A stretch of 50,319 nucleotides of DNA from a virus. Its lineage: Duplodnaviria; Caudoviricetes. The stretch is from positions 1-50,319 of the IMG/VR virus record IMGVR_UViG_3300046780_000444; one strand, 5' to 3'. The notes beneath the pieces were generated by a model. It was not told where the DNA came from and searched no databases. It worked only from the letters and a program-made list of their open reading frames with translations. Positions 1 to 50,319 of the stretch are shown piece after piece. The position numbers and the translations under genes are program-made. How positions within the stretch are numbered: the first letter of the stretch is position 1; each line of letters opens with the position of its first letter.

Positions 1-699
1 CAGCACCAGGTCTCGCTCGATCTCGGCCGGGTCCGGCATCGAGGTGTCGCTCGTCGTCGACGAAACCACCGGGACCACGGCACCGACGCGCTGCTCGATC
101 TCGATCCAGTCGATGTGCTGAATGCGCGCGCCGGGTTGCCAGTGAACCAGCTTGACCTTGAAGCCCGCAGCGCCGCCGACGCAATGCTCGGCCTTGCCGT
201 TGGTCCCGACGGGTAATCTCACCAGCGTCGTCGGCTTGACGAGGTTATCGCCCGCGCCCAAAGCCCTATACAAGCTCCGCAGCAGGCCCAGGACCCAAGC
301 GCGATCGCTCAGCGGCTCGATGAACCAGCCCGCGTGATAGTTGCCGGGCGAAGTCTCGATGACGTAGTTTGGTCCCACCCCCAGCAGCTGCTCGATCTTC
401 GCTGGATCGACCTTCACGCCGTAGTCGTCGAGCACGATCGCATAGAGCGCATCGAAGTCCGCGCCAGCGCGTCCCCCTCCGGCGCGGGGCAAGCTCAGAT
501 CATAGTAGTTGTTCATTCCGGCGTGCATCACGCCGAGCACGCTCGCTGCGGGGTAGCTCTGCCAGTTGGCGGCCCTCTTGGGGTCTCCCAGGAAGTAGCT
601 CACCAAGGCGTCCACCCAGCGCGCTCCGAATACTGCCCTTAAAAACTGCTCGTTGGTGATCGGAAAAGGCAAAATTCGGGTGTCCACGGGTAGGACCAT
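1..699 (-). CDS. Primase-helicase N-terminal part (RepB-type primase domain), truncated by window edge; diverged copy of 47361..49739
   Basis: Manual translation from ATG 699: MVLPVDTRILPFPITNEQFLRAVFG...AIVLDDYGVKVDPAKIEQLLGVGPNYVIETSPGNYHAGWFIEPL..., open to base 1; aligns with the N-terminus of the primase at the other end. Confidence 0.85.
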   Translation of the reverse strand, partial: MVLPVDTRILPFPITNEQFLRAVFGARWVDALVSYFLGDPKRAANWQSYPAASVLGVMHAGMNNYYDLSLPRAGGGRAGADFDALYAIVLDDYGVKVDPAKIEQLLGVGPNYVIETSPGNYHAGWFIEPLSDRAWVLGLLRSLYRALGAGDNLVKPTTLVRLPVGTNGKAEHCVGGAAGFKVKLVHWQPGARIQHIDWIEIEQRVGAVVPVVSSTTSDTSMPDPAEIERDLVL

Positions 700-864
700 G
701 TTTTTGGCTTTCGATCGGTTGGATGAAACGTCTGTGTCGCGTCGGCGGCGACCCGCGCATCCGCGCATTTTGTTGTGCGCGAGGGTCGCATGACAAAGCT
801 TGCGCCCGGCCCCGGTCGCAGCGCAAGCAGATTTATGGCGATACCGTGGCGTTCCTGTGAAAGC

Positions 865-1030
865 ACGGGGAAGCTTGTATCAGCCCGGGTAATCCATCAT
901 ATTTGTTTCCGGCACTGGCTGTCCCGTCCTCTGGCGGACGGCGAGTTCCTTCTTCGCGGTTGGGGTGGTGCCCGGCCGCGGGGTGTCTAGGTTTTTGCGG
1001 TTTGTGTCGCAGCAACGCAAAGCGAGAAGG
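865..1030. ncRNA. Putative structured RNA/leader element upstream of primase (copy 1)
   Basis: Hairpins GCTGTCC..GGACGGC and CGCGGTTGGG-GTGGTG-CCCGGCCGCG have compensatory counterparts in the right-hand copy. Confidence 0.4.
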
Positions 1031-1034
1031 CGCG

Positions 1035-1262
1035 CTAACCCCGACGGGCTGGCGCGCCTTTTAGCTTCATGTGGCGGCGGATCATCGCGGTTGACCGACG
1101 ATTGCGCGTGCATCGAAATTCGATGCGCCCGCGCTTCACCCGGAAATCGAAATTATGGACGAGGCCGCAGTCGCAGCACGCCATCTTATAGCCGCGACGG
1201 ATTGGCCGCACCCAACGCGACCACCCATCATCGCCCGCAACCTCCTTTATAAAACCAGTCAC
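1035..1262 (-). CDS. Small Cys/His protein (CCDCGLVH), putative zinc-binding
   Basis: GTG start 1262 with purine-rich SD; WVRPIRRGYKMACCDCGLVHNFDFRV; conserved in the right-hand copy. Confidence 0.65.
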   Translation of the reverse strand: MTGFIKEVAGDDGWSRWVRPIRRGYKMACCDCGLVHNFDFRVKRGRIEFRCTRNRRSTAMIRRHMKLKGAPARRG

Positions 1263-1288
1263 GGCGTTCCCTTGCTCCTTCTGCCATG

Positions 1289-1432
1289 TCACGGCCGCTT
1301 CGCGCGCTTGCGCTGGGCTGACGGCTTCTTCGGCGAGAAGAAGCACTCCTTGATGAGAAAAGCGATTGCGCCGATGACGAGGGTGGCGATGAAAAGCCCG
1401 AAAGTCGGCCCGGCTGTCTCGTACCCGTGCAT
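1289..1432 (-). CDS. Small single-pass membrane protein (47 aa)
   Basis: SD AGGAGG before ATG 1432; MHGYETAGPTFGLFIATLVIGAIAFLIKECFFSPKKPSAQRKRAKRP is a hydrophobic helix plus basic tail; not in ORF track. Confidence 0.55.
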   Translation of the reverse strand: MHGYETAGPTFGLFIATLVIGAIAFLIKECFFSPKKPSAQRKRAKRP

Positions 1433-1440
1433 GATGCCTC

Positions 1441-2541
1441 CTATAGGTTGATGACGCTGCGCAGGTGGTCCGGCGTCAGGTGTAGATAATATTTCTCGAT
1501 GGTCTCGATCTTGTCCCCCATCACCTTCGCGATGTCATACAAGCTCGCGCCCTTCATCGCCTTGAGGCTTCCCCAGGTGTGGCGCAGCACATGCGGCGTC
1601 ACCCACGGCGTCTTGCTGGCTTCGACGAAAGCGGCCAAGGGCTTGCTGATGTCGGTCATGCCGACCACTTTGCCCGCGCCGGTACCGCCGTTGCCCCGCT
1701 TATGCGCCGCCTGATGCGCGGCGACGAGCACCGGCATAAGACGATCCGAGATCGGCACACGCACACGGCGCTTCTTCGTGATGCGCTTGCCCGGCACGCG
1801 GTAATCGATTTGCTTCAAGCCCAGATCGACGCGGTCCCAGGTGAGATCGAGGATCGCCTCGCGGCGGGCGGCGGTCTCCAAGCCCAGCGCGATGAACAGC
1901 TTGATGCGCTCGTCGGGCCATGCCATGGCTTGGTCCCAGAGCGCTTGCTCTTGCTTGGTATCGAGGAACTTATCCCGCGGCGGGCCGTCTTGCGGCAGCA
2001 CGCTTTCATCGATCGAAGGCATGTCGTCGCGCGAGAACAGCTTTTGCTTGCCCGCCCAGATGAGAACCGTTCTAAGGGCGCCAAGCTCGCGCCGCACCGT
2101 GCCGCTCTTGACCGGCCGTTGCTGCATATAAGCTTGCAGCGTTTGCGCGTCGATCTGCCCCGGCGTCAGATGCCCCAGCTCGCGCCGCACCGGGACCAGC
2201 ACATAGCCGCCGGTCTTGTCCTTGCCTTGCAGCGCGACATGGTTGAGCCAGCGCTGGCATAGCGCGTCGACGGTCGGCGCTTGCGCTACTTTTGCGGCGG
2301 TTTGCGCGTGTTTGAGGTTTCCGACGAAACCGGCCAGATAAGCTCTAGCCTCGTCCTCGATCTTCGTGCGGCAGCTTTCGCGTTTGGTGAGGTAACTCCC
2401 GCCGGTCCCGTCCCCTTGAAGGACCCCCCGGCGTTCGGTCCACCAGATTTCGTAATATCCTTGTCGGTTGGCCTTGAGCCGGATCTTGCGATAGGAGCCG
2501 ATATCGACGGCATCGAGCGTATGGTTCTGTGGTGCAGCCAT
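1441..2541 (-). CDS. int: Tyrosine recombinase / phage integrase
   Basis: Catalytic motifs TAARREAILDL (R), TKK (K), PHVLRHTWGS (HxxR), VMGD, IEKYYLH (Y). Confidence 0.93.
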   Translation of the reverse strand: MAAPQNHTLDAVDIGSYRKIRLKANRQGYYEIWWTERRGVLQGDGTGGSYLTKRESCRTKIEDEARAYLAGFVGNLKHAQTAAKVAQAPTVDALCQRWLNHVALQGKDKTGGYVLVPVRRELGHLTPGQIDAQTLQAYMQQRPVKSGTVRRELGALRTVLIWAGKQKLFSRDDMPSIDESVLPQDGPPRDKFLDTKQEQALWDQAMAWPDERIKLFIALGLETAARREAILDLTWDRVDLGLKQIDYRVPGKRITKKRRVRVPISDRLMPVLVAAHQAAHKRGNGGTGAGKVVGMTDISKPLAAFVEASKTPWVTPHVLRHTWGSLKAMKGASLYDIAKVMGDKIETIEKYYLHLTPDHLRSVINL

Positions 2542-2678
2542 CTCAAAAATTCTTCCTCTGGAATAAGCACGGGCCGTCCCGGCAACCAGGGCAGCCCCGC
2601 GGTGTATCGCAGCCTTGTGATCTTGGCGACGGAGCAGCGCAGCATAAGCGCGGCTTCGTCTTGGGTGATGTACTTCAT
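2286..2678 (-). CDS. xis: Excisionase-like HTH protein
   Basis: MKYITQDEAALMLRCSVAKITRLR...GLPWLPGRPVLIPEEEFLRWL is the HTH_17/Xis pattern; immediately upstream of int; ORF tail overlaps int by about 256 nt. Confidence 0.75.
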   Translation of the reverse strand: MKYITQDEAALMLRCSVAKITRLRYTAGLPWLPGRPVLIPEEEFLRWLHHRTIRSMPSISAPIARSGSRPTDKDITKSGGPNAGGSFKGTGPAGVTSPNAKAAARRSRTRLELIWPVSSETSNTRKPPQK

Positions 2679-2679
2679 C

Positions 2680-2883
2680 TCATGAAAGGTTGAAGACGCG
2701 CTTCAATTTCTCGCTGTCCGCCGCCTCCCGCGCTTTTTCCTCATGGAGCAGCATTTGGTTAATTTGGATTGCTAGTTCTACGCTGATCATGCGATCGCAT
2801 TGAAAGCGGGCCAAGCCCGTATCCAAGGTGATCTGAAGGAGGCCCGGGGCTTTCTCTTGTCTTTGCATTTGGGTGCGCTTCAT
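2680..2883 (-). CDS. 67-aa stand-alone paralog of the repressor C-terminal domain
   Basis: ATG overlaps the repressor stop (TGATG); PGLLQITLDTGLARFQCDRMISVELAIQINQML aligns with repressor PGVVHITLSPGLLGLARFQCDRMISPELAIEFQHML. Confidence 0.75.
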   Translation of the reverse strand: MKRTQMQRQEKAPGLLQITLDTGLARFQCDRMISVELAIQINQMLLHEEKAREAADSEKLKRVFNLS

Positions 2884-3677
2884 CAATCGCCCCCGCCACG
2901 GCCGCCGACAATCGAGCCTACTTTGTGCGCTTTGTGCGGCGGATCGCCATTGCCATTGTTCTTGTCTACCGAGCCGCCCGCTTGTTTTTTCTCGTCCTCG
3001 GCGAGCATGTGCTGGAACTCGATTGCGAGTTCCGGGCTGATCATGCGGTCGCATTGAAAGCGCGCCAGCCCCAGCAGTCCTGGGGATAAGGTTATGTGTA
3101 CCACGCCGGGGGCGAGGGCGGTGCGGGATGCGCCCGGCTCTACGCGGGCCGGACTGAGCTGGGTCTGCGGTGCGCCGCTCGGCGGCCGCTCGATCGCCAG
3201 GGTCTCGACCGGAACGCCGAGCACATCGGCAAGCTTTTTGAGGTTTATTTCGCCCGGGTAGCTGGTCCCGGCGAGATAATGCCCGATGCGGTCCCGGTTG
3301 CGCGCGACGCTGTAGCCGCGGCTGTCGGTGTTGCTGCCCCAGGTCCGTCTTGCGACTTCGGAAGGGGAGAGATCACGTTCACGCATGAGGGCGTTCAGCT
3401 TTTCAGCGAACGCTTGATACTCAGGCCGAGGCTGAGGTCGATATCTTGTTGTGTGTCGCCTCGTGCGCGCATAATGTTGTGTCTCCCGTTTGCGGCTGTC
3501 CTGCGGGGGAGGTTCTTGCTGTGTTCGTTCGGCTTGGGAGATGTCATTCTGATGAAACACAACGTCTAAGTCTAGCGCTGATTTGTTGTCAGGGGCGTTA
3601 TAATTCCCTATATCAGACTTAGTATCAGGCTTAGTGTCGGTCTTGGTGTCGGCCTTAGTGTCGCGATGCCGGATCAT
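2883..3677 (-). CDS. XRE-family HTH immunity repressor (CI-like, no S24 peptidase domain seen)
   Basis: FAEKLNALMRERDLSPSEVARR...RIGHYLAGTSYPGEINLKKLADVLGVPVETL; start moved to ATG 3677 (SD TAAGGAG); divergent from a cro-like gene. Confidence 0.8.
   Translation of the reverse strand: MIRHRDTKADTKTDTKPDTKSDIGNYNAPDNKSALDLDVVFHQNDISQAERTQQEPPPQDSRKRETQHYARTRRHTTRYRPQPRPEYQAFAEKLNALMRERDLSPSEVARRTWGSNTDSRGYSVARNRDRIGHYLAGTSYPGEINLKKLADVLGVPVETLAIERPPSGAPQTQLSPARVEPGASRTALAPGVVHITLSPGLLGLARFQCDRMISPELAIEFQHMLAEDEKKQAGGSVDKNNGNGDPPHKAHKVGSIVGGRGGGD
3614..3663 (-). repeat. 12-bp tandem repeat encoding DTKx (about 4 copies)
   Basis: GACACTAAGGCC GACACCAAGACC GACACTAAGCCT GATACTAAGTCT on the minus strand. 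Confidence 0.8.
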
Positions 3678-3869
3678 AACAAGCTCCTTAAAGCCTACTT
3701 CGGTTTTGTAATGTGGCGTACCGAGCGGTGTAGGCAGATCGGGTATAGCCCTGATTAGAGATAAACACAACAACTTGTTAAGGGCTGGTGTCAAGCACTA
3801 GTGCGCACAAAGCGGCCGCGACTAGAGCGAGCCTTAGTGCTGAAACCGCGGCAAAGGGGTGTCGAAGTC

Positions 3870-4109
3870 ATGGTTGTTATAGATGTCCAGCATGTTTTTC
3901 GCGTCTGCGGCGGTCCTCGCGGATTGCTGGACGCACTAGACGAGTACCAGCCTGGTCATGGACTAGCTTACGCGACCGTTCAGATGTGGAGCGTGCGGCA
4001 CCAGATCCCGAGCCGCTATATCGGCGCGGTCTTGTATTGCCTTGAGCGCGATGGTCATCGTTGCAGCGAATTTCTAGTCGACCAGGACGAGTTCGAGAAA
4101 AGCCTTTAG
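3870..4109 (+). CDS. Cro-like HTH regulator
   Basis: CGGPRGLLDAL...LAYATVQMWSVRHQIPSRY resembles Cro/YdaS; divergent from the repressor; ATG 3870 preferred. Confidence 0.7.
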   Translation: MVVIDVQHVFRVCGGPRGLLDALDEYQPGHGLAYATVQMWSVRHQIPSRYIGAVLYCLERDGHRCSEFLVDQDEFEKSL

Positions 4110-4122
4110 GCATGCGCACATT

Positions 4123-4611
4123 ATGCGCATCCTAGGGATCGATCCTGGCGCGACCGGAGCCTTTGCCCTTTATGACACCAGCCTTGAAGCGCTGTGGGTT
4201 GATGACATGCCGAGCGCGCGGGTCCTTGTCGGCAAAGCCAAGCGCTTGCAGCTCAACGAGGTCGCGCTGGCGCAGGCGATCGCGTCCGGCGAGCCTGACG
4301 TTGCCTGGATCGAGCGCGTCCATGCGCTGCCCAAGCAAGGCGTGACCAGCTCGTTCTCGTTCGGTCTCGCTTACGGCATCGTGCGCGGCATTCTCGCCAG
4401 CACGGGCGTCCCGTACTTTTTAATTACGCCCCAGGAATGGAAGCGCTCTTTCCGTCTAGGACCAGATAAGAGCGAGGCCCGGCTGGTGGCGTCGAGAATG
4501 TTCCCGGCCAACGTCGCCAGCTTCGCTCGCGCCAAGGATGACGGCCGCGCCGAGGCTGCTTTGCTCGCGCTTTTTGGCTCGCAGCAGCAGAGTGGGCTTA
4601 GTATCACTTAG
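4123..4611 (+). CDS. RuvC-like Holliday junction resolvase
   Basis: MRILGIDPGATGAFA, WIERV, SSFSFGLAYG, PQEWK, DDGRAEAALLA. Confidence 0.88.
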   Translation: MRILGIDPGATGAFALYDTSLEALWVDDMPSARVLVGKAKRLQLNEVALAQAIASGEPDVAWIERVHALPKQGVTSSFSFGLAYGIVRGILASTGVPYFLITPQEWKRSFRLGPDKSEARLVASRMFPANVASFARAKDDGRAEAALLALFGSQQQSGLSIT

Positions 4612-4614
4612 CGC

Positions 4615-4644
4615 TTGACACGAGACACAACGTCGAGACAAAGT
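4615..4644 (+). promoter_or_regulatory. Putative sigma70 promoter with GACACAAC motif in spacer
   Basis: TTGACA-N18-CAAAGT upstream of the helicase; GACACAAC at 4624-4631. Confidence 0.5.
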
Positions 4645-4736
4645 AGCCCCTCGCACCAAGACCTAAGCACGCATCTTCCTGCTCTGGAACTCGGCCCTGA
4701 ACCAACAAAGTGTTGTCGTGGGGAGGCAGCGAACCT

Positions 4737-6218
4737 GTGCGCGAAGCTCCAGCTCCGCTCCGAGACTATCAACGACAGGGCGTGCGCTGGCTGGTCGATA
4801 GCTTTGCCCGGCACCGGGCGCTGCTGAATGCGGACGAGGCGGGGCTTGGCAAGACCCGGGAAGCTTTGGCCGTGGCGCAGCAGCTCAACGTCCAGCGCCT
4901 TCTTATTATCTGCCCCGCGGGAGCCCGCCGCGTGTGGCAGAACGAAATCAACGCCTGGGCCCCGGACTGGTCCTCGCGCGTGGTCCTGGTCGAGCCGCGG
5001 CCGCTGAACGGCGAGATCCAGGCTTTCGAACGGCGCTACCCCATCGATCGGCCCCAGCTGGTCCTGGTCATCAGCTACGACGAGATGTCCAACCGCAACC
5101 GCAAGACGGCGTTCCATTTGCGCCGCCTGCGCTGGGACCTGCTGATCCTCGATGAGGCGCATTACCTCAAGAACCCTTCCAACCGGACCCAGGCGATTTA
5201 CGGCGGCGGGTCGCATACGACGCCGAGCGTGGAGAGCGCGGCAGATAAGGTGCTGCTCCTGACCGGCACACCCTCGCCCAATCACGCGGGCGAGCTATGG
5301 CAGCATTACCGGACCTTTTGGCCGGGAGCGCTCGGGAAGCCGGAGGCGCTCTCTCAGGGCCAGTTCGAGGACCGCTTCACGCGCTACCGCGACACCGTCT
5401 ATGGGCGGCAGATCACCGGCAGCCAAAACCAGGGCGAGCTGCGCAAGGCGCTGGGCCCCATGATCCTGCGCCGCCGCAAGCTTGAAGTGCTGACGGAGCT
5501 GCCGCCTTTGCAAATCCAAGACATCCCGCTCGATCTGGCGGCGCGCATCGATTTCGGCAGCCACACCGTGCGCGCGGCGCAGATCAACGCGGCGCTGGGC
5601 ACGGCAGGCTCCACGGCTGAGGCGATGCACATGCTGCACGCCGCGCCGGACGCGTCCACCGCGGCGCTGCGCCAGATCTTGGGGCTCGCCAAGGTCCCGG
5701 CGACCTTGCTTTGGGTGCAAGAGCGCATGGCGTCGACCAAGAAGCTGCTCGTCTTCGCCTGGCATCACGCGGTGATCGAGCATTTGCGCCGCGGCTTGCT
5801 GGAATACGGTCCCGTGGTCATCACCGGCGAGACCAGCCCCGCGCTGCGCGCCGCGGCGATCGAGCGCTTTCAGACCGACCCCAACACGCGGATCTTCATC
5901 GGCCAGATCCTTGCGGCTGGGACCGCCATCACCCTCACCGCGGCCAGCGAGGTCGCGATCGTCGAGCCGTCATGGGTGCCCGGCGAGAACGTGCAAGCCA
6001 TCTGCCGCGCGCATCGCTTGGGCCAGCGCGACAGCGTGCTGGCGAGCTTCCTCTATCTGCCCGGCACGCTCGATCAACGGATCATGCGGGTCTTTCGACG
6101 GAAGGCCGTCGAGATCGCCGCATTACAAGGAGACGATTTCAATGCAAGTGACGCTCACTTTCGATCTGAACACGGTGGTCGGGGAGCAGCTGCTCCAACA
6201 GCTGCAGGCGCTGCTTAA
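4737..6218 (+). CDS. SNF2-family (SF2) helicase
   Basis: LRDYQ, ADEAGLGKT, LILDEAHYLKN, LLTGTP, QAICRAHRLGQ; GTG 4737 after GGAGG. Confidence 0.92.
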   Translation: MREAPAPLRDYQRQGVRWLVDSFARHRALLNADEAGLGKTREALAVAQQLNVQRLLIICPAGARRVWQNEINAWAPDWSSRVVLVEPRPLNGEIQAFERRYPIDRPQLVLVISYDEMSNRNRKTAFHLRRLRWDLLILDEAHYLKNPSNRTQAIYGGGSHTTPSVESAADKVLLLTGTPSPNHAGELWQHYRTFWPGALGKPEALSQGQFEDRFTRYRDTVYGRQITGSQNQGELRKALGPMILRRRKLEVLTELPPLQIQDIPLDLAARIDFGSHTVRAAQINAALGTAGSTAEAMHMLHAAPDASTAALRQILGLAKVPATLLWVQERMASTKKLLVFAWHHAVIEHLRRGLLEYGPVVITGETSPALRAAAIERFQTDPNTRIFIGQILAAGTAITLTAASEVAIVEPSWVPGENVQAICRAHRLGQRDSVLASFLYLPGTLDQRIMRVFRRKAVEIAALQGDDFNASDAHFRSEHGGRGAAAPTAAGAA

Positions 6219-6696
6219 ACCGGGCCCTACGCTGGGACCAATTCCGCTGGGACCGGCGATCGCCGCGACCCCCGTGGTCCCCGTGGTCCCCGTGGTCCCG
6301 GATCTTCCGGCGGACAAAACCAAAGCCGACACGGTCCTGGCAAATCGCCAGGCTGCAGCCGCCAAAGCACGCGCGGCGAAGGACGCGAAGAAAGCCGCGG
6401 GACCGCAAGTGCAGTCTGCGACCGGGACCGCCGAACTCAACGGCGTGCTCAAGGATGCGCTCGCCGACGATGATCCGCTTGAGTTTCCCGAGGCCGCCAG
6501 CATGAGCCCCGGTGAGGCTCGCGATGCTGGCCTCGCGCTGGTCCGGCAAGCTTATGCCGCGGGCCGTGTCGCCGAGGTCAAGGCGCTGCAGAAGCAATGG
6601 CAGGTCGCGAAGTTCTACGACATCGCGGTCGAGCAGGGCCACGCGTTCTACGCCCAAGCCATGAAGCTCGCTCAAGCCGCGGGGCTGCAGCGATGA
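6142..6696 (+). CDS. Hypothetical protein (Ala/Pro-rich, helical C-terminus)
   Basis: SD AAGGAG then ATG 6142; usual position upstream of a DUF2800 gene. Confidence 0.7.
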   Translation: MQVTLTFDLNTVVGEQLLQQLQALLKPGPTLGPIPLGPAIAATPVVPVVPVVPDLPADKTKADTVLANRQAAAAKARAAKDAKKAAGPQVQSATGTAELNGVLKDALADDDPLEFPEAASMSPGEARDAGLALVRQAYAAGRVAEVKALQKQWQVAKFYDIAVEQGHAFYAQAMKLAQAAGLQR

Positions 6697-6911
6697 CCGG
6701 GCGCGTCATGCAGATCGCGGCAGTCGCGACGACAACGCGCGAAGTGCTGTTCGCGTTGACGACTGACGGCGAGGTCTGGGCGCGCGCTGGCTTCGACGGG
6801 ACCTGGCGGCGCTTGCCGGATATCGATCCCCGTAAACCTGAGCCGACGCCGACGACAACAGGTTCCCCACCAACAGCGTATCAAGCCGCGGGTCACGATC
6901 ACGATGGGTGA
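6693..6911 (+). CDS. Hypothetical protein
   Basis: ATGA overlap with upstream stop; LFALTTDGEVWAR...WRRLPDI. Confidence 0.6.
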   Translation: MTGRVMQIAAVATTTREVLFALTTDGEVWARAGFDGTWRRLPDIDPRKPEPTPTTTGSPPTAYQAAGHDHDG

Positions 6912-8052
6912 GCACTCGCTCTTAGGCGCTTCCGGCGACTATCGTTGGCTGGCTTGTCCCGGCAGCTACGCTTTGAGCAAGACCGCGCCGCCGCGGCCGT
7001 CCTCGATCTACGCCGCGACCGGGACCTTGGCGCACTCTTATATCGAGAACGCGGTCAAGGCAGGCAAGAGCGAGCTTGATCCCGGCATGCTCGGTGAGAT
7101 GTGGCAGGCCGAGGGCCATATCGGCGTCATCGATCAGGACTTCATCGATGGCGTCAACGTGATGCTCGCTTATATCAACGTCCCCGCCGAGTGGAAGCGG
7201 GTCGAGTTCCGCGTCGACCTCGATCGGTATTTCCAGCGCAGTCCCCCGCCGGAGCCGCTGTTCGGCACGGTCGACGCCGCGCTGCTGCACGATCGCGAGA
7301 CCTTGGAGATCGTCGATTACAAGAACGGCGCGGGCGTCGTGGTCTCGCCGGTCGAGAACCCGCAGCTGCTCTATTATGCGGCCGGTGTGATGCTGCATCT
7401 GCCGCCCGCGCAGCGCGAGATGGTGCAGGTCATAAAACTTACCATCGTGCAGCCGCATGTGCCGCGCGCCGCGCCGGTCTGGTCCTGGGAGACGACGCCC
7501 TTGGACCTGCTGATGTGGATCGACGATGTGCTGGTCCCGGGCGTTGAAGCTTGCGCGCAGCCCGATGCGCCTTTGCATAGCGGCGCGTGGTGCAGGTTCT
7601 GTCCCGTGGCGCATGCTTGTCCCAAGCTCTACGAGGCGGCGGTTGCGATGGCGCAGCATGAGTTCGAGCCTTTCATCGAGGCCGCGGTCACAACGGGATC
7701 GCCTCTGCCGCAGCTCGCTTCGGCGCTCGATATCGCCGAGCTGGCGCAGCTATGGATCGATCGCATTCAGGAGTTCGCGCTCGATCGGCTCAAGCACCAG
7801 GAGCGTATCCCCGGCTGGGGACTGGTCCCGACGCGGCCGATGCGCCAGTGGAAGGATGAGAACGAAGCCGCCGCGGTCCTGCTCAGTAGGTTCGGCCCGA
7901 CGGTATGGGAGAGCAGGCTGCGCTCGCCTGCTCAGGTCGAGAAAGCCTACAGCGCGCGCGCGCTCGTCGCGACGCTTGTCGAAAGCGTCTCGTCGGGCGT
8001 GAAGATCGCCAGGACCACCCCGGCGCAAGAGGATTTCAGCGATGTCGAGTAA
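6904..8052 (+). CDS. DUF2800 / Cas4-like PD-(D/E)XK exonuclease
   Basis: HSLLGAS..RWLACPGS, GTLAH, FGTVDA, IVDYKNGAG, QLLYYA, WCRFCP...CP. Confidence 0.88.
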   Translation: MGEHSLLGASGDYRWLACPGSYALSKTAPPRPSSIYAATGTLAHSYIENAVKAGKSELDPGMLGEMWQAEGHIGVIDQDFIDGVNVMLAYINVPAEWKRVEFRVDLDRYFQRSPPPEPLFGTVDAALLHDRETLEIVDYKNGAGVVVSPVENPQLLYYAAGVMLHLPPAQREMVQVIKLTIVQPHVPRAAPVWSWETTPLDLLMWIDDVLVPGVEACAQPDAPLHSGAWCRFCPVAHACPKLYEAAVAMAQHEFEPFIEAAVTTGSPLPQLASALDIAELAQLWIDRIQEFALDRLKHQERIPGWGLVPTRPMRQWKDENEAAAVLLSRFGPTVWESRLRSPAQVEKAYSARALVATLVESVSSGVKIARTTPAQEDFSDVE

Positions 8053-8221
8053 CAAGCCTGAACTACGCGAGCGGCTGACCAAGATACTCGCGTTGACCGA
8101 GCGCGCCCGCGATGAGCTTGCGCGGCCTCTGCTCTGGGGCGAGCCCCCGCCCTGGGTTCCGGAAGAACTCGATGAGGCGATCCTTGAGATGAAGCGCTTA
8201 TTCGATCTGGGCCGCGTGTGA
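8042..8221 (+). CDS. Hypothetical protein (59 aa)
   Basis: Manual ORF MSSNKPELRERLTKILALTERARDEL...; overlaps upstream stop and fills the operon. Confidence 0.5.
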   Translation: MSSNKPELRERLTKILALTERARDELARPLLWGEPPPWVPEELDEAILEMKRLFDLGRV

Positions 8222-8224
8222 AAA

Positions 8225-8383
8225 ATGGATTTCATACTCCCTAAGAACAAGAAATATCCCTTTTCTCTAGAACGGATGCCTCCGTGCATCTGCGCTTATT
8301 GGGACGGGGAACGGTGGCACCGATACCCCCGCTGTCCGCGATTTACTGATCGTTGTGATCGCCCATCATTGGAACGCGTCTGA
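8225..8383 (+). CDS. Small Cys-rich hypothetical protein (52 aa)
   Basis: Manual ORF MDFILPKNKKYPFSLERMPPCICAYWDGERWHRYPRCPRFTDRCDR; lower GC; coupled to next ORF by TGATG. Confidence 0.4.
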   Translation: MDFILPKNKKYPFSLERMPPCICAYWDGERWHRYPRCPRFTDRCDRPSLERV

Positions 8384-8562
8384 TGAGGCTGCACTTGTCG
8401 GTGACTAGCACACAAGAGTTCAACGTCGGTTCGTGGTGCGCGACAGCACCGGACTTCGTGATTACCACGCTGCAAGAGCAGCTTGATGCTGCATCGGCGG
8501 TGTGGCCGGAGCTGAAGGGCTACCGCATCAAGCCCCGCAGGAGCATGAAAGATGCCGATTAA
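8383..8562 (+). CDS. Hypothetical protein (59 aa)
   Basis: TGATG-coupled manual ORF MRLHLSVTSTQEFNVGSWCATAPDF... Confidence 0.45.
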   Translation: MRLHLSVTSTQEFNVGSWCATAPDFVITTLQEQLDAASAVWPELKGYRIKPRRSMKDAD

Positions 8563-8737
8563 TCCTCTGCTGCTTGAAGTCTCGAACGGCTGGCACCGGG
8601 AACATACCATGCGCAGGCCGTCCCCTTGGAGGACCATCCGGCCGCGGCCGTGGGGCCCGCTCGCATCGGTCCTCGCCTTCATGCTGCTGGCGTTCGCGAT
8701 CGCGATGTTTCTTTTGACCGTGGCGGGACTGTTCTGA
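8552..8737 (+). CDS. Small membrane protein
   Basis: C-terminal hydrophobic helix LASVLAFMLLAFAIAMFLLTVAGLF; coupled to next gene. Confidence 0.55.
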   Translation: MPINPLLLEVSNGWHREHTMRRPSPWRTIRPRPWGPLASVLAFMLLAFAIAMFLLTVAGLF

Positions 8738-9078
8738 TGCCCGCGGCGCAGGCCAGTTCGATCTGCGAGACAGCTGCGGCGCTTGTGAGCGGCGAGCGCG
8801 CCAAGCAATACGGCGACGCGCTCGTCTGCTTGCAGGCGATCGCCGAGCTGTGGAACGCGATCATCGTGGTGAAGTACCGCGCCATGCCGCTGGCGCCGTC
8901 GCTGACCGCGCTCGATGTCGCGAACATGCTTGAGGCCCTGAAGATCGCCCGCCGCTACGGCGGTATCCACAACCTGGATAACTACGTCGACGGCGCAGGA
9001 TACGCCGCGCTCGCCGGTGAGATCGCCGAGACGATGCACAAACCTATCCACAAGTCCACCAATGGAGTGACCCCATGA
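8737..9078 (+). CDS. DUF6378-family protein
   Basis: AALVSGERAKQYGD, IAELWNA, DVANMLEALKIAR, DNYVDGAGYAAL. Confidence 0.8.
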   Translation: MPAAQASSICETAAALVSGERAKQYGDALVCLQAIAELWNAIIVVKYRAMPLAPSLTALDVANMLEALKIARRYGGIHNLDNYVDGAGYAALAGEIAETMHKPIHKSTNGVTP

Positions 9079-9647
9079 CGAGCGTTCAAACCCCGGTCGG
9101 TATCCTCTCCTTCCCGAACCTGTTCACGCCGCGCCCGCGCGCGCCCGGCGGCGAGCCGGTCTATCAATGCTCGCTGCTATTCGACCAAGCCGCGCAAAAG
9201 GATCCCGCCTATCAGGCGCTGCGCAAGGCCGTGGCCGAGTGCATCGATCAGACCTGGGGCCCGGGCAAGAGCCAGGACCGGGCCTTCCTCGCCACCCTCA
9301 AGACGCCGTTCCGCGATACCGCGGAGAAGAAATACAAAGGCTACGAGATGCCCGGCGGCAAGTTCATCAGCCCGTGGACCAAGAAGCGCCCCGGCGTGAT
9401 CGACGCGCGCAAGAATGAGATCACCACGCCCGAGGACGTATGGCCGGGACAAGGCGTGCGCGCGATGGTGTCGGTCTTCTCGTACACGACGCCGCGGCTG
9501 GGCGTGAGCTTCGGGCTCGACAGCATCCAGGTGTGCCGCGTCGACGGCGAGCGGCTTGATGGCCGCGTCGACGCCAAGGACGCGTTCAGCGAGTACACGG
9601 GACCAGGCGCGGCGGCGGTGATGGCCGACGAAGACGTGCCTTTTTGA
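9075..9647 (+). CDS. Single-stranded DNA-binding protein (DUF2815 / T7 gp2.5-like)
   Basis: LSFPNLFTPR, YQCSLLF, PFRD, GVSFGLDSIQV..DGERL, acidic tail ending DEDVPF. Confidence 0.85.
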   Translation: MTSVQTPVGILSFPNLFTPRPRAPGGEPVYQCSLLFDQAAQKDPAYQALRKAVAECIDQTWGPGKSQDRAFLATLKTPFRDTAEKKYKGYEMPGGKFISPWTKKRPGVIDARKNEITTPEDVWPGQGVRAMVSVFSYTTPRLGVSFGLDSIQVCRVDGERLDGRVDAKDAFSEYTGPGAAAVMADEDVPF

Positions 9648-9687
9648 GCCGATAAAGTGGCTGCGACACATAACCAGGAGAGCACTT

Positions 9688-10299
9688 ATGGAAATGGAAA
9701 CGCCTTACATTCGCTGCTGGGCACGAAGCCAGAGCGGGCTGCGCGTATATTTCGCGTCGACATCGCTTGTCGGCCAGCGCTTTCGCTTCGCGCTTGAAGG
9801 CAACAACTTGCTGCTCGATCAAGTGCCCGAGGACGACAGGACCGGCAATCTGGTGCGGGAAAGCACGTCGGTTAATACCAGCGAGTGGCGGACGTATGCG
9901 CTGTGCGGCGCGAGGATGCTGCAGCCGGTCAAGATCATGCCGGAAGGCGGTCAGGGACGGTTGGCTTACGTCATTCCGGATATTCCGGACCTTCACATGC
10001 GCACGCGCAGCGAGGCTTTACGTGAGATGCCCATGTCACCACAACGCCTCGTGGGGCCGTCGGGATCACGACATGCGCCGCCGCTGTACGTGCCCGCGTC
10101 CTCGCCTCCCGTGGTGCCTTCGCCTGAGAGCTTAGGGCTGGTCGGCAAGAACGGCTCTGGTCAGCTCGCCAGCATGCACGACTATATGTGCAACGTCATC
10201 ACGGCTATCGATAAGATGGAGGGGACCAGCCCTTATCGTCTGGTCAAGGGCGGGAACGGCTGGGCTTGGCGCGCTCCCGATATCCGGCCCAAGGAATGA
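9688..10299 (+). CDS. Hypothetical protein
   Basis: SD AGGAG; 203-aa ORF in operon orientation. Confidence 0.65.
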   Translation: MEMETPYIRCWARSQSGLRVYFASTSLVGQRFRFALEGNNLLLDQVPEDDRTGNLVRESTSVNTSEWRTYALCGARMLQPVKIMPEGGQGRLAYVIPDIPDLHMRTRSEALREMPMSPQRLVGPSGSRHAPPLYVPASSPPVVPSPESLGLVGKNGSGQLASMHDYMCNVITAIDKMEGTSPYRLVKGGNGWAWRAPDIRPKE

Positions 10300-10308
10300 C
10301 GAGCCAAA

Positions 10309-10674
10309 ATGGTCTCGGTGTTTGACCCGGTTGCCGCGAAAGCCGCGCGTGATGATGCGATGTATCGTGTCGATCGCGCGGCGTCCGCTGCATGGAAAGC
10401 TTATGTCACCGAGCTGATTGTCGAGATCGCCAGGACCATGACCGAGTTCACGACGGACGATGTCGAGATGCTGCGTCTTCGTCGTCGCGGGCCTTCAACG
10501 CACGAGCCGCGCGCGTTGGGCCCGTTGATGCGCGCCGCGGCAAGAGCAGGGGTCTGCGCGCCCACCGGCATTGTTCGCGCGTCCGTTCAGGTCAGCAATC
10601 ATAACAGGCCCATGCAAGTCTGGCGCAGCCTGATCTATCGCAAGCCGAGTACGCCCGACGATTATCCCTTCTGA
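10309..10674 (+). CDS. Hypothetical phage protein
   Basis: FTTDDV...HEPRALGPLMRAAARAG...HNRPMQVWRS; TGATG-coupled to the polymerase. Confidence 0.7.
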   Translation: MVSVFDPVAAKAARDDAMYRVDRAASAAWKAYVTELIVEIARTMTEFTTDDVEMLRLRRRGPSTHEPRALGPLMRAAARAGVCAPTGIVRASVQVSNHNRPMQVWRSLIYRKPSTPDDYPF

Positions 10675-12581
10675 TGCGGCTGGTCCTCGATCTTGAGACC
10701 ACGTCGACCGCGGATCTGCGCAAGACCGGCAGCCACGCTTATGCCGAGCATCCCGACACCAGGATCACGGTGCTTTGCTTCGCGATCGATGACGGCTTCG
10801 TCGAGACCTGGCTCTCGGGACCGCCGCCGCTGAAGTTTCTCTTGGCGTTGTCGGCAGACGCAACGATCGTCGCGCATAACTACCTTTTCGAGTTCAACCT
10901 TTATCACGCGAAGCTGGTCCCGCAGGGCTGGCCCGCGATCCCCTTGTCCCGCTGGTCCTGCACGATGGCCCGGGCGATGGTCGCGGGCTGGCCCGCCTCG
11001 TTGGAGCTGGCAGGCCGCGCGCTGGGGCTCAGCCATCAGAAGGATCCCACCGCGCGGGACCTGATGCTGCGCTTTGCCCGGCCGCGCAGCCACAGCCCGC
11101 TAACGTGGTGGCACGAGACCGATCCCGTGCGCTTCAAGGCGCTGCAGGATTACTGCGCGCAAGACGTCGAGACCGAGCGCGCCCTCGATCGCCGCGTCCC
11201 GGAGCTATCGCCGCGCGAGCGGGCGGTATTCGAGCTGGATCACCAGATTAATCAGCGCGGCCTGGGCATCGATCACGCGCTCGTCAACCAGCTGGCGGCG
11301 TTGACCGCTATCGCGCAGCATGATCTGACCCGTGAGATCATCCGGCTGACCAGCGGGCAAGTATGCTCGCTGAACCAGGTCGAGAAGCTGCGCCACTGGC
11401 TCAAATTCCAGGGCGTCGACATCCTGGATTTGCGCCGCGGCACGGTGCAGAAGCTGCTCGCCAATCAAGCCCTCGTGGGAGCGCCGCGCAAGGCGCTGCA
11501 GGCGCGTCTCGATGCGTCCCGCTCGTCGACCGCCAAGCTCGCCGCGATCACCGGCGCGCGGTCTCTGGACGGCCGGTTGCGCGGGACGTTCCAGTATTAC
11601 GGCGCGCAAAGGACCGGCCGCTGGGCCGGGCGTCGGCTGCAGCCGCAGAATTTGTTTAGGGGGTCGATCAAGGACGTGAACGGCGCGCTTGCCGTGATCG
11701 AGGCCGGGGCTGGTCCCGGGGACCTGGATCTCATGTTCGAGGATAGCGCTTTGGGCGTCGTCGCGAGCTGCTTGCGCTCGACCATCATTGCCCGGGCAGG
11801 CTGCATGCTGCCGATCGCGGATTTCTCGCAGATCGAGGCGCGGGTCCTGGCGTGGCTGGCGGGGCAGCGCGATGCGCTCGATGTCTTTGCCCGCGGCGAG
11901 GATATCTACACGGCGACCGCCAAGGCCGTCGGCTCATCCAGCCGCCAGCTCGGCAAGGTGCTGGTCCTGGCCTGCGGCTTCGGCATGGGACCGGACCGCT
12001 TCATGCAGACCGCGCTGAGCTATGGCATCGTCCTCGATGTGGTTGAGGCCATCAACGCCGTGATGGCGTGGCGCGAGGTCAACGATCATATCGTGACGTT
12101 CTGGTGGGAAGCGCATCGGGCCTTGATGCGTGTGATGCGGGCAGGCCCGGGCGCGCAAGAACGGGTCGGTTTTTGTGCCATTATTCACCGGCAGGGCATG
12201 ATCCTGGTCCGGCTCCCCAGCGGGCGGCACCTGATCTATCGGCACCCGCGGATCGAGACCAACGATCAGGGCTTTGCCGAGTTCACTTATCTCGGCAGCT
12301 TGGGCGGCGGCTGGACCCGGCTGCGGGCATGGCCCGGCAAGCTCGCCGAAAATATCACCCAGGCTGTGGCGCGCGATGTCATGGTCGAAGCGATGCTGCG
12401 TCTGGCCGGCGTGCCGCTCATCGCCACGATCCACGATGAGCTGATCGCTGAGGTTCCCGCGGCCGCCGCCGATGCGACCCTCGATCGCATGCTGGGAGCG
12501 ATGCGCGCGCCCCCGCCTTGGGCGCTGGGCCTGCCGGTCAACGCCGCGGGCTTCATCGTTCGGCGCTATCAGAAAGGGTAA
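10674..12581 (+). CDS. Family A DNA polymerase (3'-5' exonuclease + polymerase)
   Basis: VLDLETTS, AHNYLFE, YCAQDV; TGRWAG, motif A DFSQIEARVLAWL, motif B RQLGKVLVLACGFG, motif C TIHDEL. Confidence 0.95.
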   Translation: MRLVLDLETTSTADLRKTGSHAYAEHPDTRITVLCFAIDDGFVETWLSGPPPLKFLLALSADATIVAHNYLFEFNLYHAKLVPQGWPAIPLSRWSCTMARAMVAGWPASLELAGRALGLSHQKDPTARDLMLRFARPRSHSPLTWWHETDPVRFKALQDYCAQDVETERALDRRVPELSPRERAVFELDHQINQRGLGIDHALVNQLAALTAIAQHDLTREIIRLTSGQVCSLNQVEKLRHWLKFQGVDILDLRRGTVQKLLANQALVGAPRKALQARLDASRSSTAKLAAITGARSLDGRLRGTFQYYGAQRTGRWAGRRLQPQNLFRGSIKDVNGALAVIEAGAGPGDLDLMFEDSALGVVASCLRSTIIARAGCMLPIADFSQIEARVLAWLAGQRDALDVFARGEDIYTATAKAVGSSSRQLGKVLVLACGFGMGPDRFMQTALSYGIVLDVVEAINAVMAWREVNDHIVTFWWEAHRALMRVMRAGPGAQERVGFCAIIHRQGMILVRLPSGRHLIYRHPRIETNDQGFAEFTYLGSLGGGWTRLRAWPGKLAENITQAVARDVMVEAMLRLAGVPLIATIHDELIAEVPAAAADATLDRMLGAMRAPPPWALGLPVNAAGFIVRRYQKG

Positions 12582-12586
12582 CGGTC

Positions 12587-13099
12587 ATGCTGGCGGCGCA
12601 TCGTTTCGACAACGCCAAAAGGCGGCGGCCGGACGCTCACGCGCGTCAAGCCATGCTGACACCCGATTACGTTTTGGAGCCGGTTAGAACGCTACTCGAC
12701 GGCATAGGGCTTGACCCGTGTACCGAGCCGGACAACCCGTGCCACGCGGATCGGTTTTACTGCCTTCCTCAAGATGGCGCAGCGCTGCCGTGGGATGCGC
12801 TTACGGTGTTCTGCAATCCGCCTTACGGAGAAGCGCGCAACCGCTGGGTCGAGCGCTGCATCGTGGAGGGCGCGCGACGTAAAGTCGTCTTGCTCATGCC
12901 TGCGCACACCGAGACTAAAATATTTCAACGAGGGATGGGCGCTTGCTGCGATCTGGTTTTCGTAAACGCTCGGCTCCGGTTCGGGGTGTTACGCGAAAAT
13001 CGGAGGCAAGAGGCGGCGAGCCACGGCTCTGCTATTTTCGGCTTTGGCGTGAGCGTTGAGCTGATTGGATTTCTAGGAACACTGGTGCGAAGGGCTTGA
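12587..13099 (+). CDS. Phage DNA N6-adenine methyltransferase (Dam-like)
   Basis: LTP..V, LDPC, DG..LPW, VFCNPPY, VVLLMPAHTET. Confidence 0.85.
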   Translation: MLAAHRFDNAKRRRPDAHARQAMLTPDYVLEPVRTLLDGIGLDPCTEPDNPCHADRFYCLPQDGAALPWDALTVFCNPPYGEARNRWVERCIVEGARRKVVLLMPAHTETKIFQRGMGACCDLVFVNARLRFGVLRENRRQEAASHGSAIFGFGVSVELIGFLGTLVRRA

Positions 13100-13142
13100 G
13101 TTGTGCGGGGCTTTGTCTTCCGGGACAAAGCTGAACAAGCCC
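13092..13142 (+). terminator. Stem-loop at end of replication operon
   Basis: GGGCTTG...GCTTTGTC-TTCCGG-GACAAAGC...CAAGCCC nested inverted repeat. Confidence 0.4.
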
Positions 13143-13169
13143 GGCTTTCAAGGGGCCTGAGCGCGAGAC

Positions 13170-13680
13170 CTTTCCCTTATCGAATAAAAAGCCCTGTGGC
13201 GCAGCTATAACCGCCATTTGAACACCCGTTTGCACAGCGATTTGCACACTGGTTTTTCGCGGGCGACAACGCTGCTTTTTCCACCTTTCCCCCTTCGTGG
13301 GAATAGTCTCCCTTATCGAAAAAAGCGGCATTCACGCAAGACAAAGTGTAAAACTGTGCGAGTTGCACACCGATCTGCGCAACAACGGCCTACAATGTCT
13401 CGCTAAAAACAGGATAAAATGAGCTAAGCTATTGAGATTGCTTGTGTCTCTTGTTGTTTGTCGTGTCCCTAGCCATGGGAAAGGTCAACATTACAATCCT
13501 TCCAAATATCGCTGCTATAACAAAGGCTTAGCGTTTTGTTGGTGTCTTGCAAGGTGTTCGATTTGAACACTCCGCAACAAATGTCGCAAGACACGACGAG
13601 ACAGCACTGATTTCATTGGGTTTTTTGACATCAGTATTTGTGCCGGTGTTGTGTGCGAAAGACACGGGGGAGTTCTCAAC
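13170..13680. other. Non-coding AT-rich region, candidate attP
   Basis: Lies between convergent operons; TTTG(C/A)ACA repeats at 12-bp spacing; IHF-like sites; direct repeat TCCCTTATCGAA x2. Confidence 0.45.
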
Positions 13681-13682
13681 CT

Positions 13683-16600
13683 CTAGTGGTGCTGCGGATG
13701 CTCCGGCGCGGGCTGGTCGACGAAGGGCGCGCGGGCTTGCGCCGCCTTGTGGACACCATAGCCGAGCCCGGCGGCGACGCCGAGCGCTTTGACCGGCCAG
13801 GGCAAGCCCGACGCGTAACGCGCGACCGGCGCCGCGCCATAGCGCGCGGCCGGGACGGCGATGTCGTCGGCGATGCCCCAGCCAAAGCCAGCGCCGCCGG
13901 GGCCGACGCCGGGACCGCTGCCGTCGCGGCCGCCGGAGCCGGTATCGGCGTTCTCTTTCGCCATCTCGTCGAGCGATTTGAGCCCCGCGGTCTTGCGCTC
14001 GTCGTCGAGCGATTTGAGCCCGCCCTCGCCGGTATCGGGGGGCGCTGCCTTGGTCCCTTTGGGGCCGCCCGCCAGGTACGTAGCCGCGACGTTCGCGGCG
14101 TGCGGCGAGGTCCCGAGCTGCAGCGCTGCCCCGGCGGCGACGCGCGTGATGGGGCCGCCGACGGTGCCGAGCGCGGTCAGCCCATAAGCGGCGAGCGGCA
14201 CGCCGATCAGGTTGAAGGCGCCGCGCCACGCATTGTAGAGCCGCGTATTGGTGTCGGTCTCGGGACCAATGAAGCCCTGCACGATGGCATTCATGTTCGA
14301 CAGCGCCCAGGTCAACGAAGGACCGTTGATCAGCGAGGCGATATCGGCGTTGTAGCGAAGATGGGTAGCGACCTGGACCAGCGGATCGAGGGGCCCGTTG
14401 AGACCCGAACGCCCAAACCCAAGGTTGAGCAGATAGCTGGGAAGATCGCCGTCTTCGAGATGCTGCTTGACCTGGTCCGGGGCAAAGAGCAGCTGCCGCA
14501 CGGTCGACGCCATGACGTTCGCGCCGACGATGGCCCCCACCGCCATCCCGGTGTGGATGCTGGTCCCGGCGGCGCCGAACGCGCCGCGGCCCAGCGCGCC
14601 GATCGTGCCGCGGCCGGCGTCGAGCGCCTCTTGCTGCGAGCGCCCGAAATCGTGCTTGATGCGCTCCATCGTCGGCATCAGCACGTTGCGGTTGAACTGG
14701 TAATTAAACGACATCAGCTGGAACATGAGGCCGATGATCGGTCTCGACGCGCCGATCGCGCGGTCGACCTTGTAAGGATCCTGGATCGAGCGGTCGACCA
14801 GCCGCCGGATCGCCAGCCCATAGGTGCTGCGCATCGGATCGTTCTCGATGGCGCGCGCATTGGGAGCGGTGTCGTGCTGCAGGAGCCAGTCGGCAAACTC
14901 GGGATGGCCGCCGCCCGCGACGCCCAGCTCGTTGAACCAGCGCGCCGCGTCCTCGCGCGCGTGCTTGGCATGGGTGCTGATCTCGGTGCTGGTGTAGTCC
15001 CGCGCCAGCTTGGTCAGGAACCAGTGATTGGCCCCCATGCTCGCGACGCGCTGCGCGTTGGTCAGCCAGGTCAGGCCCGAGACCCGATAGTATTTCGTCA
15101 TGAAGCGCTGGATGTTGGGGCTGTCGCTGTAATCGGCGCCCATGCGCGACAGCATCACGCTGTCATGCATCGGCGTCGTGATCACGTTGAGGAATTGCGC
15201 CAGCTCGGTGCGCTCGCGCGCCGATGCGCTTCTCGTCAGCGCCTCCATCTGAAGGGCGAAAGACTTGAAGCCGGTGCGCATGTCGCCGGTGGCGAGCGCC
15301 GCATTCATCGGCTCGGCCCATGACGCCCACATCGCGCGCGGCATCAGCGCGATCGAGCCGAGCGCGTGCGCGATCTGGTGCAGCGATTGCAGCTGGCTGC
15401 TGCCGCGCTCCTGATTGCGCCCCATGACGTTGTTCGCCATCTCGCGAAAGAGATTGGCGTCGGCATCGCTCACGCCCTCGGCTTTCGCCATTCTGAGCTG
15501 CTGTTCGAGCAGCTTGCCGTCGGCGCCGAACAGATTGGCTTGCGCGACGCGGCGCGCGACGCCGTCGAAATAATGCGGCAGCGCCACGGCGGGGTCGGTC
15601 CACATCCAGTCGCGCATGATGCGATCGGCTTCCGGCGGGAGAACGCGCGCGTTGAGGAAGCGACCGGAAGGGCCGCTCTTGTCGAAGCTGGTCGGCTCGC
15701 CCGACGTCATCCGGTTGCGCCAGTCATCGGCGTTCAGCTCGGCAAGATGCTCGCTCAGCTTGGGATGCAGCGTTGTCGCGAGATCGGTGGCATCGCGCTG
15801 CAGCTGCTTTAGCTCGGCCTGCTCGACGGGTGTCCTGGGACCACCGGCAGCCTCGATCTCGCGTTGACGCGCGAGGTTCCTGCCGAGCGCGGCGAAGGGG
15901 GCGCGCAGCTGAGCACCGCCCGTCAGGCGCTTGTCCTCGGCCTTGACGCCGTTGCTCCACTTCTCGAACAGCGCTTCGGGATTGCTGCCCGCTGGTCCCA
16001 GCTCCTGGTCGAACATGAGCTGGTGTAGTTCCTTGGCCGATGCGTGAAACCCATTGCCGTCGGCCATGATCTTCGCGAGGTCGTAGACCCGCGGGAAATA
16101 GCCGCTTTTGGCGAAGCCGATATCGAGCCCGGCCTTGCGCGACATCGCCCAGGCTTCGTTGAGCAGGTCGCGCATGTTGCCCGCGGCGGCGAGGATATTG
16201 CCCGGGATCGGCTTGGTCCCGGCGGCCGGGTTGTTGGGATCGATCGGAAAGTCCGGCGTGCCGACGGTCAGCACATGATGCAGCATCTGGCTTTCCTCGA
16301 TGCTCATCTTGCCGGGGACGAGACCGCTCGCTTGCATGATGTTGCCCATGCGGCGCGTGAACTCGCGCCCGACATTGCGGACCCGTTCCTCGAAATTCTC
16401 GACGGTGTAGCGGCCCTCGCCGGGTGCTGAGGCCAGGCTATCGAGGATGCTCTGCAGGTAGGCTCTGGCCTTCTCGGGCGAGCGCTCGATGATCGCCTTC
16501 ATGAAGCCGTGCGATGAGCCCATATGCGCGCGGAACACCTTGTCCTGGATGCGGGTGACGAGGCTCTGGGGGTTCTTCGGCCGGGTCTTGTCCCGCGGGT

Positions 16601-19600
16601 CCAGCTCCTTCAAGACGCGGCTCTGGAAATCGATCGCGCGCGCGATGCCTCTGCCCACCGGCGTCTTCATCGCGTTGGGCGCGGTCACGGGCCAGTGATG
16701 CTTATCGGACTTGCCGTAATCGGTCCAATCACCGGGCGGCTTGCCGTTGTTAAAGATCTGCTCGTTGGCGATCGCCTCGTTGAGGTCGTCCAGCGCCTTG
16801 AAGATCTGCGCGCGGTCGTCCTCTTTGGGGTAGATCATCTTGAGGATCTTGACGTTTTCTTCGAGGTAGGCCGCATTCGGCATGACGATGCCGCGGGGGT
16901 CTTGTCCCGCCTGCTCCATCTTTTCCGACATATGCGCCTCGCCCGCGCGCGCCATCATCTCGTGCGCGCTGGCGAAGTAGCGCACCCCTTTGGGCCGCGG
17001 GTCGTAGCTCGCGCTCTGCTCGCGGTACTTGCTGAGCTGGATCGGCAGCTTGGTGCCGCCCTTGTCGAGCAATTCCAGCTCGCGCTGCGCGTCCCGGGCG
17101 GCTTTGGTCGGGTTGCCCTTGGCGTCGATCTCTTGCGCCTTGTTCTCCAAGCCGAGCCGCGCCGCGACCAGGGCGGGCTTGTCGAAGAACATCGTGTTGA
17201 TGAGCCGCGCGAACGCGCCTTCGACCGGATCCTTCGGCCGCAGCTCGCCGCCGCGCGCGTATTGCGTCAAGAGCCGGTTCATGACGCTGGGGTTGCCGGT
17301 CAGCCGCTCCGACAGCGCGTGGTCCCGCGCATGGATCCACTCGTGACCGAAGCTGTTGGCTCCGGCCATGACCTCGATCTCGCCGCTGCGCCGCCCCAGC
17401 CGATAGAGCCCGTAATAGGGCCGCTTGCCTTGCGGGACCAAGGTCAGCGACAGCTTGCCGTTGAGGCTGGCCTGCTCCGGCGGCAGGTTGAGCGCCTTCA
17501 TGCCGTCGTGCATGGCCCGCACCATGTCGAGCATCGCTTGCTGCGCGATATGCCGGTCGACTGGCGACGGGTTATCCGAGCCTTCCTTCCCGCCTTCAAG
17601 GCGCACGTCCTTGAAGCCGAATTTGTCCTTCAGGTGCTGCAGGATGATGTTGTTCTGGCGCTCGATCGGCAGGCTCGCCGCCGTGTCGGGATCGATGGGC
17701 TTGCCGGTCTTCTTGTCGGTTACGTCTTTGAAGATCGAGCGCCAGACGCTGGTCCCGTCGTTGAAATGGTAATCGTCCGTGGTCCGCGCGCGGTTGACCG
17801 GGAGCGGCCCGATGAACGGCTCCTTGATGCCGCCCTGACGCTCGCCCTTGCCGGGGGTCATGCCGCGCATCCGCCCGATCTGGGCGCTGACCTTGGTGAG
17901 CTTGTTCTGTAGCTGGACCAGCTCCGCGGGCTTGCCGCGCGCCTGATCGAGTTTTGCCGTCAGCGCATCGCGGGTGGCCGTGAGCTTGGAAAGCTGAGCT
18001 TGCGCCTCTTTGGTGCCGCCGAGCGGCGCGGCCGCGATATCGGGGTGGGGCTCCGGCGCGTTGGGATCGCCGTAGAGCGCGTGCTGCCGGTTCGCCTCTG
18101 CAGCTGAGTGCTCGGCTGCGAGGTCGCTCTGCAGCTTTGCCTGCTGATCCTTGAAGCCCTGGATCGTGTCGCGGTGCGCGAGCAGCTTTGCGGATGGCTT
18201 GATCGCTTGGTTCTTGCGCGCGGCCATCTTCCGCTCGACCGCTTCGGCTTTGGCGATCTTCTCGTTGATCTGATCGAGCTGCGCCTGCCGGATGGCGACG
18301 CGGCCCCCGGTGCGCTGCTGGATCGCGTCGCGCTGCTGGTGGAGATCCTGCATCTCCCGGGTCTGCTCGGGCGTGCGGTCTTGGCCGAGCGCTTCGAGCT
18401 TATCGAGGCGCGCGCCGATGCTCTCGGGGTGAGGATTGGTCCCGTCGTATTTGGGACCAGGCTCAGCGCCGGGACCAGGCTCAGCGCCGGGACCAGCGCC
18501 GGGACCAGGCTCAGCGCTGGGACCAGCTTCTCGACCAGGCGGGACCACTTCAGCGCCTGGTCCCAGCTCATGGTCCCCTTTAGCGGGCTCCTTAGGGTGT
18601 TCATCCGTGCCAATTGCCACGGGCTTCGTGCCAATTGCCTCGGGGCCAGGGGCCGTAATTGGCTCGGATTTCGGCCCCTCGGCATTACGCCGGTTAAGGC
18701 GTTCTTCGGCAAGGGCGCGCGCCTGCTCCGGGGTATCCCCGACCGCCACCACATGCCCTTGCTCGTTCTTGGCGACGTATTGGCCTGGGACTTCGTGATC
18801 GGCCTCGATCTTCAGCGCCTCGGAGCGGATCGCGGGACCTTTGGGGGCGGGACCTTCGGTAGCCCCTACGCGGGGGGCGGCTCCTTCGGCTGGCGCAGAA
18901 GCGCCCTTAGCTCCTTGATCTCCGCGCGCGCCATCTCCCTGATCTCCGGGGCTGACACCGCGTCCGAGTTCCGGCCGCTGAACTCCTTCAGCAGGCGCCG
19001 CGCCTGGCGCAGCCTCTGGACCGGGTCGTCCGGGAGCGGTACGAGTGAGGTCATCGGCGGGCGTTCTAGCCCCTTCAGATGGAGGTGTCGATGGTGCACG
19101 AGGTTCAGCCCCTGGGACCCCTGCTGTTTCACGGGGAGCGCCTGCTGGGGGCGTTGGCGGAAGCTCCCCTGTCGGCATGGGACGCCCCGGTGCTTGGGGC
19201 TCTGGCGGCGGTGCTGGTGTCGCTCCGGCAGGCTCTATACTCGGAGACGTTTCCGACGGCCGGGGGACCGCGCTGGGCTCGGCCGTCACTGGCGCAGGTG
19301 TCGCGGGCGCAGCTTCTCCTGCACCGGCTGGCGGGGCACCTTCGGCGCTGGCTGGACGAGGCTCCGGCTGATCCGGCTGCGGCGCAGCAGCGCCAGGAAC
19401 GGCAATCGCGATGGGCACTGGCATCGTCTCAGGTCGAGGCGCTGGCGGTGCAGCCGCTGGCGGGGCTTCGATCGGCGGTGCCGCAGTCCCGGGCATAACC
19501 CGCTCCTGCGGGAGCGGTGGACTGCCGAACTGGCTCGGCTGCGGGCTGTTGATGTCCATGCCTTGCGGGGAGCCCGGAAGCGGCAACCGCTCAGGTCCGG

Positions 19601-20630
19601 TCGTGGTCAGGCCGCTGGCGCCGGGCGCCTTGATCGCGGCTTCTCTTTCCACGTCAGCGGGTGACTGGAACTTGCCGGGCGGGGCAAAGGGCGCGGGCTC
19701 GCGCTTGAGGGCGCCATGCGCCCCGGCAAAGCCAGCGCCGGTGATGGCGCTTTGCGAAGCTTGCTCCAAGACATCCCCCAGCGAGGGCGGCTTCTCGCCC
19801 AGCGCCAGGGGCACGCCGACCTGCGTGGCCGCGCCCGAGACGGCCTGCGCGCCCGCCTGAAAGAGCATTTTGCTGATGATGTTCTTGAGCGGAATGCCGA
19901 TCCAGGGCGCGGCCTCGAACAAGGGCGCCGTCGCCGCGACGATCGCGCTGGTGGCCGCGGCGTGCTTCCAGGCGTAAGCGACGGCGTCGTCGTGGCTCAG
20001 TCCTTGAGCGCTCGCCTGCAGGAAGGCGGGCTTCAAATCGTAGGCCAGGGACGTCAAGCCCATGCCACCGGCGCCGCCTATGGCGGCACCGATGGGCCCA
20101 CCCACCGCAAAGCCCGCGCCCGCGCCGCCTAAGCCAGCCGCCAGCATCGGGCCCGAGCCGCCGATGCCCTGGCCGAGCTGGTGCATATAGCTCTGCTCGG
20201 GCTCCGGCTGCGCGCCTGGGGCTGGCGGCGTAAAGATATTCCCCGTCGCGATGTTCTTGGTCTCTTGCACGCTTCCGGTGAAGCCGGAGCCGACCCCGCT
20301 GAAGAAGCCGGTCTCTTTGGACGGCGCCGCCGCGGGGTCGGTGCTCTGGTCCTGACTTGCTGGCGCAGACGCAGGCGCTTTTAGGATGGCATAGCCATTG
20401 GCGTCGACCAGGGGGACTGAAGCAGGCGCATCTGCAAGCGCGACAGACGACGTTGATGCAGGCGCAGGCGCGGGCGCAGGCGTCGCTTTTAGGATGGCAT
20501 AACCATTGGCGTCGACCAGGGGGACTGAAGCCGCCGCAGGCGTTGGCGCAGGCGCAGGCGCAGGCGCAGGCGTTTTTAGGATGGCATAGCCGTTGGCATC
20601 GATGAGAGGCACACCGCCGCTATCGGGCAT
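13683..20630 (-). CDS. Giant internal virion/ejection protein (~2315 aa) with zincin HExxH and LPD1-like region
   Basis: Start moved to ATG 20630 (MPDSGG); Gly/Ala hydrophobic segments; SFGHEWIHARDH and YFASAHEMMARAGE motifs; last gene of virion operon. Confidence 0.8.
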   Translation of the reverse strand: MPDSGGVPLIDANGYAILKTPAPAPAPAPTPAAASVPLVDANGYAILKATPAPAPAPASTSSVALADAPASVPLVDANGYAILKAPASAPASQDQSTDPAAAPSKETGFFSGVGSGFTGSVQETKNIATGNIFTPPAPGAQPEPEQSYMHQLGQGIGGSGPMLAAGLGGAGAGFAVGGPIGAAIGGAGGMGLTSLAYDLKPAFLQASAQGLSHDDAVAYAWKHAAATSAIVAATAPLFEAAPWIGIPLKNIISKMLFQAGAQAVSGAATQVGVPLALGEKPPSLGDVLEQASQSAITGAGFAGAHGALKREPAPFAPPGKFQSPADVEREAAIKAPGASGLTTTGPERLPLPGSPQGMDINSPQPSQFGSPPLPQERVMPGTAAPPIEAPPAAAPPAPRPETMPVPIAIAVPGAAAPQPDQPEPRPASAEGAPPAGAGEAAPATPAPVTAEPSAVPRPSETSPSIEPAGATPAPPPEPQAPGRPMPTGELPPTPPAGAPRETAGVPGAEPRAPSTPPSEGARTPADDLTRTAPGRPGPEAAPGAAPAEGVQRPELGRGVSPGDQGDGARGDQGAKGASAPAEGAAPRVGATEGPAPKGPAIRSEALKIEADHEVPGQYVAKNEQGHVVAVGDTPEQARALAEERLNRRNAEGPKSEPITAPGPEAIGTKPVAIGTDEHPKEPAKGDHELGPGAEVVPPGREAGPSAEPGPGAGPGAEPGPGAEPGPKYDGTNPHPESIGARLDKLEALGQDRTPEQTREMQDLHQQRDAIQQRTGGRVAIRQAQLDQINEKIAKAEAVERKMAARKNQAIKPSAKLLAHRDTIQGFKDQQAKLQSDLAAEHSAAEANRQHALYGDPNAPEPHPDIAAAPLGGTKEAQAQLSKLTATRDALTAKLDQARGKPAELVQLQNKLTKVSAQIGRMRGMTPGKGERQGGIKEPFIGPLPVNRARTTDDYHFNDGTSVWRSIFKDVTDKKTGKPIDPDTAASLPIERQNNIILQHLKDKFGFKDVRLEGGKEGSDNPSPVDRHIAQQAMLDMVRAMHDGMKALNLPPEQASLNGKLSLTLVPQGKRPYYGLYRLGRRSGEIEVMAGANSFGHEWIHARDHALSERLTGNPSVMNRLLTQYARGGELRPKDPVEGAFARLINTMFFDKPALVAARLGLENKAQEIDAKGNPTKAARDAQRELELLDKGGTKLPIQLSKYREQSASYDPRPKGVRYFASAHEMMARAGEAHMSEKMEQAGQDPRGIVMPNAAYLEENVKILKMIYPKEDDRAQIFKALDDLNEAIANEQIFNNGKPPGDWTDYGKSDKHHWPVTAPNAMKTPVGRGIARAIDFQSRVLKELDPRDKTRPKNPQSLVTRIQDKVFRAHMGSSHGFMKAIIERSPEKARAYLQSILDSLASAPGEGRYTVENFEERVRNVGREFTRRMGNIMQASGLVPGKMSIEESQMLHHVLTVGTPDFPIDPNNPAAGTKPIPGNILAAAGNMRDLLNEAWAMSRKAGLDIGFAKSGYFPRVYDLAKIMADGNGFHASAKELHQLMFDQELGPAGSNPEALFEKWSNGVKAEDKRLTGGAQLRAPFAALGRNLARQREIEAAGGPRTPVEQAELKQLQRDATDLATTLHPKLSEHLAELNADDWRNRMTSGEPTSFDKSGPSGRFLNARVLPPEADRIMRDWMWTDPAVALPHYFDGVARRVAQANLFGADGKLLEQQLRMAKAEGVSDADANLFREMANNVMGRNQERGSSQLQSLHQIAHALGSIALMPRAMWASWAEPMNAALATGDMRTGFKSFALQMEALTRSASARERTELAQFLNVITTPMHDSVMLSRMGADYSDSPNIQRFMTKYYRVSGLTWLTNAQRVASMGANHWFLTKLARDYTSTEISTHAKHAREDAARWFNELGVAGGGHPEFADWLLQHDTAPNARAIENDPMRSTYGLAIRRLVDRSIQDPYKVDRAIGASRPIIGLMFQLMSFNYQFNRNVLMPTMERIKHDFGRSQQEALDAGRGTIGALGRGAFGAAGTSIHTGMAVGAIVGANVMASTVRQLLFAPDQVKQHLEDGDLPSYLLNLGFGRSGLNGPLDPLVQVATHLRYNADIASLINGPSLTWALSNMNAIVQGFIGPETDTNTRLYNAWRGAFNLIGVPLAAYGLTALGTVGGPITRVAAGAALQLGTSPHAANVAATYLAGGPKGTKAAPPDTGEGGLKSLDDERKTAGLKSLDEMAKENADTGSGGRDGSGPGVGPGGAGFGWGIADDIAVPAARYGAAPVARYASGLPWPVKALGVAAGLGYGVHKAAQARAPFVDQPAPEHPQHH
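18453..18525 (-). repeat. Intragenic (GAE)PGP tandem repeats
   Basis: GGGACCAGGCTCAGCGCC 18-bp units plus a 12-bp variant. Confidence 0.8.
20378..20612 (-). repeat. Three copies of VPL(I/V)DANGYAILK separated by Pro/Ala linkers
   Basis: TTTTAGGATGGCATA(G/A)CC(A/G)TTGGC repeated at about 20378, 20486 and 20574. Confidence 0.9.
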
Positions 20631-20635
20631 GGATC

Positions 20636-21199
20636 TCAGCCCCCCAGCCGCCGGGCCAGCATGAGCTGCGCCCCCGGCATCAGCGGCACGCGCATAGGCG
20701 TGGCGGGCCCAGGCTCGGGAATGGCCTGGGACAAGGCGCCCATGCCGGGCGGGCTCCACGCGCTCTCTCGCATCGCGGCGAAGGCTCGTGGATCCATGCT
20801 TGGCGCGGCAAGGGCGGCCGGAGTTGCAGCGGGCGGCTGCGGAATTGAGACCGGGGCGTCTTGGGTCGCTCCCGATAGCGCTGGTCCGGGACCAGTCTGC
20901 TGCCCTTGGTTGCCCGATAGATACGCCGACAACCTTGGATTGCAGCCGGGGCAAGTCCAGTCGCCGAGCCCTCGCTTCGATACCGCTTGGGCAAAGACCT
21001 GGTCCTGGACCTCGGGCGGCGCCGATGCCGCCGTCGGATACTGCCCGGTATCGACGCCGATTTGCGAGGCGTACTGCCGCCAGGTCGGCGTGATGAACTG
21101 ATACGCGCCCGACGCCGACGTATTCGGGTTCTGCGCGCCGTAATCGCCGCCGCTCTCGAAGCGCTTAACGACGGCGGCCATGTCGGCGACGGAAGCCAT
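20636..21199 (-). CDS. Virion-associated lytic transglycosylase (Rpf/lysozyme-like)
   Basis: FESGGDY...N...ASGAYQFITPTW...AASAPPEVQD...GLGDWTC. Confidence 0.8.
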   Translation of the reverse strand: MASVADMAAVVKRFESGGDYGAQNPNTSASGAYQFITPTWRQYASQIGVDTGQYPTAASAPPEVQDQVFAQAVSKRGLGDWTCPGCNPRLSAYLSGNQGQQTGPGPALSGATQDAPVSIPQPPAATPAALAAPSMDPRAFAAMRESAWSPPGMGALSQAIPEPGPATPMRVPLMPGAQLMLARRLGG

Positions 21200-23520
21200 T
21201 AGCGTCCTGTCGGGTAGACAAACCCGTTAATAACAAGCGCTGGGCTGTCGTCATTAAGTGTTGTGGGACCGTCCCTTGTGCCCGGCGGCGCCTGCGCGAT
21301 AGCCCCTGCTGGCAGCCGCGGGGCTGCCTTCGGAGCCGCCGCAGAGGCGGCTGCGATCGACCGCTGTCTCGCGTCGAGTAGGGAGCCAAACACGGATTGG
21401 TTCCCAAGCGGCGCCACGGTGGGATCGCCGGGCGCTTGCTGTCTTTCCTGAAAGATACTGCTGACCCCGGAGCCGACAGCGCTGGCAGCGGAACCGACAG
21501 CAGACTGACCGCTGGGTTCCGCGGCGGCGGGCGCTGCAGCGCCCGTCACCACGGGCGGCGTCGGCGTCGCCGTCTGCGCTGGCGTCGCCGTCTGCGCTGG
21601 CGTCGCCGTCTGCGCTGGCGTCGCCGTCTGCGCTGGCGTCGCCGTCTGCGCTGGTGTCGCCGTCTGCGCTGGCGTCGCCGTCTGCGCTGGCGTCGCCGTC
21701 TGCGCTGGCGTCGTCTGGGATGTCGGCGTGCCGCTGGTCTTGGTTCCGGAAGCGCCGGGCTCCTTCTGGATCAAGCCGATCATCAAATGCTGCTCGGACT
21801 TGCCGCCGGTCGGCTGGAAAAGGCTCAGCTTGGGGTTGCCGAACAAAGCGCCTGTGACCTTGGGGCCCCAATTACCGCGCATCTCGTTGACCTGATCGAC
21901 GCTCGGCACTAGGCCCTTGTCCTGCAGCATCTGGATCGCGACCTCGTGCGCCCGTCCTGGATTGTTGCGGTAGGCGAGGCTCTTGGATTGCAGCTCCTCG
22001 ACGAGATCGTCGATCGCCTTCTGCGCATCCGGCTTGAACGCGATCGGGTTGGTGAGGCCGGTCGGTGCTTTGCCCGGGTCTGGCCTCGGAAAGAGCCGCT
22101 GGTCGGTGATGTAATCGTTCTGCTGCTGCTTGTGATAAGCGTCCTGGTCGATCGGCTTCGGCACGGACGCGACGGCGGTATACCGCTCGATCAGATCCTT
22201 CCGCCGCGCCTCGTTCGTCTCGGCGCCGATCGCCGCCTGCATCGCCGCGGTCCATTGCTCCGTCGTCTTGGGCATCTCGATATAATTGTTGGCTTTGGCA
22301 GTATCGGCATCGGTGTTGATCGGCACTCCCGGGTTTTTATAATCCATGTAGGTGCCGCGGGCGCCGCCTTGCGTCTGCTTGGTCTGCGCGACGCCCGCAT
22401 CGTAGGCGGTGGCGCCTTGCGGCATCGGATCGCCGTGACGATGATCGACCACGGTCCCGTCCGCCAGCTGGATCTTATCGTATGCGTTATCCGCGTTCGC
22501 TCGGCTGACATCGAGCGCGCTTTTCGCTGTCGTGTCGGCAACGGCTTGCCTGCCTGCGACTTCAGTGGTGGCGACGCCTTGCCTGCCCGCGACGTCGATA
22601 TTGGCGACGGTCTGCGCGCTCTGGTTCGCCAGCCTCTGATTGTGGGATGAGGCTTCCCCCGCGCTGGCCAAAAGATCATCCGCCATCGATTGCGTGATCC
22701 GGCCGGTCGCGACGGCTTGCATGATCACGGCTTTGTTCTGTGCATAGATCTGATCGGCGGGGACGTGCGCCTGGATCTGCATCGCCGTCAGCTTTGCCAT
22801 GTCGAGCCCGAGCGGCGACTGCGAGCCGTTATGCGCGGCAGGCGGGGCATGGATCGTGCCGCCGCCGCCCGTGGAAATGCTGGCCGGGCTGATGACCCCG
22901 CTCAGGCTACCCTGCTGGCCCGTCGCCGTGCCGCCATTGGTCAGCGTTGTATTCGGCGCCGGGGCCGCGCCCTCGGTCGGGGGCGAAGCGGGCGGCAGCG
23001 GCGCTCCTGGCGAGTTCTCCACCTTCGTCGCAAAGTTTTGCATCGTCTGCGCAGGCGTTGCCGTAGGCTGCACCCAATGCCCCGGGACCGTCTGGCCAGT
23101 AGGTGCGACTTGGACGTTGATCGAAGCACGCGGATCTCCTGGCGGTGCTCCTTGCCCTGGTATCGGCATCGGCGCCACCGCAGCCGCGAGGCTCGGCGTC
23201 GCAGGCGCTGCGCCGGGTGCCGCGGCTGGCGCCGCCGCAGGCCCGGGATACCGCGCAGCGACATCGTTCTGAATATACATGCCCGTGGCCGGGTCTTGCT
23301 TATAAGTCGGAGCTGACTGGTCCTGGGTATAAACTTGGTTCACCACGTCATGTCCGGCCGCCGATTGATCGCGGATCTGAGCCGCATCGGTCAGGTTCTT
23401 ACGCGCCTGCGTGCCGTAGTAATACGCCTCAGCCTGCTTGCTTGGATCCGGGATCGCGCCGAACACCGAGCTGAGCGCCTGGTCCCATTGCGGACTGCCG
23501 GTGTTGAATTGCTGGGGCAT
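21199..23520 (-). CDS. Internal virion (ejection) protein
   Basis: 773 aa, Q/A/P-rich, between ejection genes; TAATG coupling to next gene. Confidence 0.7.
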   Translation of the reverse strand: MPQQFNTGSPQWDQALSSVFGAIPDPSKQAEAYYYGTQARKNLTDAAQIRDQSAAGHDVVNQVYTQDQSAPTYKQDPATGMYIQNDVAARYPGPAAAPAAAPGAAPATPSLAAAVAPMPIPGQGAPPGDPRASINVQVAPTGQTVPGHWVQPTATPAQTMQNFATKVENSPGAPLPPASPPTEGAAPAPNTTLTNGGTATGQQGSLSGVISPASISTGGGGTIHAPPAAHNGSQSPLGLDMAKLTAMQIQAHVPADQIYAQNKAVIMQAVATGRITQSMADDLLASAGEASSHNQRLANQSAQTVANIDVAGRQGVATTEVAGRQAVADTTAKSALDVSRANADNAYDKIQLADGTVVDHRHGDPMPQGATAYDAGVAQTKQTQGGARGTYMDYKNPGVPINTDADTAKANNYIEMPKTTEQWTAAMQAAIGAETNEARRKDLIERYTAVASVPKPIDQDAYHKQQQNDYITDQRLFPRPDPGKAPTGLTNPIAFKPDAQKAIDDLVEELQSKSLAYRNNPGRAHEVAIQMLQDKGLVPSVDQVNEMRGNWGPKVTGALFGNPKLSLFQPTGGKSEQHLMIGLIQKEPGASGTKTSGTPTSQTTPAQTATPAQTATPAQTATPAQTATPAQTATPAQTATPAQTATPAQTATPTPPVVTGAAAPAAAEPSGQSAVGSAASAVGSGVSSIFQERQQAPGDPTVAPLGNQSVFGSLLDARQRSIAAASAAAPKAAPRLPAGAIAQAPPGTRDGPTTLNDDSPALVINGFVYPTGR
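21563..21706 (-). repeat. 18-bp tandem repeat x8 encoding TPAQTA
   Basis: GGCGTCGCCGTCTGCGCT x8, one copy with a single substitution. Confidence 0.95.
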
Positions 23521-23531
23521 GATGCAGAAAC

Positions 23532-24590
23532 CTAATATGCGGTTGCAGGGTCGGGCTTCGACGTAAAGAGCGAGCCGAGATTGGTCACGCTCGGATCGGC
23601 GCTGCTGGGGCCGCCGAGATAGCGCGCGCCGCCATACGCGGCGAGCTGACCGATGCCGCCGATGATGCCCGCTTGCGATTTCTGATAGGCGATATCGGCC
23701 TGCGTCTGCGCCAGCTTGTTTGCGGCTATCGTGCTCGCGTCGCTCTGCTTTAGGTTGGCAAGATCGGTGGCGTTGCCGTAGCTGAGGCCCGCGGCATCGA
23801 GCGCGCTCTGGCCCTTCGACTGCAGCAAGATGTCCTGCGCATTGCCGGTCCCGGTCGCGGCCTGATAGGCGACTTGGCTCGGCAGCAATCGCGTCGCGCT
23901 GCCTTGGCGCAGCAAATTTTCGGCCGACTGCGCGGGCATGATCCCGACCCGGTTGGCGGCGATCGCCTGATTGACGGCTTGTCCCGGCTGCTCGTAGCTC
24001 TGGACCGCCGCGATCTTCGAGCCGTAATTGCGGATATTGGTCGCGGCCTCGGCCATCCGCCGCGTCGTCGCGCCTTGCGCGACCGTGTCGCTGGTGACAG
24101 CGTTATTACCGCCCGATGGATCCGACGCCTCGGGACCTTGCGGCGCGGTCGACGCGTTGAGCAATGCCGCGGCTTGCTGCTGCGATCCGCTCTGCGCATC
24201 GGCAAGCTTCTGCTGCGTGGTCGCGTCAAGCAGCTGCTGCGCCTGCGTATCGCCGGTCTGGCGCAAGCTCTCGGCCTGCTGGTTCTCGGCCGCGAGCGTA
24301 TCCTGATAATTCTTGAGCGCGCTCATCTGGCTGGTGCGCATCTGATTGGCTGCGGCAGCACGCGTGTTGAGCGTTTCTTGCTGCGCCGCGGTCTGCGCTG
24401 AAGTCTGCTGCAGCTGAGCGTTGAGACGCTGGCCGAAAGCCTCATTCTGCGCGTTCTGCGTTGCCAGATTTGACTGGCTAATCGCGTTTGCGCTCTCCTG
24501 CGCGGCTTTCGTCTGCTGCTGCGAGGAATACAGCGTCGTAGCGGCACCGAGCGCCGCAGCTCCAATCGAGACCGAGATAGCGTCACACAT
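23532..24590 (-). CDS. Internal virion protein (T7 gp14-like)
   Basis: MCD..hydrophobic N-terminus, Gln/Ala coiled coil, Gly-rich hydrophobic C-terminus. Confidence 0.7.
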   Translation of the reverse strand: MCDAISVSIGAAALGAATTLYSSQQQTKAAQESANAISQSNLATQNAQNEAFGQRLNAQLQQTSAQTAAQQETLNTRAAAANQMRTSQMSALKNYQDTLAAENQQAESLRQTGDTQAQQLLDATTQQKLADAQSGSQQQAAALLNASTAPQGPEASDPSGGNNAVTSDTVAQGATTRRMAEAATNIRNYGSKIAAVQSYEQPGQAVNQAIAANRVGIMPAQSAENLLRQGSATRLLPSQVAYQAATGTGNAQDILLQSKGQSALDAAGLSYGNATDLANLKQSDASTIAANKLAQTQADIAYQKSQAGIIGGIGQLAAYGGARYLGGPSSADPSVTNLGSLFTSKPDPATAY

Positions 24591-24609
24591 GGCGTGATCC
24601 TCGTGTCAC

Positions 24610-25560
24610 TTACTTGGCGCTTTTTGCGTTGGGGTCGCCCGCCGACGGGCTGCCCGCCCGGCCGAGCGCGGCTTGCTGCGCGATCCCTCCGGCATTGAGC
24701 CCGCCATAGAGACTGCTGCCGGTGTTGATCAGCCCCGCGAAGATATCGCCGATCGAGTTGACTTGCGGCACACCCTGCAGGCTGGACACGGTGTCGCCCG
24801 CCGTGCTGGTCAAGCCGGTGATCGCCGAGCGCTGCGTCTGCAGCGCGTTGTTCACGTCCTCGATGTTGCTGCCCGCGATCGGCGAGCCGATGCTCTCGGA
24901 ACTCTGCACCTGGCCGAGCAGGTTTTGCTTGGTCTGCGCGACGTTGGACTGCAGCTGATTGGCGGCCTGCTGCGCCTGGGCGGTTTGCTCGGCGGTGGCG
25001 CGGCCCGCCGTCTCTTGCAGCTGCCCCGCCTGATTGATCCCGGCCTGGCTCGACGAAATACCTTGCCGCGCCAAGCCGAAAGCCAGCGCCTTTTGCGCGA
25101 TCTGCTTTTGATAGTCGATCTGGTCCTGCGCCTTCGACATATAGTCGTTGGCGTATTTCTGGAAGTAATCCGGGCTGAACGATGCGAAAGCATCGTTGAC
25201 CTTTTGCGTGCCTTCGCCGAGCAGCTGCGAGCGGCCGGTATCGTAAGCCGTCTGCCGCTCGGCCTGGTCCTGCACCTGCTTCTGCTGCTGCGCGTATTGG
25301 TCCTGCTGCGCCTGGAATTGCTGCACATTGAGCGCGTTCTGCTGATCGGCGATCTCCCTCTGCGCCGCGATCTGCTTGTCGCTGAGATCCGCCGCCGCCA
25401 TCTGCTGATATTGCGGAACCGTGATCGCGCCCCGGAGCGCATACTCGTCGGGAACACCATCTTGGACGCTTCTCGTTCCCCGGTTCCCCTGCGCGTCGAT
25501 ATAAGGTGCATCGTGTGTCGTGGGAGCGCTGCTGCCGCCACCGCCGCCGCCCATGCACAT
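24610..25560 (-). CDS. Internal virion protein
   Basis: MCMGGGGGG N-terminus, Gln-rich coiled coil; directly follows the GNAT gene. Confidence 0.7.
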   Translation of the reverse strand: MCMGGGGGGSSAPTTHDAPYIDAQGNRGTRSVQDGVPDEYALRGAITVPQYQQMAAADLSDKQIAAQREIADQQNALNVQQFQAQQDQYAQQQKQVQDQAERQTAYDTGRSQLLGEGTQKVNDAFASFSPDYFQKYANDYMSKAQDQIDYQKQIAQKALAFGLARQGISSSQAGINQAGQLQETAGRATAEQTAQAQQAANQLQSNVAQTKQNLLGQVQSSESIGSPIAGSNIEDVNNALQTQRSAITGLTSTAGDTVSSLQGVPQVNSIGDIFAGLINTGSSLYGGLNAGGIAQQAALGRAGSPSAGDPNAKSAK

Positions 25561-25561
25561 C

Positions 25562-26113
25562 TCATTGCACTCCTATGCTTGCCGTGAAGCCACGGCGCGG
25601 CTTCAAGTGCCGTGTCACGCGGGAAGCGCGACGATCCCGGGTCAGGTCCCAGGCGTACAAAAGAAAATCTTCATGCTGTCGGCCGTAGCCTTTGAGCACG
25701 CTCTCGATCTCACCGCCGAGCATTTCGATCCAGCGTCGGCTGTCGGTGTTCGCGGCCAACACATAAGCCTCGCCGCGGTGATAGTTCGCGTTCTTCAGGA
25801 CCGGGATGACGAAGTCCAAGGACCAGCGCGTCATTGAACGGACCACATGCCGCCACTTCGTTGTGCCGAACGCGCCCGCGACCACGACGCCGGGACGTAT
25901 CGGGACCACACCGTTGATCGCGACAGGTTCGTCATCGAGCGTCCAGATCCGCCACAGCTCGCCAGCGACGGGGAGAAGACTATCGAGGAACGTGTCTTCG
26001 TTATCGTCCCAGCGTAGAGCGAAGATCTCGGCGCGATCGCGGGGGCGCAAGTTGCGCACGATATAAGCAAGAGCTGGCCGCGTGACATGATGCGAAGCAA
26101 CGACGCTTGCCAT
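25562..26113 (-). CDS. GNAT-like acetyltransferase (T7 gp13-like)
   Basis: LRPRDRAEI, AYVLAANTDSRRWIEMLGG, YGRQHEDF; TAATG coupling with tail gene. Confidence 0.75.
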   Translation of the reverse strand: MASVVASHHVTRPALAYIVRNLRPRDRAEIFALRWDDNEDTFLDSLLPVAGELWRIWTLDDEPVAINGVVPIRPGVVVAGAFGTTKWRHVVRSMTRWSLDFVIPVLKNANYHRGEAYVLAANTDSRRWIEMLGGEIESVLKGYGRQHEDFLLYAWDLTRDRRASRVTRHLKPRRGFTASIGVQ

Positions 26114-27537
26114 TATTTTGTGACGCCTTCTTGCAGGTTGAAATGCAGCGCCGCCATGATCGCCTCGCCCGGGGCCTGGTGCTCCATGTGGACGCCGATA
26201 TGCGTGCCGTAGCCCGCGAACGGGATGCTCTGCAGCCCATAGGTGTTGTCCTGGATCGTGGCGCACAGCTCGAATAGATCGGTGCGGTTCGGCAGCATGC
26301 CGATGCTGACGGACCATTGGCCCTGGCACATCACGTCGACGCTCTTGATGCGCTTCCACTCGGTCGGGCTGTCGGCGCTCATATGCGGCGTGCGTATCGT
26401 GATCTTGCAGCTGTCGAACTCCGTGCGCGATGCGCCGCCATAAAGATAGATGTTGCCGGAGTTGTCGTCGCAAAAGACCATGTTGCCGATCAGGGCAAAG
26501 GTGCGCACGTTGAAGCCGGGGCTAAGGGTCGACCACGCCGTGATATGCCCCGCGGGGAAATACGACAGCACATAAATCGTCGGACCCAACGCCAGCCAGT
26601 AGCGGCCTTGAATTGGCTGCACCGTCGCCACCGCATGCGTCACGCCAGCCGGGTCGGCCCGGATCTGCGGGATCAGCGCCAGATCGATCGGCGAGCCGAC
26701 ATCGTTGACCGAAGCCGCCAGATTGATGACGTTCGACTTGAGGCTGCGCACGCCGCTATCGGAGAGGAACAAGATATCGCCGGTACCGAACTGCAGCACC
26801 GACTGCGGGGCGATCACGCCGACGCGCAGCAGCTGCCCCAGCGTGTCTTTGGTCGGGTCGGGATCGAGCGCCCAGATCTGCGTCTGCAGCTGCGACATCA
26901 GCGCCATGTTGCTGTAGTAGACTTCCATCGATATCAGCGGCTCGCCGAGCGGATCGTTGAGCGCCGTGTTGATGAAGCCCGCGCCGGGCTCGTCGGTCGA
27001 GTTCGGATCGTTTTGCGCCGGGTTGTTGACGCCGCTGAAGCGAAGATATTTGCCGTCGAGGCGATACATCTTCGACTTCCAGGTCCGCGCGTAAGTGCCG
27101 TGCGAATAGCTGCTGTCGACTTCCAGCACCATCGCGCCGTTGTACCAGCAATAGGTGATGCCGGTGCCGAGATCCTGGAAGCAGACGAAGAACAGCTCGT
27201 CGAACGGCTCGACATCGAGGATGTCGTAAGGGCCGGTTCCCGCGAAGACGATGTTATGCGCGACGATCGGCACCGGGCACACGCCTTGCGGGATCGGCGC
27301 CCCGCCGGTGTTGACGCCGAAAGCATGCAGCGTGTCGCGATGACCGAGCAGATAGCCATAGACCGGCGGCATCGTCGTCATCGGGACGAAGGCGTAGCGC
27401 TTCTCGATCTCGCCGCCCTGATTGAGAACGGCATTCTCCAAGATGCGCAGCGAGCCGCCCGGCGCGGTCAGCGGTGTCTTGCGGACATCGAAGCCTTCCT
27501 TGAAATCGGTGACACTGAAGACCCGCTGATCCGGCAT
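26113..27537 (-). CDS. Tail tubular protein B / nozzle (packaged-DNA stabilization)
   Basis: DFKEG.D, LENAVLNQGGEIEKR, LRFSG, AWST; podovirus gene order. Confidence 0.75.
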   Translation of the reverse strand: MPDQRVFSVTDFKEGFDVRKTPLTAPGGSLRILENAVLNQGGEIEKRYAFVPMTTMPPVYGYLLGHRDTLHAFGVNTGGAPIPQGVCPVPIVAHNIVFAGTGPYDILDVEPFDELFFVCFQDLGTGITYCWYNGAMVLEVDSSYSHGTYARTWKSKMYRLDGKYLRFSGVNNPAQNDPNSTDEPGAGFINTALNDPLGEPLISMEVYYSNMALMSQLQTQIWALDPDPTKDTLGQLLRVGVIAPQSVLQFGTGDILFLSDSGVRSLKSNVINLAASVNDVGSPIDLALIPQIRADPAGVTHAVATVQPIQGRYWLALGPTIYVLSYFPAGHITAWSTLSPGFNVRTFALIGNMVFCDDNSGNIYLYGGASRTEFDSCKITIRTPHMSADSPTEWKRIKSVDVMCQGQWSVSIGMLPNRTDLFELCATIQDNTYGLQSIPFAGYGTHIGVHMEHQAPGEAIMAALHFNLQEGVTK

Positions 27538-27989
27538 TAGCGCTGCACGCTACCGGGAAGCCGGTTAGCCTTCCGGCTATTGTCTTCGCGTGTGAGCAGC
27601 TGCAAATTCTGCGGCGCATGCAAGCCCCACACCGTCTCGCCATAAAGCGGGATAATATGGTCGACCGTCAGCCGTTGCTCTGCAGCCCGCGCGTAGATCG
27701 CCTCGATCTCTGCACGATGACTTAGGTGCATACGCGGGATGAGTGCCGCTCTACGTCGTTTCGCTTTAATTGCGAGCTTAACCAGGTTCTCCGGCTGTTT
27801 TGCACGTTCGCGCGCAAGCTCGTTCTCGCGCTCACGATACGCAGCTTTATAGGCCCGCTCTTTAGCTTTGCCTTCAGCAGACTGCCGATATTTTGCTTTG
27901 GCTTCAGCGGTTATCCGCTTGCCTTCAAGTGACTTGCGCCACTCGGCCATCTTCTGCTTGCCATGTGCCGTGCTATGCCACTTACTCAT
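27537..27989 (-). CDS. HNH homing endonuclease
   Basis: TVDHIIPLYGETVWGLHAPQNLQLLTREDNSRKAN; Lys/Arg-rich N-terminus; lower GC. Confidence 0.9.
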   Translation of the reverse strand: MSKWHSTAHGKQKMAEWRKSLEGKRITAEAKAKYRQSAEGKAKERAYKAAYRERENELARERAKQPENLVKLAIKAKRRRAALIPRMHLSHRAEIEAIYARAAEQRLTVDHIIPLYGETVWGLHAPQNLQLLTREDNSRKANRLPGSVQR

Positions 27990-28738
27990 CGTTGTACAGA
28001 CCCCGGTCCACTCCCGTAACCCGGGGGTACGAAGTCGAGCCCCAGCACCGGCTGATGCCCCGGCCGGGACTGCGCGTCGCCGCCGCCCGCGCCGATCGCG
28101 GTGGGCCGGACTTGCTTATGGCTGAACTGCCGCACGCGATGGCGGCGCAGCGCCTCGTTGGCTTTGTTGAGCTTGAGGCTCGCATCCTTGGCGTTGTCGC
28201 GCTGCAGGATCTCGACCGCCGAGAACAGCACGATGATATTATCCGGCAGCGTCGCCTCGTCGCTGTCCTCGATCATCTTGGTGACGGTCTTGGTCCCGCG
28301 CAGGCGGACGATCGCGTTCGGGTCCATCGCGGTCCCGTCCGGGATCGGCCACAGCTCGATCATGTTGGTGTCGGCGTGGTGCATCCATTTGCGCAACGGC
28401 CAGGACTTGAAGCCGTCGTCCGAGTTCCACAGCACCATGTCATAGGGGCCGATGCCGTAGGCCAGCTCGCTATAGACCGTATTGATCAGCACCCAGATAT
28501 GCGTGATGTCGTCGAAGGCGAGATCGACGGGGTAGGGGTAGTAGCGCTGGCCGTCGACGAGCTTGATGTCGCGATCGATGATGAGCTGCGGCCAGTCGTA
28601 ATCCTGGTACAGCTGGACCTGCGTGCGGTTGAGATAATAGAGCAGCGTGTCGCGGTCGTTGATGCCATGCGCGACGTTGGTGCTGTGACCGACCTCGGCC
28701 CGGAGATCGGTCAGCATGTCGGAAAGCATCTTACCCAC
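27986..28738 (-). CDS. Tail tubular protein A / head-tail adaptor
   Basis: LSDMLTDLRAEVG, YLNRTQ...DYDWP, GQRYYPYP, IELWPIPD; start GTG 28738 or ATG 28729. Confidence 0.75.
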   Translation of the reverse strand: MGKMLSDMLTDLRAEVGHSTNVAHGINDRDTLLYYLNRTQVQLYQDYDWPQLIIDRDIKLVDGQRYYPYPVDLAFDDITHIWVLINTVYSELAYGIGPYDMVLWNSDDGFKSWPLRKWMHHADTNMIELWPIPDGTAMDPNAIVRLRGTKTVTKMIEDSDEATLPDNIIVLFSAVEILQRDNAKDASLKLNKANEALRRHRVRQFSHKQVRPTAIGAGGGDAQSRPGHQPVLGLDFVPPGYGSGPGSVQR

Positions 28739-29384
28739 GAGGGAGAACCTTCGAGGTGTAGTCCTCGAACCCCGGCGCGTGGCTGCCGCCCGCGTTGACG
28801 TCCGGCAAGGTCGCGGCGACGCGCGCGGCGCTGGCGCGACGCGAGGATCCGCGGCCGCTGGTGTCGCGCACGATACGCGGCTGGTCCCCGGCTTGGGGCC
28901 CCAGCCCCAGCGCGTCGTCCTCGATCTCGTCCTCGTCCTGCGCATGCGCCGCGATCTCGTCCGGCGTCGGCTCGGTCTCGCGCGGGACCGCTGGTCCCTC
29001 GGGCGCATCCTCCGGCATCGTGAACTGATCGAGCGGACGCAGCTTCGGATCGGGGCTATCCGGCTCGACCGGGCGCGGCTTGTAGACCTTTTGCGTGCAG
29101 CGCGGGATGCTCGCATCCGACAGCGGCAGCCGCGGGCGCGCGCCGGGGAAGACCTTCTCGATCGTTTCCGGCGCGTAGATCGACTGCAGCCGCTGCAGCA
29201 CTTCATCGTTGGGCGCATCCCAAGCACCCACGACATAGACGTCGGTGATCGCTTCCTCGCCGTGCAGGAATTGCAGGATCGGCAGCTCGGGAAAGACGAT
29301 CGGCCGCGAGCGATCGCGATAGACGATCGTGCTGTCGTCGCCGCCAAGGTTCACCATGCAGCGCAAAAGATGAAAAGCGGGCAT
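28731..29384 (-). CDS. Hypothetical virion-module protein
   Basis: 217-aa ORF; ELPILQFLHGEEAI..., acidic C-terminal region. Confidence 0.7.
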   Translation of the reverse strand: MPAFHLLRCMVNLGGDDSTIVYRDRSRPIVFPELPILQFLHGEEAITDVYVVGAWDAPNDEVLQRLQSIYAPETIEKVFPGARPRLPLSDASIPRCTQKVYKPRPVEPDSPDPKLRPLDQFTMPEDAPEGPAVPRETEPTPDEIAAHAQDEDEIEDDALGLGPQAGDQPRIVRDTSGRGSSRRASAARVAATLPDVNAGGSHAPGFEDYTSKVLPRG

Positions 29385-29623
29385 CAGACGCCACCCCGCT
29401 TCATCATCCCGGGCGACGGCGGCATCGAGGGCGGCATCACCGTATCGGCCATGCTGGGCCCCGCCGCGAGCGGGACTTTACGCGCGGGCAGCTTGGCCTG
29501 GCTCTTGCCCTTATCGGCGGCGACGAAATCCTTCGCGACTTTCTTCGGCACGCCGCTGCCTTTAATGCCGCCCGACGCAACCCCGTGCATTAGACGGCTT
29601 TGAGCCTTGGATGTGCTCGGCAT
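29384..29623 (-). CDS. Small basic phage protein
   Basis: SD AAGGAG; MPSTSKAQSRLMHGVA...GVPKKVAKDFVAADKG. Confidence 0.7.
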   Translation of the reverse strand: MPSTSKAQSRLMHGVASGGIKGSGVPKKVAKDFVAADKGKSQAKLPARKVPLAAGPSMADTVMPPSMPPSPGMMKRGGV

Positions 29624-29648
29624 GAAATCTCCTTTGCTAAAGAGAGGA

Positions 29649-29686
29649 CCAGCCCGCTTCGGGGTAGAGGGGTGGAACGGGCTGGC
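29649..29686 (-). terminator. Stem-loop downstream of major capsid gene
   Basis: CCAGCCCG...CGGGCTGG inverted repeat in the intergenic gap. Confidence 0.4.
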
Positions 29687-29717
29687 CCCCAAGTTTGTCG
29701 CCTACGGGGAAAAGGCG

Positions 29718-30800
29718 TCAGGCGATTTCGACAACAAGAGCGGAGTTGACCTGCTGCGCAACGATTTGCCCGGTATGCGTCATGCTCTTGTACATGACGA
29801 ACTGGTTGTAAGGCCGCGCGGGCGTGAACTTGTGATCCCACTCGCCGTCTTGCTTCATCAAGTAGATGTGCCGTGGATCCCACCAATAAGCGCGCTTGGT
29901 GAAGCCGAGATCATCGAGCGTCGGGTCGTATTCGATCACCGTGTTCATGAACTTCACCTGCCCCATCGAGCCGTCCTGGGGCCCCGTGAAGCCGGTCATC
30001 GTGTAATTGCCGTTCGCGCGCAGCTCGATTTCCATCGCGCCGATGAATGCGCTGCCCGCCAGCATCTTCGATGGCTTGCCGCCGTAGCGGATGAGCTGGC
30101 GATATTCCGACTGCAGGAATTGCAAGAGCGCGCCGCCGTTGGTCGTCGCCGACGTCACCGCGCCGCGGCCGCCCGCGGTGCCGAACGCCGCCGTCGCCGC
30201 GCGGTTCTGCCACCAGGTGTTGGTCGAGCGCGCAAGACCGCCCAAGCTGCCCGCATTCGGGACCGCCGCGATGATCGACTGCATGCCCGCCAAGGCTTTC
30301 GCATCGCCGGTGCCGTCGCCCCACATCAGTGCGTTCATGCTGCGCGCGTATTGCTCGCCGAAATCTTCGAGCTTGTCCTGCAGCAAGTTCACGAGGACCG
30401 TGACGTCGCGATCGCTGTGGTTCGAGGTCGAGCTGCCGTCGCCTTCCTCGTCGGTGACGCTGATGCCGTCGATCTTCAGCTCGGTATGGGTGAGCGTCAG
30501 ACCCATGTGATGCTCACGCCACGGGTAGTTGACGCGCTTGATATTGGCGGGCGTGTAGAAGCTGACCGTGTCGTTGTGGGTGTAGCCGACAACGTGATCG
30601 TTCACGCCGCCTGCGCCGTAATCGCCTTTCACCGCAAGGCTGATATTGCCCTTGCCGCCGGGGAAAGACTTCGCGCTGCTCTCGAACAAGCGCAGCAGAG
30701 GCTTGGCCTGGATGCTTTGCTTGAAGGTGTCGCCCTTGTTGTAATAGAAATCCAATGCCGCGTTGGCGATATTGGAAAGTTCACCAGCGGTGAACGCCAT
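29718..30800 (-). CDS. Major capsid protein
   Basis: 360 aa after scaffold; MAFTAGEL..., LMWGDGT, LAGMQSII, GGLARS...WWQN, IEYDPTLD. Confidence 0.85.
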   Translation of the reverse strand: MAFTAGELSNIANAALDFYYNKGDTFKQSIQAKPLLRLFESSAKSFPGGKGNISLAVKGDYGAGGVNDHVVGYTHNDTVSFYTPANIKRVNYPWREHHMGLTLTHTELKIDGISVTDEEGDGSSTSNHSDRDVTVLVNLLQDKLEDFGEQYARSMNALMWGDGTGDAKALAGMQSIIAAVPNAGSLGGLARSTNTWWQNRAATAAFGTAGGRGAVTSATTNGGALLQFLQSEYRQLIRYGGKPSKMLAGSAFIGAMEIELRANGNYTMTGFTGPQDGSMGQVKFMNTVIEYDPTLDDLGFTKRAYWWDPRHIYLMKQDGEWDHKFTPARPYNQFVMYKSMTHTGQIVAQQVNSALVVEIA

Positions 30801-30817
30801 GATGCTTCGTCCTCATG

Positions 30818-31930
30818 TCAAGATGGCCGCCGCGAGTTCGCGATCGCCATGACCACCGCCTCTCTGAGGTCGCGTGGTTGAGCGTTCGGCGTGCCGGTTG
30901 AGACATGGATGCTGGACGGACTTGATCGCGTCGGCCGCGGGGCAGGACGCACCGCTGCGAACGTAGCCTTGACCTCGTCATACGCCGTCTGCGTCAGCGC
31001 GACGGCCTCTTGCGGGGTGCGCGGCGTACCGCGCTCTTGCAACAGACCCTGGGCATAGCGGCGAACAGCACCCGCCATTTGGCCGTAGTCGGGGTCTCGT
31101 CGCTGGATGCCTGCTTCCCAGGTGTCGACCGCAGCACGGATATTGCCGACGTGCTGGACCTGCTGAGTTGTCGCCACTTCCCGATTAGCGTCTTGCAGCC
31201 TGGCTTCGGCTTGCGCGGCGCGATGCCGCGTGCGCGTCAGCTCCTTGGCCGTGTCTTCGTCGATCGTCCCGTCGTCGACCTGCTTCTGCAGATCCGGGTT
31301 GATGCGAAGACCCAATGCTTCCTGCGCCGCCATGACGTAAGGCGTCACACCGGCAAGAAAGCCTTGGTAGTCGCCGCGACGGAGCGAGGCGCCGACGCCC
31401 AAGAGCATGTTGACGTCTTCCGGCGCCAGCTGGTGCTCTTTGAGATAGCCCTGCAGCTGCCGGTGCGTTTGCAGCTCCGGTTGCAGGTTCTCGACGGCTT
31501 GACGGGCTTCGTTGCGTTGACTGAGAAGACGCTCAAAGCGCCGACGCGTCTCCGGCCTGAGCTTCTTTAGCTCGGCCTCGCTCGGGTCGGCTTCGGTCGT
31601 GGTTGCATCCGGCGGGGGAGTTCCCGCTTGGGCCGTAGCCGCTGCCTGGTCCTGAGAGGCTGGTCCCGAAGGCTCGGCGTCCGCGTCCTGGTCCTGGGAC
31701 AAGGAGGGGAGCGCTGTCTTTTCGGGCGTGGTCTCTACGACGCGTTTGACTGCGGCAAGCAATCCATCGCGATCTGACTGGCGGCTGTCGCCTGACGAGG
31801 GCGAAGTGCTGTCGGGTGCGCTTGACGAAGGCGCGGGAGAGCTGTCGGCCGGTGCCGGTGACGGCGCCGGTGTAGTTTCGGGTGCGCTCGACGAGGGCGC
31901 AATTACGTCATTTGTCTCGGTATCTGCCAC
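30818..31930 (-). CDS. Capsid scaffolding protein
   Basis: Low-complexity acidic N-terminus, coiled coil (RRFERLLSQRN), directly upstream of capsid. Confidence 0.7.
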   Translation of the reverse strand: MADTETNDVIAPSSSAPETTPAPSPAPADSSPAPSSSAPDSTSPSSGDSRQSDRDGLLAAVKRVVETTPEKTALPSLSQDQDADAEPSGPASQDQAAATAQAGTPPPDATTTEADPSEAELKKLRPETRRRFERLLSQRNEARQAVENLQPELQTHRQLQGYLKEHQLAPEDVNMLLGVGASLRRGDYQGFLAGVTPYVMAAQEALGLRINPDLQKQVDDGTIDEDTAKELTRTRHRAAQAEARLQDANREVATTQQVQHVGNIRAAVDTWEAGIQRRDPDYGQMAGAVRRYAQGLLQERGTPRTPQEAVALTQTAYDEVKATFAAVRPAPRPTRSSPSSIHVSTGTPNAQPRDLREAVVMAIANSRRPS

Positions 31931-31979
31931 AGGGCTCTTGCCGATCCGCTGGGACCAGCAAGATTTATGCGCTCAAGTG

Positions 31980-32020
31980 TAGGTTTTGTCTAGCGGTTGT
32001 GTCTCGCGCGGGACAAATGC
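31980..32020 (-). promoter_or_regulatory. Putative promoter/operator upstream of scaffold-capsid
   Basis: Minus strand TTGTCC-N18-TAGACA with GACACAAC (31996-32003) in the spacer. Confidence 0.35.
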
Positions 32021-32035
32021 CGCGAGACAAGAGCC

Positions 32036-32236
32036 CTAGTCCTTGGGCAGGCAGGTCATCAGGATTTGGGTCAAAAGCTCGGTGCGGCGCTCAAGCTGGC
32101 GCTCAAGGAACCACATCGTGGAGCCGAGAAAGATCGCGTTGATGAACAAAAGCATGATGAAAACGGCGGGAAGGCTGGCGACAATGCCGCCGCCCACGTC
32201 GATCGCTTTGTGCAGGACGCCCTTGTCGTCCGTCAC
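32036..32236 (-). CDS. Small membrane protein (holin candidate)
   Basis: SLPAVFIMLLFINAIFLGSTMWFL hydrophobic helix. Confidence 0.6.
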   Translation of the reverse strand: MTDDKGVLHKAIDVGGGIVASLPAVFIMLLFINAIFLGSTMWFLERQLERRTELLTQILMTCLPKD

Positions 32237-32484
32237 AACGGCCTCGCTAGATGACGGATTTGACTGGCTATGTCGCTCAGAAGCGCATCGACCTCCAAGC
32301 CGTCACGATGCCCGATCTGATTATCGAGTACCAACTCAGCCACCTCCAAGAGAGTGGATCGGCGCGCTTCTTCGGCCGTGCATTCGATGATCTGCTGGAC
32401 CTTGATAGCAGCGGCCTGCGTCACGCCACGCATAAGACGCTCACACGCCTCTCGCGGGTCTAGTGGTTTGGCAGTCACTTTCAT
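32233..32484 (-). CDS. Hypothetical protein
   Basis: ATGA/GTGA overlaps on both sides; MKVTAKPLDPREACERL... Confidence 0.55.
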   Translation of the reverse strand: MKVTAKPLDPREACERLMRGVTQAAAIKVQQIIECTAEEARRSTLLEVAELVLDNQIGHRDGLEVDALLSDIASQIRHLARPL

Positions 32485-32657
32485 GCAAGTTCCCAATCGG
32501 TCATCGCCTTGTCGATGTTATCAATCGCGCAAGTTACGCCGTTGAGCTTCTGACAAATCTCGCCATCGATAAGAACGGCGCGACATTCGCGGTGCCAAAC
32601 CACGCGGCGCACTTGCCGACCGGCCTTCAGCTTGGAGAGAACTTCAGCGTAGGTCAC
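32481..32657 (-). CDS. DUF2829 / Tad2-like small protein (58 aa)
   Basis: GTG 32657: MTYAEVLSKLKAGRQVRRVVW...DKAMTDWELA matches the M.F.EAL..LK.G..V.R..W...D..A.DW pattern. Confidence 0.55.
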   Translation of the reverse strand: MTYAEVLSKLKAGRQVRRVVWHRECRAVLIDGEICQKLNGVTCAIDNIDKAMTDWELA

Positions 32658-32659
32658 AA

Positions 32660-35074
32660 TCAAGGCGTCGGCGTCTGGTTGATCGCACCGCGCGGCATGC
32701 CGCCGCCGGTGCCGGGACGATTGCCGTTGCGGCCGTAAATCTGCAGCGGCGGCACTCTGGGCCCCAACGGACCGGCGGTGCCGGGACCAGTCATCGCATT
32801 GGTTGCCGCTGCGGGATTGGCCCCAGCCGGTCCTTGCGCGTTCGGGTCCGAACCCGGTCCCGGCGGCCGCGGCGGACCGCGACCGGCGCCGGTAGGACCC
32901 TCTGGTCCCGGCGGTCCACCGGGCGCTCCAGGCGCGACCGGCGGCTTCGACATTAGCTGGTTCAACGCTTCCATGCTGGGCACGCCTTCGGCGAAAGCCT
33001 CGCTGATATCGATGTCGTCGCCCATGCGGCGGATCAGCTGCCGCGCCAGCCACTCGGGCGAGATCCCGGGAATGCGCTGCAGGAGCGGCACCAGCTGCGT
33101 CAAGACTTGCACGTCTTGCTGCCGGTTCGGCGGGCCATTGGCGCCGACGTCGACCTCAAGCCAGATGTTATCCGCGACCATCTGTTTATTGAGCTGCGGC
33201 CACACCGCGCCGGGACCGACCACGCGGACCACGGTCTGCTGGCTGACGTTGAGGACCAGGACCTGAGAAGCGGCTTGGGCCAGCTCCGTCATCACGTCGT
33301 TGATGTCATCGATGGTCGAGCTGAGATCGGTGTTCTGCGAGAACTGCGCGACCGAGACCTCGGTCGCGGTCGCGCTCGACGTGGTCCCCTGATCGGCCTG
33401 GTCCGAGCCCAGGACCCGCAAGACGTCCTCGAAGACCGGCTGCGTGTCGTAGACCGCGCTGTCGATCCCCGGCATCTTGATGACCTGCAGCACGTCGTCG
33501 ATCTTCTGGCCGGGGGCCAGCGCGTTGAGTTCGAGCAAGGCGTTGGCGGGATGCGTGCGCAGCTTGTCGAGATCGGCTTCCTCAAGGAGCCCCGCCGCGA
33601 CCGCGACCTTGGGCCGGTTGGCGCGGCGATGCTCGCGCAAGCCCTGGCGCGCGCGGTTGAGTTCCAGCTGCATGTCGCGGATCAGATCGATATCGCTCTG
33701 CGGAAAGAGCGTCTTCTCGTCATAGCCCTCGTTGAGCGTGACCGCGAACCACGGCCAGAAGCGCGTGATCTCGGCCTCGGGCGGGTTCGGCTCCTGCAAG
33801 AAATCGGGATAGCCGTCGCAGACGATGTAAACCGAGCCGTCCTTGCGATTGTAGATCTCCCACACGCAAGCCAGCGAGGCCGGGCCGTCGCTGTCGCGGC
33901 CGCCGCTATGCGGATCGCCCGCCGCGTAACTGCGCTGCTCGGAGCCGGGCTCGTAGCCGCGGCTCTGGCCGTCCTCGTTATAGGCGGTGTAGCTGGTCCC
34001 GATATCGACCATGTAGATTTCTTCGATCTCGTCCTCGGTCAGCAGGTATTCCTGCGCCACCCAATCGGCGCCGAGAAATCCCCGCAAGGTCCGGCACCGC
34101 GTATCGGGAATGATCGCCGTGCTATCCGGGTAGTCGAAGGTCAGGCCCTCGCGCACGATCAGCTGCGCCTCTGCCGTGAGGCTTTGGATCGCGAGCTTCA
34201 ATTCCTCGGCGTCGGCGCTGTCCTTGTCGATTTCCTCGTCGCTGAGATCGGCGGCCAGGCGCTCGATATTGGCAAGGCGCTCGCTCATATCGGCGATGCG
34301 ATGCTCGATCTCCGGGCTGAGCTTCATCGCGCGCTGGAAGCCGAGCTTCACATAGCCGACGCCGGTGACGATCGCGCGCCGGATCGTCATCTTCATCGAG
34401 CCTTTGAAGCTGTGCGTCTGCTCGCCGATGTTGTACTCGTATAGCAGCTCAAGGGTCTTGCCGACCCGCGTCATCATCTCGTGCCATTGCTTGACCTGCG
34501 CGGCGTCCTGCATGATGGCCGCGCTCTCGGGATCGGGCGGGACGCCCGCCTGCATCGCCATCGCCATCTTCTGCTGCGCTTGCCCGAGTTGCTGGCTGCT
34601 GCCGTCCCAATTCTGCGCGAGCAGCTTCTCCTTGATCTTGGCCTGCATCGTCGGGTTGTTGGGGTAGAGTTCCGCGGTGCGCTGCAGCACATGCCGGATG
34701 CAGATGTTGGCGACATAGCGATCGTCGCGCTTCTCCGATTTCTGCAGCTCCGGCCATTGGCGGCCTTCACAAAATTCCTCGTTCTCGCGCATGCGCCGGA
34801 AGGGCACGCGCCAATGCTTGCGCGCGCGCTTGACGCGGTCCTGCCAGCGCTTGACCAGCTTGCGCCGGGGCTCGTCGGGCTCCGGCGCATCGCGCTGGAT
34901 GAATTTGTTCTGCGGCTGAGCCAGCGCCGGGTTGATCGTCGCCGGCGTCGGATCGAGCGGCGGCATGCCCGGCGGCATTCCACCAGGTTGCTGCGGCGGC
35001 GGGCCGCCCATGCCGGGCGGGGCCGCACCGGCTGCGCCCAGATTGGAAGGTGGCGGAACTCCTACTTTTGGCAT
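32660..35074 (-). CDS. Portal protein
   Basis: 804 aa after TerL; EFCEGRQW, AIVTGVGYVK, RDMQLELNR, ATATEV; Pro/Gly-rich termini. Confidence 0.85.
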   Translation of the reverse strand: MPKVGVPPPSNLGAAGAAPPGMGGPPPQQPGGMPPGMPPLDPTPATINPALAQPQNKFIQRDAPEPDEPRRKLVKRWQDRVKRARKHWRVPFRRMRENEEFCEGRQWPELQKSEKRDDRYVANICIRHVLQRTAELYPNNPTMQAKIKEKLLAQNWDGSSQQLGQAQQKMAMAMQAGVPPDPESAAIMQDAAQVKQWHEMMTRVGKTLELLYEYNIGEQTHSFKGSMKMTIRRAIVTGVGYVKLGFQRAMKLSPEIEHRIADMSERLANIERLAADLSDEEIDKDSADAEELKLAIQSLTAEAQLIVREGLTFDYPDSTAIIPDTRCRTLRGFLGADWVAQEYLLTEDEIEEIYMVDIGTSYTAYNEDGQSRGYEPGSEQRSYAAGDPHSGGRDSDGPASLACVWEIYNRKDGSVYIVCDGYPDFLQEPNPPEAEITRFWPWFAVTLNEGYDEKTLFPQSDIDLIRDMQLELNRARQGLREHRRANRPKVAVAAGLLEEADLDKLRTHPANALLELNALAPGQKIDDVLQVIKMPGIDSAVYDTQPVFEDVLRVLGSDQADQGTTSSATATEVSVAQFSQNTDLSSTIDDINDVMTELAQAASQVLVLNVSQQTVVRVVGPGAVWPQLNKQMVADNIWLEVDVGANGPPNRQQDVQVLTQLVPLLQRIPGISPEWLARQLIRRMGDDIDISEAFAEGVPSMEALNQLMSKPPVAPGAPGGPPGPEGPTGAGRGPPRPPGPGSDPNAQGPAGANPAAATNAMTGPGTAGPLGPRVPPLQIYGRNGNRPGTGGGMPRGAINQTPTP

Positions 35075-35077
35075 GCG

Positions 35078-35320
35078 CTAAGCCCGCGGCGCAAACGCAT
35101 GCGGCATGGCGCAAACGTAAAGGTCGTAGCAGAACCAGATAATGCTCACGATTACGATCACCGCGACCACGATACGGATCACTTGCATCGCCACGGTCCC
35201 GGCCCAGCCAAGCCAACCGAGCACGATCGGCAAAAGGATCATGAGGATCGCAACAATGCCGCAGACCACGACGAGCCAGACCAGCGTTTGCACGAGCCAG
35301 AGCACGCTGAAGCACATCAC
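35078..35320 (-). CDS. Two-TM membrane protein (holin candidate)
   Basis: Almost entirely hydrophobic, two predicted helices. Confidence 0.6.
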   Translation of the reverse strand: MMCFSVLWLVQTLVWLVVVCGIVAILMILLPIVLGWLGWAGTVAMQVIRIVVAVIVIVSIIWFCYDLYVCAMPHAFAPRA

Positions 35321-36891
35321 CAGCCTCCACTACCAAAGCCGAGTTTCACGCTCTTTTCGGCCTGGTCCCGCTGCATCTTGAGCCAGCCATAGGTGTTCTC
35401 CAGCGGCTTGTTGTCCTGGTCCCCTTTGCGCGCCTCGCTTGCCGAGACCTGCAAGGTGAGCCCGAGCCCGATATAGGCCAGCGTGTCGACGAAATCGTCA
35501 TGCGCGTCGTAAGGGAACTTCAAGAGCTGGTCCCGCGCCGCAGGCCACCACGGCGCGCGCTCCGGGAAGCGCACGCGGTTCATGCTGAGGCGGCCCTGAA
35601 TGGACTGCGCGCGCGTTTGCTTATCGGCGATCGGCTGCATCTCGATGAGACTGCAGAAGGTGTGCGTCTCAAGCATGCGCTTGCGGAGGAAGGGACCGAG
35701 CGATTTCGAGATATGACCGCGCTCGGCCCACCAAAAGAGGGGCTTATGCAGCTTCATCATGCGCAGCATGCTCTCGACCGTTTGCTCGGCAGTCATCTGC
35801 CGCCACACGAGATCGGGCAGCACCCAGATCGTATCTTCCTTGTCGACGCCGATCATCATCAAGCAGGTCTTGTCCGAGCCTTGCTTCAACGCGACGGCGT
35901 GATCGGATGCGGCGTAGCAGCGAAGGTTGGCGGGCAGATCGTTGGGGCGATACGTGTGCAGCCAATCGACGCTAAAAAAGGTCCCGCCTGCCGGGCTCGG
36001 CCGCCCTTGATAGAGCGCGCTGAAGCCACGCACGTCGCGACGCTGCAGCGATTGCAGATAGGATTTGCCGAAACGGCCAGGCCATAAGGGCTCGTTGACT
36101 TGGCGATGCAAAGGGTCCTTGCCGTCATCGAAAGCCAAGGCGGGAAGGTCGATAATATGCCATTCGGCCGCTTCCTCGGGGTCGTAGTAGGTATTATGCG
36201 GATCGGTGAGCCGACCGATCAGATCGTCCTGATGCCAGCGCGTCTGGATCAGCATGATACGGCCGGTCTCGTCCATGAGCCGCGACGCGATAACCTGCGT
36301 GAACCACGTCCACAGCGTGTCGCGGATGGTCGGGCTGTCGGCTTCCATGCGGTCTTTGATCGGGTCATCGATGCACAGAAGATCGCCGCCGCGGCCGGTG
36401 GTGGTCCCGCCGCGGCCGACAAAGGCGAGAATACCGCCCGCATTGGTCTCCAAGCGGTCGCTGGCTTTGCTGTCGCTTTTGAGCGCGGTTTGCGGGAAGA
36501 CCTGCGCATAGGCGGGGCTCAGCATGATGTCGCGCACGGCGCGGCCGATGTCCTGCGAGAATTTCTCGTTGTAGGTCCCGAAGATGACACTCAGCTCGGG
36601 ATGCTTGCCCGCAAACCACGCCGTGAACATTTTCGAGGCGAGCTGCGTCTTGCCGTGTCTTGGGGGCAGGTTGATGATCAAGCGCCGGATGCGCCCGGCT
36701 TCGAGTTCTTCGAGCGCGGCGCAGATCACTTCGTGAAAGCGCTGCACCTCGTAGCGCGAGAAGTCGGGATCGTCGGCGTGGTTCGGGTTGGGCATCATCA
36801 GCTTGGTGAACGCAAGCATCGAGGTCTCGGCATCCGTCACCGCAATGAGGCGCTTTAGGGTGGTTTCGTAACGGACGAGATCCGGCGTCAT
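35317..36891 (-). CDS. terL: Terminase large subunit
   Basis: INLPPRHGKT (Walker A), TGRGGDLLCIDDP, IQTRWHQDDLIG, ALYQGRP, AASDHA, HDDFVD. Confidence 0.95.
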   Translation of the reverse strand: MTPDLVRYETTLKRLIAVTDAETSMLAFTKLMMPNPNHADDPDFSRYEVQRFHEVICAALEELEAGRIRRLIINLPPRHGKTQLASKMFTAWFAGKHPELSVIFGTYNEKFSQDIGRAVRDIMLSPAYAQVFPQTALKSDSKASDRLETNAGGILAFVGRGGTTTGRGGDLLCIDDPIKDRMEADSPTIRDTLWTWFTQVIASRLMDETGRIMLIQTRWHQDDLIGRLTDPHNTYYDPEEAAEWHIIDLPALAFDDGKDPLHRQVNEPLWPGRFGKSYLQSLQRRDVRGFSALYQGRPSPAGGTFFSVDWLHTYRPNDLPANLRCYAASDHAVALKQGSDKTCLMMIGVDKEDTIWVLPDLVWRQMTAEQTVESMLRMMKLHKPLFWWAERGHISKSLGPFLRKRMLETHTFCSLIEMQPIADKQTRAQSIQGRLSMNRVRFPERAPWWPAARDQLLKFPYDAHDDFVDTLAYIGLGLTLQVSASEARKGDQDNKPLENTYGWLKMQRDQAEKSVKLGFGSGGW

Positions 36892-36894
36892 GCG

Positions 36895-37125
36895 TTAGAT
36901 CGGTGTGCCCCCTGCAAGGATGTAGTCGCGATAAGCCTGGCGATGAACGCGCATCAAGGCCGGGGTTGCGTAAGGCAACGGCGGCGCGGCAAGAGGCTCT
37001 GGCGTCTCTTGCGGCGCTGGCGTTGGCGGCTCAGGCGCTGGCGTTGGCGGCGCTGGCTCGGGCGTTGGCTCGGGCGCTTGTGCGGCGGCGGCATGGTGCG
37101 GCTTGGAGCGGGGATGATTGCGCAT
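36895..37125 (-). CDS. Hypothetical Pro/Glu-rich protein
   Basis: SD AAGGAG; PEPT/PAP repeats. Confidence 0.55.
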   Translation of the reverse strand: MRNHPRSKPHHAAAAQAPEPTPEPAPPTPAPEPPTPAPQETPEPLAAPPLPYATPALMRVHRQAYRDYILAGGTPI

Positions 37126-37139
37126 CTGCTGGCACTCCT

Positions 37140-37646
37140 TTAAGGCGCGTTGACAGTGACGGTGTTGGACGGCGGCGCTGCGGTGCTGCCGCGTACGTTC
37201 TCGGCCGTGACCGTGCAGGTCACGAAGTGGCCCTCGTCCTCAACCACGGTGATGTAATCCGGGCTGTCCTCGCCGATCGGATCGACATCATCGCGCAGCC
37301 AGGCGTAGTGATAGGCGGTCGGCTCGCCTTGCCAGTTGCCCATCGTGCAGTTGAGCGCGTCGCCCGTGACGACGGGGCCGATCGGCAAGAGCGCCGGAAC
37401 GTCAACATTGACCGGGGCCGTCTGCGGCAACGGCGGCGGCAGCTCGATGCCGCCCGGGATCAACGACGCGACGTTGCCCCCGAAGCTGTCATCCTTAATC
37501 GCGCCCACCCAGACTTGCGGCGCGGCGCCAGCCGTTGTTCCCAGCTCGATATAAAGCTCGCCAGCGGAAAGGCTATCCGGCCGCGGCGGGAGAAAGCCGA
37601 CGCGATAGGACGCCATCATCGTGACGGTTTCTGGATCGACGCTCAT
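37140..37646 (-). CDS. Ig-like domain virion protein
   Basis: APVNVDVPAL..VTGDALNCTMGNWQGEPTAYHYAWLRD..YIT..DEGHFVTCTVTAEN. Confidence 0.65.
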   Translation of the reverse strand: MSVDPETVTMMASYRVGFLPPRPDSLSAGELYIELGTTAGAAPQVWVGAIKDDSFGGNVASLIPGGIELPPPLPQTAPVNVDVPALLPIGPVVTGDALNCTMGNWQGEPTAYHYAWLRDDVDPIGEDSPDYITVVEDEGHFVTCTVTAENVRGSTAAPPSNTVTVNAP

Positions 37647-37876
37647 TGACCGGCCTCCATCGAAAAGACGTTATCGCTGCGCTGTATGGGTTCGGCTTGC
37701 TTCGCACAGAGCTGTTCATATTCGGCTTGCTGCGCATAGAGCTGATCGTGCAGCGCCTGGATGATCGGATTGACGACGCGGAAAGGCCCCTCGCCGAGCG
37801 CCGCGAGCACCTGGTTCCATTGCTGCGCTTCCAGCGTGACGGTCAGGCGATCGGTCGGGTTGAAAGGCTGGGTCAT
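37643..37876 (-). CDS. Hypothetical (tail-associated) protein
   Basis: LTVTLEAQQWNQVLAALGEGPFRVVNPIIQAL; ATGA overlap. Confidence 0.6.
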   Translation of the reverse strand: MTQPFNPTDRLTVTLEAQQWNQVLAALGEGPFRVVNPIIQALHDQLYAQQAEYEQLCAKQAEPIQRSDNVFSMEAGQ

Positions 37877-38421
37877 GGCCCGATGCGGCACCCTTGCATC
37901 CACGTCACGGGATTGGGGAGGGGCGATCCCACGATGCTCAAGGGTGCCGTGCCTTGCACGCGGATAAACCCTTCGATGTAATCTGTCGTACCGTTGAGCT
38001 TCGCCAAAGCGGTGACGTTAATAGAGCAAGCGCCGGCGACGGTATCGCCCGTGCGTCGCCACTCGGCACCGTTCAGATAGATCATCGCATTGATGAGCAA
38101 GATCGGCGTGCCGTTGCCATAGGCCGTGAGCATAATCTGATAGGTGCCCGCCACCGTCGGCTGAAAGCGCGACAGTCCCGCGTTCCAAAAGCTCCCGGTA
38201 TCCCAATCGACATGATCGAAGGGGATTTTCGTTGTCGAGAAGTTGGCCAGTCCGCCGACGGCGGCGGTAAGCCCGACGCTGAAGTTTGGACTACCCGGGG
38301 TTACGGCGGTTACGGCGGTTACACCGCTGACCCACTTCGCGCCGTCCCATATCCACGTCGTGCCGTCGGAGCCGGTGTAGGTCTGGCCGGTGGCCGGGGA
38401 GCTGGGGAAATCGAGGGCCAT
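37873..38421 (-). CDS. Tail-associated protein with C1q-like domain
   Basis: MALDFPSSPATGQ..WIWDGAKW then FSV, IPFDHV.WD, FQPTVAGTY, IYLNG, LNGTTDYIE. Confidence 0.65.
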   Translation of the reverse strand: MALDFPSSPATGQTYTGSDGTTWIWDGAKWVSGVTAVTAVTPGSPNFSVGLTAAVGGLANFSTTKIPFDHVDWDTGSFWNAGLSRFQPTVAGTYQIMLTAYGNGTPILLINAMIYLNGAEWRRTGDTVAGACSINVTALAKLNGTTDYIEGFIRVQGTAPLSIVGSPLPNPVTWMQGCRIGP

Positions 38422-38422
38422 C

Positions 38423-38611
38423 TTATGGCTTCTCCTTCGCGACCGGCGTCGGCGCGGGGTCCGGCTCGTTGCCGTCCTCAAGCCACGAAACATAATCCTG
38501 ATAATCGCGGTTGCCGGGATCGAAGGGGATGAACGCGCCGTCGCCGAGGCGCTGCACGATGCTCGGCTCTTGGCCGGGAAGTGCTGCGACGAGTTGATAT
38601 GCGTTCGCCAT
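38423..38611 (-). CDS. Small tail-fibre-associated protein
   Basis: DGAFIPFDPGNRDYQDYVSWLEDGNEPDPA. Confidence 0.7.
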   Translation of the reverse strand: MANAYQLVAALPGQEPSIVQRLGDGAFIPFDPGNRDYQDYVSWLEDGNEPDPAPTPVAKEKP

Positions 38612-38613
38612 AA

Positions 38614-40212
38614 TCAGAGGTCCGCCGACAGCGTTAGGTCAAAGAGAACGTAGTTTGGGCCTGCTGCCGGTGAGTTCGCCGAGACCCGCAAATGCGATGG
38701 CGCAGGTATGAACGCGGTTACGCCGCTTGCGTTGCCGTAGCTGACATTAGCGAAAGCAGCGGTAGGCGCAGCCCGCATACACACCGGCAATATAAAGTCG
38801 TTGTACATAGCCCCCGGGCCGTAAGTCGATGCTGTCATATTGATATAGCTTTGATAAAACCGCTGGCAGTTGGCGAGATCGTAGCGCGGGTCGGGCTTCT
38901 CAAGCGGCGTCGCGACGCTGCCGACCTCAAGCTGCACGCCCGCCAGCGAGATCGTGCCGCTCTGCACGCCGATACCAGTCGCCGCAGCGTAGTTTGATCC
39001 AGCCGAGTACCAAAAACTGATTTGAAAGCTGTTGAGGCCGCCGGTGCCGATCGTCTTGCCCGCCACTGATGGGATCGCTGCCGTCAGCGTGTAGCGTGTC
39101 AATGTGCTGCTCAGCGTCACTGTGCCCAGCGAAACCGGACCAACAGCGGTGCTACCACCCGTGCCGAAATTTTGACTGTAAGTAACGCCCAGCTTTGACC
39201 CACCGGGGGAAGCATTAGCCCAAAACGACAGCGTGACCGTCAGGCCGGATGTGCGCTGCACACCTTCGATGTGCTGATACGCGATCACATAATCGCCTGC
39301 GCCGGAGCCGCCCGTAAAACCGTTGGCATAATAGTTCGTTACGCCGTCTAGCCCGGGGAGCGATCCAGCAGGAAGCGCGGCAGTGGAAACGCTCATCGTG
39401 CTGCCAGAGATCGCGGCGGCCCAGCGATCAGCCGTGTATCCGGTTGCCGTAAATGGCCCCGCGCCGCGCTGCTGGATGTTGAACAGCGGATTATGAAGAA
39501 GATTACGGCCGATGTTATTTGTGCTTGCCGTGTTGCCCGGCACGCTCGATGCCGTCACCCATTGCTGGCTTGTGCCGTCATTATAATAAACATAAAGCTG
39601 ACCCCCGGTGCTGTCCCACCACAGCTGCCCCGCCACCGGCGAGGCGGGCGCAGTCGCGAGGATCGTCGCACCGGACGGCTTGGCGTCGACGTATTGCCGG
39701 GTCGCGGCTTGCAGCGGCGCAGCGGGATCGGCCGCAAGCGTGAGCGCGCCGGTGAGGGTGCCGCCCGCCAGCGGCAAATACGTGCTGCGTATCGCCGTAT
39801 CCGCCGCCGCCAACGTCGTGTTGATGGCGTCGACGTACTGCTTCGTCGCGGGCTGCAGCGCCGCTGCTGGGTCCGCCGCAAGCGTGAGCGGTCCTGTGAG
39901 CGTGCCGCCGGTAAGGAGCAAGCGCAGCGCATCCTTGGCGTCCGTGTATTGCTTCGTCGCTGCGCCGAGCGCGAGAGAAGGATCGGCCGCCAGCGTGAGC
40001 GCGCCGGTGAGGGTGCCGCCCGCGAGCTTCAAATACGCGCCGCCCGCTGCGCCGCTGTCGGCCGGGTCCGATGAAAGCAATAAACGATTGCCGCTGCCCG
40101 ATCCGATCCATAGCTTCGTCTGCGGCCCCAGCTCGGCCGAAAGCGCGCCGGGCAGGAGCGTCGTCGGCGCGACATTGGTATTCGTGCGAAGAATTTGGAT
40201 CGTCTGCGCCAT
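38614..40212 (-). CDS. Tail fibre / receptor-binding protein
   Basis: Three GGTLTG.LTLAADP...AT(K/R)QY.D repeats; GQLWWDS; RNLLHNPLFNIQQRG; VQLEVGSVATP; CQRFYQ. Confidence 0.8.
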   Translation of the reverse strand: MAQTIQILRTNTNVAPTTLLPGALSAELGPQTKLWIGSGSGNRLLLSSDPADSGAAGGAYLKLAGGTLTGALTLAADPSLALGAATKQYTDAKDALRLLLTGGTLTGPLTLAADPAAALQPATKQYVDAINTTLAAADTAIRSTYLPLAGGTLTGALTLAADPAAPLQAATRQYVDAKPSGATILATAPASPVAGQLWWDSTGGQLYVYYNDGTSQQWVTASSVPGNTASTNNIGRNLLHNPLFNIQQRGAGPFTATGYTADRWAAAISGSTMSVSTAALPAGSLPGLDGVTNYYANGFTGGSGAGDYVIAYQHIEGVQRTSGLTVTLSFWANASPGGSKLGVTYSQNFGTGGSTAVGPVSLGTVTLSSTLTRYTLTAAIPSVAGKTIGTGGLNSFQISFWYSAGSNYAAATGIGVQSGTISLAGVQLEVGSVATPLEKPDPRYDLANCQRFYQSYINMTASTYGPGAMYNDFILPVCMRAAPTAAFANVSYGNASGVTAFIPAPSHLRVSANSPAAGPNYVLFDLTLSADL

Positions 40213-40652
40213 CAGTATGACCCTGCATCGATTGCGCTGACATTCAGCGGCGTGGTCGTGCCATTTCCTTTGATCGACGTTCCATCAACCGACACCGGCG
40301 AGACTTGCGCGTCGACATAAGCCTTCGTTACGGCATGCAGCGGCGCAGTCGGCGGCCCGCTCAGCGTAAGCAAGCCGGTCAAGATACCGCCCGTCATGGG
40401 CAGGACGTTCACCCACACCGCGTTGCTGCGGCCGTAGCTCGTGCTATCGAGCGGCGCATCCGAGATGCCCGCGCCGCCGACCGGCACGCGCCAGGTGATA
40501 TGCGAGCTGCCGTCCGTCGTCAGCGCCGCGCCGTTGCTGCCGCCCGCGATGGCGAGATATTGCGGGTCGCTCATCGTGATCTTGCCGCCCGCCGCCGTCA
40601 CGATGGTCGGGGTGTTGATGCCGTTCGCGAGCTGCCAGGCGTTCGTCGCCAT
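40212..40652 (-). CDS. Tail fibre-related protein
   Basis: TGATG-coupled start MATNAWQ; DAPLDSTSYGR; GGILTGLLTLSGPP...VTKAYVD. Confidence 0.7.
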   Translation of the reverse strand: MATNAWQLANGINTPTIVTAAGGKITMSDPQYLAIAGGSNGAALTTDGSSHITWRVPVGGAGISDAPLDSTSYGRSNAVWVNVLPMTGGILTGLLTLSGPPTAPLHAVTKAYVDAQVSPVSVDGTSIKGNGTTTPLNVSAIDAGSY

Positions 40653-42004
40653 CAGGGACCACCCCCGGGAAGGCCGACCACCATCCACTTGTCGGCGTCG
40701 GCTTCGGGCGCGACGATGAAATCGATGAAGCCCGCGCGTGTCGTGTAATCGCCGCCCGCTTCCTGGATGATGCCGTTGAGTGAGACAATGCAATCGACCG
40801 AGCCCGGCGGCGTGATCGTGCCGCCTGTCGAGTTCTGCAGCGGGAACGTCTTCGCGACGCCGTCGAACACCCAAAGCGAGGTGTTCACCTTGACGCCGGA
40901 GGGCGGCACCGAGACCGGGCTCACCTTCTTGAGGCCGATGATCTCGACCGTGCTGGGCGTGGTCACGGTAGACGTGAGCGTCACGCTGCTCGATGCAATC
41001 GTGTAATCGAGCACGGCAAGCAGCTTCACGCCGTTGAGATAGACCGCGATCTCGGAATTGACCGCGTCGAGAACCATCGTGTTGCCGTGATAATCGACGC
41101 CGGTGAAGACCGTCGTGGGCGTGGCCGGAAGATAGAGATATTCGCTGACCGTCGCGGGCGCGGGCTGCACCACGTCGTGCCAGAGCACGCCGTCGTAGAC
41201 CTGCGTCGTCTGCGACGTCGTATTCCAATACATCGCCCCGGGCGAGACCGGATCGCCGCATGTCGTATGCGTCGGCGGGTTGGCGTAAGCGCCGAGCCAA
41301 TAGCTTTGGATCGCGCACACCGCTTCGCCGGATGCATCGGTGACGATCTGGGCGGCGTTGTTCGCCCACCACCGGGAACTCCAATGGTCCCCGGTCACGT
41401 CCATCACCGCCAAGATATTCGGCGGGATCGTATCCGGCATGTGCTCGGCCCAGGCTTGCGTCAAGACGCCATAATCCGCGCACACCGCTTCGGAGCCGTC
41501 CGCGTCGTTCGCGGCATTCTCGGCGTCCGTCGCCGAGGCCGCGGCTTCGAGCGCCGACTGCGCGGCTTCCGCCGCCGAGTTCGCCGCATCAAGCGTATCT
41601 TGATCCGCGCGGGTAGCAGCATCTTGAATGACAGCATGCTGCGTGACGGCTGCGCGCACGGCAGCTTGCGCGATCTCGGCCGCGCCGCTTGCAAGTTGTG
41701 CCTGCGCCGCAGCGGTTTCTGCAAAGGGCGTGAGCTTTGCGACCGCGTCGCTGGCGATAAATTCAAACAAAGCATTCACGAGCTGCGGCTTTCCGACCGC
41801 GCCCGGGCGCAGCGTGCCATCCGAGTTGAGCGAGGTCCCAACCCATGCGATGATTGCGCTGATGACTTTGCGCAGGCGGGCAAGCTCGGCGTCGAGCCGA
41901 TCGCCGGGCGGCGGTGACGCGGGATGGTTTACCTGGAAGTCGGTAAATGAATATTGCTTATCGGGCGCCACCGGCATGGGCGCGCGCGAGGGCGTTCCAT
42001 CCAT
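40652..42004 (-). CDS. Tail fibre anchor / virion structural protein
   Basis: LDAELARL..LNSDGTL N-terminus, Ala-rich coil, GAMYWNT, VYLNGVKL...DYT and VSLNGIIQ...DYT domains. Confidence 0.7.
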   Translation of the reverse strand: MDGTPSRAPMPVAPDKQYSFTDFQVNHPASPPPGDRLDAELARLRKVISAIIAWVGTSLNSDGTLRPGAVGKPQLVNALFEFIASDAVAKLTPFAETAAAQAQLASGAAEIAQAAVRAAVTQHAVIQDAATRADQDTLDAANSAAEAAQSALEAAASATDAENAANDADGSEAVCADYGVLTQAWAEHMPDTIPPNILAVMDVTGDHWSSRWWANNAAQIVTDASGEAVCAIQSYWLGAYANPPTHTTCGDPVSPGAMYWNTTSQTTQVYDGVLWHDVVQPAPATVSEYLYLPATPTTVFTGVDYHGNTMVLDAVNSEIAVYLNGVKLLAVLDYTIASSSVTLTSTVTTPSTVEIIGLKKVSPVSVPPSGVKVNTSLWVFDGVAKTFPLQNSTGGTITPPGSVDCIVSLNGIIQEAGGDYTTRAGFIDFIVAPEADADKWMVVGLPGGGP

Positions 42005-42079
42005 CGCAGGTTTTGTCCTTCCGCCGCGCACGTTACACGTGAAACACGCCAGACAAAAGACAAAATCAAGGGGTGGCAT

Positions 42080-42364
42080 GCCCAGAGCCGCAGAAACCCA
42101 AGGCTTAGGGGATCGTTAGCTAAGACAAATCAATTTTAAAACCACAGAAATTTGGCCGAAAGGCCAGACGTCGTTAGCTAGAGCCAATGAAAGTTAAAAA
42201 GTGGCGGATTTCCTCGCGAGGTCATCATGTGGGGAGCGCGCGGGCGGCGGGATCCCCCCAGGGGTGGCGGAAGCCCTGGCGGCCGGTCCCGGGACCGCCG
42301 GGACCGCTCGGGACCGCGCCCTTCCCCTCAGATAGGGAAGGGACAAGTCAACGGGACCAATGGC
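42080..42364. other. Non-coding region next to terS, candidate packaging-initiation site
   Basis: Clustered GGGACC repeats, hairpin CCCTTCCC-N8-GGGAAGGG (42319-42342), IHF-like CCAATGGCTTA. Confidence 0.35.
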
Positions 42365-42718
42365 TTAGCTGATTAGTCCCATGCCGATCAGCGACCGAAG
42401 CCGTTCCAACTCAGCCACCAGCTCGGCCCGGGACAAGGTTGCAAGCGCCGCACCACTACGTTCCGGTGCAGCTTGGTGCCTGCCAATCAACCCTTCTATC
42501 TCTGCTAGAGTACGCGCTGCAATCACTCGCGCCGATGCTGGAATGTCGTTTGAATTCAATAGCTTAGTTAAAGTTTCAGCGACCTGATAACCCTCACGTT
42601 TTGTAATGTCCTGCCCTACAACCTTAGTCGGGACAAGCCTAGTCCCGGGCTTGGTCCCGTTGGTCCCGGGCTTGTCCCGCAGCTTGCCCGGGACAAGCAC
42701 GCGTTTAGCGATTTTCAT
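42365..42718 (-). CDS. Putative terminase small subunit
   Basis: TLTKLLNSNDIPASARVIAARTLAEIEG...LSRAELVAEL resembles TerS oligomerisation region; head of virion operon. Confidence 0.5.
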   Translation of the reverse strand: MKIAKRVLVPGKLRDKPGTNGTKPGTRLVPTKVVGQDITKREGYQVAETLTKLLNSNDIPASARVIAARTLAEIEGLIGRHQAAPERSGAALATLSRAELVAELERLRSLIGMGLIS

Positions 42719-43163
42719 ACCACCATGCCGTTGTTGAGCGGCGGCCGGGCGCCGCTGCTAGATCGATCGCTTGCCGCTGCACTTGGGACCAATGCAACGG
42801 CGCCGTGAAGCGCCTGTCCCATGCCAGGACAAGCGCCAAGCGCTGCGGCGCGCGCTTGCTTGTCTCAATTCCGTTCAAGTTTCGCCAGACAGGCAATGCC
42901 AGCAATTCAAGCGGCAGCAAGCCTGCCGTTTCGAGCCTCGCCAGCATGCGAGTTTCGCCCCGACCATATGCAGCCGACTGTCGGGACAACCGGCCGCTAT
43001 GCCGGACGCAATGCTTTTGCCCCTTCAACGCAAGTTGAGTGCAGCGCTTGCACTTGGGTTGCTGATCGATCGGGATCTGACAGCGCAGCAATGCCGCAAT
43101 GCTGTTCGGCGAGCCTCGCCAGCCACCGACCCTTTTCACTTCACCTAGCTGCACTTGTCGCAT
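42705..43163 (-). CDS. HGGxSTG-like zinc-finger protein
   Basis: CKRCTQLALKGQKHCVRHSG; such proteins commonly lie next to terS. Confidence 0.5.
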   Translation of the reverse strand: MRQVQLGEVKRVGGWRGSPNSIAALLRCQIPIDQQPKCKRCTQLALKGQKHCVRHSGRLSRQSAAYGRGETRMLARLETAGLLPLELLALPVWRNLNGIETSKRAPQRLALVLAWDRRFTAPLHWSQVQRQAIDLAAAPGRRSTTAWWYENR

Positions 43164-43179
43164 TGGTCCCGCTTTTCGC

Positions 43180-43208
43180 TTGTCTTGGTTGTGTCTTGCG
43201 ATTATACC
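43180..43208 (+). promoter_or_regulatory. Putative promoter of AAA-vWA operon
   Basis: TTGTCT-N17-TATACC with GTTGTGTC (43188-43195) in the spacer. Confidence 0.5.
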
Positions 43209-43266
43209 TTTTGTTGCGACACCTAACCACACCAACCTACACCAAGCGAAAGAAGGAACTAAATCA

Positions 43267-44697
43267 GTGGCTTATCCATCTCACATTGCGCGCGCGGCAT
43301 TGCGCCGTGCGCTTCGCGACAGCAAGGGTGACGTTACAGGCGTGCTTCATGGCCGTCTTGTGAACGATCTCACGATCGCTGAATTGAATGCTGCGCTTAT
43401 CGCGCTAGGGCAAGACCCCGACGCGATCGCGCGCGCTGCACTCAATCCGCTTTACGCTCCAATGCAAGCGCAAGCGATCGAGGCTCCTGCGATCGAGGAC
43501 GAGCCGCAAGCGGTCGAGGCTCCTGCGATCGAGAACGAGCCGACGCCCGACGAAGACCCTCACGGTGATGCGGCCGCGATCGAAGCTGAGATGCAATCGA
43601 TCCGAGGCTTGATCGCAACGGGCGGGTTCAGCGCTTTCGACGATAAGCTTCGCGCGCTTGTCATCGAAGCACGCAAGCCTGCGGTGGAAATACGCGTTGA
43701 AGTGCCGATCGATGGCGGCGGCACCGCAATCGCGCATGCGAGCAAACCCACAGGCAAGCATGCAACGTGGCGCGCGCTGTTCGGTATCACCGGACCGCTT
43801 GGCAAGCGCGAGACTGCGTTGTGGGACGGCATGCATCCTCACACTCCTGCGATCGATGATCGCTATGCGTGGCCTGCCTGCACCGCTGCGGTCCTCACTC
43901 AAATCGCGCGCGGGAAGAACATCATGCTCTTTGGTCCTGCAGGGACGGGCAAGACGCAATTCATGGCTCAGCTTGCAGCACGCACCGGCCGTCCCTATGC
44001 GCTCATAAGCTGCGACAACGGGACCGAAGCGGCCGCGCTGAAAGGCATGACCGTACCCGATGCAAGCGGAGGCGTGACATGGCAGGACGGGCAATTGACG
44101 CGCGCCATCAAGACGCCCGGATGCATCATATGCCTGGACGAGCCGAGCGTTGCGCGCTCTGGCGCGCTGTTCGTCCTGCAAAATGTGCTGGAGGATCGCA
44201 AGCTGTTTCTTGATGAGACAGGCGAGCGAGTGACAGTCGCGCCCAGCGTGATTTTTGCCGCAACCGACAACACCAACGGGACAGGCGGAGGGAGCCGCAA
44301 AGGCTACACCGACACCAATCGTCTTAATCACGCGTTCCTCGATCGCTTGAGCGTACGCGTGAAGTTCGATTATATGTCCCCCGACAGCGAGGCGCGCGTA
44401 ATCGTGGCGAAAACAGGTTGCACGCTCGCACTGGCAAGCTTGCTGGTATCCGCTGCGACTGTGACACGCGCCGCAGCCAACGATGCGACGCTATCGCATG
44501 GCATTGGGCTTCGACGCCTGTTCGCATGGGCCGAATTGCTGACCGATGGCATTGGCGCGGCCGATGCTTTTGAAATGGCAATTCTGAATTGCGCCGCCGA
44601 GCAAGACGTTGAAGCCCTGCGCGAACAATGCTTGCTTGCTTACGACGCTGGCAACGTGAAGCGCGCGCTCGAAGCCGTTGCGCAAGGGGGGAACTGA
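43267..44697 (+). CDS. MoxR/CobS-like AAA+ ATPase
   Basis: Walker A GPAGTGKT, Walker B ICLDEP, AATDNTNGTG, LNHAFLDR; GTG 43267 after AAGGA. Confidence 0.88.
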   Translation: MAYPSHIARAALRRALRDSKGDVTGVLHGRLVNDLTIAELNAALIALGQDPDAIARAALNPLYAPMQAQAIEAPAIEDEPQAVEAPAIENEPTPDEDPHGDAAAIEAEMQSIRGLIATGGFSAFDDKLRALVIEARKPAVEIRVEVPIDGGGTAIAHASKPTGKHATWRALFGITGPLGKRETALWDGMHPHTPAIDDRYAWPACTAAVLTQIARGKNIMLFGPAGTGKTQFMAQLAARTGRPYALISCDNGTEAAALKGMTVPDASGGVTWQDGQLTRAIKTPGCIICLDEPSVARSGALFVLQNVLEDRKLFLDETGERVTVAPSVIFAATDNTNGTGGGSRKGYTDTNRLNHAFLDRLSVRVKFDYMSPDSEARVIVAKTGCTLALASLLVSAATVTRAAANDATLSHGIGLRRLFAWAELLTDGIGAADAFEMAILNCAAEQDVEALREQCLLAYDAGNVKRALEAVAQGGN

Positions 44698-44701
44698 ACC
44701 C

Positions 44702-46552
44702 ATGCCGCGCTACATCGAAGTAACTGCAGCCGCGCGTGAGACAGCCACCAAGCTGCTCGCGTTGCGCAGCGCCAATGCGCACAAGGTTGCCATCACGACG
44801 CGCGGCGGAAAAACCGCCTCCGTTGATTGGTCCAGCAACCATGCGACTATCAACATGCCGAGCCTTCCGCCCGACGCGTCATTGACGCGTGCAGAAGCGG
44901 ATCGCTTGGTGGCTTTCATCGCGCATGAATGCTGCCACGTCCTGCACTCGGATCGAAGCCAGTGGCAGCGCGCATGCGCTGCAGGCGCACGCGTGCAAGC
45001 TTGGACCAACGCACTGGAAGATGTGCGGATCGAAGCACGCGAAATCAAAGCCGGGAACTTTCCAGCTTTGCGCACCGTGCTTTCAAGCATGGCCAACCAC
45101 CTGCACTATGAAGCCATGACAGCGGCCGCAACGCATGGCCGCATCATTGGCGCAAGCGTTGCGGATGCCCCTTATGTCGCATGCATCCTGGGGCGCGTTG
45201 CCAATGGCTATGCGATACCCGCAAGCGAGAACCTTGCTGCAAGCTTGAGCCCGCAAACCCGCAAGCTTGTTGACCATGCGCTGGCACGCATCGGCCGTTG
45301 CAAGAACACTTCGGACGTTGTGGAGCTTGCGCTTGAACTTGTCGCGATGGAGCAAGCGCTGCAGCCGCAAGGCAAGCCCAACGCTCAGGGCGATGACAGC
45401 GCTCGGGGCAAGGGCGATGATGCGAGCAAGCCCGATGCAAGCAAGGGCGATGACAGCGCTCAGGGCGATGACAGCGCTCAGGGCGATGACAGCGCTCAGG
45501 GCGATGACAGCGCTCAGGGCGACGAGGCTCAGGGCGACGAGGCTCAGGGCGACGAGGCTCAGGGCGACGAGGCTCAGGGCGATACCAGGCCCGGAGATGG
45601 TTCCGGCAATGAGATTGCTTCGGACGTCGATCTTACGGACGCAATCGATGCAATCGCCAAGCGCGCGGGCATTGCCGATCTAAACGAGCACAACGTGACT
45701 GATAAAAGCTATCTCCTGCCAACCCTCGCCACCAAGGTCACGCAAGCATGGCAAGGGCATGCCAACGGCAATAGAGGCAGCGCAGACATGCTCGCCGAGC
45801 GCATGCCGCGCAATTCGGTCCTGCATGGTCAAATCGCGCGCTTGCTTGTCACCGACGAGCAACGCCGTGTCACGCACCATGAAAGCAGCGGCAGGCTCGA
45901 TCGGCGCGCGCTTGCCCGCATGCGGACTGGTGCGACCGATGTCTATTCGCGCCGCTCCGACACGCCCGGGATCGATACCGCGCTGTTGATCCTCATCGAT
46001 GCATCCTCATCGATGCGGCTTTCGACGCCGAGCGGCCATACCCGCATGCAACTTGCCCAGACCACCGCATGGCACATTGGCCGCGCGGCGGAAAGCGCCA
46101 ATGCCAAGCTTGGCATTGCCAGCTTTCATTGGCGCGATGGTGTCACGGGGTCATCCTACACGGAGCTTGAAATGGTGAAGCCCTGGACCATGCCGATGGC
46201 CGCATGCGCTACGACCATTGCCGATATCGGCCCGGGCGGCCAAACCCCGCTTTCGCCTGCCATTGTCGAAGCAGCCAACATGCTCGCCGGGATCGATGCC
46301 TCGCGCCGTATCATCATGGTCCTGACCGATGGCGACTGCGATCTCGGCCCTGCGACCGTGACAGCCGCTTGTCGCTTGGCCGCAGCGCGAGGCGTCGAAA
46401 CCGTCGGTATCGGTCTTAACGCCCCGCGCGTCATTGCCGCTTTCCCCCCGCAGTACAGCGTCAACGTGGATGACCTAGCCCAACTATCGGCCAAGGGCTT
46501 AGGCGTTCTCGCCGACATGCTGGAGGACGCCAACCCTGTCGCAGCGGAATAG
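44702..46552 (+). CDS. CobT-like protein with HExxH N-domain, acidic linker and vWA domain
   Basis: AHECCHVLHS, NALEDVRIE, SGRLDRRAL, MIDAS LIDASSSM, GQTPL, MVLTDG, GIGL. Confidence 0.88.
   Translation: MPRYIEVTAAARETATKLLALRSANAHKVAITTRGGKTASVDWSSNHATINMPSLPPDASLTRAEADRLVAFIAHECCHVLHSDRSQWQRACAAGARVQAWTNALEDVRIEAREIKAGNFPALRTVLSSMANHLHYEAMTAAATHGRIIGASVADAPYVACILGRVANGYAIPASENLAASLSPQTRKLVDHALARIGRCKNTSDVVELALELVAMEQALQPQGKPNAQGDDSARGKGDDASKPDASKGDDSAQGDDSAQGDDSAQGDDSAQGDEAQGDEAQGDEAQGDEAQGDTRPGDGSGNEIASDVDLTDAIDAIAKRAGIADLNEHNVTDKSYLLPTLATKVTQAWQGHANGNRGSADMLAERMPRNSVLHGQIARLLVTDEQRRVTHHESSGRLDRRALARMRTGATDVYSRRSDTPGIDTALLILIDASSSMRLSTPSGHTRMQLAQTTAWHIGRAAESANAKLGIASFHWRDGVTGSSYTELEMVKPWTMPMAACATTIADIGPGGQTPLSPAIVEAANMLAGIDASRRIIMVLTDGDCDLGPATVTAACRLAAARGVETVGIGLNAPRVIAAFPPQYSVNVDDLAQLSAKGLGVLADMLEDANPVAAE
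45446..45583 (+). repeat. Tandem 18-bp (AQGDDS) and 15-bp (AQGDE) repeats in vWA linker
   Basis: GGGCGATGACAGCGCTCA x4 then GGGCGACGAGGCTCA x4. Confidence 0.92.
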
Positions 46553-46630
46553 GGAAGCTTGCCTAGCGCCAAGCGGCCGCGCCCCGTCCCCCGACAGGGT
46601 TCCGCCGCTTGGCGCTCAGCAAGCTTCCCT
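46551..46630 (+). other. Long hairpin (27-bp stem) after vWA gene
   Basis: AGGGAAGCTTGC-CT-AGCGCCAAGCGGC pairs with GCCGCTTGGCGCT-CA-GCAAGCTTCCCT. Confidence 0.8.
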
Positions 46631-46675
46631 TGTCCCCTTGAGGGACACCCTCTGGCGCTCCTGAAAGCATCCCCA

Positions 46676-46864
46676 ATGGCAAACCCTCTTAACCGCGTGC
46701 ACCTTGCCCGCTCAGCGCTTGGCATGACTGCCTGCGGCCGGATCGCGCGCGGGCTCATCCATCGCTTGCGCTGGAGCGATGCCCCTGCAACGCCTCGCCA
46801 TGCGCGCTGCAGGCATTGCCTACGCGCGATCCTCGCGCGGCCGCGATCCCGTCCTCGCCTCTAG
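46676..46864 (+). CDS. Small putative zinc-finger protein
   Basis: VHL...TACGR...RCRHC (H-C-CxxC). Confidence 0.45.
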   Translation: MANPLNRVHLARSALGMTACGRIARGLIHRLRWSDAPATPRHARCRHCLRAILARPRSRPRL

Positions 46865-46965
46865 GCTCCGATCGCGCCTGGGCTCCGATCGCGCCTGGGC
46901 TCCGATCGCGCCTGGGCTCCGATCGCGCCTGGGCTCCGATCGCGCCTGGGCTCCGATCGCGCCTG
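46864..46965 (+). repeat. Non-coding 17-bp perfect tandem repeat x6
   Basis: GGCTCCGATCGCGCCTG at 46864, 46881, 46898, 46915, 46932, 46949. Confidence 0.95.
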
Positions 46966-47209
46966 CCGGGCGGCCGGAACACCGCATAACGCCGGTTCCT
47001 CGGACACCGCATAACGCCGGTCTCACGCACCGCGGCGCTTTTGCCCCGCCTTTCGCGTCTTTGCTTTCAGCCTTCTAGCCGCACGATTAAGCGGCATATT
47101 TTCCGGCGCTCGCCTGAGTTCCGGATCACCATCGAACTCTGCCCGGAACGACAGATGACGATAACGATTTTGTTTCTTGGTCATGACGAGTTGCCCTCCC
47201 AGCTACTCT

Positions 47210-47334
47210 AGTGACGACCGTGACTTCTTTTCCCGTTCCCCCCTATACATTTCTAAACAGTGTATAGCATATATATATTTACACTGTTTAGTATTGCTAG
47301 GAGCCGAACCGGAAAAGAAGTCACGGTCGTCACT
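47210..47334. repeat. Large nested palindrome with AT-rich centre (candidate replication origin)
   Basis: Perfect 24-bp arms 47210-47233/47311-47334; inner 12-bp arms 47253-47264/47280-47291 around TAGCATATATATATT. Confidence 0.85.
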
Positions 47335-47360
47335 CAATGGCGGATTTCTGCCGTTTTCCT

Positions 47361-49739
47361 TCAGTCGTTAGTAAAGTCCACGCCAACATCTTGTTGTGAA
47401 AGAGCAACACCAGATAAGGCCCAACCACTATTTACGTGTACCTTTCGACAGCAAGGAAACGCTTCCAAAAATTTACGGCTGAAGTCTTGCTTAGTGAGAT
47501 CGGCATGTTCGCCCTGGTCATGGCACCACAATCTGTAATCTTCTAATGCTTTAAGCACGGGCATCTGCTTTCCCGGAGAGAATACGCACCGATCTTTGGC
47601 CCAAGCCTTGAGCGTATCCTGATCGTCGAGGTAGCTCTGCGTCGCTTGAACGGCTGCGTGCGGTATCAAAGCCGACAGCCCGCCCGCCGCCCGGCGCAAA
47701 AGCTCGCCCTCGATCATCCATTGGAGGATGCCCGGATACTCGGCGACGAGCCGGTCCTTGAGCGAGGTATCGGCTTGCGCGGGGACCTGCATGAACGGGA
47801 CCAGGACGATGCGCCGCCGCATCGCTTCGTCGACGTTGGTGAGCCGCGGCTGATTATTGCCGACGAACGTGACCTTGAATTGCGGCACGAACTCGAACGT
47901 GTTCTCCCGCATGAAGCGTCCCGTGATCTTGCCGTCTCGTCCCGTGAAGTCCTTGAGCCGCACGGCATTGAACGTCCGGCCCGCCTCGATCTCGGTCGCG
48001 GTCACAGCGCGCACGCCGGTCAGCCGGGCGATCTCCTCGGGATGAGCGTCATGCTTGCGGACCATGAACATATCCGCGGCCGTGCGCGCGCCGTAGTCGT
48101 TGAGGATGGCGCTGATCGTGTGCAGGAACGTGCCTTTGCCGTTGCCCCCGGGACCATAGATGAAGACGAACTTTTCTTCGGAGGTGTCGCCGCTGAGGTT
48201 GTAGCCCGACCACGCTTGGTTGAAGGCGATCATATCCAGATCGCCGCCGGTGCTGTCCCAGAGGAACTGGTCCCAGATCGGGGTTGGCATTGCTTTCGGC
48301 GTGACGAGCAGCTGCTTGGTGATGAGATGCTCGGGACCGGGCGGCATAATCGCGCCGCTGCGCAGATCGATTGCGCAGCCGGGTGCGCCCGCCAGCCACG
48401 GATTTTGGTCCCAGGCCCGGCCGTCGACCGCCAGGCGCTGATCGGCGCGCGCGGCCAGCTCGATCGCTTTGGCGACAGCGACTTTGCCCCAAGCGCGCAC
48501 TTGTCCCGGCGTCAGGTCCTGCAGCGATCCACGGAACTCCCGTGCCAGGTCTCGCGCCCAGTCGGCGGCATGCTGGGTTTCGTCCTGCCGCCAAAACTCG
48601 CCGGTCCACTGGAACCAGCGTCCGCGCGTATGATCGAAGCGCAGCCGACCCCTATGCCGGTCGGCAAACGCCAGGGCGAGACCGTCCTCGGTGGCCTCGT
48701 ATGCGCCCAGCGGGTTGACGTTATTGCTTTGTCCCGGGACGAGACCTGTGAGACCTGGGACCAGATACGAAGGGAATTCGTCGAACGCCAAGCTCGCCAA
48801 GCACTCCAAGCCGCCGCTGTCTTCGCGGACCACGCCGTCGGCCCATTCCCGGACGTCGGCGATATTGCGGTCCTGGCAATGCCCGTGGTGACATTTGAAG
48901 CGCTCGCGCACCGGCACATACGAGGCCGCTGTGCGCGGATCGGTATGCTCGCTCGCCCACGGGCACTCGACATCGAAGCCCCAGCCGAACGTCATGCTGC
49001 GGCCCAAGCCCAGGACCATGCCGCGGCCGCGAAAGATCTTGAGGATGAGATCGCTCTCGATGTCGGCCGGGTCCGGCATTGCCGCCACGCCGAGATCCAT
49101 GTGCGCGTTGACCGGGACCACGGCTGCGCCGAGCCGCGCCTCGATGTCGATCCAGTCGAGGTGCTGGATCCTCGTCCCGGGCTGCCAATGCACGAGCTTG
49201 ACCTTGAAAGGCGTGATCAGCTCGGCTTTGCCATTGCTCCCGACAGGAAGTCTCACCAGCGTCGTCGGCTTGACGAGGTTATCTCCGGCTCCGAGCGCGC
49301 GATATAAATCCCGCAGCAGGCCCAGGACCCAGGCGCGATCGCATAGCGGCTCGATGAACCAGCCCGCGTGATAATTCCCGGGACTGGTCTCGATCACGTA
49401 GTTTGGTCCCACGCCCAGCAGCTGCTCGACCTTCGCGGGATCGACCTTCACGCCGTAGTCGTCGATCACGATGGCATAGAGCGCATCAAAGCTCGCCCCG
49501 GTCCTGCCGCCCGCAGCGCTCGGAAGACTTACGTCGTAATAGTTGTTGAGCCCGGCATGCATAACGCCGAGCACGGTTGCGGCGGGGTAGCTTTGCCAGT
49601 TGCGCGCGGTCTTGGGATCGCCCTGGAAGTAGCTCACCAGGACCTCGCCCCAGCGGGGACCAAAGATCGCTTTGAGGAACTGCTCGTTGGTGATCGGGAA
49701 GGGCACGACATGCGTGCCCGGACCCCACGGTAACGCCAT
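47361..49739 (-). CDS. Primase-helicase (RepB-type primase, Zn motif, D5_N, P4-family SF3 helicase)
   Basis: IETSPGNYHAGW; CPWASEHT..FKCHHGHC; YGPGGNGKGTF; ATEIE; GNNQPRL; AMRRRIVLVPF; ATG 49739 preferred. Confidence 0.92.
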   Translation of the reverse strand: MALPWGPGTHVVPFPITNEQFLKAIFGPRWGEVLVSYFQGDPKTARNWQSYPAATVLGVMHAGLNNYYDVSLPSAAGGRTGASFDALYAIVIDDYGVKVDPAKVEQLLGVGPNYVIETSPGNYHAGWFIEPLCDRAWVLGLLRDLYRALGAGDNLVKPTTLVRLPVGSNGKAELITPFKVKLVHWQPGTRIQHLDWIDIEARLGAAVVPVNAHMDLGVAAMPDPADIESDLILKIFRGRGMVLGLGRSMTFGWGFDVECPWASEHTDPRTAASYVPVRERFKCHHGHCQDRNIADVREWADGVVREDSGGLECLASLAFDEFPSYLVPGLTGLVPGQSNNVNPLGAYEATEDGLALAFADRHRGRLRFDHTRGRWFQWTGEFWRQDETQHAADWARDLAREFRGSLQDLTPGQVRAWGKVAVAKAIELAARADQRLAVDGRAWDQNPWLAGAPGCAIDLRSGAIMPPGPEHLITKQLLVTPKAMPTPIWDQFLWDSTGGDLDMIAFNQAWSGYNLSGDTSEEKFVFIYGPGGNGKGTFLHTISAILNDYGARTAADMFMVRKHDAHPEEIARLTGVRAVTATEIEAGRTFNAVRLKDFTGRDGKITGRFMRENTFEFVPQFKVTFVGNNQPRLTNVDEAMRRRIVLVPFMQVPAQADTSLKDRLVAEYPGILQWMIEGELLRRAAGGLSALIPHAAVQATQSYLDDQDTLKAWAKDRCVFSPGKQMPVLKALEDYRLWCHDQGEHADLTKQDFSRKFLEAFPCCRKVHVNSGWALSGVALSQQDVGVDFTND

Positions 49740-49954
49740 AGGTTTTTGCCTCGGAAAGCAGGAGGGAAGGGGCTTCGAGAAAGCTTGTGTCGCGTCGGCC
49801 GCGCTTTGTTGTGAGCCCAAAGCGCGAGACAAAATCTTGCGCCTGCGACAGCGCCCTAAGCAAGCAAGATTTATGGCACTACCATGGCAAAGCCGCGAAA
49901 CTCAGGGGCGCACCGCATAACGGCGGGCCCAGGCGGCGTCCCCTGTGAAGGACC

Positions 49955-50112
49955 CTCCGGGGAGACTTGTATCCGCCCCCAGGATCGATCATATTCAACC
50001 TCGGCACTGGCCGCCTCTAGGCGGCGAGTTCCTTCTTCGCGGCGGGGTGGTGCCCGCCCGCGCGGTGACAGGTTTTTGCGGTTTGTGTCGCAGCAACGCA
50101 AAGAGAGAAAGG
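49955..50112. ncRNA. Putative structured RNA/leader element upstream of primase (copy 2)
   Basis: Hairpins GCCGCC-TCTA-GGCGGC and CGCGGCGGG-GTGGTG-CCCGCCCGCG; invariant linker GAGTTCCTTCTT. Confidence 0.4.
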
Positions 50113-50123
50113 CGTCGGCTCCC

Positions 50124-50319
50124 TCAGGGCTGACGCCTTTTTCGTGCCATGTGGCGGCGGATCATCGCGGTCGACCGACGATTGCGCGTGCATCGAAATT
50201 CGATGCGCCCGTGCTTCACCCGGAAATCGAAATTATGGACGAGGCCGCAGTCGCAGCACGCCATCTTATAGCCGCGACGGATTGGCCGCACCCAACGCGA
50301 CCACCCATCATCGCCCGCA
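50124..50319 (-). CDS. Small Cys/His protein, 5'-truncated copy of 1035..1262
   Basis: Near-identical to 1068-1239; ends MIRRHMARKRRQP-stop. Confidence 0.65.
   Translation of the reverse strand, partial: AGDDGWSRWVRPIRRGYKMACCDCGLVHNFDFRVKHGRIEFRCTRNRRSTAMIRRHMARKRRQP

Follow-up and report, generated by a model that had tools for sequence, protein, structure and literature searches.

Truncated paralogues that have lost the DNA-binding domain and that, as dominant negatives, poison the oligomers of their parent include TrlR (acting on TraR) and the plant microProteins. In Bacillus subtilis, as described in PMC3163267, SinI, a small protein without an HTH that is encoded beside SinR, is similar to the C-terminal oligomerisation region of SinR, and the heterodimer of the two abolishes DNA binding; transcription of sinI is under Spo0A control. 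In the arbitrium Bacillus phages, the repressor AimC is XRE-like: a flexible connector joins its HTH to a C-terminal domain for oligomerisation. AimX binds this domain, replaces the second repressor subunit and thereby blocks DNA binding, and the authors themselves draw the comparison with SinI/SinR (10.1101/2025.11.23.689978). A third system is Hex of phage 434, which by the account in PMC3564112 is encoded at or just past the 3' end of the repressor gene, is carried on the PRM transcript in lysogens, and stabilises them.

The locus described here lies in what looks like the complete genome of a temperate phage from soil, 50,319 nt in length and referred to as the window. Its features are listed below, with the small gene that forms the subject of this analysis called the mini.

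1441..2541, minus strand: tyrosine integrase (Pfam Phage_integrase, 39 bits against a cut-off of 27.1)
2286..2678, minus strand: excisionase-like HTH_17 gene, beginning 1 nt past the mini stop, its ORF overlapping the integrase start
2680..2883, minus strand: the mini, a free-standing paralogue of the repressor C-terminal domain (CTD), 67 or 62 aa depending on the start, stop codon at 2680-2682
2734..2818: copy 1 of a direct DNA repeat (family D1), inside the mini gene
2886..3677, minus strand: XRE-type repressor gene, 264 aa, stop codon at 2883-2885
2982..3113, minus strand: core of the repressor CTD, aa 189-232, the parent of the duplicated domain by sequence comparison
2988..3072: copy 2 of the direct DNA repeat (family D1), inside the repressor CTD
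3198..3425, minus strand: repressor HTH DNA-binding domain, about aa 85-160, from the AF2 helices and Foldseek
3801..4109, plus strand: small divergent ORF, cro-like by position only, with an ATG near 3870 as the likelier start

The order in the putative lysogeny operon is repressor, mini, excisionase-like HTH gene (xis) and integrase (int), all on the minus strand and tightly packed. A scan of positions 1000-4400 gave no sigma-70-like promoter and seven terminator-like sites against 4.0 +/- 1.7 expected, none of them convincing on the minus strand from repressor to integrase, so that the operon structure is proposed from spacing alone. The excisionase-like gene scores 30.3 bits with Pfam HTH_17 (cut-off 27), aa 3-49 being the only part to match the family; it also matches the phrog_66 excisionase, and TIGR01764 falls under its cut-off. 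The divergent ORF is conserved in the related phage L006 and has no family in a Pfam search. Downstream of it are early replication and recombination genes (SNF2 helicase, DUF2800/PD-(D/E)XK, an Enc34-type ssDNA-binding protein and DNA pol A).

The repressor begins with a disordered region, which an XRE-type HTH follows; a linker then leads to the CTD, and the tail is rich in Gly and Asn. Its ORF covers 2883-3794 and ends in ...PGVVHITLSPGLLGLARFQCDRMISPELAIEFQHMLAEDEKK...; the true start is likely the ATG at 3677, which has AAGGAG before it and is conserved in L006 and in a further relative, L007. Sequence matches of the HTH stay below the Pfam cut-offs (HTH_31, 19.6 against 27 bits; HTH_3, 18.5 against 23 bits), and the PHROG transcriptional-regulator families match weakly (E 8e-4 to 5e-3). 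The AF2 model has a pLDDT of 92-97 over aa 81-160, with the HTH helices (85-160) above 92, and the predicted structure is the five-helix lambda-repressor-like fold, as recognised by AF2 and Foldseek. The matched structures are C.AhdI, C.BclI, the 434 repressor and the SinR N-terminal domain (NTD), with a probability of 1.00, target TM of 0.75-0.92 and rmsd of 1.4-2.4 A over 72-79 columns; all of them miss E <= 0.001, since the search was made with the full 264-aa model. An earlier sequence-only reading of this DNA had seen no S24 autocleavage domain in the repressor, and indeed Peptidase_S24 gives no match at E <= 1 in Pfam or NCBIfam. The repressor thus does not appear to be of the LexA/CI-type autocleaving class.

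The same reading had described the mini as a 67-aa gene coupled by TGATG and without an HTH, and both points hold. The mini ATG overlaps the repressor TGA as TGATG, in an ORF at 2680-2883, and searches of Pfam, PHROG and NCBIfam find neither an HTH nor any other family in it. A second ATG at 2868 would give 62 aa; this start is conserved in the relative L004, where GGAGG, a canonical ribosome-binding site, stands 8 nt upstream, and in the database protein P0005. GC1/GC2/GC3 are 0.58/0.33/0.66, and the order GC3 > GC1 > GC2 in the ORF frame is coding-like. AF2 predicts a β-hairpin (15-21, 26-32) followed by a helix (35-63), with a mean pLDDT of 73 and a core of about 85. This strand-strand-helix order does not suit a ribbon-helix-helix protein (Arc/MetJ/CopG), an identity that was rejected, none of the five CTD and mini sequences matching RHH or any other Pfam family at E <= 10. 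The mini frame stays open upstream. A programmed -1 frameshift fusing repressor and mini is unlikely: a canonical slippery heptamer is lacking, and L004 does not conserve the G-run.

That the small gene copies the repressor CTD, as had been claimed, is established by a single BLASTP comparison of the two proteins (28/55 identical, E 1e-14) and by a six-frame search of the 50-kb record with the mini protein, which returns only the mini itself and the repressor CTD (E 3.7e-12). At the DNA level, the D1 repeat is 85 nt long with copies 74% identical, and its core (2782-2818 vs 3036-3072) agrees in 33/37 bases. The synonymous changes reported earlier are confirmed here, all four core differences being of this kind (GGC/GGG, TTG/CTG, GCC/GCG, GAT/GAC). 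A tree of 11 CTD and mini cores groups the two known minis with the window-type repressor CTD (support 82/86), which is consistent with duplication inside the lineage. Most likely the mini arose by duplication of the 3' part of the repressor gene of its own lineage and persisted as a separate gene, predicted to be translated. No full-length protein with a mini-like CTD is found among the profile matches, and of 27 longer proteins that a word index offered as candidates for a mini-like domain, none reaches E <= 0.01; this last is weak evidence, because the window's own repressor was likewise missed. MAFFT sets ...KLKRVFNLS, in the tail of the mini, against ...KAHKVGSIV, the motif in the repressor tail. 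The relation of the tails is treated as unrelated or unclear, because the conserved family Gly is lost and there is no DNA similarity.

The domain common to CTD and mini is an orphan. It has no match in Pfam, PHROG, NCBIfam or the PDB, where the best hit of the CTD profile is at chance level (E 1.2), and of 1.84 billion representatives the family profile gathers only 8 clusters that are credible. When the mini model was used in fold searches, there was no match at E <= 0.001 among 184 in the PDB (Foldseek) or among at least 500 in BFVD; in the ESM Atlas there was no usable feature match, the structural rows all being below the naming bar. CTD and mini are both predicted to consist of a β-hairpin and then an amphipathic helix. 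In the monomeric full-length AF2 model the CTD has low confidence, as expected if the domain folds on pairing. The repressor HTH is nearly identical between window and L006, the CTDs only 49% identical. The cysteine that had been thought conserved, and a possible redox or metal sensor, is Cys in 3 of 9 repressor CTDs and Ala (4), Ile (1) or Val (1) in the other six, a pattern that fits a buried small hydrophobic residue and does not fit such a sensor. A second XRE repressor of L004 (2230-2820), considered as carrying a diverged version of the CTD, was rejected (hhalign probability 0.3%).

The mini is an insertion of about 205 bp between repressor and xis, carried by two of four related lineages (the window and L004). 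In the nearest relatives, L005/L006 and L007, it is missing and the repressor is coupled directly to xis. The gene pair, which the sequence-only reading had proposed to seek in related phages, is therefore not a conserved design, and the switch works without the mini. The same arrangement is seen in another IMG/VR contig, L003, and in Logan contigs from other soil runs that span both junctions (X2 records 5 and 7, X4 record 22), and is thus not an assembly artefact. Both alleles are found in independent soil assemblies, and together in one soil run (X2 records 6 and 7). Parts of the locus are listed in 24 soil and rhizosphere runs, with no RNA run among them. Repressor genes of window and L006 are 74.7% identical in nucleotides and xis/int 95.7%, so by sequence the immunity regions of these phages appear to be mosaic.

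When IMG/VR was scanned again, now with the alignment of the full repressor, the same 5 contigs came back, and there are seven metagenomic repressor homologues (P0006, P0008-P0012, P0014). No further mini allele was found in three collection scans. The genome-contig scan gave L008 and L009, 12-30 residue matches taken as chance; the first metagenome scan gave none from 114 candidate stretches, and the second gave one from 73 (L010), whose ORFs were read and are unrelated. GenBank phages contributed one record, with a match confined to the HTH region.

The evidence that the mini has a function is mixed. Between mini and CTD, dS is 1.3-3.0 (saturated) and dN 0.40-0.50. The family has 19 conserved positions, each the same in at least 8 of 9 repressors; 16 of them survive in the window mini and 13 in the L004 mini, against a mean of 5.0-9.1 under neutral simulation (P <= 0.00015). 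Between the two mini alleles, which are all that are known, pN/pS is 0.77-0.91; repressor, xis and int have 0.15-0.29 (Fisher p = 0.001), and the mini ratio is not distinguishable from neutrality (binomial p = 0.37). The claim that the duplicate is maintained is thus only partly true: the retention of conserved residues speaks for it, and the near-neutral ratio, from the comparison among relatives that had been suggested as a check, speaks against it. The allele differences are concentrated in a mosaic helix patch: between window and L004 the repressor CTDs are identical at 53/55 positions and the mini helices differ at 13/23 residues. Most of these changes appear to be polar and, on the predicted fold, to spare the hydrophobic helix seam, which is kept or conservatively replaced (L37, A38, I39, I41F, M44, L45I, A51). 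The sole indel between the alleles is of 3 nt, in frame, and the N- and C-terminal extensions (MQRQEKA..., ...SEKLKRVFNL) are kept. The ORF remains intact after 30 random substitutions in 17-21% of trials, and its integrity is a weak argument for constraint.

The mini is probably a modulator of the repressor, and we tentatively prefer, with somewhat less than even confidence, to see it as a SinI-like or AimX-like partner that would form mixed oligomers with the repressor. A hairpin-helix unit would normally need a partner to complete its fold. Paired through their CTDs, repressor subunits would bring two HTH domains to the operators, and the mini would pair with the CTD via the same conserved hairpin (...GLARFQCD...IS), giving mixed oligomers one HTH short. 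Start/stop coupling on one mRNA would make the mini a fixed-ratio titrator or cap. The effective repressor concentration would thereby become lower and more sharply defined, and this would set the threshold for induction or immunity. Three parts of this scheme are inferred: the CTD would oligomerise, the mini would bind to it, and the mini would inhibit rather than stabilise. When repressor aa 183-264 and the mini, each entered as an alignment, were modelled as a complex, the scores were 0.29 and 0.28 against a mark of 0.32, in runs without controls. Neither sequence nor fold searches returned a relative of known function for CTD or mini. Several points count against this reading. Two of the four related lineages do without the mini, constraint between its two alleles is weak, and close packing of helices against the resident CTD should have held the mini helices more nearly constant. 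Co-expression of inhibitor and target from one mRNA is, moreover, unlike the separately regulated SinI or AimX.

The mini might instead be a neutral remnant, left by a partial tandem duplication or by recombination between repressor alleles, its frame open and perhaps translated but functionless. We consider this rather doubtful. The pN/pS between alleles, no different from 1, is what such a remnant would give, as are the absence of the ORF from two of four lineages with nothing seen in its place, the mosaic immunity regions (74.7% vs 95.7% in the comparison with L006), an ORF integrity that is only weakly improbable by chance (0.17-0.21), and a tiny family to which three collection scans added no allele. 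It does not readily account for the survival of 16/19 conserved positions alongside saturated synonymous sites (P <= 0.00015), the coding-like GC3, the in-frame indel, or a usable start in both alleles, with the canonical GGAGG in L004. The divergent helix patch is moreover open and family-like, as if swapped with a working homologue, and no full-length donor with a mini-like CTD was found among the matches. A function that leaves the repressor untouched is very unlikely: here the mini would self-dimerise and bind either DNA or the machinery of xis and int, perhaps as a cofactor in directionality or copy control. Its place immediately before xis and int, with 1-nt spacing, and its own extensions, conserved between alleles, would suit this role; yet it matches no DNA-binding family, ribbon-helix-helix or other, at E <= 10 and no fold at E <= 0.001 (PDB, BFVD), and relatives with near-identical xis/int (95.7% in nucleotides) live without it.

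The mini could be a protective decoy with a logic like that of Hex, made alongside the repressor in lysogens and absorbing an attacker of the CTD (a host protease adaptor, or an antirepressor of this or a co-resident phage), so that lysogeny is stabilised. A CTD that is hypervariable beside a nearly identical HTH (window vs L006) is what a surface under attack would look like, the mini helix is variable and mosaic too, and the slot directly 3' of the repressor is that of Hex in 434 (PMC3564112). We think it unlikely: the mechanism is wholly inferential, no antirepressor or protease partner was found among the part of the window genes scanned, and the account of Hex in PMC3564112 does not state that it is a repressor paralogue. 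The two alleles face the same resident CTD, yet their helices differ strongly. This, with their occurrence together in one soil run (X2 records 6 and 7) and with the 49% identity of the window and L006 CTDs behind almost identical HTHs, would also fit a tool aimed at the repressor CTDs of related phages, whose repressors would have HTH and operators in common with the window but other CTDs, disturbing the immunity or lysogenisation of rivals and not the mini's own repressor. That too seems very improbable, as the helix patch is no nearer to the L006 and L007 CTDs (37-39/69 nt) than to its own (45-47/69 nt), and a protein from the lysogenic operon that pushed an incoming phage to lysis would harm the host. 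Finally, the CTD may be a fast-evolving module of partner specificity in a small family of soil-phage repressors and the mini a mobile specificity cassette, its helix swapped by recombination and acting between phages, either as a decoy against the antirepressors of rivals or as a poison subunit for their repressors. This is distinctly unlikely; if it were true, the mini would be a paralogue-derived weapon in prophage competition over immunity.

The suggestion of a new lysogeny switch is overstated, since the principle is known from the descriptions of SinI/SinR (PMC3163267) and AimX/AimC (10.1101/2025.11.23.689978), and the practical value is limited for uncultured phages with two alleles only. 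If the mini does pair with the repressor, as we tentatively prefer, it would be a recent natural case in a phage of a regulator gaining a dominant-negative or capping subunit by duplication of its interaction domain, with the states before (L006, L007) and after (window, L004) both at hand for comparison. It would give a role to an orphan repressor CTD without relatives in Pfam, PHROGs, NCBIfam or the PDB, and the small phage proteins that control lysis-lysogeny, whose number is growing, would gain a route by way of paralogues.

Like Hex, the mini is a small gene at the 3' end of a repressor gene, in the same putative operon; Hex, as described in PMC3564112, protects an autocleaving (RecA-sensitive) repressor, whereas the repressor here has no S24 domain. 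AimX, in the account of 10.1101/2025.11.23.689978, is mostly helical and answers to arbitrium (AimR) control, and that account does not call it a paralogue of the AimC domain; the mini, by contrast, is clearly paralogous and is coupled to its repressor. TrlR/TraR and the microProteins share the evolutionary route of the mini and differ from it in fold, organism and regulation, and so serve as a conceptual precedent only. The interaction domain of SinR and SinI is helical, unlike the predicted β-hairpin and single helix of CTD and mini. There is no sequence relation to the Sin proteins (Pfam, NCBIfam, PDB), no SinI or SinR chain stands among the best 50 of the 184 Foldseek PDB matches of the mini, and, unlike sinI, the mini follows its repressor gene with a start/stop overlap and predicted co-expression. 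The likeness to SinI/SinR lies in the architecture: the repressor HTH model superposes on the SinR NTD (3qq6_B, 2.4 A over 79 columns; 3zkc_B, 1.8 A over 72 columns), and an XRE-type repressor stands next to a small HTH-less protein that shares its C-terminal domain (28/55, E 1e-14).

CheckV rates the window, an IMG/VR virus record, complete (50,319 bp, G+C 63.5%), and it encodes a large terminase, a 2,423-aa polyvalent protein, DNA polymerase A, an SNF2 helicase, a D5-type primase and an integrase. Contigs with parts of the locus considered here are found in soil and rhizosphere metagenome runs.

Features of the probable lysogeny operon and two other loci in the window
2886-3677, minus strand: repressor, 264 aa, with an ATG start after AAGGAG that aligns with the starts in the related contigs L006 and L007
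2680-2883, minus strand: the mini, a small ORF directly after the repressor
2286-2678, minus strand: xis, HTH_17 excisionase-like, next after the mini
1441-2541, minus strand: int, tyrosine integrase, last of the four in order
13683-20954, minus strand: LPD1 ORF, 2,423 aa, Large polyvalent protein-associated domain 1 (E 5.9e-7)
43099-46552, plus strand: gene pair of a MoxR-like AAA+ ATPase and then a weak-VWA protein (Pfam)

The MoxR-like ATPase exceeds the Pfam cut-offs for both AAA_5 and CbbQ_C; its downstream partner has a weak VWA_2 match of 24.5 bits, under the cut-off of 27. In the operon, the TGA of the repressor overlaps the ATG of the mini (TGATG), the xis ATG is 1 nt from the mini stop, and upstream of the repressor a small ORF runs divergently, as do early replication genes. 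From its position the repressor is presumably the immunity repressor. The xis ORF extends about 255 nt into int in another frame, with the HTH_17 match confined to residues 3-49, and the same overlap is seen in ORFs of 127-131 aa in L004 and L006; the long tail could be genuine, as an overlapping extension, or an artefact of high GC.

The sequence-only reading described the small ORF as a free-standing copy of the repressor C-terminal domain (CTD). This is real and well beyond chance: BLASTP gives 28/55 identical residues (E 1e-14), and in the whole window the mini matches only itself and the CTD. The DNA repeat covers 85 nt at 74% identity, and the four nucleotide differences within the 12-codon core GLARFQCDRMIS are all synonymous, in agreement with the synonymous changes noted in that reading. 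The mini has an N-terminus of 11 residues and a tail of 17 residues of its own, a hairpin loop that is shortened, and no Asn/Gly-rich linker. An assembly artefact can be dismissed, as the same arrangement is present in L003 (IMG/VR) and in Logan contigs from other runs, spanning both junctions.

In the AlphaFold2 model of the repressor, residues 1-80 are disordered, the XRE-type HTH is very confident (pLDDT 92-97 for the blocks spanning 81-160), and the C-terminal part of the monomer has low confidence. The HTH superimposes on C.AhdI, the 434 repressor and the SinR N-terminal domain at 1.4-2.4 Å. Pfam and NCBIfam detect no S24 domain, as had been stated. For the mini, AlphaFold2 with an 11-row alignment predicts a β-hairpin (15-21, 26-32) followed by a helix (35-63), with a mean pLDDT of 73, rising to about 85 in the core. 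This fold has no match at E ≤ 0.001 in PDB and BFVD, and the domain has none in Pfam, PHROGs, NCBIfam or PDB sequences. Searching 1.84 billion representatives with a profile built from two minis and three CTDs identified 10 proteins at E ≤ 0.001, seven of them XRE repressors (158-276 aa) that also have the HTH-linker-CTD-tail layout, and one (P0005, 63 aa) the single free-standing form. P0007 and P0013 were discounted as long repeat proteins matched in many short stretches. The suggestion that a conserved Cys is a redox or metal sensor is not supported: nine repressors have Cys (3), Ala (4), Ile (1) or Val (1) here, on the hydrophobic face of the second strand, and we read it as a core residue.

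Among five related IMG/VR contigs, L003 is identical to the window, L004 has the repressor and a mini 70-74% identical to that of the window, and L005/L006 (one sequence) and L007 have a CTD-bearing repressor without a mini; in L006 the repressor TGA overlaps the xis start, a TTG. The mini thus amounts to a clean indel of roughly 205 bp and occurs in two of four distinct lineages. In a tree of 44-49-residue cores the minis cluster with the window-type CTD (support 82/86, under the tool's strong mark), and both have ITL where other repressors have TTL or TTM, which suggests that the mini arose by duplication of this lineage's own CTD. A word-indexed search of 5.8 billion proteins gave only two free-standing clusters, P0002 (4 contigs) and P0005 (6 contigs), and no additional true relatives came from scanning JGI metagenomes and a set of genomes with one per species. 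Contigs from four other soil or rhizosphere runs were also compared: the window allele is found in X2, X3 and X4, and the L004-type allele, recognised by a 3-nt insertion, in X2 and X5, so that X2 holds both. None of these runs gave a mini-less contig, which is weak evidence given that they were picked for carrying the stretch.

The repressors of the window and L006 (4500-5264) are nearly identical in their HTH regions and only 49% identical in their CTDs, while xis/int are 95.7% identical in nucleotides. This makes the immunity module a mosaic in which the CTD is the part that changes fast and the mini helix a second variable part. Four 12-nt tandem repeats (3613-3662) in the repressor 5' coding region add (DTKx)4 to the disordered N-terminus; they are missing from the L006 and L007 repressors, and so represent a lineage-specific in-frame expansion. 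CTTAGTG occurs exactly four times in the 50-kb window, three of them in a 210-bp stretch around the start of the repressor gene (3630-3839) and two of these three in the tandem repeats. A perfect 10-bp palindrome, GCACTAGTGC, lies at 3795-3804 in the intergenic region, which is conserved in L006, and these sites and the palindrome are candidate operator elements. L004 also has a second XRE-type repressor paralogue (2230-2820, 196 aa) just downstream of int; its C-terminal region is unrelated to the CTD family (hhalign probability 0.3%), and this paralogue may be part of a neighbouring element.

The claim that the duplicate is maintained stands in part. Between mini and CTD, dS is 1.3-3.0, with synonymous sites saturated, and dN 0.40-0.50. 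Positions conserved in at least 8/9 repressors are kept at 16/19 in the window mini and 13/19 in the L004 mini, where substitutions placed at random, at the density observed or half of it, would keep 5.0 or 9.1 of 19 on average (P ≤ 0.00015). Codon positions show a coding-like base composition, the sole indel between alleles is in frame, and L004 has GGAGG 8 nt upstream of the conserved ATG. Against this, pN/pS between the two alleles is 0.77 (62 codons) to 0.91 (67 codons), which differs from its neighbours (repressor 0.15, int 0.21, xis 0.29; Fisher p = 0.001) and not significantly from neutrality (p = 0.37), as would be expected of a neutral remnant; a mini-sized ORF also stays open in 17-21% of trials with 30 random substitutions. 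The allele differences are uneven, with 2 in 25 hairpin codons, 25 in 23 helix codons and 3 in 14 tail codons. The hairpin is identical at 55/57 nt, while in the helix patch the minis agree with each other at 44/69 nt and each with the CTD at 45-47/69. Since synonymous and non-synonymous differences rise together there (Sd 6.5 of 13.7 sites, Nd 18.5 of 55.3), we read the patch as a recombined, mosaic segment, not point-mutational drift or adaptation, and pairwise pN/pS as a poor guide to maintenance either way. We regard a neutral remnant as rather unlikely.

A function for the mini can be proposed from its paralogy, predicted fold and precedent. The CTD would pair repressor subunits, and the mini would pair with a CTD via the conserved hairpin, giving oligomers that lack one HTH. 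Start/stop coupling would set a fixed mini:repressor ratio, so that the mini would titrate or cap the repressor and set the threshold of the switch. Of the explanations considered we favour this mixed-oligomer model, though at somewhat less than even odds. The main observation against it is that the CTDs of the window and L004 are identical at 53/55 residues, yet the mini helix differs at 13/23, implying that the interface is the hairpin or that the helix responds to some other factor. A Hex-like protective decoy, as in phage 434, is distinctly unlikely, and we give still less weight to an inter-phage tool and, equally, to an independent small regulator.

Similar principles are described for three known systems. 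SinI is a small HTH-less protein with the interaction surface of SinR, forming an inactive heterodimer (PMC3163267). In arbitrium phages, AimX is modelled on the C-terminal oligomerisation domain of AimC, replacing the second subunit, and the authors point to its likeness with SinI (bioRxiv 10.1101/2025.11.23.689978). Hex of phage 434 is a same-mRNA modulator of prophage stability encoded just after the repressor gene (PMC3564112). In the open-access literature searched, no phage repressor was described with a paralogue of its C-terminal domain encoded after it. The arrangement is real and its regulatory interpretation plausible as a hypothesis, but to call it a new lysogeny switch is an overstatement, the principle being known from SinI/SinR and AimX/AimC. 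What distinguishes the mini from these systems and from Hex is that it is a clear paralogue of its parent repressor, that its predicted fold is an orphan hairpin-helix, and that it is probably co-expressed with the repressor by translational coupling.
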